A DNA stretch of 64,000 bases. Source: Eledone cirrhosa. Its lineage: Eukaryota. The notes under the pieces were generated by a model, which saw only the letters and a list, made by a program, of their open reading frames with translations, made no database searches and was not told the DNA's origin. The stretch spans positions 57,288,001 to 57,352,000 of the forward strand of contig OZ024743.1 in NCBI GenBank assembly GCA_964016885.1. The letters run 5' to 3'. The number at the start of each line of letters is the position of its first letter. Positions within the stretch are counted from its first letter, which is position 1. Made by a program: the position numbers and the translations under genes. Positions 1-64,000 of this stretch are shown piece by piece.

Positions 1-844
1 ATGGAGGAAGACGAACTGGCCAACCTGTTCGGTAGGACATTCAGCCCGGGACCCATGGATAACTTCCAGAGGTCCCTGACCTGGCAATGCTACAGAAGGG
101 CTCTGCCCGTTCGATAAAGGCTCTACAGACATGGGCGCCCGGGTAGGGACCCATCGAAAAAGGTCTGTCCCAGATGCGTGTGCGACGAGGAAACCGTTGC
201 ACACGCATTGGTACACTGCTCGGGCATTGCCGATCTGTGGGGCTATGTCGAACAACTGCTGTCAAGGGTGGGACCGATCCGGTTGACCACCGAGTCTATT
301 GTAACGATCAAGCCGCCTCCCCTCTTCAAAAACGAAGGAGAGGCGGTGTTTCTGTGCGTAATAGCCATGGCGAAAGAGGTTGTATGGTGGACGCGTCTGA
401 AAGGACTGAGGTCAGACACCTTTCTCTCTGGCCAACAACTGGTCCGTTTCTTCCGATATCATTTCGGAAGGAAGATCAGGATGGAGAGAGAGGTGCTGCA
501 CCCCAGCCGTTTCTATGAAAGATGGGTGAAAGTGGCGAGAATGGCCCGTGTGAATGGGCCTTCACTCTACATCAGACTATAGGTGAGGAAGATGAAAGAC
601 CAAGGGAGCACCCCTTCTCTGTGCTCCTGAGGAGAAGGGTTGCACACTTTTTTCGGGGGTGTGTGCGACCCCCCAAGGCGCCTCCTCTCTATTGAGGACT
701 TTGTTATAAATTTTATTTTTTGTTATATTTTATTTTATTTTTATATATTGTTATTGCCTCCTCCTTATTGAGGACGCCTTGTTTTGTAAACTCCCCCATT
801 GTACTTGTCCCACTTTTGATGCCCTGGTGGCAAATAAAAGAAAC
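1..844 (+). mobile_element. Tx1/L1-clade non-LTR retrotransposon, 3' end only (copy A, distinct subfamily)
   Basis: The ORF2 C-terminus has a CCHC zinc knuckle (CPRC...ETVAHALVHC) and a stop at 582. The 3' UTR has AATAAA at 833-838, followed by a short (ATCT)3 tail at 845-858. Confidence 0.9.
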
Positions 845-858
845 ATATCTATCTATCT

Positions 859-2150
859 CGAACACTTTTATAGCGTCCGCCATCTACTACCGCTTGACCG
901 TCGTGCCTTGTCCAGCCAAAACGCTCGCCAAAATGGAGCGCGCCCTCTTCCGATTCCTTTGGAAGAGGCGGGCTCCTTTGGTAAGAAGATCCATCTGCTG
1001 CCAACACCCTTCTAACGGAGGGCTGGGGATGCCGTGGTTGACGATGCGCAAACACGCGCTCAGGCTGCGGCATCTCTACGTATTCCTCACCGGACAACCG
1101 GTGTGGGCCCCGTTCGTGAGGCGAGCCTTCCCACGACTCGTCTCGCTGACCGAGCTGCAGTCCTGGGTCAAGCAGAGACCGAGGAAAATGGGCGACTGGC
1201 ACATCGAATGTGCTCAGGCGCTCACAGCCCTCTGGCAGGCGGACCCGGCGATCAGTGGAGACTCCACTTCGTCATTCTATAGAGGGTTGGTCCGCAGCAA
1301 GTGCGACGACGCGCTCGGTGAAACTCTAGGCGTGGAGGAAGATGAACTGGCCAGTCTGTTCGGTAGGACCTTCCGCCCGGGACCGATGGACAACTTCCAA
1401 AAGTCCCTGGCCTGGCAGTGCTACCGAGGAGCTCTACCAGTTCGAGACAAGCTCTACAGACATGGGCGCCCGGGCAGGGAACCTGCAAAAAAGATCTGTC
1501 CGAGGTGCGTGCGAGACGAAGAAACCGTCGCGCACGCATTCATACACTGCCCGGGCGTCACTGACCTGTGGGGCTATGTGGAACGACTATTGTCGCGGGT
1601 GGGACCAATCCAGTTGACCACCGAGTCCATTGTCATGATCAAACCGCCACCCTCCTTCAAAAACGAAGGAGAGGCGGTTTTCCTTTGTGTGATAGCTATG
1701 GCGAAAGAGGTTGTATGGTGGACAAGGTTGAAAGGGCTGAGGTCAGACACCTTTCTCTCCGGCCAACAACTGATTCTTTTTTTCAAATACCACTTTGGAA
1801 GAAGAATCAGGATGGAGAGAGAGGTGCTGTACCCCAGCAAGTTTTATGAAAGGTGGGTGAAAGTGGCGAGAATGGCCCGAGTGAATGGGCCTTCTCTCTA
1901 TATCAGCCTGTAGGTTGAGGAAAAGGAGGAGGAGAGGAAAGGAGTACAAGCTCTTCGTACTCCTGGAGATGAGGGTTGCACATTTTTTTCGGGGGTCTGT
2001 GTTACCCATATAAACTGTCTCCCTCTATTGGGGAAAATCGACTAACTTTTAAATTCCATCTGTGATAACATTTTACACGTTTTTATTGTATGTAAACTTC
2101 CCCCTTTGTATTTGTCCCCTTCTTTTGTGCCCCTGTGGCTAATAAAGAAA
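859..2150 (+). mobile_element. Tx1-like element, 5'-truncated copy B
   Basis: Starts abruptly mid-ORF2 (NTFIASAIYYR, matching 6763+ of copy C) right after the ATCT tail of copy A. The frame is open to 1913 and AATAAA is at 2141-2146. Nearly identical to the 3' part of copy C. Confidence 0.92.
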
Positions 2151-2152
2151 TA

Positions 2153-2250
<98 letters not shown>
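2151..2250 (+). repeat. (ATCT)n microsatellite between Tx1 copies B and C
   Basis: About 25 perfect TATC units. Confidence 0.98.
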
Positions 2251-2472
2251 CCAGACGTGTGTAACATCGCGGAGAAGTTTCCGTTAATTTATGTAAGAAA
2301 AAAAAACGTAAGTTTTCAGTTAAATTTTATATTATTGTGTAACTTGACCCCCGTCTGGACCTTCAGGTGGTGGGTCAACTCATTTTCGCCCCTACAGGGG
2401 CGAAATATTCGTTTGAAAAAATTTTTTCTCCATCGAATTTTTGAAAAATATCGTAAGAAGTTTGATAACGTT

Positions 2473-4363
2473 ATGAACGCTGCGTTCGACGATAATGGTG
2501 GTGGAGAGTCGGTAAGACTACATAGCTCGCAGTCAACATCATCTTTTTCCCTTTCCTTCTCAAGAGATACTATGGAGATGGAAAGACGAAATGAAATTGT
2601 AAAAACAAATTCATATCCAAACAACACAAATGACACCAAACAGTACAATGACAACAAAAGTAACAACAACAACAAAGAAAAAAATAAAGACAACACCAAT
2701 AATACCAGCATCAAAGTCAACAACAACACCAAGGAAAATACGAACAATATCAACATCAGTGACAACAAGAATAACAACAACAATAACAACAATAATGACA
2801 ACACCACCAACACGGATAATTCCACAAAGAAACCGAAAATCTCCTTTGCACAGACAGTTCAGAAAAAGGAGGAACTGACATATCTCGACATAACAAATTC
2901 CGAACAACTTTTAAAGGACACTAGGAGATATGTTACTTTCGAAAAGAATGGTGCTTTCAGCATCAATTCTCCGATAGAAATTCGCAAGGAAACTGCTCTC
3001 AAAACGATAGTTTTTAGGACAGTTTCCAATTCTACCCGAAAACCAGTCCAATTGTCACAGAAAGAAATTGAACTGGTTTTCAGAACTTCAATGAATGATA
3101 TTTCATTCATTCAAAGAAGCAAACTCTTTGGGAGTATTTCGGTACTCATGAAGGATCAATTGACGGCCCAAAATTACTCTGTGTCGCCAATTGTATCCAA
3201 CCTGTATACCTTTTTCCCTACATACATGGGAAAAAGGACACAAAAGATTAGAATCACGAGTGTCACACCAAAGGTAAATATATGGTGGATACTGTGCGGC
3301 TTCATCAATTTTGATGAAGACAGAATACTTTCTGTAGGAAATTCCCCCAGAGATGTATTCAATGGGATTGGCGTTGAAGTTCTGGTGCAAATGAGCCCAG
3401 AGCGAATAGCTATGATCCCACAACGTGTACTCCTGGACGCACTCACCTACATAAACTTTTCGGTTGAGGGTAGACGGCCTTCATGTTACCACTGCTTTAG
3501 CAGGAGTCACCTGAGGGCTTCCTGTCCTAAATGAATGAGTAAAAAAAAGACTCCTCTGCCGACACCCATCAAAATAACACAACCACCAACACCACCACAA
3601 CAACAACACCAACACACAAAAATAACCACAACAAACACATTCCCACCCAACCCCACTCCACCTAAAACCACTGCAAAATACATACAGACACAATAGCTCC
3701 CCAAGACATACCCCTCCCCAATCACACAGACGATACAACAGATGAGGCTATCTCGCCATCACCCAGTGAAGACGAGGGAGAATCCCATCGCTCGAAAAGA
3801 AAGAAAAGACATCACAAAAGCAAAAAACCAGCAAACACTACCACAAACATACAACCACCAACACAAACAACAAAAACATCACAAACAAAACCCCCACCTC
3901 CTGAAAACAAAATACCTACAACAAAACGAAAGCACACACAAGAACTACAAACAAAAACAAACACAACACAAGAAAATTACACTTACACTTACATAAACAC
4001 TGAAAACAAAACACTAATGGAGACCATCACGAACAACCCATCGGTGAAAACCGAAGGGAAAACTTTCGCCCACTCTATTAAAAATAACAAAAAACTGAAG
4101 CTAAAACTGATTAGGGTCCCTATACAAACTTATAGGTCCTAAAAGAAACATTTGAAAAGGATGTGGGGAATTCCTGCGTGAAACCACTTAACCGCGTCCT
4201 TCTCAAATGTCTCCCCACCCCAGACACCCCTATCCCACCAGACCCCACCCCACCAAACATCTCCGTCCCCTCCCCGCCGGAAACCACCACCCACCCAGAT
4301 AACCTCTCCAACACCCCCATGGAAATCGTGCAGCCTGGTCCCCAGGAGACGAAGGGTGAGTGA
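2473..4363 (+). pseudogene. Tx1 copy C ORF1 (gag-like nucleic-acid-binding protein), disrupted
   Basis: Asn/Thr-rich N-terminus, central domain and zinc knuckle CYHCFSRSHLRASC. A premature stop at 3532-3534 is followed by a frameshifted continuation to the stop at 4363. The start codon is uncertain. Confidence 0.8.
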
Positions 4364-4396
4364 TTTATTTTCTTCTTTTAACTTTTCAGCACCAAC

Positions 4397-7300
4397 ATGG
4401 CCAATATAAGAGTTGGATGTGTGAATGTACGCGGCCTGGGTATGCCCTGGAAACAGGGCAAACTCTTAAACGACCTCAGGTCACACAGTATGGATGTAGT
4501 AGCCATTTGCGAGTCCAGGATCCACAGCGAGCGACAGCTAGCCCCCATCTTCGATGACTTTGAGATCTATGCATCTCTCTGTCGGCCGGGGGGTGCGGGC
4601 GGGGTTGCCGTTTTGCTGCGAAAACATCTGGGCCTCGTAACACAGACGGTACATCTGGACCCGGAGGGTCGACTGGTGGTCCTAGACGTTGACGGCAGTG
4701 AAGGTGGAGCCTTCAGGCTGGTGGCTGCATATGCCCCATCCGGGACACCGCGGCCAGACTTCTTCAAACGTCTAGAGACTTTTCTGGGAACGTCCCGCTC
4801 CTTGCTTTTAGTGGGCGACTGGAATGGAATCCTAGATGCACGTTGGGACTATGTGGGAGCATGTCCCGATAAAGGGGGGTGTAACAACCTGAAACAGTTA
4901 ATCAACCGATTTGACCTGGCCGATAGATATCGACTAGATTTTCCGACTGTGCCACTGTGGATGTGGACTAATCGTAGCGGAACATCTAGATCGTATCTAG
5001 ATAGGGTTCTAGTTAGAAATAAGGATAGGGACATGTTATGCTGTCCACAAATGTTCATGGTTGCCTATTCAGATCACAAACTAGTGACCTGCATGGCTAA
5101 CCTTGATAGAACCCATAGACAAGGACCCGGCTACTGGAAGCTGAACTTGTCGTTACCGACATGCAAAGCCTACAGTAGACGGATTAGCACTTTAGTTAAA
5201 CAGCACTTGACAGGGGCCATTGTCAACAACAGATGGTGGTACTCTCTCAAGAGGGCAGTTAGATTAGACTCGTTAGTTTTTAGTAAAGAATTAGCGTTAG
5301 ATAGAAATAGAACCGAGAAGGAACTGGTAGATAAAGTAGAAGAGGCAATTAGAAGTGGCAACGTAGCCAGCATGCTAGCAACGAGAGCGTCCTTGGACCA
5401 GTTCTTCGACGCAAAGCACGAGGGCTGCGTTGTCAAATACGTGCTCTGGGAAACGAGGGGCCAAAGCTGCTAGCTGGGCTCGAGTGACGGAGGCAAAAAG
5501 TGGCAACAAGTCCACGATTCGGTCTTTGAAGGACCAAAACGGACGCGTGATACGTGAGCCGAAGCAGATGTGTGCGGCCTTTCAGCGGCACTTTGCTCAA
5601 CTGTTCGGGCAGGGCGGCGCGCCGGGAGGGTCTATGGATTTCGGTCCATACCTCGACGGGCTACCGCGACTCTCGGACAGCGAGACAAAGTTCTGCGAAA
5701 AGCCGATTTCAGCCGCTCAGATAGGGGACGCGCTGAGCCAATGCGGCAAACGCAAATCTCCAGTTCTCGACGGTCTACCCTACGAATTTTACGTGGCAAT
5801 GCCGGACTTATTCTCCGGTCTCCTGGAAGCGGTTTACTGCAACTGGCAACAGAACGGGAGAATTCCCAGTTCTGTGACCGGGGGCGTAGTCACACTAGTC
5901 AGGAAGGACGAGAATAAGGGGGATGACATAGGCAACTTCCGGCCCATAACTCTGCTAAACACAGAGTTACAGATTTTGGCCAAGGTATTGGCAAAGAGGC
6001 GCTTATCGTCGAGAACCTGGTGGGAGAAGCGCAGACATGCACAATCCCGACCAGGTCCATACACGATAACCTCCACCTCATGCGATACATCATAGAGAGG
6101 GTAGGGTGTTAACCCGGCTTCAGTGGGGCCCTGATCAACTTGGATCAGTCTAAGGCTTTCAATAGGGTTGACGATCGTTACCTGGATGCTCGAGGCGGAA
6201 GGCTTCGGACCCGTGTTCAGGGGCTGGAATGCTGCAATGCACAACAGCAACATCTGCTCAAGAGTCAAGGTGAATGGCTACCTCTCGGAGCCGTTCCATA
6301 TCACGCGATCCATTCAACAGGGATGCCCTCTCTCCTCCCTTCTGTACGTACTGACTCTCGAGCCACTACTGCGGAAGTTGAAGCTATTGCAGGGCATCCC
6401 TCTGGAACCGGGACTGCGCAAAGCGGCGTCGGCCTACGCCGACGACTTCACAGTATTGGTGTCGAGCGCTTCGCAAATCGAGGAAGTCGGCACCTTACTG
6501 AAGGAATACGAAAGTTTCACAGGAGCGAAGCTGAACCGGGACAAGTCCATCGGTTTGCAACTCGGGTCGTGGAGAGGCAAACTGATGCCTTCCGATGGCG
6601 TCGTCGGACGCTGGACGGAAGGACCGGTAAAGCTGCTCAGGGTCTGGTTTGGTCCGGACCTCCAGGTGGAGAAGAACTGGAACGAGGTGACGGCCAAGGT
6701 GTTTGCACTCACCCAGAAGTGGGCCGAGTGTAAACTATCCTTGACAGGTCGAGCGGAAGTGGCGAACACTTTTATAGCGTCCGCCATCTACTACCGCTTG
6801 ACCGTCGTGCCTTGCCCAGCCAAAACGCTCACCAAAATGGAGCGCGCGCTCTTCCAATTCCTTTGGAAGAGAAGATCTATCTGCTGCCAACACTCTTCCA
6901 ACGGAGGGCTGGGGATGCTGTGGCTGACGATGCGCAAACACGCGCTCAGGCTGCGGCATCTCTACGTATTCCTCACCGGACAACCGGTGTGGTTCCCCGA
7001 GGAAAATGGGCGACTGGCACATCGAATGTGCCCAGGCACTCACAGCCCTCTGGCAGGCAGACCCGGCGATCAGTGGAGACTCCACTTCGTCATTCTATAG
7101 AGGGTTGATCCGCAGCAAGTGCGACGATGCGCTCGGTGAAACTCTAGGCGTAGAGGAAGATGAACTGGCCAGTCTGTTCGGTAGGACCTTCCGCCCGGGA
7201 CCGATGGAGAACTTCCAAAAGTCCCTGGCCTGGCAGCGCTACCGAGGAGCTCTACCAGTTTGAGACAAGCTCTACAGACATGAGCGCCCGGGCAGGGACC

Positions 7301-7732
7301 CTGCAAAAAAGATCTGTCCGAGGTGCGTGCGAGACGAAGAAACCGTCGCGCACGCATTCATACACTGCTCGGGCGTCACCGACCTGTGGAGCTATGTAGA
7401 ACGACTATTGTCGCGGGTGGGACCAATCCGGTTGACCACCGAGTCCATTGTCATGATCCAACCGCCACCCTCCTTCAAAAACGAAGGAGAGGCGGTTTTC
7501 ATTTGTGTGATAGCTATGGCGAAAGAGGTTGTATGGTGGACAAGGTTGAAAGGGCTGAGGTCAGACACCTTTCTCTCCGGCCAACAACTGATTCTTTTTT
7601 TTCAAATACCACTTTGGAAGAAGAATCAGGATGGAAAGAGAGGTGCTGTACCCCAGCAAGTTTTATGAAAGGTGGGTGAAAGTGGCGAGAATGGCCCGAG
7701 TGAATGGGCCTTCTCTCTATAACAGCCTGTAG
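4397..7732 (+). pseudogene. Tx1 copy C ORF2 (APE endonuclease-RT-CCHC), frameshifted
   Basis: APE motifs NVRGL, ESR, YAP, GDWN, YLD and SDH; RT motifs NFRPITLLN, QGCPLS and YADD. Split across ORFs 4397..5473, 5430..6095, 6168..7100, 7006..7263 and 7327..7668. Confidence 0.92.
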
Positions 7733-7940
7733 GTTGAGGAAAAGGAGGAGAGGCAGGGAGTACAAACTCTTCGTACTCCTGGAGTTGTGTTACCCATATG
7801 AACTGTCTCCCCCTAATGGGGAAAATCGACTAATTTTTAAATTGCATTTGTGATAATATTTTACACGTTTTTATTGTATGTAAACTTCCTCCTTTGTATT
7901 TGTCCCCTTCTTTTGTGCCCCTGTGGCTAATAAAGAAACA

Positions 7941-8026
<86 letters not shown>

Positions 8027-8035
8027 CATACATAC
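7941..8035 (+). repeat. (TATC)n(TGTC)n compound microsatellite, tail or target of copy C
   Basis: Read directly from the sequence. Confidence 0.95.
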
Positions 8036-8504
8036 ATGCAAACGGCAGGCTTCAGTTCAGTTTCCGTCTACGAAATCTCAATCAATATGCTTTGAAAAGC
8101 TTGAGACTATAGTTGAACGTTCCACCCAATGTGAATGGATCGGGAACTAGGAGGTTACGAAACAAACTCGTTATCCACATAGCCATGCTTGAGCCTGTTA
8201 GTAAAATTTCTTTGAGATAGCACCAAATATCAAATCCTTATCCAATGCTCTCAATCTAACATCAACATTTTAGGATACAGTGTATTGATGAATGAAACCC
8301 AAACATCGCACGAGCAGCAGGACGTGTTTTTTTTAATGCCATCGGCATATCACAAAATCAAATTCATCTGATGATACCGTTCTCATAATAACAAAAAATG
8401 CATAAATTACATCTTAATTGCATAGGAGAACCGTTGAAATAATTATAATGAATAAACGATTTATGTAACAGCAGCATCTTTATTAATGTTATTATTATAC
8501 TGAT

Positions 8505-8890
8505 GGGCGGTGGATTGGCAGTATCGGTAGAGGGTCGGACGCCATGCTTTGCAGCACAGTTACGTCCCTTTACGGATTGAGTTCAAAACTCGCCGAGGTT
8601 AACTTTGCCTTTCATCCTTACGGGGTCGATAAAATAAAGTACCAGTAATACACTGGGAAAATTTCTGGCCTTGTGCCAAAAGTAGAAACAATTATTATAC
8701 TGATGGATTGGCAGTATCGGTAGAGGGTCACGCCATGCTTTGACGCATAGAGTTACGGCCCTTGCCATTCTGAGTTCAAATCCCGCCGAGGCTAACTTTG
8801 CCTTTCATCCTTACGGGGTCGATAAAATAAAGTACCAGTAATACACTGGTTTATTGCTGGCCTTGTGCCAAAAGTAGAAACAGTTATTAT
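8505..8890 (+). mobile_element. Two tandem copies of a tRNA-derived SINE
   Basis: A-box-like TGGCAGTATCGGTA, B-box-like GAGTTCAAATCCC, a shared core TTTGCCTTTCATCC..GGGGTCGATAAAATAAAGTACCAGT and an (ATT) tail. The same family recurs at about 13010-13130, 14260-14380, 36975-37125 and 41930-42285 on the minus strand. Confidence 0.8.
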
Positions 8891-9432
8891 ACTGAATCGC
8901 CATCGTAACTACAAACTCCGAATGTAGAGAGCTTTCACCTGCTTGTTCCTGTTTTTGCCAAAACAATCTCTTCGGTACACACACACACACATACACACAC
9001 ACACATACACACATATATATATATATATATAGGCTGTTAAATTATGAAATAAAGAGAATTTTCCCCATTAATTAACTGATGGTGGTTTGCTTATCTCTTT
9101 TGTTTTTATATTATGTAATTAATTAATGCATTCTATATGACTTTTCCGATCAGGAAATACCATCTATCATGTTAAAATCTACATTTTGCTTTTTCTTGTA
9201 GTTTGCTATATAACTTTTCCTGTATAAAATAGCGCAACTTTTAGCATTATCAGTCAATAGTTGCTTGCTATAGCATGCATTGCATCTCTCTCTCTCGCTC
9301 TCTCTCTCTCTCGCTCTGTCTATATATATATATACAAGGTGTCCCCAAAAATGTATACACACTTCGATCACCTGTGCAGGCAATATTCATTAGAATACTG
9401 TTGAAGTGTATATGCATTTTTTTAGGAGCACG

Positions 9433-9513
<81 letters not shown>

Positions 9514-10479
9514 ATATATATAACTTTCCTCAAACAATTCTCATAATTCTCATTCGTATAACAAAGGAAGAAATGCAATGAATCTAACAACTTTTTGCAA
9601 TACTATTGTATAATGATATGTTAGAAAAAATCACAACGAACCATTTTCTCTTTCTCACTACATGCACCACAATAATAATTACTTTTGCCTGCATCCCATA
9701 CGAAAGCATTACTTTCTAATTGTGAATCTACTCAGTCTATACTAATACATAGTAACATCGTAACAAAACAGTTAGATAAGTTTTCACAACAATTCATTAA
9801 GTAATTGATAGATATTTCTGTACATTTAGGCAAGTTTCTCATTACATTAATACAATGCAATCTTCACCATATCGTCAATAATAAATGATGATGATATACT
9901 CTTTTTTTTTATAGAGTTTTTCAGTTCAAAAAGGTATAAGGAATAAAATATCTTATATGTATGCATGCTTACCTATATACATGTATACATGTATATATGT
10001 AGAAACGTGCATATAACATTAACCTAATGACGGAGCTGATAAAGAGCTGCGATAATTGGCGACATAATGTACATTGCAGACTAACATAACATTTGACCTG
10101 ATCCAACCACGTGATAGTAACGATCCTGACCATCACTGTGCTCCTAGCCCCACCCACACTCTACCTAAGACCATCTCTCCCCGCTTAAAACCTAAAGCCC
10201 CAGCTATAACCCCTTAATAGCTGTACACATCAGCACTGCACTCATTCTATCCAAGATCCCCCCCTCCCCTCGCATCACCTTATCAATTCTCACCACACCT
10301 ATCGTACACACATGACACTTTCTCATTCATTCCTCCCGCCACGTCTATCTTAAGCCTATGACATTATACTTGTGATGTCCCTCAACCATTGCTGCTTACC
10401 TATGACATACTTCTTATGTCTTAATAGTGTAGGGCGGGCTCTTCAGACATTTCAATGACCGGAAACCTCACTACTTCTG

Positions 10480-10910
10480 GTACCACGAAAAAGCGCATCC
10501 AGTAAACTCTGTAACGTGGTTGGTGTTTGGAAGATATGCTAGTCGTAGAAGCCGTACTAAAAAAGGTTGAGGTGACTCTTTAGTTACTATACGACAACCT
10601 CTGTAATGCTGATGCCAGGGAAATACTCCAAATATACCCAGTACATTCTGTAAAGTGATACGAAAGGCATCTAGCCGTAGAAACCTTGCAAAAAAAGTCG
10701 ACGTCCCTTCAGTTGTGTCAAGGACACGACAATCTCTCCAGTATTGGTAATCTACACGATGCACATACCCAGTACACTCTGTAAAGTAGTTGGTGACAAG
10801 AAGGGTATCAAACCGTAGACAACTGCCAAAAATCGGTCGGTAGGACCCTTCAGCTACGTTGAAAACATAACAGCTTTCCTGGTGTTAGTGCCATGATAAA
10901 ATGCACCTAG
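10480..10910 (+). repeat. Degenerate tandem repeat of a SINE-like 3' segment (about 125-140 bp units)
   Basis: The motif CCAGTACACTCTGTAAAGT..TTGGT..GAAGG..ATC..GCCGTAGAAAC recurs about three times. Confidence 0.55.
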
Positions 10911-10945
10911 AGAGTGCGGGAACGTATGCGAGGGAAAATAAATGT

Positions 10946-11047
10946 AACAACAGTCGATCGCTATGAATAATAGCTTGGAATATCGAGTAAAATGCCTCTA
11001 TATGTGGAGTTTTTAAGCTATTATCTATAGCGATCGACTATTGTTGC
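10946..11047. mobile_element. Small MITE-like inverted repeat
   Basis: AACAACAGTCGATCGCTATGAATAATAGCTT is inverted relative to AAGCTATTATCTATAGCGATCGACTATTGTT. Confidence 0.55.
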
Positions 11048-11138
11048 AGATAATGTATGGGTTTGGGATTATCACACTTTTAGATTTAAAAATCACCCAG
11101 CGTTTCGATAATTCATAATATATATATATATATATTTA

Positions 11139-11314
11139 ATATAAAAATGGCTTCTACAGGACTAGAATTGTTTCATTCGGGAGAAATCATCAGGAAAGCC
11201 CGAATGAAACAGTTCTAGTCCTTTAGAAGCCATTTCTATATTAAATATTTATACTCTGCGATGTATTGAGTACCTTACTAACTGTGGTTACCTCCGATTG
11301 AACCCGGGACAAAC
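11139..11314. mobile_element. Non-autonomous Penelope-like remnant: inverted partial pLTR plus tail in (TA)n
   Basis: Palindrome at 11139-11243 containing a hammerhead motif, then a unique tail. Flanked by (TA)n. Confidence 0.65.
11149..11200 (-). ncRNA. Type I hammerhead-like ribozyme motif (U10.1-U11.1 variant)
   Basis: The minus strand reads GGCUUUC-CUGAUGA-U-UUC(UCCC)GAA-U-GAAA-CA..UGUA-GAAGCC. Confidence 0.55.
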
Positions 11315-11325
11315 ATATATATATA

Positions 11326-11776
11326 TATAAATGTATATATAGTGTATTTTGCAATACACAGTATGCTTAATTAAAAGCATTTTGAAGACCATACGCTATT
11401 ATTTTAAAATAGTGGCAATGTCACTTATTTAAATTTTCAGCAAACAAGGGAGATAAACTGACAGAGCTCTGTTTCGTTTTTTCGGTACTTATCAAAGCTC
11501 ACTGCTCCTCCTGTTTGCTGAAAATTATGTCTTGGATTCTTATAGAATTCCAATAATAATCAGGAACAGAGCGGTCGCCGGTCCAGCAGAAATTGAAAAT
11601 TAGAATTGGCGCTCTGAAATAGCGATATATATATGAATGTATATATAGTGTATTTTGTAATAGACTGTATGCTTAATTAAAAGCATTTTGAAGACCATAC
11701 GCTATTGTTTTAAAATAGTGACAATGTCACTTATTTAAATTTTCATCAAACAGGGGAGATAAACTGACAGAGCTCT
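11326..11776 (-). mobile_element. Retrozyme/pLTR-like unit: about 145-bp direct repeats with a 306-bp period and a hammerhead
   Basis: 11330-11470 is repeated at 11636-11776. A hammerhead motif lies at the repeat boundary. Confidence 0.65.
11432..11526 (-). ncRNA. Type I hammerhead ribozyme motif, U3-A8 core variant
   Basis: The minus strand reads GAGCU-UUGAUAA-GU..AC-GAAA-CAGAGCUCUG-UC-AGUUU. Stem III is palindromic (ACAGAGCTCTGT), stem I is extended (11432-11450 with 11508-11526) and stem II is weak. Confidence 0.65.
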
Positions 11777-12224
11777 ATTTATTAAGTCCCACAGCCGGCA
11801 AATATATTGCCTTCAGCCAGCTAGTGCAGGATCGAATGGGGCCGTAAACGTGACCTACAGCAGGTAGGTGCAATATGGATAGGTAAATATTTGAATTATA
11901 TTTTTTGAATTTATTTTGAAAGATTTTTTTGAATTTTACTTGTTCCGCTTATCTCAATTTTATACTTCTGGTATGTCAAATTAAAACCATTGAACAACAA
12001 CTGTATCATTGACACCCTATATATCTCCGAGGGTACTTAGTACTATACACTAATATACAATAAACATATGGGTAGCATCCCTCCGAGGCAAACTAAGTTT
12101 TTACACTTTCGGATTCGATAAACCAGTGGATTGGCAGAATTTTTAGAACATAAAAATAAATTACTGCTATCAATTCCTGTGTACTGGGTTCAAAATTTCC
12201 ATCCTACAGGAGTCGCTTCAATAG

Positions 12225-12550
12225 TTAAGTCCAAATTTGCCAACCAAGACCTCGTCAACGACATCTAAACCAACCGCTTCGACCTTCCCAGAAAGCAATG
12301 GGTGTCCTTTAATTGGAACTGCACAACACATGTCAGGACAGCTCATCATCTCCATCGATGGAAAATGAAATACAGCCCAGCATGTGACTGCGGGGACCCT
12401 GACCAGACAGTACTGCATATTGTTCAGGATTGCCTCAACAGATGTTTTCCCGGTAGCCTGAGGCAATCCATAATGTTGCAAATGAGACCTTAGTCTGGCT
12501 CGCTTGTCACGACTTGCCTCAATATTGTATATATGTCATACAAGAAGAAT
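12225..12550 (+). mobile_element. 3' fragment of a non-LTR retrotransposon (RTEX-like)
   Basis: Degenerate FDLPRKQW...SPACDCGDPDQTVLHIVQDC C-terminal knuckle ending in a short GAA tail. A homologous fragment lies on the minus strand at 40240-40580. Confidence 0.65.
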
Positions 12551-15073
12551 AGTTAGGTTATTGCAACATTTTTCCACAATTGTTTTCATCAATGGTTGTT
12601 ATTTTAGATATTCTGTCCAACTTTAGAAGTATGGTAGACCTTAATGGAGAAAATATTAAAATTGTCACGATTAATGTTGTGGATTTAATCTTTATTCCAT
12701 GATAATGTTTGTTCAACTTTCTATTTGAACAAGTCAAGTCATGCCTTTGACCTTATTATCCTATTGTTTCTTATACATTGATCCGTAGATCAGAGCGACG
12801 GGATTAGAAAGTATATAGAAGAAGGTAAGAACCATAATTATAAGTTTAGATAAATATGAGTGTCACAGTAGTTCATATATACTGAATGTCACATTAGAAA
12901 CATGTCTATTATCATAATCATCATCATCATTATCATCATCATCACTATTTTTGTCGTCACCAACGTCAGCACCACCACCAACAACAACAACAATTTGTAG
13001 GGATTAAACCGACCCCAGTGCGCGATTAGTACTTTATTTTATCGACCCCATAAGGATGAAAGGCAAATCTCACATCGGCGGGATTTGAATTCAGAAAGTA
13101 AAGGGTCATAACTCTATGCTACGAAGCATGGTATTTATATATAATAAACATACGCAAGTCTCTCTGTAAGTATTTTAAGTAACAGTTGCTGAGTTCGCTG
13201 GGACATGATCATATTTACAGCAAGATTTATTGAATATTTATTATACATAAACATATTGTGATGCTTTCATATACGCCTCTATTATGAACCACGCTATGTT
13301 AATGCTACTATTAATTAATACGAGCCCGTCAAACTCGCACTATATGCAAATGATTACCTCTTGAGAAGTACCGTACGCAAAATCTACATAAGTTATAGCT
13401 TATTCTGCCTTAGTACCGAGTGCGTAAACCGTCGATCGATAACAGTTCTGAAACATTCGTGTTGGCGTTCTCATGCATCTACTAAGGAAGCGGTGACATG
13501 ATCACAGCTTATACTCCCCATAACGAGAATTATCTATGTTTGTTATACATAAACAGATTCCTTCTCTACACAAGGAAATGTTTAGTTTGTCAGTTTCTTT
13601 TTCAAAATGTTTCTCTAAGCTGTTATCAGTTCCACATAAGATAATAGATATTTCACGAAGAAATCACACTAATAGTGTTATGCGAATAGAACTTCTAACC
13701 GTTAGAAACATTTTCTGTTTGGCTTCTAAACATATATTGCTATGACAATTGATAGAGAGAACAAAGAATTATTCTGAATTGCAATGAGTGCGTGAGTACC
13801 TGTATATATGTATGTGCACGTCAGTTTGTGAGTGTACATCTGCGAGTGAATACGTAGGCTTTGATGTCTTTTTTACATGGAATACATTTACAATTATTCG
13901 CTTAGCCATCGTAATTATTTCCCTTTGAAACCGATACTTACAGACAAAAGACAGCCATGTTATTTAAGAATATTATTGACTGGTTTTCACTTTTCACAAT
14001 TAGCATAAACATTCAAACATCGTTCTAAATGTTCCTATTACTTGAACTCTTAAACCTCTCCAATACTATTGAATGTATTTGCTGAGTGCACAAGCTCTCT
14101 TTTTCACAAAGACATGGACTCTTAACTTATGATGGAGTCGTAGCGGCCTCGTTGTATCATACACCTTGTCTTAGGCATTTTATTAAAAAAAACCTTCCAG
14201 AGAAAGAGCGAGAGAGATAGGAAAAAGAGATATAGAGGAAGAATCGATCCAACATTTAACTGATGCTGCATTTATTGACCTCGAAATGATGAAAGCAAAG
14301 TTGACTTCGGTGGGATTTGAACTCAGAACGCAGAGAGCTGGACCGAATATCGCAAAGCATTCCATCCAATTTTCCAATGATTTTCGTTTCTAGGTTTCTT
14401 AGACAAATAGTGAGCTCCATGAGTTGGACTGGGTGTTTCAGCACATCTCCCTCGTTGATCTCCGGGGTTATGGTTTTGCTATTTTGTCCGCTGAGACCAC
14501 TAAGCCACACCTATGCGAGGTTTTGCCCTTCAGAAAGACAGAACTTAAGAAATAAATAACGAGACAACTTTTGAATAGTTGATTGATGCGGTTACCATTT
14601 GGCACTACATACATGCATGCATATGTACATACACACAAGCTATTAATGGAACTGTAAAAATATGTAAAACATTCCAGACATTCAGCATGTAATAACAGCA
14701 TATACGTACTCGTGCTCAGATGTAGAAACATATGTATATGTGCACATATAAAACGAAAAACATACAGATCCACACATGCAATGTCATCCATATCTAAACA
14801 CATACATACATACATACACACATACATACAAGAAATATGTTTCAGTAGCGAATGTGAAATAAACTATAAGTTCAGTTTTCTTCCACAACATATTGAATAT
14901 ATTTACTGTGTGCATAAGTACCTAGTCTTAAAAAAAACAATCTTTCAACTAAAAATAGACCTGGTCTTGTGAGTTTACTCGCTACATCCAGGTAGGAATA
15001 TTTCATATAGTTCAAAGGCGCTCCTCCTACATCACTAATAGCCTTCGATTAATCGATTAATATTCCTTTATAA

Positions 15074-15143
<70 letters not shown>

Positions 15144-15299
15144 TCTCTCATACACACACGCGCGCACGCACACACACAAACACATACGCACACACACAGA
15201 GGCTCCCAAACACACACACACACACAGACTCACAGACGCACACATACTTCCGTTAGGACCTCTGTTGGTTCCAAACGACGAGTGTTCCGGTTGTTTGAA

Positions 15300-15575
15300 C
15301 AACTCCACATTCTGTTCGAAAAGTTAATGTGAACGTGGCTGACGATTCCACAGACACGTGTGTCGTTAACGTGGTTTTCTGGGAGATTAAGAGTGACACA
15401 GTGTTTGACAAATGTGATAATGTTTAATAACAGGTACAACTGACTCCCTGTCAACTGAGTGGATTGAATTAACGTGAAATAAAGCGTTTTGCTCAATGAC
15501 CCAATGCGTCACCTTCAATCGAACTGGATGACCTTGCGATCCCGGTCAGAACACGCTAACCACTAAGCCATGCCC
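15300..15575 (-). mobile_element. tRNA-derived SINE, second family
   Basis: Head GGCATGGCTTAGTGGTTAG on the minus strand. Related copies lie at about 33061-33370, 34075-34380, 36830-36960, 39123-39350, 41573-41830 and 55920-56200 on the plus strand. Confidence 0.6.
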
Positions 15576-16162
15576 CTTTCCACACATACACACACACATA
15601 CACACACACATACACACACACACACTCAACTACACATTCACATATACAATGGGTTCTTTATGCCGTTATACACAGGTATAAACGATGCTGCTGATAATGA
15701 CAACGGTGACCACCACCGCCGTCCCCACCACCGCCACCATCACCACCACCACCACCACTGCCACCACCGCCGCCGCCACCACCACCTCCACCACTACCAC
15801 CACTACCGCACACAGAGAAATTTATGCAGATATAGATGTGTGTGTATGCGAGCATGCTCCTTTATGTCAGGGGCTGTTTTTATGCGCATGCGTATGTAAG
15901 TGCATGTATATCGATTAGATTATCAGATGTAGGTGTGTATGTGTGTGTGTGTGCGTGTGCGCGCGCATTCTTGTTCCTTTATATGTATGTGTGTGACATT
16001 GTTTGTTTGTATGGATATGTTTTAATGTATTTTGTGTGCTTGTGAGTTTAAATGAGTGTACTACGATTACATAATCAAATGTAGATGTGTATGTATGTGT
16101 GTGTGTGTGAGTGTGTGAGTGCGTGTGTGCGCATGTGTATCTATTGGTTGGATAATCAAATG

Positions 16163-16194
<32 letters not shown>

Positions 16195-16255
16195 CGTGTG
16201 TGTGTGTGTGTGAGTGTGTGTGTGTGTGTGTATGTATGCTGGTTAGATAATCAAA

Positions 16256-16289
<34 letters not shown>

Positions 16290-16339
16290 CAATATTAAAT
16301 AAATGGAAAACTATATTTATAAAACCATATTTATTTCAT

Positions 16340-16392
16340 TATATATATTTCGGGGATATCATATTAACAATATGCTATGCCTTCATCAGACA
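16340..16392 (-). ncRNA. Degenerate hammerhead-like motif in a PLE pLTR remnant
   Basis: The minus strand reads CUGAUGA-AGG..CAUAUU/AAUAUG..CC-GAAA. Stems I and III are poorly supported. Confidence 0.35.
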
Positions 16393-16704
16393 AAATACAA
16401 TATAAACAGTTTTATAGATAAATATATTCGACATACCGTAATAAACATCAACTTCATTTGAAGAGGTTCACTCTAGCAGTGAAAATACAGAGAGAAAGAA
16501 AGAGAGAGAGAAAAGAGGGAAATAAGAAAGAAAGAAAGACGAAACGAAGAAAAGGAAGAAAAAGAAGAAAAAGAAGAAATGCATGGGACAAAATAGAGAG
16601 ATGGAAAAATAGATAAAGCGAAGAGCTTCATGTAAAGAGACCGAAAGAGATATATATATATATATAGAGAGAGGAAATAGAGATAGATACATATATAAAT
16701 ATAG

Positions 16705-16762
<58 letters not shown>

Positions 16763-16763
16763 A

Positions 16764-16824
<61 letters not shown>

Positions 16825-17129
16825 ACGTGTGTGTGTTGGTTAGATAATCAAGGTCGAAGTTGTTTTGTTTCTTTTTCCAAATATTCAGAAGAATGAATGG
16901 ATTCTGTAAAGAAATATATATTATGAATTCTGCTATTCTATATATCTATGGATCTCATATGGATTATAGTTGCTAACTTATTCTATCCCTTTCTTATGTT
17001 TGGTCGAGAAGAATGAAGAATTAAAATACAGAAATGCCAACGTTTCAAATACAGTTGATATGCTTCTGTTAAAGTTCAACTCTAACTCCGCCATTTTCTC
17101 TTCCTCGTTTCCCTTCTTCCATTAGATAT

Positions 17130-17365
17130 ATAAGGACTGTAATGTATTTTAGTGTCTGTGGAAGAAGCGGTTTACAGTAGAGAAGCTAATATAAGGACTG
17201 TATTGTATTTCACTGTCTATAGAAGATGGTTATAGCAAAGAATCTACTATTAGGATTATATTGTATTGGACTGGCTGCAGAAAACGTTTACTGTAGGGAA
17301 CTCACTAGTGGGTCTGTATTGTATTTCACTCTCTCTATAAGAAGAATGTTATAGCTGAGAATCTT
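17130..17365 (+). repeat. About 60-bp minisatellite, about 4 degenerate units
   Basis: The motif TAAGGACTGTATTGTATTTCACTGTCT..AGAAGA..GTT.ACAG recurs. Confidence 0.7.
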
Positions 17366-17891
17366 AGATAATCTATGGCTTTTACTTTGAACTCTGCTAC
17401 ATCATACGTCAAAACTTTACGTTAGTGAGATGTGATTTGGCTGAATCATGCGTCAAAGATTTTTATAGTTTTTATATTTTCGTATTTGAAGGTTGAGAAT
17501 GTTTCAAAGGAAAGGATTTTCCTTTTAGCAACAGTTGCCATATTCTATGAAGAATTGTATGTATGCATGGATTCAAAACCCCCGGTGGAGTCGTATGGCG
17601 TGTCTTGGACGTTTTAATCCTGGCGAAGCTCATCTCGTCTCCAGGTATGAACAGCCGATTTCTTCCAAAGAAAGTGGGAGTGAGAAAGAGAAATAGAGGA
17701 ATGGTACTTTTTTTTTATCGACATCGAAAGTTAGAAAGGCAAAATTGATTTAACATAGCGCAGAGAGCCGGACTGAATACCATTATTATTATTATTATTA
17801 TTATTATTGTTGTTATTCCTTGAATCTCAGTCATTGATGTTGGTTAACTGGAAAGTCCGTTGGATTGAATATCAAGCCACTACCTGCAGCC

Positions 17892-20800
17892 TCAGATATT
17901 CAGGACGTATCGGAGGGTTCTTGCTGTTCCAAGCAAGCATGCCCTTTGAAGCGTTCCAAAAAGCGTGAAGGGGCCGATTTTCTTTAACCATCCCTGGAAA
18001 CTTTTGGAGATAGTCCCCAGTGCGCCTATGACAATCGGGATCACTTTGACTTCATGGCAGTTCCAAATCCTTTTCACCTCCCACTTTAGGTCCTGGTATC
18101 GGTTAATTTTCTCCCTCTCCTTCTCTTGCACTCTCGTGTCGAACGGGCAGGCCACATCCACAATCAGACACGATCTTTTTTCTTTGTCCACAACCACCAG
18201 GTCAGGTCTATTGTGTTCCAGTTTTTTGTCCGTCTGTATCCTAAAATCCCACAGCACCTTCACCTGATTGTTCTCCATCACCGCCTCTGGCCTATGCTCA
18301 TACCATTTCTCAGAATGTGGTAAATTGTTTACTTTGCACAGGTGCCAGTGGATCACCCTGCCCATCACATCGTGTCTCCAGCCCTTATAGTGGGTCTGGG
18401 CTAGGTGTTTACACTCGGACACAATGTGAGCCACAGTCTCCTCTCTCTCTCCACAGATCCTGCACAGTGGGCTAGCCTCCTCCTTGTAAATATGGTGCTT
18501 CAACCACTTCGTTTTGAGGGCCTGCTCCTGTGCAGCCATTAGCATTCCTTCTGTAGCCTTTTTGAGGTCTCCTCTTCTCAACCAGTTCCGTGTCTGTGGA
18601 TCTCTAAATTCAGTTTTCTCAAAGAAGGTACTATGAAGGGATTTTCCCTTAAGGCTGCTCTTCCTCCTTGATGTTATTTCCTCCTTGGACATCCCCTGGC
18701 CTACTGTCCCCTCCTTCAGTACAGTTCTGAGCATTGGCTCCTTACTATAGGTCACGTATTTGTATAGGTTGTTTTTCTCCATCTGAACACAGTCCTCTAT
18801 GCTGATAAGACCTCTTCCACCCTCAGATCTCCTTAGGTAGAGTCTATCGACATCACTCCTCTTGTGGAACATGTTGTAGATAGTCAATAGCTTCCTAGTC
18901 TTCCTATCCATTTCTTTTTGTTCAGCAACATTCCATCTCAGAATTCCCGCACTGTACCTAATAATAGACACAGCTCGGGAATTTACTGCGCTTATGGCAT
19001 TTCTGCTGTTCAGATGTGACTTCAATACGCTCCTTACTCTCCGAATGTATTCAATTCTTAACAATTCCTTCATTTTTTTGTTCTTTATGCCATCAGCCTC
19101 CACAACGCCCAAATACTTGTATCCTTCCTCAGAGTCAATTTCCTTTATCATCTCACCTGTTGGTATCTGGATCCCGTTACTTCTGCTCAACCTACCCCTC
19201 CTCATCACAATGACTCCACATTTACCAATACCAAACTGCATACATATATCACTGCTGAAAATACGGACAGTGTCAACAAGCACATCCAACTCCTTCTCAC
19301 TTTTCCCGAAGAGCTTAAGATCGTCCATGAAGAGGAGGTGATTGATGGTAAGCTCTCCCCTTCCCAACTTGTATCCTGCTCTCACTTTTCGCAGCATAAT
19401 GGTCAAGGGCATCAGGGCAAGGACAAACAACAGAGGGGACAGGCTATCTCCCTGGAAGATACCTCTCTTGATCTTCACGCTTCCCAAGGATACTCCAGTT
19501 GATGTCAACTCTGTCTCCCAGGACCCCATACTCCTGCCTAGCAACTGTCTGATGTTATCTGCCACCCTGAAGATCTCCAGGCTTTTGGTGATCCAAGAAT
19601 GAGGCACCATGTCAAATGCCTTTCTGTAGTCTATCCATCCCATGGCAAGATCAGTGTATCTCCTCCTGCAATTCCCCATTACCATCTTATCAATAAGTAA
19701 CTGGTCCTTTGTACCACGTGACTTCTTTCGGCATCCTTTCTGTTCGTCCGGTAACAAGTTGTTTGTGTGGAGGTGATGGTAGATTTCCTCAGACACAATG
19801 CTCGTCAACAGTTTCCACATTACGGACAGACATGTGATAGGTCTATAGTTGGTAACATCATTACCCTTGATTCGGTCTTTCATTATCAGAACTGTGGTAC
19901 CTTTTGTCAACCACTCTGGCACCTCACCCGACACCAAGCAGTCATTGAACATGGCCGTCAGCTTCGGGTGGAGGGATGTTAAATGTTTAATCCAATACCC
20001 CTGCACACCATCTGGGCCTGGTGATTTCCAGTTGGTTAGTTTTTTGGCCTGCCCCTTAAGAGTTTCAACTGTGATACTCAAATCAGTTTGTTGTTGTGCC
20101 TGCTCACCGATCTCCCTCTGTACTGTCTCAATCCACCCTGCCTGGACATTATGTCTAACATCCTGCTCCCATATTCCTCTCCAGAATGTTTTAGTTTGTT
20201 CCGCCTCAGGGATCAAGTCGTTGCCTCTTTCTTTCCCTTCAAGCTGTCCAAACAGCATCTTCTGGTTGTTGTCGAACATGCGGTTCTGTCGATACTGGCT
20301 GACTCTGTTCTCGTATCGCCTGATTTTTGCACTCTTTGCTACAATGCGTTGCTTCAGTTCCTCTATGATAATATTTAGCTTTTTCCTCCTAGTTTTGTAC
20401 TTTATTTCCAGTCTATTTTTAGTGTCTATGTTTTTTAGTGTCCCATTCAGTAGGGACTCAAGCTTTCCAATGTCATTTCTCATTTCCCTGATTTGACCAC
20501 TCAGTCGTTTCTTCCACCAAGGCTCTGCTCTTTCTTGTCTGTTGTTTCCTCTCGCTTTTATACCAAGTAGTTTCCTCACCGTATTTGCTGTTGCTTTGAG
20601 GATATTGTTGCACTGGTGAAGGCTCCTCGCCTCAAGGTATGGGATGACTTTTTTTACCTTAGCTGTTGTTTCTTTTAACTTTTTCCTGTCTACAAATCTT
20701 AGGTTCATAGGTCTCCCACTATCATTGTTCAATTCATCTACCACTAAGTTTAGGATATCTACCAAATCTTGTCCTAGCCCGTCAGCATTCATCTCCTCAG

Positions 20801-21317
20801 TGGCCGTATCTCTGTTCCAGGTATTATTTATCTCAGCATTCAGATCATTGTTTGTATCGGGTGGTTTCTCCGTTCTCTCGACCTCTTCACCTTCATTTCC
20901 CACTGGCTCGTTTGCCTGGCATACTCCACCCTCCATCTCCAAGCTAATCTCTCTGCCCAGTTCCTCCAGTTCCAGCTCGCTTATCCACCCATTAGTTCTT
21001 ATTACCCGAGCCTGCCCGGCCAGTTTTTGTTCATCTAATTTAAATGGACCAATCTCGTTCCAGATGTTATGCATCCTTTTCCTATAGCCTTTCTCCTTGG
21101 GGTTACTCTTCAGGTAACATTGCATAACAGTTCTATTCAATTCTTTCGTCCAGTTGGTTCTGGTCCCTTTCCTTCTTCTTCTTCCTCCGACACCAGCAGT
21201 ATTTGGTTGACAGCCAGGTCCCTGCTGCTGAGCCAGGGAGCACCTGTTGGGTGAGAGTCTGTCACATGACATTCTAGTCTCCATTTCACCGTTATTCGAA
21301 CTGTTTAGGTTCGACAT
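17892..21317 (-). CDS. Reverse transcriptase with C-terminal CCHC finger and restriction-like (PD-D/ExK) endonuclease, 1141 aa
   Basis: Motifs include [58 protein letters not shown] and RPDLVV..VDVACP..EREK. No stops or frameshifts. Confidence 0.95.
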   Translation of the reverse strand: MSNLNSSNNGEMETRMSCDRLSPNRCSLAQQQGPGCQPNTAGVGGRRRRKGTRTNWTKELNRTVMQCYLKSNPKEKGYRKRMHNIWNEIGPFKLDEQKLAGQARVIRTNGWISELELEELGREISLEMEGGVCQANEPVGNEGEEVERTEKPPDTNNDLNAEINNTWNRDTATEEMNADGLGQDLVDILNLVVDELNNDSGRPMNLRFVDRKKLKETTAKVKKVIPYLEARSLHQCNNILKATANTVRKLLGIKARGNNRQERAEPWWKKRLSGQIREMRNDIGKLESLLNGTLKNIDTKNRLEIKYKTRRKKLNIIIEELKQRIVAKSAKIRRYENRVSQYRQNRMFDNNQKMLFGQLEGKERGNDLIPEAEQTKTFWRGIWEQDVRHNVQAGWIETVQREIGEQAQQQTDLSITVETLKGQAKKLTNWKSPGPDGVQGYWIKHLTSLHPKLTAMFNDCLVSGEVPEWLTKGTTVLIMKDRIKGNDVTNYRPITCLSVMWKLLTSIVSEEIYHHLHTNNLLPDEQKGCRKKSRGTKDQLLIDKMVMGNCRRRYTDLAMGWIDYRKAFDMVPHSWITKSLEIFRVADNIRQLLGRSMGSWETELTSTGVSLGSVKIKRGIFQGDSLSPLLFVLALMPLTIMLRKVRAGYKLGRGELTINHLLFMDDLKLFGKSEKELDVLVDTVRIFSSDICMQFGIGKCGVIVMRRGRLSRSNGIQIPTGEMIKEIDSEEGYKYLGVVEADGIKNKKMKELLRIEYIRRVRSVLKSHLNSRNAISAVNSRAVSIIRYSAGILRWNVAEQKEMDRKTRKLLTIYNMFHKRSDVDRLYLRRSEGGRGLISIEDCVQMEKNNLYKYVTYSKEPMLRTVLKEGTVGQGMSKEEITSRRKSSLKGKSLHSTFFEKTEFRDPQTRNWLRRGDLKKATEGMLMAAQEQALKTKWLKHHIYKEEASPLCRICGEREETVAHIVSECKHLAQTHYKGWRHDVMGRVIHWHLCKVNNLPHSEKWYEHRPEAVMENNQVKVLWDFRIQTDKKLEHNRPDLVVVDKEKRSCLIVDVACPFDTRVQEKEREKINRYQDLKWEVKRIWNCHEVKVIPIVIGALGTISKSFQGWLKKIGPFTLFGTLQRACLLGTARTLRYVLNI

Positions 21318-21384
21318 TTAAACACTCTTATCGAGGATTGGCGAATGTATGGCTACATAACCACCGGTGAATTACTGGTGGTGA

Positions 21385-22362
21385 TATTGGTGGTGAAATT
21401 ATCTTTAGTGAAATTATCGTTAGTCGCGTATATGTGTTGACATTTACCCATAATATTGGAATTAAACATCTTGTTAAAACTAAAACTTGATTTTGATTTT
21501 TTTTTTTTGATTTTGACCAGGTCATTAATTCAGTCTATTTATTTATTTTGATGTTTTCCTCTTTTAGTGGGAATTCTACAATGTAGCAGGGGGTAGCGGG
21601 AGAGAATAGCGGCGGTAGTGATATTGAGGCAGCGGCGGCGGTGGCGGTGCTGTGCTAGCAGCAACTAGCAGGAGGTAGTGGGAGAGAATAGCGGCGGTAG
21701 CGATAGTGAGGCAGCGGTGGTGGTGATGTGGTCGTATTACTGTAGTGATGGTGTTGAAGTTGGAGTAGAAATTTGAGTCGACTTGACCAGAGTTTTCATC
21801 GTGGTAGTGGTGGTGGTATTGGTGGTGAAATTATCTTTAGTGAAATTATCGTTAGTCGCGTATATGTGTTGACATTTACCCATAATATTGGAATTAAACA
21901 TTTTGTTAAAACTAAAACTTGATTTTTATTTTTTTTATTTTTTTTTTTTATTTTGACCAGGTCATTAATTCAGTCTATTTATTTATTTTGATGTTTTCCT
22001 CTTTTAGTGGGAATTCTACAATGTAGCAGGGGGTAGCGGGAGAGAATAGCGGCGGTAGTGATATTGAGGCAGCGGCGGCGGTGGCGGTGCTGTGCTAGCA
22101 GCAACTAGCAGGAGGTAGTGGGAGAGAATAGCGGCGGTAGCGATAGTGAGGCAGCGGTGGTGGTGATGTGGTCGTATTACTCTAGTGATGGTGTTGAAGT
22201 TGGAGTAGAAATTTGAGTCGACTTGACCAGAGTTTTCATCGTGATAGTGGTGGTGGTATTGGTGGTGAAATTATCTTTAGTGAAATTATCGTTAGTCGCG
22301 TATATGTGTTGACATTTATCCATAATATTGGAATTAAACATTTTGTTAAAACTAAAACTTGA
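21385..22362. repeat. About 435-bp tandem repeat (about 2.25 copies) in the Dong 5' region
   Basis: Units start at 21385, 21817 and 22257 (TATTGGTGGTGAAATTATCTTTAG). They are near identical except for poly-T length. Confidence 0.92.
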
Positions 22363-22796
22363 AGCAATAGTAATAGTAATTATTATTATTATGCTGAGAT
22401 TGGTGGTGGTGGTGGTGACATTGCCGTTATCGGGCTGTTGTGTTTAGTGTACACAGAGGGGTGATGGGGTAGGTGGTGTATCTAGTTTCTGATGTTGGTG
22501 AAATTGCTGTTATTTGGCTGTTCTATATAGTGTAGACATAGGGGGTTTTCTTCCATTTATAACCATTTTCTTTTTGAATATAAAATGTATAATACAAAAT
22601 TGAATATTTGAGCGATATAACAATATATTGTGGATCCGAATTTTTTGGGACTCAAGCTGGATGTGTTATGCAACATTTGTACTAAGAATTGTTATTTCAC
22701 AATTGATTTAAATATTTTAAAAAATCAAAACTTACGGGAGCGATTTCTCGACCTTCTATCCACCATGTGTGTCTTCTTCTTCTTCTTCTTCTTCTT

Positions 22797-22859
<63 letters not shown>

Positions 22860-22860
<1 letters not shown>

Positions 22861-23702
22861 CTTGAATCTCAGTCATTGATGTTAGTTAACTGGAAAGTTT
22901 GTTGGAATGAATATCAAGCCACTACCTGCAGCCTCAGATATTCAGGACGTATCGGAGGGTTCTTGCTGTTCCCAGCAAGCATGCCCTTTGAAGCGTTCCA
23001 AAAAGCGTGAAGGGGCCGATTTTCTTTAACCATCCCTGGAAACTTTTTGAGATAGTCCCTAGTGCGCCTATGACAATCGGGATCACTTTGACTTCATGGC
23101 AGTTCCAAATCCTTTTTACCTCCCACTTTAAGTCCTGGTATCGGTTAATTTTCTCCCTCTCTTTCTCTTGCACTCTCGTGTCGAATGGGCAGGCCACATC
23201 CACAATCAGACACGATCTTTTTTCTTTGTCCACAACCACCAGGTCAGGTCTATTGTGTTCCAGTTTCTTGTCCGTCTGTATCCTAAAATCCCACAGCACC
23301 TTCACCTGATCGTTCTCCATCACCGCCTCTGGCTTATGCTCATACCATTTCTCAGAATGTGGTAAATTGTTTACTTTGCACAGGTGCCAGTGGATCACCC
23401 TGCCCATCACATCATGTCTCCAGCCCTTATAGTGGGTCTGGGCTAGGTGTTTACACTCGGATACAACGTGATCCACAGTCTCCTCTCTCTCTCCACAGAT
23501 CCTGCACAGTGGGCTAGCCTCCTCCTTGCAAATATGGTGTTTCAACCACTTCGTTTTGAGGGCCTGCTCCTGCGCAGCCATTAACATTCCTTCTGTAGCC
23601 TTTTTAAGGTCTCCTCTTCTCAACCAGTTCCATGTCTGTGGATCTCTAAATTCAGTTTTCTCAAAGAAGGTACTTTGAAGGGATTTTTCCTGAAGGCTGC
23701 TC
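22860..23702 (-). mobile_element. R4/Dong element, 5'-truncated copy 2
   Basis: CCHC plus RLE and 3' UTR nearly identical to copy 1. Bounded by (TTC)n(TTA)n at 22772-22859 and 23703-23771. Confidence 0.93.
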
Positions 23703-23723
23703 CTTCTTCTTCTTCTTCTTCTT

Positions 23724-23754
<31 letters not shown>

Positions 23755-23771
23755 TTATTATTATTATTATT

Positions 23772-24993
23772 CCTTGAATCTCAGTCATTGATGTTGGTTA
23801 ACTGGAAAGTCCGTTGGAATGAATATCAAGCCACTACCTGCAGCCTCAGATATTCAGGACGTATCGGAGGGTTCTTGCTGTTCCCAGCAAGCATGCCTTT
23901 TGAAGCGTTCCAAAAAGCGTGAAGGGGCCGATTTTCTTTAACCATCCCTGGAAACTTTTGGAGATAGTCCCCAGTGCGCCTATGACAATCGGGATCACTT
24001 TGACTTCATGGCAGTTCCAAATCCTTTTTACCTCCCACTTTAAGTCTTGGTATCGGTTAATTTTCTCCCTCTCCTTCTCTTGCACTCTCGTGTCGAATGG
24101 GCAGGCCACATCCACAATCAGACACGCTCTTTTTTCTTTGTCCACAACCACCAGGTCAGGTATATTGTGTTCCAGTTTCTTGTCCGTCTGTATCCTAAAA
24201 TCCCACAGCACCTTCACCTGATCGTTCTCCATCACCGCCTCTGGCCTATGCTCATACCATTTCTCAGAATGTGGTAAATTGTTTACTTTGCACAGGTGCC
24301 AGTGGATCACCCTGCCCATCACATCATGTCTCCAGCCCTTATAGTGGGTCTGGGCTAGGTGTTTACACTCGGATACAATGTCAGCCACAGTCTCCTCTCT
24401 CTCTCCACAGATCCTGCACAGTGGGCTAGCCTCCTCCTTGTAAATATGGTGTTTCAACCACTTCGTTTTGAGGGCCTGCTCCTGCTCAGCCATTAACATT
24501 CCTTCTGTAGCCTTTTTGAGGTCTCCCCTTCTCAACCAGTTCCATGTCTGTGGATCTCTAAATTCAGTTTTCTCAAAGAAGGTACTATGAAGGGATTTTC
24601 CCTGAAGGCTGCTCTTTCTCCTTGATGTTATTTCCTCCTTGGACATCCCCTGGCCTACTGTCCCCTCCTTCAGTACAGTTCTGAGCATTGGCTCCTTACT
24701 ATCAGTCACGTATTTGTATAGGTTGTTTTTCTCCATCTGAACACAGTCCTCTATGCCGATAAGACCTCTTCCACCCTCAGATCTCCTGAGGTAGAGTCTA
24801 TCGACATCACTCCTCTTGTGGAACATGTTGTAGACAGTCAATAGCTTCCTAGTCTTCCTATCCATTTCTTTTTGTTCAGCAACATTCCATCTCAGAATTC
24901 CCGCACTGTACCTAATAATAGACACAGCTCGGGAATTTACTGCGCTTATGGCATTTCTGCTGTTCATATGTGACTTCAATACGCTCCTTACTC

Positions 24994-24994
<1 letters not shown>
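23772..24994 (-). mobile_element. R4/Dong element, 5'-truncated copy 3
   Basis: Open 377-aa C-terminal frame at 23846..24979. The 5' junction runs into (TTA)n at 24995-25043. Confidence 0.93.
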
Positions 24995-25043
<49 letters not shown>

Positions 25044-25251
25044 GGCGACCTACGTAGTAAATCGTATCATTGTGAGCTCCGCAAAGGTTTGTTATTTTCG
25101 TTTGTTAAAAATTGTCATTTATGGAAAATTTTATTGTTAACTGTTTATAAGCGCACATACATTGTTTTCCGAAAAGGACACCAAAAAAGATTGGGGCCTT
25201 GTGCCCAAAATTTAAACTTTTATTATTATCAAAAATTTCTTTGAAAAAAAA

Positions 25252-27239
25252 ATGGCTAATTCACCTCTGCACCAAGCAGCTGAAAGCCTTCCTCACAAAT
25301 TAACACCTCACACCGACACCACCATTGTAAATGTTACTACATTTGCCAATACAAAAAAAAATATAAGCAGTAGCAATATTTTAAATTTGTATCAGGCAGA
25401 CATTCAATTCACGCCATTACCAATGACTGCAGGTGTTAAAGCCTCCACCACCACCACCACCGCGTCAACCACCACCCCTACCACCACCGCGACAACAGAA
25501 ACAAAAGAAGAAAAAAATAAATTAACTCGTGATGTCGAAACGAAATCAAGCAAAATGGACTCTTCCCCACCAAAGACGACTGACGTCACCACCACCACAA
25601 CTGAAACTAAAATTAATATTAACACAAATAACGATAGCAACAACAACAACAATGACATTATAAAACCGACCCTCAGTTTCGCCAGAGTAGCAAAACAGTT
25701 CGAAGCATTTACGGTAACTCAGGAGGATTTAGAAAATGCCAAACAAATGGTAAAGAAAGATGGGTACAGGGTCAGCCTCACCCCCCCACCTAATAAAATG
25801 GAGCATCAGCGCCTATGCACCGTGTCGTATAGAACAATAAATGTAAAATCGCGCCGAGTGGAACGGGCATCCGAGTCCCAAATCCAAAAAGCTTTGGGAC
25901 ATGTGTGGGCAAGAAAAACCCACATCAGACGTGGGCAGAAGTATGGAACCGTGGACGTGTTCTTTGAAACACCAGAGGAGGCTAGAGAACACTCCATGGC
26001 CCCATTAAGAAGTGACGACTTCACACTCGTCCCAAGCTATTGTGGCCAGAGACTCGTAAAGATCAGGGTGACCCACGTTCCACCGGCCATCGAAATTCCC
26101 TGGCTAATAGCGGCCGTCCTCGCCGGCATCGAAGCCAACACAAAAATAATAGCAATAGCAAAAGAAAAGCAGGAGAACTGGTCCGGATCTGGGATGGAGC
26201 TCCTGATCCAAGCGGACCAAAAAAGCGTTGAGGAGATCCCAGAGGTAATAGACCTCACTGACGGCAGCCACCTCACGGTAATTGTCGAGGGCAGAAGACC
26301 TAGGTGTGTCGTTTGTGGTGAAGGAACCCACCTAAGGGCTTTCTGCCCTCAGGCTAAAAGGTTGAGGCCACCTCTCCTACCCACCCCAGTGACACAACCA
26401 TCAACACCACCAGTAGCAGAGATGGCAGCAACAACTGTAGCAGCAACAACAGAAGCAACTATAACAGCAACAACCGCAGCAACAGTAGCAAAACCAACAC
26501 CACCACCACCACCAGCAAAACCAACACCACCACCACCCAACGCTTCAGAACTAGCACCAGCGCCTACACCATCCACCACGCCACAACCAAAACTAACGCA
26601 TGTGGAGGATTTTCCACTCCCCGGCCTATCACAACTGGAGACAGATTGTGACGACGAGGAGTGGGAAACGATATCCGGAAAAAAAAAGGAAACCAAAAAA
26701 GAAAAAATTCTATTCCTTCCCCCTCCAAAAACAAAATACAGAGGGAAACAAATAAATTAAGAAACAAAAAAGTTAGGACAGATATGCCACCATCCACACC
26801 AGCATCACCAACCCCATCAACCCAAACACCAACACCATCACCATCATTAACCCCAACACCATCATCACCTACACCACAAAAGTCACCAAAATGCGAAACA
26901 GAAACAAACCCACAACAAACGCAAACAAAACAAAACAACCAAAACGATACACACTACACAGCATTAAATTTGAACAACAAGCAATTATTACACTACATCC
27001 AACACAACACCAGCATCACAGAAAAAGACTACACAACAACCCCAAAATTCACACCACCTCCACACATACAAATCACTCGCATCACACAGAAAACGTACAT
27101 GACACTAAAACAAAAATTCCCCAAAGACATCGGAGACTTCCGACAAGCACTCTCCAGGAGGATTTATAAGGACATCCTTCCTGAGGAGGCCACAAGCAGT
27201 GAAAAGGATGGAAAAACCGTCCTTCCCTACGAGAAGTAA
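25252..27239 (+). pseudogene. Tx1 copy D ORF1 (zinc knuckle), with one frameshift at an A-run near 26680
   Basis: CVVCGEGTHLRAFC knuckle. The C-terminal domain homologous to copies C and E continues in ORF 26661..27239. Confidence 0.85.
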
Positions 27240-27278
27240 GGTAAGTGGTCTTTCCCATCTTTTCCACTCCTTTTCAAC

Positions 27279-30200
27279 ATGACCTCACTCAGAATAGGCA
27301 GCATAAATGCGCGTGGCTTGGGGTCGTCATGGAAGCAGGGCCACCTGCTCAACGACCTCATGTCACTAAACATAGATGTAGTGGCCATCAGCGAGACCAG
27401 AATCTCCGAAGCACAGGCTTTCGCACCGATCCTCGGCGGCTACGATGTGTACGCATCTCCCAGCCGTCCGGGATCGGGGGGAGGAGTTGCTGTGCTTTTT
27501 CGGAGAGGTTTGGATCTTGCCATACGGGCCATCTTCATGGACCCAGAAGGTAAGTTGGTGGTGCTGGACGTGACCAGCGGAGACGGCCAAGCTTTCAGGT
27601 TAGTGGTCGTCTATGCCCCGACAGGAGCAGGGCGGCCTGATTTCTTCCGGCGTCTGGAGACCTTTCTTGGAACGTCCCGCTCTTTAGTGTTAGTGGGAGA
27701 CTGGAACGGGATTTAGATGCACGCTGGGATTGTGTGGGATTAGTGGATAGGGAAGGAGGGTGCAAGAGTCTCACCAACCTGCTCAGACGTTTTGAACTGT
27801 CTGACAGGTACCGAATGGATTTCCCGAATGTACCAATGTGGACTTGGACAAATCGCATAGGGTCATCCAGATCATATCCAGATAGAGTATTTTGTAGGGA
27901 AATAGATAGGTCTAGCATAGGCTGTCCACAATTCAAGATAGTCAGCTACACGGACCACAAATTCGTGATCTGTGTGCTTGACTTAGATAGGCTTCATAGA
28001 CGAGGACCCGGCTACTGGAAGCTAAACGCGTCCTTACCAGCGCGCAAGGCCTACAGAGACCGGATTAGCGAACTAGTTAAGCGGGCGTTGACGGGCGCCA
28101 TCGTCAACAACAAGTGGTGGTTTGCTCTGAAAAGAGCAATTAGAACAGAGTCCATTAGGTTTAGTAAGACTTTAGCAATAGAGAAAAATAGAGCAGAGGG
28201 AGAATTAGTTAGAAAATTAGATGAGGCGCTTAGCAAAGGCATCGCGACCGACGTACTTGCGGCGAAATTGGCCCTTGACCAATTCTTCAATGCAAAGCAC
28301 GAAGGCTGCGTTGTCAGAGCTAGGGTGCGTGCTCTCAGACACGAGGGGACGAAAGCCGTTCAATGGGCCCGAGTGGCGGAGGCGCGCCGTGGCAACAAAG
28401 CCACGATCCGGTCTTTGGTGGACCACGACGGGCGCATGCTACTCGATCCCGGGCAAATGTGTGAAGCTTTTCAGCGACACTTCGCTCAACTGTTCGGGGG
28501 CAGTGGCGAGCCGGATCGAGGGATGGACTTTAGTGTCTACCTCGACGGACTGCCGCGGCTTTCGGCCACTGAGGCGGAGTGTTGCGAAAAGCCGATAACA
28601 ACCGCTGAAGTACGGGAGGCAATGACTAGTTGCACAAGGGGTAAATCGCCTGGTTTGGATGGTCTGCCCTATGAACTTTACGTACAAATGCCAAACTTGT
28701 TCGGAGGCCTCTTGGCGGACGTCTACTGCAACTGGCAACAGAACCGGAAAATTCCCAGCTCTGTGAGCCGAGGAGCGGTGGCGCTGCTGAGAAAGGATCC
28801 GAACAAGGGGGATAACATAGATAATTTTAGGCCCATAACTCTGCTAAACACAGAGTTCAAGATTTTGGCGAAGGTGCTAGCAAAGAGGTTGGCGCTTGTC
28901 GTTGGTGGTCTGGTGGGAGAGGCACAGACATGCGCCATTCCCGACAGATCCATCCACGACAACCTCCACCTCATGCGATACATCGTAGAGAGGGTAGCTA
29001 GGGAACCTGGCACGGGTGGGTCTTTGATCAATTTAGATCAGTCGAAAGCCTTCGATAGGGTCGACCATCGTTACCTAGAGGCAGTCCTGAGGGCGGCTGG
29101 CTTTTGGCCCATCTTCAGAGGCTGGATCGCTGCCATGCACAGCAACATCTGCTCTGTAGTGAGAGTGAACGGTCACCTTTCGGAACCGTTCAACATTATG
29201 CGCTCGGTCCGCCAAGGATGTCCCCTCTCGTCCCTATTGTACGTATTGACTCTCGAGCCATTACTGCACAAACTGGAGACGTTGAGGGGGATCCCGCGCG
29301 AACTAGGATGCGGAAGATCCGTGTCAGCATATGCCGACGATGTCACCGTAGTGGTGTCGAACGCCAAACACATCGAGGCGATCGACACTACACTAAGAGA
29401 ATACGAAGCGGTGACAGGAGCAATGATCAACCAGGAAAAGTCAGTGGGCCTGCAGCTCGGCACCTGGAGAGGCAGGTCCATGCTGTCCAACAGCGTCGTC
29501 GGGCGCTGGACAGACGGACCGGTTAAATTGGTAGGGGTCTGGTTCGGTCCAGACCTCCAGACGGACAAAAACTGGGACGAGGTGACGAGCAGGGTGGCTT
29601 CTCTCACCCAGAAATGGGCCGAGAGGAAGCTATCCCTGAAAGGTCGAGCGGAGGTGGCTAACGCGTACATCGCGTCCGTCATCTACTACCGCCTGACCGT
29701 CTTACCTTGTCCAAAGCCCCGCCTGACTGCGCTGGAGCGTTTGCTCTTTCGCTTCTTGTGGAAGGGACGCGCTCCGATGGTCAGGCGGTCCATCTGCTGT
29801 CAACACCCGCTACGTGGAGGGCTGGGCATGCCGTGGCTGATGATGCGCAGGCACGCGCTCAGGCTACGACATCTCCACCTCTTCCTCGACGGTGATCAGG
29901 TGTGGTCGCCGTTTGCTAGACACGTTTTTCCCCAGCTCGTCTCCTTGACGGAGCTGCAGTCCTGGGTCAAGCGAAGACCGAGAGGGAGCGCTTGGAGACT
30001 GGAATGTCTTCAGGCGCTCACAGCTCTCGACCAATCGGGCAATGTGATCGGTGGAAACTCCACCTTGGCGTTCTATAGGAGATTAGTGGAGGGGAAGAGC
30101 GACAACGTACTTGGAGAAACTCTAGGCGTCGACGAAAATCAACTAGCCAATCTCTTCGGAAGGACTTTCGGGCCGGGGCCTATGGACAACTTCCAGAAAT

Positions 30201-30697
30201 CCCTGGCCTGGCAGTGCTACCGGGGTGCTTTGCCAGTTCGGGATAAACTTTACAGGCATGGAGGTGCCGTCAGCCGGGCATGTCCGAGATGCGCACAGGG
30301 CGACGAAACCGTCCTGCACGCACTCGTCCAGTGTCCGAGCATTGCTGACTTGTGGGTTTATGTCGAACACCTGCTGTCACGTGTAGGACGGATCCAGCTA
30401 TCAGCTGAGTCCATCGTGAGGATTGCCCCGCCCTCTTCCTTTAGCCGGGAAGGGCAGGCCGTTTTTATCTTTCTGGTGGCCATGGCGAAAGAGATAGTAT
30501 GGTGAACACGTTTGAAAGGGCTGAAGACGAGCACTTACCTCTTCGGTGATGCCCTGATTAACTTTTTCAAATTTCATCTGAAAAGGAAAATCAGGGTAGA
30601 GAGGGAAGTGCTCTCTTCCCAGCATTTTGTTGAAAGATGGGTGAGAGAAGCAAGTATGGCCCGAATGAATGGGCCTTCTCTGAGTATGTGTCTGTAA
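27279..30697 (+). pseudogene. Tx1 copy D ORF2 (APE-RT-CCHC), with a frameshift near 27711 and a TGG>TGA stop at 30503
   Basis: Motifs include NARGL, GDWN, TDH, QGCPLS, YADD and CPRC..ETVLHALVQC. Confidence 0.93.
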
Positions 30698-30976
30698 ATT
30701 AAAGTTGGAAAACTGGGAGAGGGCACTTGCCCTGGTGGCCAGGGCCACTGTGGTCTTTTAATGGGCTTTCTCCACAAATGTCCCTCGGAAGTCTCCCCCC
30801 TATTGGGGAATTTTTCTTTGTTATTTTATTTAATCCTCTATTTTTTTTTACACGCAGAAATGCCCATTTGTACCGTCCTGTATTGTCCTGTACTGTCCTT
30901 AATGTCTACTTTATGTGAACCCTTGTGGTTAATAAAGAAAACATTATTATTATTATTATTATTATTATTGTTATTA

Positions 30977-33008
30977 CTCTTTGAGTCTCAGTCATTGATG
31001 TTAGTTAACTGGAAAGTTTATTGAAATGAATATCAAGCCACTACCTGCAGCCCCAGTTATTCAGAACGTATCGGAGGGTTCTTGCTGTTCCCAGCAAGTA
31101 TGCCTTTTGAAGCGTTCCAAAAAGCGTGAAGGGGCCAATTTTCTTTAACCATCTCTGGAAACTTTTTGAGATAGTCCCTAGTGCGCCTATGACAATCGGG
31201 ATCACTTTGACTTCATGGCAGTTCCAAATCCTTTTTACCTCCCACTTTAAGTCCTGGTATCGGTTCATTTTCTCCCCCTCCTTCTCTTGCACTCTCGTGT
31301 CGAATGGGCATGCCACATCCACAATCAGGCACGATCTTTTTTCTTTGTCCAAAACCACTAGGTCAGGTCTATTGTGTTCCAGTTTCTTGTCCGTCTGTAT
31401 CCTAAAATCCCACAGCACCTTCACCTGATCGTTTTCTATCACCGCCTCTGGCTTATGCTCATACCACTTCTCAGAATGTGGTAAATTGTTTACTTTGCAT
31501 AGGTGCCAGTGGATCACCCTGCCCATCACATCATGTCTCCAGCCCTTATAGTGAGTCTGGGCTAGGTGTTTACACTCGGATACAATGTCAGCCACAGTCT
31601 CCTCTCTCTCTCCACAGATCCTGCACAGTGGGCTAGCCTCCTCCTTGTAAATGTGGTGTTTCAACCACTTCGTTTTGAGGGCCTGCTCCTGCGCAGCCAT
31701 TAACATTCCTTCTGTAGCCTTTTTAAGGTCTCCTCTTTTCACCCAGTTCCATGTCTGTGGATCTCTAAATTCAGTTTTCTCAAAGAAGGTACTATGAAGG
31801 GATTTTTCCTGAAGGCTGCTCTTTCTCCTTGATGTTATTTCCTCCTTGGACATCCCCTGGCCTATTGTCCCCTCCTTCAGTACAGTTCTGAGCATTGGCT
31901 CCCTACTATCAGTCACGTATTTGTGTAGGTTGTTTTTCTCCATCTGAACACAGTCCTCTATGCTGATAAGACCTCTTCCACCCTCAGATCTCCTTAAGTA
32001 GAGTCTATCGACATCACTCCTCTTGTGGAACATGTTGTAGATAGTCAATAGCTTCCTAGTCTTCCTATCCATTTCTTTTTGTTCAGCAACATTCCATCTC
32101 AGAATCCCCGCACTGTACCTAATAATAGACACAGCTCGGGAATTTACTGCACTTATGGCATTCCTACTGTTCAGATGTGACTTTAATACGCTCCTTACTC
32201 TCCGAATGTATTCAGTTCTTATCAATTCCTTCATTTTTTTGTTCTTGATGTCATCAGCCTCCAGAACGCCCAAATACTTGTATCCTTCCTCAGAGTCAAT
32301 TTCCTTTATCATCTCACCTGTTGGTACCTGGATTCCGTTGCTTCTGCTCAACTTACCCATCCTCATCACAATGACTCTACACTTATTAATACCAAATTGC
32401 ATACATATATCATTGCTGAAAATACGGACAGTGTCAAGAAGCACATCCAACTCCTTCTCACTCTTCCCGAAGAGATTAAGATCGTCCATGAAGAGGAGTT
32501 GTTTGATGGTAAGCCCTCCCTTTCCCAACCTGTACCCTGCTCTCACTTTTCGCAGTACACTGGTCAGGGGCATCAGGGCAAGGACAAACAACAGAGGGGA
32601 CAGACTATCTTCCTGGAAGATACCTCTCTTGATCTTCACGCTTCCCAAGGATTCTCCAGTTGATGTTAACTCTGTTTCCCAGGACTTCATACTTTTGCCC
32701 AACAACTGCCTGATGTTATCTGCCACCTTGAAGATCTCCAGGCTTTTGGTGATCCAAGAATGAGGCACCATGTCAAATGCCTTTTTGTAGTCTATCCATC
32801 CCATGGCAAGACCAGTGTGTCTCCTCTTGCAATTCATCATTACCATCTTATCAATAAGTAACTGGTCCTTTGTACCACGTGACTTCTTTCGGCATCCTTT
32901 CTGTTCGTCCGGTAACAAGTTGTTTGTGTGGAGGTGATGGTAGATTTCCTCAGACATAATGCTTGTCAACAGTTTCCACATGACGGACAGACATGTGATA
33001 GGTCTATA
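30977..33008 (-). mobile_element. R4/Dong element, 5'-truncated copy 4 (more divergent)
   Basis: 646-aa open frame at 31041..32981 running from RT to RLE. The 5' junction is at (TTC)7, 33010-33031. Confidence 0.92.
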
Positions 33009-33513
33009 ATTCTTCTTCTTCTTCTTCTTCTAGCAGTGAGAGTGTTGTTAGTATAAATATGTGAAGACGCGGGGTTCAGCTGTTAGGGTGTTTGGCTGGC
33101 AATCGAAACGGCGTGAGTTCGATTCTTGCTCGTGCATTGTGTTCTTGAGCAATATATTTAACATTTATTTCACATTTTCTCCAATTCACGCAGCTAGCAA
33201 AAAATGAGATATAACTGTAATTCAAAGAACAAGTCGTGTCAGACACTGTGTTAGGCTGAATCTCCCTGAGAAATACGTTAAGGATACAGGTGCTCGTTGC
33301 TCGTGTAGACTGTTCTGTTGGTCGAATTACTGGATCACGCTTCTTCAGAACTGATGGAGGTTCAAGACTGCACAAAAACGCTATTTTATCAAGTATTTAA
33401 AATAGTCAGGATATTGTTAGTTTAATTATATAGTAAACATATAGTTCAACATTTACTATGTGTATAGAGACATAACACAAGAGTGAGGGCTGAAAAGCGG
33501 AGTAAACTTTTTT

Positions 33514-33606
<93 letters not shown>

Positions 33607-35147
33607 GTGCGTGTTTGTGTGTTTGTGTGTGTGTGAGTTATAAAGATAAATGGGAATGTGAGATATAGCACGTATAGAAAGATAGCAATGCAGACTGATA
33701 TATATATATATAGAGAGAGAGTTTCTGAGATGAAAAAAAAAAAAAAGGACAGAGTGACAGAGCAAGAGATGAGATGAACGAATGTAGGAAGAAACGACGT
33801 GCTGAATTTGCTGAAATATTACGGAAGCTCAAACAGAGCAGAATCAATAACTGTATAGCAGAGCTAAGTGAAGGGAAATATGTAAAACAGACTGGAAATG
33901 ATGTGTGAAACATCAAGTGTTGTAATGTATGCAACCCACATTTTAATGATGGTTAACAACAAGAAAGCTAATTAGGTTACCGTGTAATTAATGTGAAACT
34001 TCAATTAATTACAATGAATGAATATTGTCTTTGTGCACGTGTGTGTTTGTGTGTGTTTTGTCAGTTGTGCAGACACCGAGTGGTTAAGCGGTTAGTTTCG
34101 CAATCATTTGGTCCTGTGTTTGATCCGACTGCTTAGCATTTTATGCAAATGTATTTTACCATTGCCTCGAGCCCACCCACACCTTGTGAATCAAAGTGAA
34201 CAAACAGAAACTGTTTGAAAGCCCGTCTAATGGACTGCACCTGTAAAGGACTGGCTTTGCCACACATTGTGATAATTACATTAAGGTTGCTTAGTCACCT
34301 TCACGTTAATTTCATGAGAAGGCTGTTCCATTGATCGAATCAACTGGAACACTTGTCGTCAGAAACAACGGAGCTCTAACACATACATTGGATGGGCGAT
34401 GCTTTTAATACATTAGGAAGTGGATTCTTATTTTATCATATCATGTAATTACTTTTAGAATGTGTCCAAATTCAGAGGTAACAATGTACGTCCTCTTGGC
34501 GATAACATATTTAAAAAAAATCATCTTTGAAACATTGGTAATCTACGTACCAAAGAGGCTATTCTCTTCATTAGAACGATATCAATCATAAATAGTAGGT
34601 GGCCATTGCACATGTCACCACTCCCCTGACCAAATTTTAACGCAATAAAGTATCGCTCTTTGCCAACACCATACTCATTTTTCCTTCTTTCGAAAAAGAG
34701 GTCTTAGTCTCGAAACGTGAAGAAATATAAAATAAAAATGTTAACGGTTGTTTTGCTTTGCTTTTCTTTCCTTACTCTAGTCTGGTTCCATTCGTGTATT
34801 TCTAATTTGTATTGTGCGGACTTTCCGGAAACATATGAATTAAAGACATTTACATACGAAATGCGATTCAGATTCAAAACCAATATCATGCCACAATCAG
34901 ATAGTAAGCTCACAATTTGTTTTAAAATAATCTAGATTTCGAATACACCGACCCATCATGTACACAGAGACACACACCCACATACACACACGCGTTCACT
35001 CGTATATACTTACATGCATACATATACACATACATGCATACATATGCACATACATATACACATACATACTTACACGGACACACAAACCTACATGCAAATA
35101 AACATATATACATAGATACACAATAATGATAGATGTGTGAAGGCTTG

Positions 35148-35520
35148 ATGTTCATAATTTATCTTATTACGTAAATTACTGTAATACGTATTTCTGTGGC
35201 GTTAATAACTGTGTAATGCTGTCAGTACGCAATCACCAACACGACTTCTTCAGACAGCACCTTATGCAATACACTTGTTATATAATATATTTTAAATGGA
35301 ATACAGGCTAGTGGTAAGGAAACGGACCTGTATTCGACGCTGCTCTTACAAAATCCATTCCCATATGCATTAAAAATATATTACATAACAAATGTATTAC
35401 CTAAGATGCTGGCCGAGGAAGTCATGTTGGTGATTGCGTGATGGCAGCATTACGTAATTATCAACGCAACAGAAATCCCTATTACAGCGATTTACGTTAT
35501 AAAATGAATTATGAATATCT
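35148..35520. mobile_element. Old fold-back/MITE-like element with about 150-bp diverged inverted arms
   Basis: 35148-35299 is an imperfect reverse complement of 35368-35520. Confidence 0.7.
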
Positions 35521-37254
35521 AGGAACGGGAAGGATACATATGACGTTAGAGCAGAGAGACGGTATCCCTTAGCTGGGCAGTGAAGTGAGCAACCACTGGT
35601 CTACAAAATGACTCAAATGGTTTGTGTTTATCACCTCTACCGGCCAAACTCCCTCACACGCGTCCCCGTCGGGACACAGGCTTCACTAAATTAGTTGGGT
35701 GTGAAAGCGCGAGAGCTCAGCGCTATAACCGATGCAATACTTGGATTGCACTATTCTAAAGTGCATATACTTGCGGCTGGGCACCACTTGTGAAACCAAT
35801 TGCCCGAAGAAACTCCATTGAAAAATGAACTTACACCGTGAATTCTTTCGATGGAGCCGGCTTAACCTACCTCGGGTGAATGCCACCAAAAGTACAAATA
35901 AGTATACGACGTTCAGTGCTTCAGAATAATTACATCATTATTTATTGAATAGAGTTTTGCAAATGCAACCACAGTTAGTCAACATTTTATAATATGTGTG
36001 TTTGTGTGTGTGTGTGCATATTATACCTTGTACATGCCAACTGTGTTAAATTTCGAAGCCTCATAAGTTATGTTATCAAAGATTTTGTCAATATTTATTT
36101 TATATGCCTTAGAGATGTCGTTTGGAATATAATGTCCACTGATGCTGTAAATATCTGGTGTTTGCAATAATTGTATATTTTATAGAAATCTATTTAGTGT
36201 TTTATATCGCAGGAAGAACGGCGTATTTCATTATCTGTCGAAATGTTATAATATTGGTTTCTAAGACGACATAACAATCTTCCCGTTCCTCAGTGGTAGG
36301 CCACTCATATCGGATGCAAGGCGTCGGAGTTCGTCAAGCCGAAAAGGGAATACATTCGAAAGTTTTGTGTTCAAATCTGTAGTACTGGAGACGTCCAGCA
36401 TTCTTGAACCCCGGGCCACATCTATACTCACTACCATCATGGCAGAGTTGGTTACCCGCAGGAGCAAGCCCTCCGGGACAGCGTTTCCTCCATTTTGTCC
36501 ACAAGAGAACGCACAAGAGAACGTCCCTTCACTCCGTCCGGATCCACATCATTGGGGTAGCGAATCGGTCAACTGTAAAATTAGATAGATAGATAGGCAG
36601 AAATTATTTCCCTCTCAATGCTGGAACTTTGGAATTGTACCTCTATTTCATTGAATGTTATTTAATTGTAACAAAAAGTTTATATAAAAAAAACCCATTA
36701 AGACAGATGTCCTTCAATGTTAAAGTGTGTGTGTGTTTGACGTCCACTGGGGGAAGACAATATCAGTCCAAGAACCAAGGAAGTCAAAGACTCAATATCT
36801 ATAATACATAGATACTTGAGAGGAGAGATGAAGGCATGTGGCTTATTGGTTAGGGTATTTAATTCATGAGTGTGAGGTCGATTACCGGCGGTGCGTCACC
36901 TTCGTTAACAAGACACAATGTTTCAGGCATTTTCAATCAATCGGCTAGAATAAATGAGTTGTATCTTAATTTTATCCAATTACTTGACTGATACTTCATT
37001 TTATCGACCTGGAAGGATGAAAAGCAAAGTTTACCTTGGCTGTATTTGTATTCAGAAAGTAAATGGCCGTAACCAAATGCGTAAATCATTTTTCCTAACG
37101 CTTTAGTGATTTTGCCAATTCACCGTCTTCACACATGAAAATGATAGAATATTGAACAACACATCTACAGACAGATTATTACTTCTGGTGGGACTTTATC
37201 AACTTAGAGATAAGTTTATAATTTTATAAGTATATTTGAACATACGATCGCAAA

Positions 37255-38920
37255 TACAAGCAGCCAAAATCGTGTTCCTCCGAAGTGTCTTTGGAGTAAT
37301 GTTATTTGATAGAGTGCATAGCTCGGAGATCAGAGAGTTGCTCAAGGTAGAGCCACTACTCCGAATTGAGAGAGCACAGCTCTGATACTATGGGTATGTA
37401 GTTAGATTGTCTCAGGAAAGAATCGCTGGACAGATTTTACGAGCAAAACCAACCGGCAAGAGACACAGGAGTAGATCCCGAGCAAGATGGTTGGATAATA
37501 TCCACGAGCTTGGTTGGTTTCGATTCTGACAGGACCCACTGGAAGGAGTGTTTGAGGACTTTGCCCTCACGACCCTCTCAGGACTAAGTGGGCGAAGAAG
37601 AAGAAATATCTATTTATTTATTTACTTAAAAAAGGGTGGGTGGGTGGGGGGGGGGGGATGAGAATGTTTTAATCATAGAGAAATTTCCTTCTTAAGCCTC
37701 CTCGCTAAAGTCTATGATAAGTGCCTGGTAAAGAAGTGTTGGGATATTGTCGAACCCAAACTTGCAGACGAATAGCGTGGTTTTCGCTCCGGACATAACA
37801 GAGCTGACCAAATATTTACTCTGCAGAATGTCATGCAACTATTATCAAAAGGTATATGATTCATTCATGTACCTCGAAAAAGCAAATAATCACCTTCCAC
37901 GCAACTTGTTCTGTAAAGTTTTGCAGGAGTATTGGATCGACGGCCAATTCTTTTCTTGTCTTGAAGCTCCTATACGAATGCCCTAGTATTTGTGTTCGAA
38001 TAAATGGTGCTAAGTCTTGTGTGTGTGTCGAATGTAGGTGTCATACTCCGATAAGGGTACATATTGTCACCTCTCCTATTCATAATCTCTATGAACAGTA
38101 TTGACACGCGCAGCTGAGTTGGGAGTGGTATCAAAACCGGTGGATGTTGGATTAGTCGGTTGATATTTGCAAACGACATAGTGCTACATAACTTTTTGGA
38201 AGGTGATCTTGGACATGCACTTGATCAGTTTGCTGCCGATTGCTCGGTAGCACGAATGAAAATCAGTTTTGCGAAGACTGGGACGTCCATTCTTACAAGA
38301 AATCCGACACAGAGCATTCAGTATGTGAATGGAGTTCCTCTGAAACAGGCGAAGAATTTCAAGTATCTTGACATCATTTTCACGGGTAATGGAAGGCATC
38401 AGGTGGAATTAAATGCAACAATTGCTGGAGCTGGTACAGTAATGCGCCAGCTTCAGCACTCGGCCATCAGAAGAGGAGTATATTTAAATGCCAAACTCAC
38501 CATCTCCGGTTCGGTGTTCGGGCCTACTCATACCATAGTCACGAATCTTAGGTAATGACCGATAAAATGTAATCGTGAATACAAGAGGTTTACATGAATT
38601 TCTCCGAATGGTCTTTAGAGTAGCGTTAATCGATAGAGTGCATAGCTCGGAAATTAGGACGATGTTCATGTTAGAGCCTTTGCTTCTCTTATCGAGCGAT
38701 CACAGTTCCCGTACTACAGACATGTGGTTAGAATGTCCAAGGAATGAAACGCTAGACAAGTTTCACAGGTAAAGCCAACCGGTAGGAGACCCAAAGAAGA
38801 CGATGAGCAAGATGGTTGGATAACATCCATGAGCCTTGTTGATTTCACTAGGGGTTCCAGCCGGATCTATTGGAATCAGTTGCTTCTGATAGAAGAAGAT
38901 GACGAAGAAGTAGAAGAACA
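37255..38920 (+). mobile_element. Degraded RTE-clade non-LTR fragments (3' end at 37255-37606; RT to 3' end at 37680-38920)
   Basis: Motifs include LIFANDIV (YADD region), MKISFAKT, FKYL, an RPxGR..RW-like 3' motif and (GAA) tails. Confidence 0.75.
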
Positions 38921-39812
38921 GTCATCGTCAAAACCAACGGAAGTTCGCTCACACACATACACAAACACACATATTTGGGAGGTGACTATAATTTACAAGG
39001 ATACTTAAACCAGCGCTGAACTCTCCTTGCCTGCAGTTATGTGATAATTTGTGATAAGGTTACATAATATGTAAACAGGTTGTTAGAGTAAAATTGTATT
39101 ATTACAAAACTTAATGTAATTTAGTGAAGGTGCATGGTCCAGTGGTTAGATTGTTGGTCTCACGTGAGTTTGGGTGGCACGTTGTTTTCTTGAGCAAGAC
39201 ACTTTATTTCATGTTGTTTCAGCCACCTAAATTGGAAAAATTCACTTGAGACAATACTGTTGTAAAGCTGTACCAGCGATTGTCTTTCCCTTGGATAACA
39301 TTTATAGCATGGGGAGAAGAGATTAGTATGCATGGGTGACTGCTGGTCTCTCACAATACACTTTACCCAGGCATTGAAGAAGAACTTTCATTCATGACCG
39401 AAAGGGAGGTCTCACTGAATATTTGCATTACACGTATAAGGTGTAACAGCACACACCTACACACTCAAATAAAAAGAAATTTTAACATAAAGGCATCCAA
39501 TTCTACCTCCCGTGATGTGAATCTTTTGATATTTGCCTGTTTGTTGACTTTATTTCAATTTTCTAAACAGCAAGACATATTTCTTTGCTATTTGCAGCAA
39601 ATTAGCACCTCTCACCTCGCCGTTTGCTTCAAATTTAGTTTTTCAACACAAATCATTTGCACATGTGCACCTGATCTTTTTATTAAATTTTCATTGTGCC
39701 TCGAGTTACAGAAACGATTCGGATAATTGTCGCAGAGTTGCCACAATTGCTGGCCCCATCTCCGTTTTTAGATTTAGAGATAGAGGAATTTTTATCCTTT
39801 CTTTATTATTGC

Positions 39813-39867
<55 letters not shown>

Positions 39868-40719
39868 ACGAGTGGTAATTATAGTGTCGTGGTTGTTGCT
39901 GGTGTTATTGTTTCTGGTAGTGCAGTGTAGTCATTGCTGTTACTAGACTTGTACATACAACACCTTCATTACATTCACAACACACACAGACGACACATAC
40001 GGGGCGTTACACAAAATACATTTACAACATTTACAACACACACACAGAAGGCAAAAATAAAACAAAACAACACAAGCACATTTAGAACAATTAAAGTAAT
40101 AACATTTGATCAACAGAAGGAAGCAGCAACAATGGTATAGAAACCCACTTAGAGAAAATACTGCTACCATATTTGGTCTACAGAGAGAAACAGCAGCAAT
40201 AATGTACAAACACACCTGGAGAAAACACTGGTACCATAGTTTTCTTGTCGTATGACATTTTCATAATACCGAGGCAGGTTGAGACAGTCGTCATTTGCAG
40301 CGTTATGGATTGTCTCCAGGCCGCCGGGAAAACGTCTGAGGGGGCAATATCGAACAACACATTACTGTCTGGTCAGGGTCCTCACAGTCACATGCTGGGT
40401 TGTCTTTCATTTCCAGGGATGGTGATGATGGGTTCTTCTGGCATGTGTTGTGTGGATCCGATGAAGAGACCTATTGCTTTCTGAGAAGTCCAAACCGGGC
40501 CGGTTTAGATGTGAAGTCCTGGACGAGGTCTTGGTTGGCAACTTTGGAATCAATCCATGATTTTCGCTTCTCAAGTTAGTCTACAGAGAGAAAGAGCAAC
40601 GGTGGTGTACAAACATGCCGAGAGCAATCACAGATACCAAATTGGCCAACAGTTATTCGATAGGGTGCAGAGTCGCTCTATTTAGAGTCACTATTTCTCC
40701 GCATCTCTCAATGCGGAGA

Positions 40720-41151
40720 AGTACTACGGACACGTGGTTAGAATGTCAACTCCGGTACTAGGGACACGAGGTTAGAATGTCCAAGGAAAGAATCGCTGGA
40801 CAGATTTTACAGGAAAAGTCAAACGGCTGAAGACCTAGAGGTAGACTACGCGCACGATAGTCGGATAACATCCATAAGCTCGGTTGGTTACGCGTATGAA
40901 TCCATCCGGATCATTTGGAGATAGTTACTTTGATTGGACCTTCTGGAACGCATGTCAGAGTACTCCACACCACGACCCATTCAAGAATAAGAGGGCGAAG
41001 AAGAAGTGAAAACCACTATTTCCATAAGTTCGGTTGGGGTCGCTTGGGGATCCAGCTGCATCATTTGGAGATTGTTGCTTTTGATAAGACCCTCTGGAAG
41101 GCGTGTATGAAGAATCTGTCCCTACAACCCTCGCAAGACTAAGTGGATGAC

Positions 41152-41190
<39 letters not shown>
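40720..41190 (+). mobile_element. Tandem 3' fragments of the same RTE family with (GAA)/(GAT) tails
   Basis: Matches 37400-37600 (GGAAAGAATCGCTGGACAGATTTTAC and GACTAAGTGG). Confidence 0.65.
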
Positions 41191-41191
<1 letters not shown>

Positions 41192-42672
41192 TTGGTTAAA
41201 ATGATAATGGAGTGGTTGGTATATCTTTGCTGCACTCCACTTCTTCTTATCGTGTCCATCTCTCGATGTTCCGTAACTTTGTGGTTTGTAGCTTTCAGCG
41301 TCACGTTTGTCTGTTTTGTAGCTTATAACTGTTGCTTGTGGTGGTGACAGGATTAGCTGTATCTTGTTGATCTTGTCGATCTTATCCTGTTTTGACCCCT
41401 GTGCCCCACTGAGAGGTTAGTAAAAGCATTGTCACGAAGAATAATCTGTGATACACGCTGTAACAACCTTCTTCATTTCTGATATCCCATCATGGTTTGG
41501 TGCCGGAAAACTGCAGGAACCGAGGACACTGTAGGTTCTAATATATATTATACAGAGATATTTTAGAGAGCGTGTGAAGGTACGTGGCTTAGTAGTGAGG
41601 GTGTTTGGTGGCGTGTAGCTCCTTGAGCAAGGCACTATATTTCACATTTCTCCAGATCCCTTAACCGGAAAATGTAGTTGCCACTGTAATACAAAGGGCC
41701 ATCTTGGTAACACCATGTGGTGTCATGTTGAATCTCCCTGAGAACTATGTTAGTATCACGAGCAGGCTGGTTCCTTGGAATAGTCATCGAAGAAACAAAC
41801 ATACTTAAATCAATCACAGGTACACATTTGGCCAACAGAAAGCAACAGTATTATATTAGATCCATCATAGATGACACCAGCCTTAACATGACCCGCAACA
41901 CTCAAACAATGGAGTCATGACGTGTTAATAATTGTTTCTACTTTTGGCACAAGGCCTGCAATTACCCAGTGCATTACTGGTACATTATTTTATCGAACCC
42001 GTAAGGATGAAAGGCAAAGTTAACCTCGGCGGGATTTGAACTCAGTCCATAAAGGGACGTAACTCTACGCTGGAAAGTATGACGTCCGACTCTGTACCGA
42101 TACTGCCAATCCACTGTTAATAATGGTTTCGTATATAGGCACAACCCAGCAATTTTGGAGCTTTATTTTGTCGACCCCTAAGGATGAAAGGCAAAGTTAA
42201 CCTCGACGGGATTTGAACTCAGACCGTAAAGGGACGTAACTATGCTAGAAAGCATGGCGTTCAACCCTCTACCGATACTGCCAATAATAATAGCCAAATG
42301 TCTCTCATAAATGAAACGCCTATACTCGTGTGTTTGCTCGATCAAGGTTGATATTTTCTTAGCTACACTAACTTCAACTCCTTTAAATAACGAAGGATGT
42401 AGCAAAGTTAAAGTTCGGGGGTAGAAGACACAGTGGGAAAAGGCCATCGATAGCATCACATGATGTGACAAAAGGTCTTTGACAATTGCGTAATTAAATT
42501 ACTTGATTAATAATTTAACTGAAAGGAATCTCAGCCGATACGTGTGTTCTATTTGGCACCGTAACCCTCCACAGTACAACAATATCAGTTTTAGCATACG
42601 TAGCATAACATTTTACACCAAGAACCACACACACAGACATATATATAAATACATATATATATATATGTGAAT

Positions 42673-42780
<108 letters not shown>

Positions 42781-42840
42781 TTGTATATGTAAAAAAAAAT
42801 ATACATACATATATAAACACTCACACACAGACAAACACAA

Positions 42841-42877
<37 letters not shown>

Positions 42878-43058
42878 AAGATATTAATTGAACGTTCACT
42901 AACGAGTCTCACGCTGTACACTCAACAAACAATCAGACTCAAAGTCAAATACAACAGTTCTCTTACTATGATTATTTAAATATTCAGTACAACCTACATT
43001 GCATCTACACACACACACACAAGCATATGTACGGGCACACATGTAGGCACACACACAC

Positions 43059-43096
<38 letters not shown>

Positions 43097-43264
43097 ACAC
43101 AAGCAAATGCATACATATATACAAAACCGTATACGCATATATATATATATATATGAATATATATATATATATATGTGTATCTTTCTCACTCTCTCTCTCT
43201 CTCTCTATATATATATGTGTGTATATATATATATACATATGTATATATATATATATATATGTAG

Positions 43265-43327
<63 letters not shown>

Positions 43328-43902
43328 CACACACACGCACACACATGTATAGAGATATACATCTATATGTATATATATATTAAGTAAATTAAACACAAGT
43401 TTGTTGGATGAGAGAGAACATTCGAAGAATTTAAAGAATGCAACTTGATAATTGGAAGCTATTTTCTGATGTAATGCAATTTCTTGGCATTTCTTTTTCT
43501 TTTTCTATCTTTCTATGCAGATAGTTTCTCGGAGGTATTGATTATCTTCCGACATGATTCCTATAGGAAACTGGCAAATTTCGGAATTTTCTGATTGCAA
43601 ATCAAAGATGACATTCCCTCTTTTGTATTAGTCGATTCCCCGGAATTATAATGGTGAATTGTTTTCTCGCAACGCTGTTCTCTGCCGCTGGGTATTGCTA
43701 ATGGCAATATCTCAATATAAATGAACGCTATAATAGATAGAAATAAAGGAGTCTTTTTTTTATTCCTGAAATTCTTAGTACTGCTAAATGAATTTCAATC
43801 GACTGGCTTGTCACCTAATCCTATTCCTACACTGGTTTAGACCTTTGTAGTGAAGGCGCATGATTTAGTGGTTAGGGTATAGATATGATGCATAGAACCA
43901 TA

Positions 43903-43957
<55 letters not shown>

Positions 43958-43983
43958 CACCCCTATATATATATATATATATA

Positions 43984-44145
43984 GGAAAAAGGTTAACCCC
44001 AACGGCAGAGCTCAAGCCGTTTCGACGGCTATTTCAGAAATAGCCGTCGAAACGGCTTGAGCTCTGCCGTCGGGGTTAAGCTTTTTCCTATTACCCACTC
44101 TACAACCCTAAGTATTGAGTACTCTGGTTCCTTACCACACTTCCT

Positions 44146-44148
<3 letters not shown>
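43984..44148 (+). mobile_element. Palindromic truncated copy of the hammerhead-bearing PLE-like family, in (TA)n
   Basis: Inverted arms of about 52 bp plus a tail ending CCTTCG. Homologous to 58115-58250 and 59955-60006. Confidence 0.8.
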
Positions 44149-44182
<34 letters not shown>

Positions 44183-44219
44183 GCACACACACATACACTC
44201 ACACATATATACTTAAACC

Positions 44220-44296
<77 letters not shown>

Positions 44297-45617
44297 CATG
44301 CACATACACACACACATGCACGCACACACATATATGTGTATATATCTAAGACCATGAATTGTCTTGTACGCAAATACAAGCAAAGTTATATCAAAGTAAA
44401 CCACGAAACCAACCAAACGTAAACGATAAACTTATGCTTGGCACCAAACACCAGATGCAAACCATTTAGGGAAGAGTTAAACCACGTTCGTCCTTCTAAC
44501 TATATGTCCCCCCACCCACTAAACCAACCATTCACTCGCATCAATTACTGGTATGGGGAAAATGGACTTCAACATACTGCAGCCGTCTTACTACTTAGTT
44601 TCTTTTTAATAATCTTATGCGACTACAACTCCATTACGTAATTTGCTATGTAACTCACGCATAACTTGTACTACCCTGAGGAACTTCTACTGATCTAACC
44701 CCCTTACAAACCTGGCCCAGTACACAACCACGCAGCGATTCTAATCCTATGATGAACTATTAAGATCCAAACCGACCAAATTTATCTGAGACACTACAAT
44801 CCATATCAATTGATTCGAAACCATTACCCTTTAAACGAACCTACAAACCCGAGAGGGAAAGAAGTAAAGACGTATGTCTAGTCATTAAATAGTCGAATGA
44901 ATACGACTACAATCCTTACGAAACAATTGCATAAATAATATAAATAGTTAAACAGATAGAAGCAAATAAAACACAAGACACAAATCCTTTACGAAATAAA
45001 GCACCTTAGCCACAGGCTAACATAGAACGAACGAAACTATTGAGCATAAACCGTAATTCGAAAGATAATAGATAGAAGTGAATGAGCGTGTAACGAACAC
45101 CCTACTCGAATCTTAATACTACCGAACCAATAAAGAAAAGCGTAGAATAATTACTTAATATCAATTTACCTGTAAATATATACGTGTAATCCAACGCTTC
45201 ATATTAACATATGTTGAGAATACTACTTCCTTAAGACATCTCTCTAGGAGAAGGTTACTCTGATATAAAAATCATACAACCTCGTTTATATCCAATGATG
45301 TAGACCAGTTATTCTTTTGGGGCAAATGCATTCGATGTTCAGAGAGTGGGATTGGCCTCGGACAAAGCCTTTCCTCACTTAAAAAACTTCAAGCACAGGC
45401 ATCGCTTGATATGTGACATTTTTTGTGATTCATGGTATTGCTAGCCACAGACAAGTCCCTAGCATGACTAAAAAGCCACGTCCGTTATGTTCATGCTTAA
45501 GTATAAAGTGATGGCATTACTCGAAATCGAGTTGCAGCCTTGACACACACCTGTACATGTGTGTGTGTGTCTGTGTGTATATATATGTGTGTGTGTGTAT
45601 ATAAATATATATGTGTG

Positions 45618-46020
45618 TGTAACTGAACAAAAAGGAAAAACGAGCACAGACACATATATATATATGTGTTCAAATCGTAATGAACCAAAATCGCTAAGGT
45701 GAAAAAATACTAACTACAGACGATAGGGTTTGCTAGACTCAAAAGCATCCGCCACTTTGTTTCCATGTTTATTTATCGTTTCGCTTTCGAATCTTCCTCC
45801 AGTATTTCGTCGTTTTATCATCAAAATGGGTGATGGTAGTTACCACAATACTGGTTTGTATTTACTTTTCTTAATTTATTCTTAAATTGAGTCTAGCAAA
45901 CCCTATTGTCTGTAGTTAGTAATTTTTTCACCTTAGCGCTTTTGGTCCATTACGATTTGAACACATATATATATATGTCTGTGTTCGTTTTTCCTTTTTC
46001 CTTTTTGTTCAGTTATATAC
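45618..46020. repeat. About 125-bp inverted repeat; its spacer segment is duplicated directly at 46389-46470
   Basis: 45618-45742 is the reverse complement of 45887-46018, and 45740-45821 is identical to 46389-46470. Confidence 0.8.
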
Positions 46021-46686
46021 GGCTCGGAAAAATCTTTTTCCTAAAGCTAATTTACTGTAATGAGACTATTTTGAGTTTCTAACTCAATACATGCTTTTGA
46101 TATGTGTGTGTATATATATAAATATATCTGTTAGACACGCAGTGACTAACGACAGAATGTTTTAAGTCTGTGTGTCTAATCTGTTAGACACACAGTGACT
46201 AACAACAGAATGCTTTAAGTCTGTGTGTCTGTTGTGATGACTGACATACATGCCTAGCTTGTGAATACAAATTTCAAGGGGTATCGCTGGCCGTGGTGAT
46301 GCCTCCCAAACATCTTTTGTAATGTATCGTCTTATTGGCTAATTTCATCGTCTTATTCGCTAATCAACCAACGAGAGTAATTGTTGTTCAAAAGCATCCG
46401 CCACTTTGTTTCCATGTTTATTTATCGTTTCGCTTTCGAATCTTCCTCCAGTATTTCGTCGTTTTATCATAAAAATAAGTTATATTGTTAATTTATATAT
46501 GATTCTTTAAATTTATATTAACTATTAAAAGTCTGAAAATATTTTTATACTTCTTGCAATAATATTTATAAGATCATTTATAAAATAACAATTATATAAT
46601 CTAATTACATTACAACGATAATTTATTATTAATATATATCATGTTTAACTAGAGTTATTACAAGCGTTGCCTTAAAAAAATATTAA

Positions 46687-49600
46687 ACTAGACCAGAAAA
46701 ATGCGCAAGCTCAAAAGAGCCACAGAATGTTATAATAAACCTTCAAAAGTGTGGGACTAGAGTTGTTGCTCAAAAATATTGTAAACATTATCTATCGTAC
46801 ACTAACATACATACACATGAAAAAGACATGAACAACTCCACAGATACATCTACACATAAAGTTTCACCTCGTCAAGGAACTGAGATTTCCAACACCGAGG
46901 CTAACAACGATAACAACAACAACCACAGCAACACCACACCAAAAAAAGAAAATGTCTTTCGCTGAACAGTGAACAAAAAACAAGATTTTATAAATCTTGA
47001 CATCTTCAATGCAAGAGATGTGCTCCAGCAAGGGAGAAAATTTGTAACTTTCGAAGAGAAGGGTGGGTTTAGAATTAAATCACCCCTTGAAATAAAGGAA
47101 GACACAGTTAGAAGATCAGTGACCTTTAGGACTGTGTCCAATTCCACGAGAAAGCCATTATTTGTTAGTCAAGCAGATATAGAAGCTACTTTCAAGGAAA
47201 TTCTAGCAAATATCGACTTTCTCCAACGAGGAAAACCGTACGGAAACACTTCCGTACTGTTTAAAAGCGAGGCAATTGCCCCAAAACATTCTGTGACACC
47301 AATGGTGTCAAAAGCATTCACCTTTTTCCCTACATACATGGGAAAAAGGACTAAAAAACTAAAAATAAAAAATATACCCCCAAACATTAACATCTGGTCG
47401 ATGTTGGCTGGCTTCCTAGAGACAGAAACTGATATGATTCTTTCGATACGAAAGTCTATTCGACAAAGGTGGGTGGGTACTGATTTGGAGATTCTGTTGC
47501 AAATGAGGCCGGAGAGAATCTCCAAAATACCCGAAAGAGTCGTCATCGATGATAACAACAAAATAAACATTTCGGTAGAAGGACGAAAATTTCATTGCTT
47601 TCGCTGTGGTAGCACAGCACACCTAAAAGCCTCTTGTCCTTCACAAACACACCACAACAACATCATTAAAAAAACACTATTACTAACACCAACACCAAAA
47701 CAACCACCACCACCACAAGTACAACGACAGACGAAACAAGCAACCACACCAAAACAAACAGCCACTCAACCAACAACAACAGAAAAAACAGAGACAACAC
47801 CCCTGAAGAACACAGCCCCACCCATCCCACTCCATCAAACACTACCACAAACACACACACCGAAACACCACCACCACACAACATACCCCTACCCCACACT
47901 CCTGACGATGATTATTCATCGACGGATGAAGCTGCTTCTCCTTCTTTAAGTGAAGAAGAGGGAGAGCCGCGGAAATCTAAAAAACAAAAAAGAAGAGACA
48001 CCACAAAACCCCCAAAACTCCAATCACCAACGCCAACACACAACCACAGACACAAACAACAACACAAACAACATCACAGTCAAACATCCCCCTATCAGCA
48101 AAACCAACACCAATACCACCCCAAACACAAGCACCCACCATAAAAAGAAAACTCCCGGACGAACAACAAACTAAAACAACACAACAAAAACACAAACAAC
48201 AATACGCATACATCAACACAAACAACAAGAGTTTGATGGAGGTCATCTCCCAAAACCCCAAGGTGGAGACGGAGGGCAAAACTTTCGTTAAGTCAGAATT
48301 GTCTCCACACCTTAAACTTATAAGGATTTCTATGGGAACCTATAATGACCTGAAAAATAAATTTTCACAGGACGTGGGCAACCCTTGCCAGAAACCCATC
48401 AATCGCGTCCTGTTAAAATGTTTCCCCACCCCACCCAACACCCCATCCAGCACCCAAATGGAGATTGAACAACCCGATCTCCAGGAAACGAAAAAGTAAG
48501 TGCACCTTTCGTCCTTTTTCTTCAACTCTTCTTCACCAACATGGCTAGTTTACGAGTTGGAAGCGTGAATGTGCGTGGCCTAGGGATGCCCTGGAAACAG
48601 GGCCAACTTTTAAACGACCTTAGGTTACACGGTATGGATGTGATAGCCATCACCGAGTCCAGAATCCACAACAGGCAGCAACTAACCCCCATCTTCGACG
48701 ACTTTGAGATCTACGCATCTCTCTGTCAGCCAGGAGGTGGAGGTGGAGTGGCTGTCATGTTTCGGAAGAACCTGTACGTCGAATTACAGCAAGTACACTT
48801 GGACCCGGAGGGTAGACTGGTAGTCCTAGACGTGAACAGTATTGGTGGTGGAGCCTTCAGACTGGTGGCCGTTTATGCCCCGACCGGGCAATCGCAATCA
48901 CGGCCAGACTTCTTTAAGCGTCTAGAGTCTTTTCTGGGAACGTCTCGCTCCTTACTTTTAGTGGGGGACTGGAATGGTATCCTAGATGCAAGATGGGACT
49001 ATGTGGGAGCATGTCCCAGTAGAGGGGGGTGCAACAGCCTCAAAACTTTAATCGGCCAATTCCAACTGGCCGATAGGTATCGACTGGATTTCCCGACTGC
49101 ACCACAGTGGATGTGGGCAAACCGCAGCGGGACATCTAGATCGTATTTAGATAGGGTCTTCATTAGAGAAAGGGACAAGGAGATGTTAAGTTGTCCACGA
49201 ATGCACATGGTTGCCTATTCAGATCACACATTAGTCGTCTGCTTAGTCAACCGTGATAGAACACATAAACAAAGACCCGGATAATAGAAGCTGAACGTGT
49301 CATTGCCGGTACGTAAAGCTTACAGTGAACGGATAAGTAGACTAGTAAAGCAACAATTAACGGAGCCATCGTCAACAATAGATGGTGGTACTCTCTCAAG
49401 AAAGCAATTAGAATAGAATCGATAGGGTTTAGCAGAGAGTTAGCCTTAGAGAAAAACAAACTAGAAAGAGAACTAGTAGCCAAGGTAGAGGAAGCACTTA
49501 GAAGTGGCAACGCGGCTAGAGTGTTAGCGTCGAGAACGGCACTGGACCAGTTCTTTGATGCAAAACACGAAGGCTGCGTGGTCAGAAGCAAAACACGTGC

Positions 49601-52557
49601 TCTAGGAAACGAAGGAGCGAAAGCTGTCAGCTGGGCCCGAGTGGCGGAGGCAAAAAGTGGCAACAAGTCCACAATTCGGTCTTTGAAAGACCAAAACCGA
49701 CGCGTGCTACTTGACCCCAAGCAAATGTGCGCGGCCTTTCAGCAGCACTTTGCGCGACTGTTTGAGCAGAACGACGGTGAGCCGAACGGGGCAATGGACT
49801 TTAGTTCATACCTCGACGGCGTGCCGCGTCTCTCGAACACGGAGGCCCAGTTCTGCGAAAGACCGATCACGGACACTGAAATACGGGACGCTCTGGGCCG
49901 CTGCGGGAAACGCAAGTCACCCGGTCTAGATGGTCTACCCTATGAGTTTTACATAGGCATGCCGGACTTGTTCTCTGGCGTCCTCGAAGCCGTCTACTGC
50001 AATTGGCAGCAGAACGGGAGAATTCTCAGTTCCACAGGCAAGGGCGTGGTAACGCTGTTCAGGAAAGATGAGAACAAGGGGGACGAAATTAACAACTTCA
50101 GGCCCATAACTCTGCTCAACACAGAGTTAAAGATTTTGGCCAAGGTGTTAGCGACGAGGTTGGCGCTTGTCGTCGAGAACCTGGTAGCGAAAGCGCAAAC
50201 GTGTGCAATCCCGACAAGGTCCATACACGACAACCTCCACCTCATGCGATACATCATAGAGAGGGTGGGTAGTAAACCCGGCTTCAGTGGAGCTCTGATC
50301 AATTTGGATCAGTCTAAGGCATTCGATAGGGTCGACCATCGATACTTGGAAGCGGTTCTCAATGCCGCCGGTTTCGGTTCCGTTTTCAGAGGCTGGATCG
50401 AGGCGATGCACACCAGCATCTGCTCGAGGGTCAAGGTGAACGGCTACCTATCGGAGCCGTTCGCAATCACGTGATCCATTCGACAGGGGTGTCCTCTCTC
50501 CTCCATTCTGTATGTATTGACTCTAGAGCCACTACTGCGGAAATTGGAGCTGTTGCAGGGCATCCCTCTAGAACCGGGACTGCGCAAAGCGGCGTCGGCT
50601 TATGCCGACGACGTGACGGTAATGGTGTGGAGCACCTCAGAAATCGGGGTGATCGGCAACTTACTGAAAGAATACGAAACGCTGACGGGAGCAAAACTAA
50701 ACCCGGACAAGTCTGTCGGTTTGCAACTCGGTACGTGGAGAGGCAAACCGATGACGTCCGACAGCGTCGTTGGACGCTGGACGGACGGACCGGTGAAATT
50801 GATCGGGGTCTAGTTCGGTCCAGACCTCCAGGTGGAGAAAAACTGGAACGAGGTCACGGCCAAGGTGTTTGCACTCACCCAGAAGTGGGTAGAGTGCAAA
50901 CTGTCCTTGAAAGGTCGAGCGGAGGTGGCGATCACTTTCATAGCGTCCGTCATCTACTACCGCTTGACTGTCTTGCCTTGTCCCCGTGAACACCACGCCA
51001 AGATGGAACGCATGCTCTTCCAGTTTCTGTGGAAGAAGCAGTCTCCGCTGGTGAGGAGATCCGTCTGCTGTCAGCATCCTTCCAACGGAGTGCTGGGAAT
51101 GCCGTGGCTGATGATGCGCAAACATGCGCTGAGGCTGCGGCATCTCCAGGTATTCCTCACCGACCCCAAACCGGTGTGGGCACCGTTTGTGAGACAGGCT
51201 TTCCCGCCGCTCGTCTCGCTGACGGAGCTGCAGTCCTGGGTCAAGAAAAGACCGAAAACGATGGGCGCCTGGCACATTGAATGCGCTCAGTTACTCACAG
51301 TCCTCTGGCAAGCAGGCGCAGCAATCAATGGAGACTCCACTTCGACATTCTATAGAGGGATTGTACGTTACAAGGGCGACGACGTGCTCGGAGAGACTCT
51401 GGGCGTCGAAGAGGATGAGCTCACCAGTCTGTTTGGTAGGACTTTCCGCCCGGGACCTATGGACAACTTCCAGAGGTCCCTGGCCTGGCAGTGCTACCGA
51501 GGAGCTCTACCGGTTCGTGACAAGATCTACAGGCACGGACGCCCCGGCAGGGATCCTTCCAAGAGGACGTGTCCAAGATGCGCGCAGGACATTGAAACAG
51601 TCCTGCACGCAATTGTACACTGCCCGGGCGTAACCGACCTGTGGAACTATGCAGAACAACTGCTGTCGCGTATGGGACAAATCCAGTTGACTGCCGAGTC
51701 CATAGTAAGGATCAAACTGCCAGCCTCTTTCAACTCTTTCAAAAACGAAAGAGAGGCGATTTTCCTCTGTACGGTGGCTATGGTGAAAGAAGTTATATGG
51801 TGGACGAGATTGAGAGGACTGAGGACAGATGCCTTTCTCTCCGGACAACAATTGATTCCCTTCTTTAGAAGGAGAATCAGAGTGGAGAGAGAGGCACTGC
51901 ACTCCAGTAAATTTACTGAAAGGTAGGTGAATGAAGCGAAAATGGCCCGAGTGATTGGGCCTTCTCTGTTTATAAGCCTGTAGGCTGAAGAAGAGAAGAC
52001 AGGGAGAAAAGAGCACTTGCACAACACACTCCTGGAGTTGAGGGTTGTTCTATCGACGGGGTATTAAACAACCCATTTGTGGCGCCTCCCCCCTATTGGG
52101 GATTTCGATTGTTGTAATTGTTTGTTTTTATATTTTTTACACGACTGTATGTAAAATCCCCGGCATGTCTTTGTATTGTCCCCTTTTCTTGTGCGCCCTT
52201 GTGGCAAATAAAGAAATATATCTATCGTACACTCTGTGGCATCCTTTTATAAAAAAAGAGACTCATAACGAACTCAAGACGACACGATAATTATTTATAA
52301 TATAGAATTCGGTTTAAGTGCATTTCCTATTAATCATCACTAAACATCTAATATGAGATATTGAACATTAGCTTAAATAATTATCGAGTCGTCTTGAGTT
52401 CGTCATGAGTCTCTTTTTTTTTTATAAAAGGATACCACAGAGTGTACGATAGATAATGATTACAATATTTTTGAGCAACAACTCTAGTCTCACACTTTTG
52501 AAGGTTTATTATAACATTCTGTGGCTCTTTTGAACTTGCGCATTTTTCAGGTCTAGT
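46687..52557. mobile_element. Fold-back/MITE (arms about 175 bp, spacer about 90 bp) whose left arm is interrupted by Tx1 copy E
   Basis: 46687-46803 plus 52234-52292 is the reverse complement of 52381-52557. The ends read ACTAGACC...GGTCTAGT. Confidence 0.85.
46804..52218 (+). mobile_element. Tx1-like element copy E (related to A-C), slightly 5'-truncated and inactivated
   Basis: ORF1 remnant (CFRCGSTAHLKASC) ends at 48499, and ORF2 at 48541-51982 has stops and frameshifts. AATAAA is near 52207. The TSD TATCTATCGTACACT is at 46789-46803 and 52219-52233. Confidence 0.93.
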
Positions 52558-52577
52558 ATATATGTGTGTGTATATAA

Positions 52578-52660
<83 letters not shown>

Positions 52661-52666
<6 letters not shown>

Positions 52667-53236
52667 GATAAGCAGAACAAGTAAAATTCAACCAATTTTT
52701 CAAAATAAATCAAAATTAATATACAATTAAAATTAAGCAAAATTAAAAAATATAATATAAATATTTACCTATTCAAATGGCCCTAACAGTACAGTTTCAC
52801 GGTGCAAAACATTAAATATCACGAGGATATTAATGGAAAAGCAACGATCATCAGAGAAGCCTTTTCCTGTCCTAGGGTTAAAAACCCCAGGAACGACAAA
52901 ATATATGACCTCACTCCAACTAATACAGGTTTAAAAGGTCGTGAAAGTGACCCGTAAATACATTGGTGTATAGTGAAGGCGGGAAATCGTAGACTCGCCG
53001 TCTATAATCGCCACTAAAAAAAGATTTTTAGTAACTAAATAGAACAACAAATTTTTATCTCTACATACTGGAGATTATTGAATAAGGTTAATATATATCT
53101 GAGGGTACAATGTACCCCCGGAAATATATAGTGTGTCTATGATTTAAGGTGGTTCTATGGTAATAATTTGATATACCAGAACTTAATATCGAGATAAGCA
53201 GAACAAGTAAAATTCAACCAATTTTTCAAAATAAAT
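52661..53236 (-). mobile_element. Non-autonomous PLE/retrozyme-like unit with 50-bp terminal direct repeats in (TA)n
   Basis: 52661-52710 is identical to 53187-53236 (526-bp period). It carries an internal hammerhead motif. Confidence 0.65.
52779..52861 (-). ncRNA. Type I hammerhead-like motif (U10.1-U11.1 variant)
   Basis: The minus strand reads GGCUUCU-CUGAUGA-U-CG.UGC...GCA.CG-U-GAAA-CUGUACUG-UU-AGGGCC. Confidence 0.55.
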
Positions 53237-53249
53237 ATATATACAAATG

Positions 53250-53333
<84 letters not shown>

Positions 53334-53424
53334 GTATGTAAAAGGTAAACAGAAATAACAACGCAATCAGTAAAGTATATGGAAGGGATATATTAGTTTA
53401 ACGCTTGATATAGCAGAAAGAGGG

Positions 53425-53460
53425 TCTTAACGTTTCGGACGCTAGTCCTTCATCAGAAGA
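53425..53460 (-). ncRNA. Minimal type I hammerhead ribozyme motif
   Basis: The minus strand reads UCUU-CUGAUGA-A-GGAC(UAGC)GUCC-GAAA-CG-UU-AAGA, with the palindrome AACGUU forming stem III. Confidence 0.7.
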
Positions 53461-54044
53461 ACGAATGAGAAATAAGTTAGATTGAGGGGACGGGTGGGTT
53501 GGAATTGGAAAAAATATCTTTAGATAAAAATAACAGGTTCAATCATGTTGACATATCTTGCAAAACTGTTGGTGCTGGCGTTTTTTGTATGATTTATTTT
53601 TAGAAAAGTGGATGAAGAAATGGGACATAATCACGGTAAAAGTGTACGCATTTCTTCTAACTTTAAATTTATACCTAATTATGTATGGTTGACGGTATAT
53701 TTAGTCGATTTCTACATGGTGTTGAAATGTTGGGTAAATATTCTATTGCGGTCGGCCGCGAAGAGGCTGCTTTCGTTTATTTATCAAATATTTCTTCATA
53801 GGAGCCTTTATTCTTATAGCCTGGTCTAATTGATTTTTTATGTGGTTAATTATGCTAATTGGGAGAGGAAATAGTGTCTATTTTTTATCAAATGATTCTA
53901 TGGACATAATTTATGATATATTGCTCTGATTATTTAATTTATTAATTCTTCATTGAGCCAGATCGTGAATGGTTGCCACATATATATCTGTGAACTTGTG
54001 TATATGTAAATCTTTATATATATATATATATATAGGTTTGTTGG

Positions 54045-54209
54045 TTCCCAGTTAGTCCGGGTTATAAGTAATGTGGTTCTTAGGTAGGTAGGAGGATATG
54101 AAAGGTGCATAATAACCTGAGTGAGGAAAAGTTACACGTCATTATGCACCTTTCATAGCCCCCTACCCACCTAAGAACCACATTACTTATAACCCGGACT
54201 AACTGGGAC
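54045..54209. mobile_element. Hairpin MITE (about 70-bp inverted arms, about 20-bp spacer)
   Basis: TCCCAGTTAGTCCGGGTTATAAGTAATGTGGTTCTTAGGT is inverted relative to ACCTAAGAACCACATTACTTATAACCCGGACTAACTGGGA. Confidence 0.8.
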
Positions 54210-55358
54210 TTTAAAATAATTTTGGTCTATTTGCACTTTTCATTGGGTTGCTACCTTCGACTTGTGTGGTGGCTTTTTCCCGGCTGCGCGCTGGGCACTC
54301 GGAAAGTTCAGACTTCCTTGAGTGCTCGGAAAAATAAATATCTCCTCTTTCTGTAAACGAAATTACTCGGAGCGGAGCTTTGCTCCGGTCCCACCGCGCC
54401 GCCTGTTTTGGCCGCCACATTATACTTGTACATACAAACTCCAGGTTTAGGCATAACTATTAGCTGTATCATGCCTCTATTGGCACGTAAATAAATCCCT
54501 CATGTGTGATTTAGTAATATTCGTTTGGTATAGACGATGGCCTGTCGAAATTGTGGAGTTACCGCTAACGCCCCCGGAGCCTAAGGTAGCTACGTTCCTA
54601 GAGTACTCGGAAAAATTAATTTCCATTTCTTTCGCTGGACGATACCACTCGAGACTGGCTGATTCGTGGTGGTGGGTGTGCTGGCTGGGTCTCCCAATCG
54701 AAATCTTTACTCTATATCCCATCCTAATATCTTATCGAGATAAACTTGTTCATATAAGACTCTCTCCGTAAGTTCATTAAATAAATAAATCTCGCTACCT
54801 TAATCTTTAATTCTCTAATAACTTATTTTTCAATTTATCATTTTGCAATTTAATACTTTTAATTCAATTTAATTTCATCCTATAACTCGCAACATATGTT
54901 TAACGTTCCAATCTGCGGTTCACACATTAGACCATACAGACACCCATTATAGATTCTCTGGGGTAGCATTTTTTCGCGACATTTTCTAGCATGAATGTAG
55001 TATGACACTTTACACTACTCTTCTTTCTCCCTTTCTTTCTTTCTTTCTTTCTTTCTTCCCCTTCTTCTTTGACGGAGTGGTGGTAGTGCATTATAAGCCT
55101 TCACCCCCCTCAACAGATATTCATTAGTAGCTTCAGTTGTCAAACTCTGAGGGCGACTGGCCGAGAAGCTAGTTGGTCAGTCGTCCTCTCTGTCTCTGTC
55201 TCTGATTTTTCGGACCCATGGATTTTACATATTCCTTTGTTATATTCCAATACCTATTGATATCACCGGATTCATATGGAACCCGGTCATTGAAATGATC
55301 ATTGTATAATAAACCTTTCAAGGATTTACACCAGTCCAGCCTCCTGTTATTTTATTTC

Positions 55359-55425
<67 letters not shown>

Positions 55426-55519
55426 TATATAAATATATACATATATATGTGTGTGTATATATATATATATATATATACATATATATACACACACATACAC
55501 ATATATATATATATATACA

Positions 55520-55905
<386 letters not shown>

Positions 55906-56541
55906 CACATATTCTGCAAAAGCACAGGGCGTAGTGGTGTGGATGTTCAGCTCAAGATCGTAAGATCATGAGTTCAATTCCAAGGCAAGATACTTTAATT
56001 CAAGTTTCTCCAGTTAACTCAACTGAAGGAAATATTTTGTTTCTGTTATTCAAAGAGGCTAGCCTTGTCACACACTATGCAGAATCTTCCTGAGAACTAC
56101 GCTAAAGTTACACGTTTCGGTTGAATACTCAACCACATGCATGTTAATTTTACGAAAATGCTGTTCTATTAATTGAATCATTTGGAAGACTCGTTGCAGC
56201 CGGTGGGAGTCCAACAGCAACCTATAACTGGTACTTATTTAATTGAACTCTGAATATAGACAGATCGCAGTATGATAAATTGAAATTTCTTAATATCTGC
56301 CTAGACAGAAATATTCCACAAATGCACACACACGCACACACTCACATATACATATGCCTGTGTATCTGTATTTCGCACATATACACACACACACACCTGA
56401 TCAGACTTACCCACGTGCATGCGTATGTATATGTGTGTCCTTATAAGTATATGTATATATTAATATATATAGTCATGAGCGTCTCACTCTCTCTCGCACT
56501 CTCTCTCTCTCTGTATATATATATAAAACAACCAACACATA

Positions 56542-56611
<70 letters not shown>

Positions 56612-56874
56612 CATTTATATTCAGAGAGTGAGAAAGAGAGGGATGTGAACATGTGTGTATGAGCGTGTGCGTGTAAATGTATATGTATGTGTGTGTGCAT
56701 CAGTGTTTGTATGTGTGTGTGTTGTATGTGAACAATGTCCATTTGTGAATTCAATAGAAAGATTCCTGAGCAGATGGCTGGAGTCTCTCTTGAATTCTTC
56801 GACCTCAACATGTCTACTTTAGATCTGATATTCTACCAATATTTACTATTTCTTCATAGTACTATCTCACACCG

Positions 56875-57425
56875 ATACCGACACCCCCCACCCCCACCAC
56901 CACTGCCACCATCACCAACTCCAACACCACCACCACCGCCACCACCGTCGTTACCAACATCAACACCGTCGCTGCCAACATCACCACCACCACCACCACC
57001 ACTACCATCACCGCTGGCAACACACCACCATTACCTCCATAACTACCACCACCATGCCACTATGCACAAATCACAAACGATCAAGTATAGTACCAGAATA
57101 AACCTCATCACCAAACCTGACTATTTCTTCATACAACTGCCCCCCACGTCACCATACCACCATCACCCCCACCACCATCTCCACCATCTCCCTACTACCA
57201 CTTATTTCGCTACCACCAGCAGCAGAACCACCACCACTACCACCATCTCCCTACTACCATGTAACGTATTTCGCTACCACCACCACCACTGCTACCATTT
57301 CCCTACTACCACCTATTTCACTACCACCTATTTCGCTACCACCACCAACACCAACACCAACACCACCACCGCCACCACCACCACCACTTCACCACCGCTA
57401 CTGCCACCACTACCATCATCAACAT
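56875..57425 (+). repeat. (CAC/CCA)-rich low-complexity region
   Basis: Degenerate trinucleotide repeats. Confidence 0.85.
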
Positions 57426-58067
57426 GCAGTAATAATTATAAAAGATTAACTGTAAAAGAACAAGTATATTACAAGAATCGTCTAAAAAATAAAATAATAA
57501 AAAGTAAAAAAAAATACAAAATCTAATTAGAAAACACATTGATTTTTTTTTTCTGATTATAGAATTTATTGATACAGAGTAATGCATAATTTTACTTTGC
57601 TATCAACCTGATCTGATACCCGTCCCTACCCTTCACTTCTCTATGGCTTTACAGAGAAAAATCGAACTTCCTTCGAATGGAAGTTGTGTTAAAGTATTTC
57701 TCAATTTGGTTGAGTTACAAAGCATTAGGGATTTTGAAATTTGAAAATATAGTTGTCAGAATACAAAAACCTTTTAAAAATAAATGGACGGAGACCCTTT
57801 GATGTTAAACGTTCTCACTTGGCATACGAGAGAAATGTGTGATTCGATCTCCTGCAGGAGTCTCTAACCATTTCCCCACTTCTACATGGGTATTTTCCCC
57901 ATTTTATTCTATATCAACTCTATTACTATGATTATCTCTGCATTGTGGGCAACTATATATTTCAAATTTCTCGATATAATGCAATGACGAAAATATTGTT
58001 TTCCCAGAAAATTTCTTTATCACTTCAGCCGGACAAGATCGAAAAATACTGCAATATATATATACTG

Positions 58068-58116
<49 letters not shown>

Positions 58117-58207
58117 CGAAGGAAAAGTGGTAAGGAACCAGGTGGACCATAACGCACCAAAGTACTCAATACTTAGGGTAGTAGAGTGGGTAATAGGAAC
58201 AAGTAAG

Positions 58208-58301
58208 ACCCCGACGGCTGAGCTCAAGCCGTTTCGACGGCTAATTCTGGAGTGAATGAAAATTTATTCTGGTATTTAAATAGCCGAGCTTATCAAGGGG
58301 T
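58208..58301 (-). ncRNA. Type I hammerhead ribozyme, U3-A8 variant
   Basis: Reverse complement of the motif at 59900-59993. Confidence 0.8.
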
Positions 58302-59899
58302 AATTCCATATATGGTCACATCACAAGTTAGTAGTAAATCTGTGGTGGCAAATTAGTGGGGGAAGGGGTAGCTAAACCTGCCGGTAGGAGGAAAAGGGAG
58401 AGGGGGTAGAGTAGACCCATTCATGCGTTGGTATGCCGGCTACAGCTGGGCGTGAGGTCAAAGAGGATACAGGGGAGGGGGAGGGGGAGGAAGTCGAAAC
58501 GGTAAGTAGAACAATGAGGGGTAAAACTATAAAAAGTACTGAGAATGAAAAAAATAAAATAAGCAAAGTCTGGTTACTAAGACTTAAGTCTCTCGCTATT
58601 GCTAGGCTAAAGAAATACATAAATAAATAAATAAACAAATAAGTGAATAAAAGAATAGATAAATAAATAAAAAAAAATATAATAAAGAATAAAAAATAAA
58701 TAATAATAATAAAAATAAACTAGGTGGGACGGAAATAAGGGGACCCTTATACGAGGTATAAGTGCGTGTATCGTAAGGTGACGGGTCAACAAAGGGGGCG
58801 GGGGGCAAATACTAAAGAGACTACCACGAAATAATAAAGGTTTCTACCCCAATCACAGGGCCAGCAACCACCCAGTGCAAGAAAGTAAACTAGTACGAAG
58901 ATATAATTCAGGGTCCTGCAAAAAAATACTAATGCTAACTCTAAGGGTACCGCCACGAAACAAAAAGTCTTAAACAAGCTACATGAAAGATCGTACAAAG
59001 TAAAAGTAAAGAACGGAAAATTAATACAGTAACACCCCTCCCCCCAAAAAAAAAGAGAAAAAGAAGAAAGAAATACTGGATAAACGAGAAATTAAAGCAA
59101 AGATGCCACTAAGAAATATAGAAGGCACGGAAAAAAGGGACAGCGGTCGGAGAAGGGGGCAAGTATCCGAAGTCTAACACCTCTGCTATAAAAAGCGGAG
59201 TCAGCCAAATCTATCATAGGATAGGAGAAGGGGGTGGGGGTGCTGAAGCTACAAGGGACCGAGGGGCTATCTCGGGTGGGCGAGAAAAAGACGACGACAA
59301 AGAAAAGGAACTGGGGTAGAAGGACTAGGGAGGGATGGGGGGAAGGAGGAAATATAGAGGAAGCGATAAAAGAATGTAAAAGATCTTACGTCTCCATTGG
59401 CAAGCAGTAGGCAAGTGGGGTGTTATAGCCCTAGTCTACCCCCGGGTCATTATGGTGTTTGAGGGCGATGTAAGTCCTACGTAATCGGTGTTTACATGCA
59501 GTAACCAGTTCATCTTTCTTGTTTAGGAGTAGGTCCGTCGAATTATGTATTTCTTTAGCCGAGCAATAGCGAGAGACTTAAGTCTTAGTAACCAGACTTT
59601 GCTTATTTTTTTTTTTTTTTTTTTTTTAATTCTCAGTACTTTTTATAGTTTTACCCTTCATTGTTTTACTTACCGTTTCGACTTCCTCCTCCTCCCCCTC
59701 CCCAGTATCCTCTTTGACCTCACGCCCAGCTGTAGCCGGCACTACCAACGCATGAATGGGTCTACTCTACCCCCTCTCCCTTTACCTCCTACCGGCAGGT
59801 TTAGCTACCCCTTCCCCCACTAATTTGCCACCACAGATTTACTACTAACTTGTGATGTGACCAATCCTGGTGATTATCTCTTTGACCATATATGGAATT

Positions 59900-59993
59900 A
59901 CCCCTTGATAAGCTCGGCTATTTAAATACCAGAATAAATTTTCATTCAGTCCAGAATTAGCCGTCGAAACGGCTTGAGCTCAGCCGTCGGGGT
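59900..59993 (+). ncRNA. Type I hammerhead ribozyme, U3-A8 variant
   Basis: Reads ACCCC-UUGAUAA-G..CGGCUA..UAGCCG.C-GAAA-CGGCU(UGAGCUC)AGCCG-UC-GGGGU. Predicted cleavage is after C59988. Confidence 0.8.
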
Positions 59994-60003
59994 CTTACTT
60001 GTT

Positions 60004-60037
<34 letters not shown>

Positions 60038-60040
<3 letters not shown>

Positions 60041-61020
60041 GTATATATATAAAATTAAGTATGTGTGTGTCTGTGTGTCTGTGTATTACCTACATCTTAC
60101 GACCGATTTTCATGAAACTTTACAGGCTCATAGATTAGTCATCGGGGAGTGTTTTCTATATATCAGCGTATCGTTTTATTTTTTATTCCGGGGTCATTCT
60201 GCAGATAAAAATCACTTTTTTTTAGGTATCGAAAAATAAAACTTTTGGCTCTAGCTTCCACATTTCGTTCAAATTTTAAAGCAAAGTAGAATTTATCATT
60301 GCACATCCTGTAATGGCTTTATATTTTGCATTTGTTGTTCAGGGACGGCGTAGCAGCCGCTTAAATATTCAAAAATACCACTTTTAGACTCAAATTTCCA
60401 CTTTTTCGGCTCTAGCTCCCACCTTAATCAACCTACTTTGTTCAAATTTTACATACGCCAGATCTGATTATTTCACGTCTTAAAGTGGGTTTACATTTTG
60501 GATCTTTTGTTCAGGAACGGCGTGGCAGCCGCTTAAATATTCGAAAATACCACCTTTTCGCTCAAATTTCCGCCTTTTCGGCTCTAGCTCCCACATTTTT
60601 TCAACCGATTTCGTTCAAATTCGAAACTTCGGCTCCACCTCACACATAAATCAATTTATTTGGTTCAACTTTTATACTACGATAGAACCTATCATTGCAC
60701 ATCTTATAGATGGTCAAAGGCAAAACGATGGCCACTGACTTCGTCTGAGCTTTTAGTTGTGTATTTGAGAATTCATCGGTTTCCAATCAAGTAACGTGAG
60801 GCAATTTGGCTTAGTGTTAGAGGTCATTACCTCCATCCCCCAACATGCCCCTTCGTCAGATACCTGCGTTTTTCAGTGATAGAGGTCATCACCACTCTCG
60901 CCCGCATGGTCTGTGTGTGGCCATAGATGAGTCATCGAGAAGAAGTCGCTAAGATCAACACCTTTTCATCAAAGCAGATATTATTTTACCTACCCAGGCA
61001 ACGCTGGGTACTGCTGCTAG
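60038..61020 (+). mobile_element. Non-autonomous Helitron
   Basis: 5' TC(TG)TATATATAAAA, 3' hairpin TACCCAG/CTGGGTA (60991-61010) followed by CTAG. Inserted between A and T with no TSD. Contains internal repeats of about 170 bp. Confidence 0.85.
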
Positions 61021-61285
61021 TATATATATGTATATTCAGCGAGAATCGCATTTCGGCGGGTAGGAAAGGCGAAACGAAACGCAAAAATCAGAAATGACAC
61101 TCGAAAAGTGGTCAATAGTTAAAAACCAGAGCTAAACAATATGTTAAGAAGCCATACAAAACTGAAAAAGTGGTCAAGAAAGCATCAACCACTTAAGCCA
61201 AAAAGCAAATCAAGCTAAACAGGTCAAAACAAAATAAATGATAAAAAATAAATGATATATGTATATATATATGATATATGATATA

Positions 61286-61428
<143 letters not shown>

Positions 61429-61636
61429 TATTGTTATACTTGGGGAGGGTCATATTTGTGTAATATTGCCAGAATTAATAACAGAACACACTCACTGCTT
61501 GGTTGGTTTTCGCTTCTCGCTTCTGTGTCTTTTATATCGGTAATCTAACTTACTCGGTCCTCAATGTTGCCATTGACTGACCGACGGTCAAAAATAATAC
61601 AGATACAATATAGACACAAACACATATATATAGTTT

Positions 61637-61678
61637 ATCATAAATCTTTCGTTGCACATCTGCAACATCGTCAGTGGT
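61637..61678 (-). ncRNA. Minimal hammerhead motif in the PLE 3' pLTR (slightly degenerate)
   Basis: The minus strand reads ACCA-CUGACGA-U-GUUGCA(GAUG)UGCAAC-GAAA-GAUU-UA-UGAU. Confidence 0.6.
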
Positions 61679-61913
61679 GCTATATTTTCCTCCTGTTGTA
61701 TTGTATGTCTACGCCATTTTTATACAGTCTGTCTATATATTTATTTATTTGCTTGTTTGTTTATTTTATTTTGTCTTCTTTGCGCATGCATTTGCGTGTG
61801 TGTATAGTGTTTTGTTTGCTGTGTGGTGGGTGACTAGTGTGTGTTTATATGCTTGTTGTTATTGTACTTGCGTATGTATTTATTTATTTATTTATTTTAT
61901 TTTATTTACTTAT

Positions 61914-64000
61914 TTATACTTCTCTTAGGTCAGTGTTGTTTGTTTGGGTGCTGTTGTTATTCCATTCATTCTTTCTGTTTAGTCTTGGTCTTCTAATTTC
62001 TATTTTACTGGCCTCTCTGATTTGCCTATCTGCTGGGTCATTTCTATGTTTAGATATTATTCTAATTTCTATGTTGTCTATGTTACCGTCATGTTGTTGT
62101 CTAGCATGTTCGTATAGTACTGACCCGTTTCTTCGTCCTTTTAGTTCCCCCCAGTGTTGGTCTATCCTTTCACCTATGCTACGAGCTGTCTCACCTATGT
62201 ATGTTGTTGTCATGTTTCTGCAAGTACCCTCTGTACATCTTATGCTATAGACTACGTTTCTAGTTTTACAGTTTATCCGGGGGTTCACCTTACATATGAT
62301 ACATTTCCTATTGGTACAGTGGGTTTTCTTAAAAGGGTAGGTTTTGCTGATCAGGGATTTTATGGTGGTTCCTGGCTTTTCTACCACCTTTATTTTTAAG
62401 TGGGTCTTTCTCAGGGCCTTTCTACACTGGTTAGCTAATTTCCCTCCAGGGGTAGCGTCCACAAACATGACACTCTGGTATCTCTGGTTGTCGTACCATG
62501 AGGTGGCTTTCCCTATCTTATGTCTAGCCCTATCTAAGCTATTCCATGATTTGCTCCTGTATAATGGGCAAATTCCTTTCATGTCCAGTTCTATGAGGGT
62601 CTTATACTTCTCCATGGCTCCTTCGTATACTCTGACTCTGTCTCTTTGGTTGTAGCCAGAGACTGCATGCGGTTGATGAAGTGTTGGATGTGTCTTTCCA
62701 TTTCTGTTGGGTCGCACATGCGGGACACATTCTTCATCACTCGTACCAAATCTGCGATCAGAATATTAAACTTAGCACTACTGGACATTGCTGAGTTTTT
62801 GAGTATCAGGTATTTGGAGGCCATGGGTTTAGCATAGTGTGAGTGGAGAATTTGGGCTCTCTCGTCTATAGTGTTAATCCAGAGTTCTGTGTCTAATACA
62901 GGTAGTCTATTGTTAGGGTGTTTGGAAGGGAAGTCGATAGTTACAGTTATACTCTGGTGTATGGAATTAGCTATCTGCTGGATGCTTTCCATCGTGCTAC
63001 GTTCTAAATCAAACTTGTTAGTGCTCTCTAGTGGGGGTGTTCTTATAACTATGTTGATATCGTCTACATAACGAGAGTACATGATGAGGTCTATGGAGTT
63101 CTCATTAAGGAGATCTTTAAGTCTCCTTTCCCACCATACCATGAAAAGGTTGGCAACATCACCAGCTATGCTGACGCCGATGGCTGCTCCCTCGTTTTGG
63201 GTGTAGATCTTCTCGTTGAACTTAAATATGTGGCCCTTTAGGGTAGTTTTGATACTAGCCCCTATTGCATGTGCGACCATTTTTCTTACCTGATCATTGT
63301 TTTGGGGGTCCATATAGCTTTGCTCCACCCAATCCACCTTCCCATGGGAGTCTTTTTTGCCATTGAGGTTATGGTGGGGGTCTACCTCTTATAGGTCTAC
63401 TAGGTCAGAAACGTCTAAGGTCATGGCTGTCTAGGTAGTCAGTGTCGTAGGTAAGTCTAAGTAGGAGGCCCAGTTCGTCTGTGTCGACGTCGCAGAACTC
63501 CACCTCACTCTCAATGATCATCTCCACACATCTTTTCACAGCAAAATCAATGTTAATGGATGGGTACAATAACACCACATCCATGCTGCCTATTATGCAG
63601 TTGGATAGGTTCCTGTTTTTGTTGCACTCACTGATTCTGCTGAGGAGGTCCTCTGTACTGTCACATACATTTGGGGACATCTTGATTATGGGGCGTATAA
63701 CCATTGAGAGGAAGTAGGAGATCCTGTAGTTACTAACTATATTAGCTCCGCATACGGGTCTTGTTGGTGGTCCTGTTGTCGGGTCGTCGACTGTCTTGTG
63801 GTCTTTGCGGAGCTCATACAAGGGTGGTATGCCATTGTTAGACGCCTGGAAGTTGTTGGCAGTGCGTATACTTGGCTTTAGGATGTCAATCCACATCATC
63901 ATGTGAGCGTTGAGGATTTTCTCACTCCCATTGTGTGTTTGTTGTGCAATTTCGCTCGTGTTGGTGATGTGGGGTTGCATAGCCTTGATGTAGTTCGGCA
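61914..64000 (-). pseudogene. PLE polyprotein (RT and GIY-YIG endonuclease), frameshifted
   Basis: Motifs include RKDHK..TRPV, SMDVVLLYPSI, QNEGAAIG, RYVDD, LPVLD, a Cys-rich linker and NVVYSIRC..YIGETARSIGERIDQH..E..LN. Split into three frames. Confidence 0.92.

Follow-up and report, generated by a model that had tools for sequence, protein, structure and literature searches.

GAA runs between the TAA target and the head of Dong-like LINEs, and their relation to polar AAT/AAG compound microsatellites

Results

The window, that is, the whole 64-kb stretch of DNA that was analysed, contains an array in which a young Dong-like LINE is present four times; all four copies lie on the minus strand and are described here in that reading direction. 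The array is real, and its layout and repeat counts in the preliminary description matched our re-reading of the sequence. In three of the four copies the 5' junction carries (GAA)7-18, and all four have a TAA tail. The array begins with unique DNA ending in CTA followed by (GAA)7 (33010..33031, minus strand), which forms the 5' junction of copy 4; there is no TAA upstream, and the overlap with the element is a 2-nt AA only. Copy 4 (30977..33009, minus strand; 2,033 bp) is 5'-truncated inside the RT region and is 97.7% identical to its best relative among those compared. Its TAA tail (30943..30976, minus strand), which includes one AAC unit, is broken by a Tx1-type LINE (25044..30942, plus strand) with an APE endonuclease, RT and zf-RVT and with its ORF2 in two frames, and this element sits within the TAA run in the orientation opposite to the Dong-like copies.

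The 5' junction of copy 3 is (TAA)16 (24994..25043, minus strand), and copy 3 itself (23772..24993, minus strand; 1,222 bp) is 5'-truncated. The compound (TAA)6(GAA)17 (23703..23771, minus strand) links the tail of copy 3 to the 5' junction of copy 2 (22860..23702, minus strand; 843 bp), which is also 5'-truncated, with its truncation point within an AAG-GAG-rich stretch of the element. A further compound, (TAA)11(GAA)18 (22772..22859, minus strand), consists of the tail of copy 2 and a GAA run that continues straight into GAAGAAGAC, the copy 1 head motif, the leading GG of which is missing at this fusion. Copy 1 (17818..22771, minus strand), which lies outside the interval 22772..33031 covered by the preliminary description, is full length, with a 440-bp tandem duplication in its 5' UTR (21376-22362) and an intact 1141-aa ORF (21317-17892) for RT, CCHC and restriction-like endonuclease. 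It ends in the tail AATAACAAC(AAT)9 (17782..17817, minus strand), followed by unique DNA without GAA.

Perfect GAA/TTC runs of at least 7 units occur three times in the 64 kb, and each of them adjoins a Dong 5' end, which as sequence is well beyond chance. GAA at three of the four junctions is rarer than independent events would yield: with the rates of the family itself (~12% for full-length and ~1.5% for truncated copies) and assuming independent junctions, the probability is ~1e-4, and the window is therefore an extreme array and not the family rule. As the GAA of copy 4 has neither TAA upstream nor an element G as a seed, it likely predates the insertion, or its TAA was lost through target deletion. 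No empty allele was seen in three contig sets from one sample, possibly that of the genome itself, and one RAD run, compared at the upstream flank; as none of them gave a join across the repeat, they weigh neither way.

The 1141-aa ORF matched RVT_1 at 8.6e-23, and its CCHC is located at aa 952, followed by a PD..D..K pattern at aa 1037; its matches to restriction enzyme families were weak and below the cut-off. The solved structures closest to the protein were those of R2 proteins. A single ORF with an RT followed by a CCHC finger and a restriction-like endonuclease, flanked by (TAA)n on both sides, is the arrangement of the Dong/R4 clade. Among the best 120 of 1,297 homologues none was named Dong or R4. 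The first 140 aa, where an N-terminal SANT/Myb-like domain would be placed, gave no Pfam match with E up to 5; in published elements a diverged domain of this type was found by profile-profile search, according to the relevant section of PMC7998251. The ORF has no Exo_endo_phos domain, that is, no APE endonuclease of the Koshi type. Bombyx Dong has an HDV-like ribozyme, whereas none was detected here: no Rfam ribozyme family matched 21300-22900, and no clear HDV fold appeared in single-sequence folds of the 5' end, which cannot model pseudoknots.

The preliminary description took Dong to be TAA-specific, and this was borne out by a TAA tail at 29 of 30 unselected 3' ends and by TAA as the last upstream repeat run in 29/29 other near-full copies. 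(TAA)n is likewise the target given for Dong elements of the R4 clade (Bombyx Dong, DongAg, DongBg and ostracod Dong1/2) in the sections of PMC3812793 and PMC7998251 cited here, and these elements share with our copies the one ORF, the RT and the C-terminal restriction-like endonuclease. The junction phase, TAA|G, is that of the Bombyx Dong primer in the corresponding part of PMC3774820. The GAA that separates target and head in ~12% of full-length copies here is undescribed for Dong in the cited sections of these three papers.

A 5' GAA run was present at 12 of 100 full-length heads compared with 0/56-59 unselected truncated junctions, for which the rate is ~1.4-1.5% by estimate, making GAA ~9-fold commoner at full-length heads. 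The enrichment of GAA expected at 5' junctions genome-wide was thus found for full-length copies and nearly vanished in truncated ones, and the earlier statement that GAA occurs regardless of truncation point did not hold. TAA lies upstream of the GAA run in 57/59 full-length copies (38/40 fused heads and 19/19 intact heads, the latter scored by eye and leaving out L288, the window of which was misplaced), and the GAA is located between the TAA target and the element head, GGGAAGAAGAC, which includes the motif GAAGAAGA. One AAG unit was counted in 635 heads, two in 6 and four or more in 65; in fused heads, two units were seen once, three units 3 times and about five or more 49 times. Run length at 5' junctions ranged from 4 to 73 units. 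The AA|GGG junction was uniform in 61 of ~120 intact heads, and 8 of 9 truncated GAA junctions run on into element sequence that reads G, AG, AAG or nearly so. One copy (L123) has GAA without TAA, and another (L147) has 57 GAA units on a clipped element end, without AAT for slippage.

The genome contains ~14,000 copies, and two young, high-copy Dong families were distinguished, the heads of which are near-identical and the GAA rates of which differ. Family 2 accounted for 44/57 GAA heads versus 13/40 single-AAG heads (p ~1e-4, divergence-adjusted), and among young copies GAA and single-AAG heads numbered 12 and 4 in family 2 versus 2 and 16 in family 1 (Fisher p 0.0003). Because family 2 has more GAA at matched divergence, a step at the time of insertion is indicated. 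GAA copies were older in family 1 (p 0.001), and there was no age effect in family 2 (p 0.61); for both families together the effect had a p of 0.003 unadjusted and 0.023 adjusted. Four copies that are very young (L283, L299, L124 and L296; 99.6-99.8% to the nearest relative) already carry 8-25 units and, given also the lack of an age effect in family 2, lengthening would need to be fast. The odd junction AAGATAA-GGG belonged to family 2 in 21/22 cases; it was scattered over the tree, and the idea that it marks one clade was rejected.

The order (AAT)n(AAG)m is polar throughout the genome, with 1180 compounds versus 31 in the reverse order. Among 60 sampled compounds, 22 were at Dong 5' junctions, giving an estimate of ~430 of the 1,180 long (AAT)(AAG) compounds at such junctions, and 38 were away from them, the same polar compound being found after tails and where no element is present. 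Seeds were expanded at 5/19 heads and at 18/81 other sites (p 0.76), a rate comparison that would be weakened if the non-Dong compounds grew in the other direction, AAT onto an old GAA run, as they may have done. Seeds of precisely two AAG units, with a base other than A next, numbered only 11/5,945.

A slip at the AAT-to-AAG boundary would need a G-A mispair and the reverse order a C-T mispair, which could perhaps be the cause of the polarity. The fit to this rule was strong for AAG, AAC and ACT, weak for GAT and AGT (1.7-fold) and absent for CAT. The AAC counts are too high owing to one repeat family, and (CAA)(TAA) gives no independent support because the flank of one repeat family was present at 10/20 sites. 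The (TAC)(TAA) sites (25 examined) looked like host microsatellites, some of them hit later by Dong or Tx1.

Discussion

We propose, with a probability of roughly 0.5, that TAA-specific insertion makes an AAG seed at the 5' junction, which host slippage then likely lengthens. Dong-like elements insert into (TAA)n; the last AA of the target would be joined to the first G of the element, or to GAAGAAGA, to give an AAG seed of one to three units, and this seed would be lengthened by the same one-sided slippage from which (AAT)n(AAG)m compounds arise genome-wide. Junction formation would set the seed, because family 2 gets GAA more often, and the lengthening would be done by host replication slippage. 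One option in the preliminary description was that GAA is written at the 5' junction. For full-length copies this is partly supported by the family bias at matched age and by the near absence of two- and three-unit intermediates; the RT is not necessarily responsible, because the same polar compound also forms without any 5' junction.

It is possible, though doubtful, that the whole run is written in one telomerase-like burst at insertion, with the Dong RT, above all that of family 2, re-copying GAAGAAGA while joining the 5' end and adding 5-70 GAA units per event. The upstream target end would prime on the cDNA copy of GAAGAAGA, and the element RT or a host repair polymerase would slip, re-copy GAAGAAGA and go on or restart at the head. 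The excess of GAA at full-length heads is consistent with this, since the template exists there and is absent at most truncated junctions, as are the strong family bias despite the same first letters, the scarcity of fused heads with two or three units, the long runs of very young copies and the AAT-free run of L147. Junctions that reach into the head and then start over (L049, L180, L272, L416, L422 and L435) also fit, but can be read as plain tandem duplications. As in telomerase, the head motif provides a template of more than one repeat unit at the addition site; the repeat is not confined to ends handled by the RT, as compounds also occur past tails and at element-free sites. Moreover, polarity, the two-unit gap and the expansion rate are equal at AAT edges without a 5' junction, including those downstream of the priming nick, and the age effect in family 1 argues against a single burst. 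Simple slippage of first-strand synthesis along the internal RNA motif was ruled out because, over all loci examined, no head keeps GG upstream of an expanded internal run. Purely post-insertion microsatellite evolution, in which the element only puts a G after the TAA run, would agree with the genome-wide polarity, the equal per-seed rates, the overall age effect and the origin of compound microsatellites already known from the cited part of PMC2644718. It is quite unlikely, as it would leave unexplained why family 2, when matched to family 1 in divergence and junction letters, shows a several-fold excess of GAA heads.

The remaining options of the preliminary description were that GAA is the target or that a TAA/GAA boundary is duplicated at insertion, and we consider this very unlikely. 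Window copies 2 and 4 fit such an origin, as do two further arrays with three successive GAA junctions (L296-L297 and L287-L129) and the number of adjacent GAA-head pairs (4 vs 0.6-1.9 expected). In addition, at 18 of ~9,515 family-1 3' ends the element has no tail and GAA follows at once, and for this reason rare use of GAA as a target by family 1 may occur. However, of the 54 GAA-headed copies that were traced, 5 had GAA behind their tail and 49 did not, compared with a background of ~4.7% (from 34/60; p ~0.1, by hand), and it followed none of 30 unselected 3' ends. Where (TAA)(GAA) came after a copy, GAA was never present at that copy's own 5' end (0/35), empty (GAA)7(TAA)3 boundaries numbered only 31, and the GAA rate varies with truncation, which target choice should not. 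GAA as the target is thus rejected as a family rule, given TAA upstream in 57/59 and 0/35 from the other side; a duplicated boundary fails as a general rule and may apply to a few arrays, including the window. A GAA-targeting subfamily was also rejected, as relatives of the window's 5' UTR carry TAA upstream; among 29 other such relatives, two have a run of at least four AAG and one has three AAG. Another explanation, that the RNA carries the upstream repeat of the donor locus and GAA passes from donor to full-length daughters, is most unlikely. The uniform AA|GGG junction, the presence of GAA in 6 of the 7 copies of the youngest family-2 clade and the lack of a 5'-trimming ribozyme in the Rfam and single-sequence fold searches would support it, but nearest relatives were uncorrelated in run length (p 0.24) and junction type (p 0.45), with a p of 0.087 for concordance of state, GAA was unclustered on the family-2 ORF tree, the AAGATAA-GGG junction formed no clade, and truncated copies would not be covered.

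The pufferfish element Koshi, which is TTC-targeting and APE-type in the cited section of PMC3812793, is another non-LTR element that occurs together with GAA/TTC runs. Unlike Koshi, the copies here have another endonuclease class, and GAA is on one side only, with TAA as the target; GAA/TTC on both sides of insertions was not the pattern found (5/54 and 0/35). The 5' junctions described in the relevant parts of PMC3774820 and PMC11331408 are variable, with microhomology, target deletions and short additions, and share these features with ours, whereas here pure triplets are added over a considerable length (4 to 73 units); neither "reiterat" nor "slippage" occurs in the main text of PMC11331408. 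Compound microsatellites arise from duplicated imperfections, as stated in the cited part of Kofler et al. 2008 (PMC2644718), and AAT and AAG similarly differ by one substitution, AAG being placed where AAT ends, and such pairs occur away from element junctions too. In contrast to that work, which in the part cited treats strand conformation and not 5'-3' order, a LINE 5' junction is the source of the imperfection here, and one order far outnumbers the other (1180 vs 31).

The known TAA specificity of Dong is left unchanged. The front end of a LINE, and not the tail alone, is on this evidence a birthplace of microsatellites. Seeding at the junction, likely followed by slippage, would add one more route to their origin, and if the Dong RT does write the runs in bursts, it would have seeded several hundred GAA microsatellites in the genome. 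The pair of families with near-identical heads and unlike GAA rates provides a ready test of second-strand priming in LINEs with a restriction-like endonuclease, a step which is still unsettled for R2. The one-sided AAT/AAG order, in turn, is a testable clue to how slippage proceeds at a mismatched unit.

Organisation of the array and the element families

The layout given in the preliminary description for the tandem array of Dong-like LINEs was borne out, in its order and in its repeat runs. On the element strand (the minus strand), unique DNA is followed by (GAA)7, copy 4, a TAA tail, an opposite-facing Tx1-type LINE, (TAA)16, copy 3, (TAA)6(GAA)17, copy 2, (TAA)11(GAA)18 and copy 1, which runs into AATAACAAC(AAT)9 and unique DNA. 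Copy 1 (22771-17818) is full length; its 1141-aa ORF carries an RT (Pfam RVT_1), a CCHC finger and a restriction-like endonuclease pattern, and the best solved relatives of its product are R2 proteins. The element was named Dong-like on the basis of its architecture and target; features of the Dong/R4 clade are given in the available text of PMC7998251, and that of PMC13282606 lists five Dong-R4 families as recently active in Octopus vulgaris.

Across the 3.0 Gb genome, exact-pattern counts gave 9,515 3' ends for family 1, 4,650 for a second Dong-like family (protein of 1215 aa, ~40% identical to family 1) and 1,031 full-length heads (element 5' ends) of the type common to both. The head starts GGGAAGAAGAC, therefore the element brings its own short GAA motif at its extreme 5' end. 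A 5' head of ~380 bp is common to both families at ~80% identity (two fetched loci and window 22400-22771), although their proteins are so much less alike, and a head variant frequent in family 2 was found on some family-1 bodies, for example at three loci, which suggests that 5' ends have been swapped. The 5' UTR of copy 1 has a 440-bp tandem duplication (21376-22362), and the number of these units appears to vary among relatives (L032-L060).

The Tx1-type LINE (25044-30942) lies in a TAA run, and the ends of its family adjoin TAA runs at many fetched loci. Older relatives, ~70% identical, occupy 14-1897, 4424-7716 and 48559-52020, and some adjoin (TATC)n runs (2153-2250, 7941-8026). A further long opposite-strand element has a fixed terminal sequence where it meets TAA runs (positions 1-4914 of locus L236, and three other loci); by eye, its ORF fragments look like those of the Tx1-type element. 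At seven loci, Dong copies were later inserted into the terminal TAA runs of a short interspersed repeat, whose mobilisation may depend on Dong.

GAA runs at 5' junctions

Sixty (AAT)n(AAG)m compounds were sampled at the sites that come first on contig 1. Dong 5' junctions accounted for 22 (13 full-length, 9 truncated), 19 followed a Dong tail and led into other DNA, and the last 19 had no contact with any sense Dong end. Among the first 100 heads listed, 12 had (AAT)3(AAG)7 or longer directly upstream. At loci chosen without regard to GAA, with 25 internal UTR matches left out, at least four AAG were found at 5/70 other full-length junctions and at 0/59 other truncated entries (three probably internal, 56 real); scaling from the nine truncated junctions in the sample, ~1.4% of truncated copies have a GAA junction. 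That GAA abuts copies irrespective of where they are truncated, as the preliminary description states, thus holds for this array alone. In eight of the nine, the element's own sequence carries the run on with G, AG, AAG or a near match.

The chance of GAA at three of the four window junctions is ~1e-4, assuming independent junctions. Copy 1 has a typical fused head (GAA run merged with the head motif), and the truncation point of copy 2 is within an AAG-GAG-rich stretch. Copy 4 overlaps its GAA run by just AA and has no TAA upstream, so this run is likely either to predate the copy or to have lost its TAA. As three successive GAA junctions are present in two other arrays, and four neighbouring GAA-head pairs were observed against 0.6-1.9 expected (p 0.004 to 0.12, adjacency estimate), local propagation is possible.

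Polarity of AAT/AAG compounds

Genome-wide, (AAT)3(AAG)7 occurs 1,180 times, versus 31 in reverse order; single-unit AAG seeds are about equal on either side of AAT (5,945 and 5,683). Expanded seeds made up 23 of the first 100 (5/19 at heads, 18/81 elsewhere), and at least five units were present at 2/12 Dong junctions and 6/18 others among the first 30 seeds inspected. Intact heads (first letters kept) had one AAG in 635 cases, two in six and four or more in 65; fused heads had two units once, three in three cases and about five or more in 49. This two-unit gap is general, with just 11 seeds genome-wide having exactly two AAG before a non-A base.

One-base variants of AAT that bear G are skewed to its 3' side (GAT, 429 on the 3' side and 251 on the 5' side; AGT, 228 and 137) and those that bear C to its 5' side (AAC, 173 and 1033; ACT, 40 and 1363), the exception being CAT (51 and 37). 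This skew would be consistent with toleration of G-A or G-T mispairs in a slipped strand. AAC counts are raised by one repeat family. At ten loci a repeat family was seen with an (AAC)n(AAT)5 compound, variable in length, in its interior, and 25 inspected sites of (TAC)7(TAA)3 (1,363 versus 40 reversed) resemble host microsatellites. A published source of compound microsatellites, according to the available text of PMC2644718, is a duplicated imperfect end unit.

Origin of the GAA runs

The preliminary description offered (GAA)n or a duplicated GAA/TAA boundary as the target. TAA was the last upstream repeat run, with GAA absent after the tail, in 29/29 other near-full copies. We examined 40 of the 49 GAA-fused heads and 20 of the 65 intact heads with at least four AAG (one, misplaced, was dropped); TAA lay upstream of the GAA run in 38/40 and 19/19. 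GAA beyond the copy's own tail was found for 1/38 fused and 4/16 intact heads traced, four of these five being the next copy's 5' junction; 5/54 against a background of ~4.7% (34/60 sampled compounds, scaled) gives p ~0.1, by hand. Conversely, 0/35 copies with (TAA)(GAA) downstream had their own 5' GAA, and perfect (GAA)7(TAA)3 boundaries number 31 genome-wide. Neither GAA nor the boundary is thus the family target, and we consider a GAA or boundary target an improbable explanation of the runs, although 18 family-1 3' ends that lack a TAA tail and have GAA immediately after them are candidates for rare insertion into GAA.

Lengthening by later slippage alone is also unlikely, if marginally less so. 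Family 1 GAA copies are older (p 0.001) and age has an effect given family (p 0.023); however, family 2 shows no age difference (p 0.61), and young copies, 99.6-99.8% identical to a relative, bear 8-18 GAA units. Family 2 contributed 44/57 assignable GAA heads versus 13/40 single-AAG controls (drawn from the 635), an effect that persists after adjusting for nearest-neighbour divergence (p ~1e-4), despite identical first head letters in both families, and that points to a step at insertion. Inheritance of the run through RNA, for which support was looked for and none found, is the least probable explanation.

The main rival is synthesis of the run as repeats in a one-event burst, which we regard as possible though doubtful. 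Several junctions extend into the head and then restart, but these can alternatively be read as tandem duplications. The out-of-phase junction AAGATAA before GGG, a further sign of a step at insertion, occurs at 25 places, and 21/22 assignable copies (among 23 examined) belong to family 2, scattered over the tree; GATAA before GGG is frequent at family-2 heads. GATAAGGG may be the true 5' end of family-2 RNA, and its ATAA could anneal to the target, accounting for the uniform junction. R2 junctions include annealed, joined, snap-back and extra-template forms and short untemplated additions (PMC3774820, PMC11331408); unlike the junctions here, long triplet runs are not described for R2 in the available text of these papers. 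In full-text searches, with most subscription journals outside their reach, neither GAA at the 5' junctions of Dong nor the order of the motifs in AAT/AAG compounds turned up as the subject of a paper.

To summarise, the GAA-junction pattern is real and its initial interpretation is partly upheld. We favour, at a probability of roughly one half, TAA insertion with an AAG seed at the junction followed by polar slippage. The element would insert into TAA, and target AA would be joined to the head G or GAAGAAGA, giving a short AAG seed, more frequently in family 2; this seed would then be lengthened by the polar slippage seen genome-wide.

Follow-up and report, generated by a model that had tools for sequence, protein, structure and literature searches.

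Repeat targets and endonuclease residues in sister LINE families of Eledone cirrhosa, viewed from an ATT-flanked copy

A stretch of 64,000 nucleotides from Eledone cirrhosa (assembly GCA_964016885.1, contig OZ024743.1, positions 57,288,001 to 57,352,000 of the forward strand), hereafter the window, harbours closely related LINE copies that lie in different repeats. Element D is flanked by (ATT)n, and its relatives C and E belong to families that prefer ATCT. This arrangement raises the question of what has changed between such families and whether one hairpin loop of the endonuclease (EN) acts as the switch. The question bears on how APE-type LINE endonucleases acquire sequence specificity and is relevant to the collection of LINEs in microsatellite arrays and to engineered site-directed retrotransposon insertion. 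Earlier loop grafts drew on donors ∼20% identical and left specificity unmoved, whereas the families described here are natural, abundant, 60–81% identical in their EN and separated by a short list of residues.

Element D and its surroundings

The features of the window are as follows.

2251..7940, plus strand: element C, ATCT-type family, both flanks (ATCT)n, loop NRSGTS
17818..21370, minus strand: Dong/R4-like LINE, single open frame of 1,141 aa with RT, CCHC and what we take to be a restriction-like nuclease motif
22860..24993, minus strand: two 5′-truncated Dong-like copies (22860-23702 and 23772-24993) with (AAT)6(AAG)17 between them
24994..25043, plus strand: (ATT)16, flanking the 5′ side of D and doubling as the upstream flank of a minus-strand 5′-truncated Dong-like copy
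25044..30942, plus strand: element D, L1/Tx1-type LINE copy of an ATT-targeting family, full-length but broken (alignments, domains, both flanks)
25252..27239, plus strand: ORF1 of D, split over two frames (25252-26760 and 26652-27239) and carrying a CX2CX4HX4C knuckle
27279..30697, plus strand: ORF2 of D (APE-type endonuclease, reverse transcriptase, zf-RVT)
27839..27886, plus strand: EN hairpin region of D, WTWTNRIGSSRSYPDR; the Ile194 codon (27857-27859) aligns with L1 Pro197
30698..30942, plus strand: 3′ UTR of D, terminal AATAAAGAAA plus 2 nt, junction without poly(A)
30943..30976, plus strand: (ATT)9-GTT-ATT, serving D as 3′ target and, read from the minus strand, forming the (AAT)n terminus of a Dong-like copy
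30977..33009, minus strand: 5′-truncated Dong-like copy whose own (AAT)n end carries the 3′ junction of D, with (AAG)7 on its 5′ side
46804..52218, plus strand: element E, ATCT-type family, 14–15 bp duplication at 46789-46803 and 52219-52233, loop NRSGTS

Element D is a damaged copy: the EN is frameshifted near 27713, a stop occupies 30503-30505 and ORF1 shifts frame near 26700. A copy with an open ORF2, L127, is 98% identical to D across 5.1 kb. The resemblance of the D ORF2 to those of C and E, to which the earlier note had drawn attention together with the (ATT)n flanks, is confirmed at 71.6% identity over 2,630 aligned nucleotides for C and 71.0% over 3,493 for E; amino-acid identity to either is ∼60% in the EN and 66–68% in the remaining ORF2. 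The same note had D nested antisense in a Dong array and regarded C and E as two ATCT copies. The repeat is indeed common to D and Dong on opposite strands, but D is located in a repeat spacer flanked by two Dong-like copies and lies inside neither. Likewise, the E family is ATCT-type, but E itself is inserted at a single site with its 14–15 bp duplication and no (ATCT)n tract.

Members of the Tx1 clade of the L1 group possess two ORFs, the first of which carries a CCHC knuckle. Both traits are present in D, whose ORF2 exhibits an N-terminal APE-type endonuclease domain (PF03372) with an L1-type hairpin, followed by PF00078 (RT) and a C-terminal PF13966 (zf-RVT). The solved structure best matched by the RT is L1 ORF2p (E 1e-42; R2, E 1e-21). 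The relatives returned included no named Tx1 protein and NCBIfam was uninformative; the Tx1 label suggested for the D families rests on architecture and analogy.

Targets of the D family and of its sisters

Genome-wide, 9,314 D-family 3′ ends were matched. The earlier note had proposed a survey of their flanks: ATT lies directly 3′ of the 30 best-scoring 3′ ends (30/30) and (ATT)n directly 5′ of the 30 best-scoring 5′ ends (30/30), D itself being one of each, and because all these ends carry ATT the link is not due to chance. Both figures surpass the share of flanks (>20%) by which target preference is recognized for the Tx1 clade in the text of PMC4494074. A C or G at the fourth target base (the last base shown being non-G) characterizes 163 of the 9,314 3′ ends; among the 100 such exceptions listed, most retain ATT and none has a target starting with ATCT. 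The D family is abundant, ATT-specific and found almost only in ATT repeats.

The element might itself synthesize the (ATT)n as a tail, or copies might merely pile up passively in repeat-rich arrays. Long 5′ (ATT)n runs, full-length copies that lack a matching duplication (L197 and L204 among them) and the proximity of 64 of 100 D ends to another D end (≤15 kb, against 6 expected) speak for such a reading, which is nevertheless largely refuted and very improbable. Target-site duplications show that ATT is the target rather than a tail: in nine duplication-resolved D copies the bases past the element end are those of the genomic site, with no units added. Moreover, (ATT)n also occupies the 5′ flanks (30/30), and paired D and Dong-like ends occur 15 times in one relative orientation and never in the other. 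Junctions of D are exact and devoid of poly(A), although AATAAA lies only 6–7 nt upstream.

This genome harbours seven ATT families alongside seven of ATCT type, and three target classes (ATT, ATCT and the site of family G) are accommodated at 60–81% EN identity, the families sampled being close ones. The families are recently expanded and many copies maintain an ORF2 open over >1,100 codons. The proposal of a natural pair for mapping a target change was sound, as the sisters of D prefer ATCT and the families form a usable natural series. Family G targets a single position within a 72-bp tandem repeat (13/13 G copies with a 3′ end found), which lies inside an element with TTAA-CCCTTT inverted ends, presumably akin to piggyBac. 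With 37 EN differences and an unchanged hairpin, the comparison of C/F with G narrows the mapping further than that of D with C.

In 62 copies whose loop could be tied to their 3′ end, ATT accompanies all 39 that have Ile, Met or Thr at the loop tip and none of the 23 with Ser or Asn, and no chimera of EN and 3′ end across target classes was found among them. Candidate cross-target copies, in which a C/E/F-type end core is followed by ATT (64 matches), were rejected: of 12 examined, ten have J/K-type and one an H-type end, all of ATT families. The last of the 12 is a 32-bp match assignable to no family. A search with an outside EN (40% identical) yielded ATT-group copies only, in 10 loci and in the 19 readable of 20 regions examined.

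The H family, which uses ATT, groups with the ATCT families both in the EN tree (99) and in the linker+RT tree (77). With the base of a 902-column tree left open, a clade uniting the ATT families and P0001 is not rejected (p-AU 0.30), whereas the ATT clade without P0001 receives a p-AU of 0.018. The state of D seems more likely to be ancestral than derived. The ATT/ATCT split represents one evolutionary event on one branch.

The endonuclease and the bases around the nick

Alignment to L1 and predicted fold bear out that the stretch singled out earlier is the EN beta-hairpin loop, of L1 type. Its sequence is WTWTNRIGSSRSYPDR for D, WMWTNRSGTSRSYLDR for C and WMWANRSGTSRSYLDR for E, in agreement with the earlier note, but the proline of SYPD is private to the D copy, other D-family copies having SYLD. 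The predicted EN model attained a pLDDT of 96.4 with a 120-row alignment (38 from the single sequence), and its top 12 Foldseek matches are all L1-EN. Residue 194 sits at the hairpin tip of this pLDDT 96 model, aligned to L1 Pro197.

One reading would make the loop by itself, through Ile/Ser at 194 and Ser/Thr at 196, responsible for the choice of (ATT)n or (ATCT)n. Residue 194 agrees with the target in all 14 families (Ile/Met in 7/7 ATT, Ser in 7/7 ATCT), the Pro197 of L1 enters the minor groove (PMC8565326), base preference at +2 differs between the target groups and cleavage by TRAS1 and R1Bm is altered by hairpin changes (PMC1919474). Nonetheless, the loop as main switch is unsupported, and as sole switch highly doubtful, because 194 alone within it tracks target (residue 196 does not across the 14 families, one ATCT family being S-G-S), because 33 further EN positions track equally, in a single event, and because the loop does not differ whenever the target does: G and C, both NRSGTS, have two targets. 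The strongest base differences lie 5′ of the inferred nick, on the primer side, beyond the contacts that the L1 loop makes at +1 to +3 (PMC8565326), and neither L1-EN point mutants nor a Tx1L loop graft transferred specificity (PMC1950540). What stands of the proposed loop switch is the tip residue.

Changes in the EN are in excess where the target changes. Of the 230 EN positions compared, 34 separate the ATT from the ATCT group, and the remaining ORF2 has 67 such positions among 898 (Fisher p=0.001); for C/F and G the corresponding figures are 37 among 233 and 79 among 900 (p=0.002). Three control splits without a target change gave no such excess (p=0.10, p=0.08, and a third with fewer EN changes), the effect being modest, about twofold versus 1.3-fold in two controls. 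Recombination or relaxed constraint could also generate it, and with a single branch behind the ATT/ATCT contrast, each of the 34 positions may be a passenger. The EN changes of G cluster at 115–124, the site of L1 Asn118 on another DNA-contact loop, where Tyr98 of R1Bm affects recognition (PMC1919474). Q1 and Q2 share Phe at 115 with G, and the single Q copy with a linked end (n=1) sits at ATCT.

At duplication-resolved sites, few in number, scored by eye and originating from samples enriched in exceptions, G occupies +2 in 13/16 ATCT-type cases versus 0/8 for D; the many exception copies whose duplication could not be read, their junctions being older, nested or deleted, are excluded. Outside tandem repeats the figures are 5/8 and 0/7 (p=0.026); the nick is placed from junctions with a possible error of 1 nt, which would shift the +2 reading. 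ATCT is found at 75 of 92 C/E/F-type ends (hand count) and still comes first at junctions moved 2–4 nt into the element end (five rows), a pattern expected from RNA–target pairing.

A set of EN changes spread over several DNA-contact surfaces probably accounts for the difference between ATT and ATCT, with the hairpin tip a likely minor contributor. The EN would nick the bottom strand at T|purine, AAT|RA in D and mostly AGAT|AG in C/E/F. The RNA would terminate shortly after AAUAAA with a few bases resembling the target, pair with the freed 3′ end and so set the start of reverse transcription, and a second nick would yield duplications of 7–19 bp. The loop tip perhaps gates G at +2, Ile-to-Ser relaxing its exclusion; loops at 44-47, 61/66 and 155-159, along with RNA pairing, may govern the primer-side difference. 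Nicking and RNA–target pairing are both used in target choice by L1 (PMC4014453).

Alternatively, a relaxed T|purine nicker might leave the site to be chosen mainly by pairing with flank bases read through from the previous insertion site. The best-kept target bases are the three to four that would become primer, junctions are exact and lack poly(A) despite the nearby AATAAA, register-shifted junctions occur, and SART1 and R1Bm pair in this manner (PMC7265360). This alternative appears unlikely: EN change is in excess exactly at the splits with a target change, base preference extends past the primer to the 3′ side of the nick (G at +2), none of the 62 linked copies combines the EN of one group with the target of the other, and EN exchange shifted the target in TRAS1 and SART1 (PMC1919474). 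A related, rather speculative view is that part of the target identity in this LINE radiation is transmitted by something other than the protein: read-through flank RNA would pair with the nicked strand, so that a site like the parent's is chosen, a new repeat coming first (for example in G) and the EN adapting later on several loops.

Related elements and shared repeats

APE-type L1-group LINEs in microsatellites are known from Kibi and Koshi of teleost fish (Tx1 clade) and from crocodilian (TTCC)n and (TTTC)n Tx1 families; the relatives of D differ in targeting (ATT)n and ATCT, with several target classes in one genome. Tx1-clade targets described in PMC4494074 and PMC3812793 include (TC)n and (TTC)n, and neither (ATT)n nor ATCT is listed in the text of these papers. 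Neither these families nor (ATT)n/(ATCT)n Tx1 targets appeared in the literature searched on Tx1 in octopus and other cephalopods, on Kibi/Koshi and on target change; Repbase and Kojima and Fujiwara 2004 may hold a description.

Tx1L of Xenopus laevis is a target-specific APE LINE inside the non-autonomous piggyBac element Tx1D (PMC4494074), much as G resides in its TTAA-CCCTTT-ended host, but the G site is a 72-bp tandem repeat within that host and the hairpin here is of L1 length, falling two residues short of the Tx1L graft. Human L1 ORF2p EN shares the fold (Foldseek TM 0.85 to 1vyb, for the predicted model), the hairpin and the inferred nick after T; it is only 21% identical, and D has a far narrower target and junctions without poly(A). 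TRAS1 and SART1 are likewise related APE LINEs with different repeat targets, moved by EN exchange (PMC1919474), whose RNA anneals to the target when reverse transcription starts (PMC7265360); unlike D they belong to the R1 clade, have telomeric targets and carry poly(A) tails.

Dong (R4 clade) targets the TAA microsatellite (PMC3812793), and the Dong-like neighbours in the window display its repeat, with (AAT)n ends, and its architecture of one ORF with RT, CCHC and restriction-like nuclease. Dong shows no kinship to D, from which it differs in nuclease, ORF number and orientation on the repeat. D and Dong-like copies may use common repeat tracts and thereby build mixed arrays. In one 44.7-Mb stretch, 15 of 50 Dong-like ends have an adjoining D end.

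Element D and the ATT target

Element D, an L1/Tx1-type LINE copy, lies between Dong/R4-like copies, as shown by the order along the minus strand: Dong-like copy, (AAT)n, D in antisense, (AAT)16, Dong-like copy, (AAT)6(AAG)17, Dong-like copy.

25044-30942: D, (ATT)n at both ends

Its ORF1 contains a CCHC knuckle and its ORF2 encodes an APE endonuclease (EN), a reverse transcriptase and a zf-RVT domain, disrupted by an EN frameshift near 27713 and a stop at 30503-30505. The earlier note described D as flanked by (ATT)n with an ORF2 similar to those of the ATCT-type copies C and E, and this holds: D shares 71–72% DNA identity and about 60% EN protein identity with them.

The window, G000:C4:57288001-57352000, belongs to an animal genome of 3.0 Gb in 1,796 contigs, which contains 9,314 occurrences of the exact D 3'-end motif. 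In the flank survey proposed in the earlier note, ATT comes after 30/30 of the best-matching D 3' ends, and (ATT)n stands before 30/30 5' ends. At 163 3' ends the fourth target base is C or G and the last base shown is not G; the 100 listed mostly have ATT followed by CTT or GTT, and none starts with ATCT. Duplications are readable in nine copies (L004, L015, L180, L192, L205, L212, L302, L309, L315), and in all nine the element end abuts genomic sequence directly, so ATT is the target and not a tail. In a comparison of 100 D ends with 50 Dong-like ends over C1:1-44.7 Mb, 15 D ends had a Dong-like end no more than 150 bp away (expected, 0.008), all 15 oriented as in the window.

Some D 3' ends (L164, L172, L179, L183-L185, L188, L190, L197) meet a single ATT followed by (CTT)20-29, and a matching duplication is absent wherever the 5' end is seen. 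The 5' region and ORF1 start are replaced in a D subfamily (L118, L122, L193, L196, L198, L199, L210), and no fewer than four distinct heads precede the similar ORF2s of ATT families. In two Dong-like copies (AAG)n adjoins the 5' end, while the 3' end is followed by (AAT)n and next by (AAG)n (22772-22859, 23703-23771, 33010-33031); they may therefore also insert into (AAG)n, and (AAT)n would then be their own tail. A 440-bp tandem repeat (21376-22362) adjoins the full-length Dong-like copy, and two further 5'-truncated ATCT-type copies (1-2152) are stacked 5' of C. PMC13282606 lists five Dong/R4-like and 13 L1/Tx1-like recently active families in Octopus vulgaris, a mix that resembles the present one, as a resemblance only.

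ATCT-type targets and family G

Genome-wide counts are 24,178 for a shared 3' motif and 9,802 for the EN motif. From 100 listed 3' ends, eight not of C/E/F type (F being a further family) were set aside; by hand count the remaining 92 start with ATCT (75), ATAT (8), CTCT (6) or other sequence (3), and none with ATT. Five of the six CTCT ends are ATCT in shifted register. The target of the ATCT group is often one unit only, so what it recognizes is a short motif, not a microsatellite. Eight of 100 listed C/E-type exception ends fall at a non-microsatellite hot spot starting ATCTGTAA within another repeat (L263, L272, L290). E itself sits in one arm of a palindrome (46684-46803 and 52234-52560; arms roughly 230 bp), a fold-back-like or MITE-like element.

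Family G, which provides 20 of the first 100 EN-motif matches, has a fixed target position in the unit of a 72-bp tandem repeat, which lies inside a host element with TTAA-CCCTTT inverted ends.

L091-L096, L115, L323-L330 (G000:C1): G copies

The 3' junction is the same in all 13 copies with a 3' end found (2/15 had none) and the 5' junction in all 14 with a head, the two positions being 7 nt apart in the unit. The G hairpin is identical to that of C, and its EN changes cluster at 115-124, the site of L1 Asn118 and R1Bm Tyr98 (PMC1919474).

The endonuclease hairpin and target choice

Grouping of 40 EN-anchored regions and later loci gave seven ATT families (D, H1-H3, J, K, L117) and seven ATCT-type families (C, E, F, G, Q1-Q3), the latter monophyletic (98/100). 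The finding in the earlier note is real. The loop strings reported for D, C and E were confirmed; SYPD is private to the D copy, and its family reads SYLD. Loop and 3' end could be linked in 62 copies: an Ile, Met or Thr tip accompanies ATT in 39/39, a count inflated by D-directed searches, and a Ser or Asn tip does so in 0/23. Outside relatives that have this loop (P0048, P0049, P0065, P0114) carry Ile, which makes ATT the more likely ancestral state.

The EN model (pLDDT 96.4; TM 0.85 to L1-EN) frames the loop by strands 190-191 and 198-199, and alignment equates Ile194 with L1 Pro197 and Gly195 with His198. In the L1-DNA structure the hairpin contacts +1 to +3, and Lys23, His45 and Lys70 grip the upstream groove (PMC8565326). 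The candidate switch of the earlier note is partly supported: residue 194, alone in the loop, tracks the target, copy L230 having loop S-G-S with an ATCT end. In all, 34/230 EN positions separate the groups (clusters 38-47, 55-66, 77-92, 155-159, 194, 212-221), and G combines the loop of C with another target. EN changed more than the rest of ORF2 on both target-change splits (p=0.001, 0.002); three splits without target change showed no EN excess (p=0.10, p=0.08, one deficit). A Tx1L loop grafted on L1-EN altered nicking and did not confer Tx1L specificity (PMC1950540). As a mechanism, a switch by this loop alone is less likely. The families offer a good test series, in which C/F versus G is the tighter pair.

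Nick context, RNA pairing and related systems

With the first duplicated A as start, the inferred cut strand reads T|purine at all sites, one being ambiguous (L147). The largest difference between ATT and ATCT sites is on the primer side, AAT versus AGAT. On the loop side, in a small, post hoc, hand-read set, G occupies +2 at 13/16 ATCT-type versus 0/8 D sites (5/8 versus 0/7 outside tandem repeats), a result that leaves room for a tip effect, in which Ile could keep the amino group of guanine out of the minor groove. Junctions that are exact and lack poly(A), together with register-shifted ones, suggest RNA-primer pairing, as known in L1 (PMC4014453) and SART1/R1Bm (PMC7265360).

No published description of these families was found, in a search whose scope lay outside Repbase, Kojima and Fujiwara 2004 and the PMC4494074 supplement. 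They work in the manner of Kibi, Koshi and Tx1L (PMC4494074, PMC3812793), the Tx1 label here being given by architecture and analogy. A splice-donor-like AG|GTRAGT stands at the ORF1 stop of D (27239-27246), some 25-45 nt 5' of the ATG of ORF2, with a run of pyrimidines after it; this putative signal, which could control ORF2 expression, is kept at the same place in G, H, J, K, C and F, with the variant AA|GTAAGT in E.

Follow-up and report, generated by a model that had tools for sequence, protein, structure and literature searches.

A TATC-preferring Tx1-like LINE in Eledone cirrhosa: a fixed 3′ junction and target-site duplications of variable length

According to PMC3812793, it is poorly understood how APE-type LINEs target microsatellites; in pure repeats, the junction itself is hidden. 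In a 64,000-nucleotide stretch of the Eledone cirrhosa genome (GCA_964016885.1, contig OZ024743.1, forward-strand positions 57,288,001 to 57,352,000; hereafter the window), one LINE copy, copy E, interrupts a fold-back repeat, is bracketed by a direct duplication, and has an empty version of its site on the opposite arm. The locus raises the question of what such an element recognizes. A first-pass annotation of the window had answered that two TATC units suffice for targeting, that the strands are cut about 15 bp apart, and that each insertion would lengthen a microsatellite. Here, we examined copy E and its empty site, surveyed the 3′ ends of its family across the genome, and read target-site duplications (TSDs) at places away from pure repeats.

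Copy E, its duplication, and its empty site

Copy E occupies positions 46804..52218 of the window on the plus strand (5,415 bp). Compared with natural full-length copies (∼5.8 kb), to which it is 92 to 94% identical, it is 5′-truncated by ∼430 nt. Tx1-clade elements are recognized (PMC5203782) by an upstream ORF1 that carries a CCHC knuckle and not Transposase_22. The ORF1 remnant of copy E (46966..47949, plus strand) has a CxxCxxxxHxxxxC knuckle visible in the sequence; a Pfam search of ORF1 gave no Transposase_22 or RRM match, and the zf-CCHC match in ORF1 of a relative (L119) was weak and below the cut-off (E = 0.089). ORF2 (48541..51983, plus strand, its end placed by comparison with the L119 ORF) comprises an APE endonuclease, a reverse transcriptase (RT), and a zf-RVT domain, and is broken by stops at 49282, 50472, 50811, and 51924 and by frame changes. 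Its Pfam matches were Exo_endo_phos (1.5e-14), RVT_1 (9.3e-12), and zf-RVT (1.1e-5), the last at 26.4 bits, just under the cut-off of 27.5 in copy E and above it in two relatives. A PDB search with the endonuclease returned only a weak match, to bacterial exonuclease III, and a cluster look-up yielded no names of use. The linker-RT piece of copy E scored 128 to 148 bits with three full-length fish proteins and 61 with a fragmented fourth (a set that includes YTX2- and TX1-named members), 86 bits with human L1, and 34 to 37 with R2. These RT scores and the APE/RT/zf-RVT layout support, by similarity, the earlier label “Tx1”, and we refer to the family as Tx1-like. The 3′ end (52207..52218, plus strand) consists of AATAAA, GAAA, and a subfamily-specific dinucleotide, TA in copy E, with no poly(A).

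Helitrons begin with TC, end with CTRR, and insert between A and T. The host repeat of copy E (46127..52556, plus strand; ∼1.0 kb without the insertion) is Helitron-like, with TC after A at one end and CTAG before T at the other, both in the window and at five of five loci for which both ends were found among 30 examined. Its 3′ part is a fold-back, the arms of which (46684-46803 and 52441-52560) are 96% complementary.

The duplication around copy E proved exact. The 15-bp sequence TATCTATCGTACACT stands at 46789..46803 (5′ copy) and again at 52219..52233 (3′ copy), both on the plus strand; it extends by 0 nt to the left, the match ends at 15, and the chance of this 15-mer at a given place is ∼1.4e-9 under the local composition. 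Shuffled pairings of junctions rarely give such calls. At the truncation point of copy E, a relative (c018) reads CCCATT|AACATAC, so the final T of the 5′ copy may be microhomology and the TSD is 14 to 15 bp.

Arm comparison places the empty site on the uninterrupted arm of the fold-back, at 52438..52458 on the minus strand, where it reads CATTATCTATCGTACACTCTG. The 18-mer around the copy E site has 937 exact matches in the genome, and 29 of 30 sites of this type that were examined run uninterrupted into host sequence, the other (L039) having an internal deletion. The opposite arm and the genomic matches together identify TATCTATC as target DNA and not tail; because the empty sites hold the same sequence, the earlier view that it was present before insertion, and that the 3′ end of the element joined exactly there, stands. 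A LINE 3′ end precedes the site in only 1 of the 937 exact matches, that of copy E itself. This two-unit site is thus rarely used, and the same occupancy rules it out as an insertion hot spot.

Junctions across the genome

We surveyed the family with a 24-nt 3′-end pattern over the genome. Of 11,282 matches, 9,867 (87.5%) are followed by TATCT within 0 to 4 nt. An unselected set comprised 88 of the 100 3′ ends that head the list, all within the initial 40 Mb of C1 and with a few near-duplicates among them. Each of the 88 copies ends with AATAAAGAAA and then a dinucleotide that mostly marks the subfamily (CA, TA, TT, TC, or TG), the junction lying 6 nt past AATAAA. Poly(A) was looked for at the 3′ ends of 258 copies and found at none. 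TATC occupies positions +1 to +4 in 66 of the 88 copies; several of the 22 without it lie in (TC)n, (TA)n, or minisatellite sequence. The number of in-phase units after the junction is zero in 22 copies, one in 20, two in 17, and at least three in 29. Both this last fraction and the 87.5% exceed the mark of >20% of flanks consisting of one repeat type by which families are called microsatellite targeting in PMC4494074.

Family members also stand close together. Another family 3′ end lies at most 130 nt upstream in 24 of the 88 copies, and the spacers between neighbors (n = 27, window copies included) measure 2 to 99 nt, with a median of 24. In the window itself, the 3′ end of one further copy (to 845) is followed by two others in tandem on the plus strand (859-2152 and 2251-7940), and the TATC-repeat spacers measure 13 and 99 nt.

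To enrich readable sites, we drew on minority classes of 3′ ends, namely those with exactly two units (383 genome-wide), with TAT but not the next C (124), and with one unit (342). The sample comprised 30 loci per class, 26 of 29 overlong ones re-read, and 74 further places, with duplicates removed and the one-unit hot-spot set excluded. A TSD was counted as informative if it was exact, at least 10 bp long, started 2 nt after GAAA, and extended past the simple repeat; this fixed-offset caller replaced a looser one (start offset 0 to 12) that made 53 calls in 240 copies against 6.8 in shuffles. Informative TSDs were found in 37 of 239 copies, against a mean of 0.54 and a maximum of 3 in 100 shuffles of the 5′/3′ junction pairing; the other 202 copies yielded none. 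The 37 TSDs are 10 to 23 bp long with a median of 15, or 13 without 5′ microhomology, medians that the 10-bp floor biases upward. L1 duplications are also variable and similar in size.

At these 37 sites, position −1 is C in 23, T in 10, A in 4, and G in none; T stands at −4 in 29 and at +5 in 30, and +4 is C in 19 and A in 17. In 29 of the 37, TAT at +1 to +3 was a condition of the search patterns themselves; position −1 was unselected. A pyrimidine at −1 is present in 18 of 21 sites without TATC in the 8 nt upstream, against a background of 45% (p ∼1e-4). The consensus Y|TAT(C/A)T describes the readable sites. The first-pass annotation had suggested a logo of other TSD-bearing insertions and expected TATC at their 3′ junctions. 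Overall, this expectation stands: six of the eight unselected informative TSDs begin with TATC. One begins with TATA and one with AATA, which makes TATC a preference and not a requirement. Where TATC units stand at the 3′ junction (29 TSDs), no fewer are present in the left copy in 26 cases, and the other 3 lie in degenerate repeats.

A fixed nonrepeat site, used 46 times, separates the invariant 3′ junction from the variable second cut. The site, CCTAAC|TATCTGTAACAC (TAAC|TATCTGT), contains one unit and lies in the endonuclease-coding region of another LINE, which matches Exo_endo_phos and Exo_endo_phos_2 in Pfam and which we take, from its motifs, to be RTE-like. The genome holds 3,877 exact copies of the site and 45 junctions, or 46 with L368; all 30 junctions examined are in that host LINE. 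Exactly 2 nt separate GAAA from TATCTGT at all 46, and a search of gaps of 7 to 30 nt found no extra TATC, its 12 rows being nine longer-A variants and three other sites. Copies of a single event are not what these junctions look like, since the 23 that could be read are of unequal length and belong to several subfamilies. Nineteen of the 23 have a TSD (7 to 19 bp, median 14, or 12 without microhomology); of the four that lack one, two lost target bases and two have an unrelated flank, and with the re-read L343 the count is 5 of 24. The fixed gap and the range of TSD lengths together mean that only the 5′ side of the insertion varies, the 3′ junction being constant.

One TATC unit is therefore enough for insertion. 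The one-unit site, with C at −1, is occupied ∼9× as often as the fold-back site, with T at −1: 37 junctions with the same 3′ spelling (45 in all) per 3,877 sites versus 1 of 937 (p = 0.006 by Fisher's test on the 37). This comparison takes in exact 18-mers only and ignores the ages of the host repeats. These numbers weigh on the proposal that two TATC units are the working target, cut with a ∼15-bp stagger and left in a longer array after each insertion. Copy E itself agrees with it, as do the median TSD of 14 to 15 bp and the 46 of 88 unselected copies with at least two in-phase units past the junction. As a minimum rule, however, it is contradicted by the 46 uses of a one-unit site, and no unit, or just one and only on the 3′ side, is present at 24 of the 37 readable (selected) sites. 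We regard the proposal as improbable, although parts of it survive: TATC is preferred, and ∼15 bp is the median TSD, but fewer than two units can serve, two units make a poor target, and the spread of TSDs from 7 to 19 bp at a single site shows that the stagger is not fixed. Nor would a microsatellite simply be lengthened; an insertion would split the array and contribute, in all, the length of one TSD, a few units of repeat.

The 46-fold used site also shows no tail. Long perfect TATC runs after some copies, such as the 24.5 units at 2153-2250 in the window, could suggest that the element itself encodes (TATC)n as a tail, adding it when it inserts, and that the family lacks a real target preference. 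The same TATC is nevertheless present in empty sites, no units were added at fixed sites, and TATCTATC is found at the 5′ boundary too in 38 of the 88 unselected copies. For the TATC family, empty sites and unchanged unit counts largely refute a tail, which we hold to be very improbable, and later slippage is the more likely origin of the long perfect tracts beside some copies. The family is thus characterized by a fixed 3′ junction, no added units, no poly(A), TSDs of 7 to 23 bp (median 14 to 15), and a favored C or T upstream.

Site choice and priming

We consider it probable that copy E arose by ordinary insertion of a member of an abundant Tx1-like LINE family, with a fixed 3′ junction before TAT(C/A) and a duplication of variable length, and that the endonuclease likely picked the site through a nick in the purine-rich strand at 5′-(A)GATA|R-3′. 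Under target-primed reverse transcription (PMC4014453), the APE domain would make the first-strand nick at GATA|R, and synthesis would begin 6 nt after AAUAAA, probably aided by base pairing between the exposed ...GATA-3′ end and UAUC transcribed through from the donor flank. The absence of poly(A) despite an AATAAA 6 nt from the end suggests priming at a fixed base. For most copies, it is possible that the nick lies 1 to 3 nt further right, with TAT templated. A loosely placed second-strand cut would then account for the variable TSDs. Insertion into an array would split it, add 7 to 23 bp of repeat in total, and leave sites beside the new copy; this regeneration of sites by the TSD would explain the tandem runs. 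Arrays of (TATC)n would be favored because each unit is a full site.

The site might instead be set mainly by pairing between RNA and primer, if a loose nuclease nicked A/T-rich DNA and only ends able to pair with read-through UAUC(U) were extended. The preference at +1 to +5 (TATCT) agrees with the donor flank, poly(A) is never seen although AATAAA is present, and pairing-guided priming has been described for L1 (PMC4014453) and proposed for RTE (PMC6007223). However, the pyrimidine at −1 and the T bias at −4 lie on that side of the nick which is absent from the primer, the 46 junctions show no extra units of the kind that out-of-register pairing would leave, and TATA- and AATA-starting TSDs occur. 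Pairing as the main determinant thus seems unlikely to us. Selection of the site by the endonuclease is the reading to which the −1 bias points, as this base is outside the primer.

A sister family and known systems

The window contains a sister Tx1-like copy inside (ATT)n (25044..30942, plus strand), the ORF2 pieces of which are 53 to 69% identical to those of copy E; among named proteins, one from Argonauta hians comes closest to the sister ORF2 (69%). The sister family has 886 3′ ends in the genome, and all 30 examined lead into ATT runs of at least six units, one of them interrupted. In the presumed hairpin-loop region of the endonuclease, placed with the help of PMC1950540, the TATC family reads NRSGTSRS and the ATT family NRIGSSRS, a difference at two positions. 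We offer only tentatively, and with more doubt than confidence, the broader idea that octopod Tx1-like sisters switched microsatellite, (TATC)n versus (ATT)n, via a few endonuclease residues, and that the TATC family reads only a degenerate ∼6-bp site on the purine-rich strand, bypasses its poly(A) because reverse transcription is primed at a single fixed base of the read-through repeat RNA, and seeds new TATC tracts at both ends. The sister family, with its different repeat, is a partner for domain swaps, and natural oligonucleotide substrates are at hand in one frequently and one rarely used site. The copy E locus alone is one ordinary example of the family's behavior.

R1Bm-EN has set positions of cleavage on both strands (PMC1919474), in contrast to the loose second cut that we propose. 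In human L1, the nick falls at TTTT|A and priming takes place within poly(A) (PMC4014453); L1 resembles the TATC family in its short consensus, target-primed reverse transcription, and frequent 5′ truncation, whereas the TATC family has GATA|R as its presumed nick site and begins at one fixed position. SART1Bm is likewise an APE LINE aimed at a tandem repeat, but it requires three TTAGG units and a long poly(A), the minimal unit number having been tested (PMC7265360), whereas the TATC family uses one unit and keeps no poly(A).

Some Tx1 elements insert into other transposons. Tx1L of Xenopus inserts into Tx1D, and Tx1L-EN nicking is reported to be sequence specific; Tx1-Mar inserts into Mariner-N4_AMi, and SINEU-3 has an expected TSD of 16 bp (PMC4494074, PMC1950540). 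Insertion in another transposon with a clean TSD and tandem insertions that sandwich a TSD are shared with Tx1L and Tx1-Mar, but the Helitron-like host of copy E is not preferred (1/937), and the specificity of the TATC family lies in a degenerate motif of a few bases instead of a long and unique sequence. Among cephalopods, Octopus vulgaris has 13 recently active L1-Tx1 families (PMC13282606). Our literature searches found no (TATC)n-targeting Tx1 element, and Repbase, Dfam, or the primary papers may already include one.

We place the TATC family as a (TATC)n-preferring addition to the already known microsatellite-targeting Tx1 LINEs, which include Kibi at (TC)n, Koshi at (TTC)n, and crocodilian families at (TTCC)n/(TTTC)n (PMC4494074, PMC3812793). 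All are Tx1-type APE LINEs with a microsatellite preference, and they are likened here by target type, the ORF2 of the TATC family being only ∼30% identical to the fish Tx1-named proteins tested. The TATC family differs from Kibi and Koshi in its repeat, (TATC)n, in its octopod host, and in its additional use of isolated one-unit or TATA sites.

Element 5' end and recurrent target sites

Three copies of the Tx1-like TATC family (c079, c080 and c082; loci L134 and L136) lie in a minisatellite. Both full-length minisatellite copies begin with CTATCTA(A/T)CTCTCTTTCTG and are preceded by a non-TATC target-site duplication (TSD); thus, the TATC-like bases belong to the element's own 5' end, where they are perhaps a copy of the donor's flank.

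A recurrent site with one TATC unit, which accounts for 46 Tx1-like junctions (loci L232 to L261 and L368 among them) with TSDs of 7 to 19 bp, is positioned in the endonuclease region of another LINE, which we take from its motifs to be RTE-like. Very short Tx1-like insertions occupy a second repeated host site (L211, L346 and L349), TTTCAC|TATCTTAGATAGAATC; one has a 16-bp TSD.

Helitron-like host repeat

The ∼1-kb Helitron-like repeat at 46127 to 52556, which hosts one Tx1-like copy, also occurs at L031 to L060. Its final ∼340 bp form a long palindrome, and in the window copy 53 bp at the 5' end are duplicated in tandem. At L041 to L043, three copies are spaced 5.49 kb apart.

Other LINEs in the window

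The sister Tx1-like family (window copy, 25044 to 30942) has 886 3' ends in the genome, and long (ATT)n follows the 3' end in 30/30 sampled loci (L377 to L406). Several of these copies lie in ATT runs adjoining another LINE, and those at L404 to L406 form a tandem run.

Three minus-strand stretches (17892 to 21317, 22934 to 25066 and 31041 to 33029) represent another LINE family; a 440-bp tandem repeat (21376 to 22362; 2.3 copies, 97% match) adjoins the start of the minus-strand LINE. This family's 1,141-amino-acid, RT-containing ORF shares only 25 to 28% identity with the Tx1-like ORF2, and its copies terminate at (TAA)n runs; by context, this family is a Dong/R4-like candidate.
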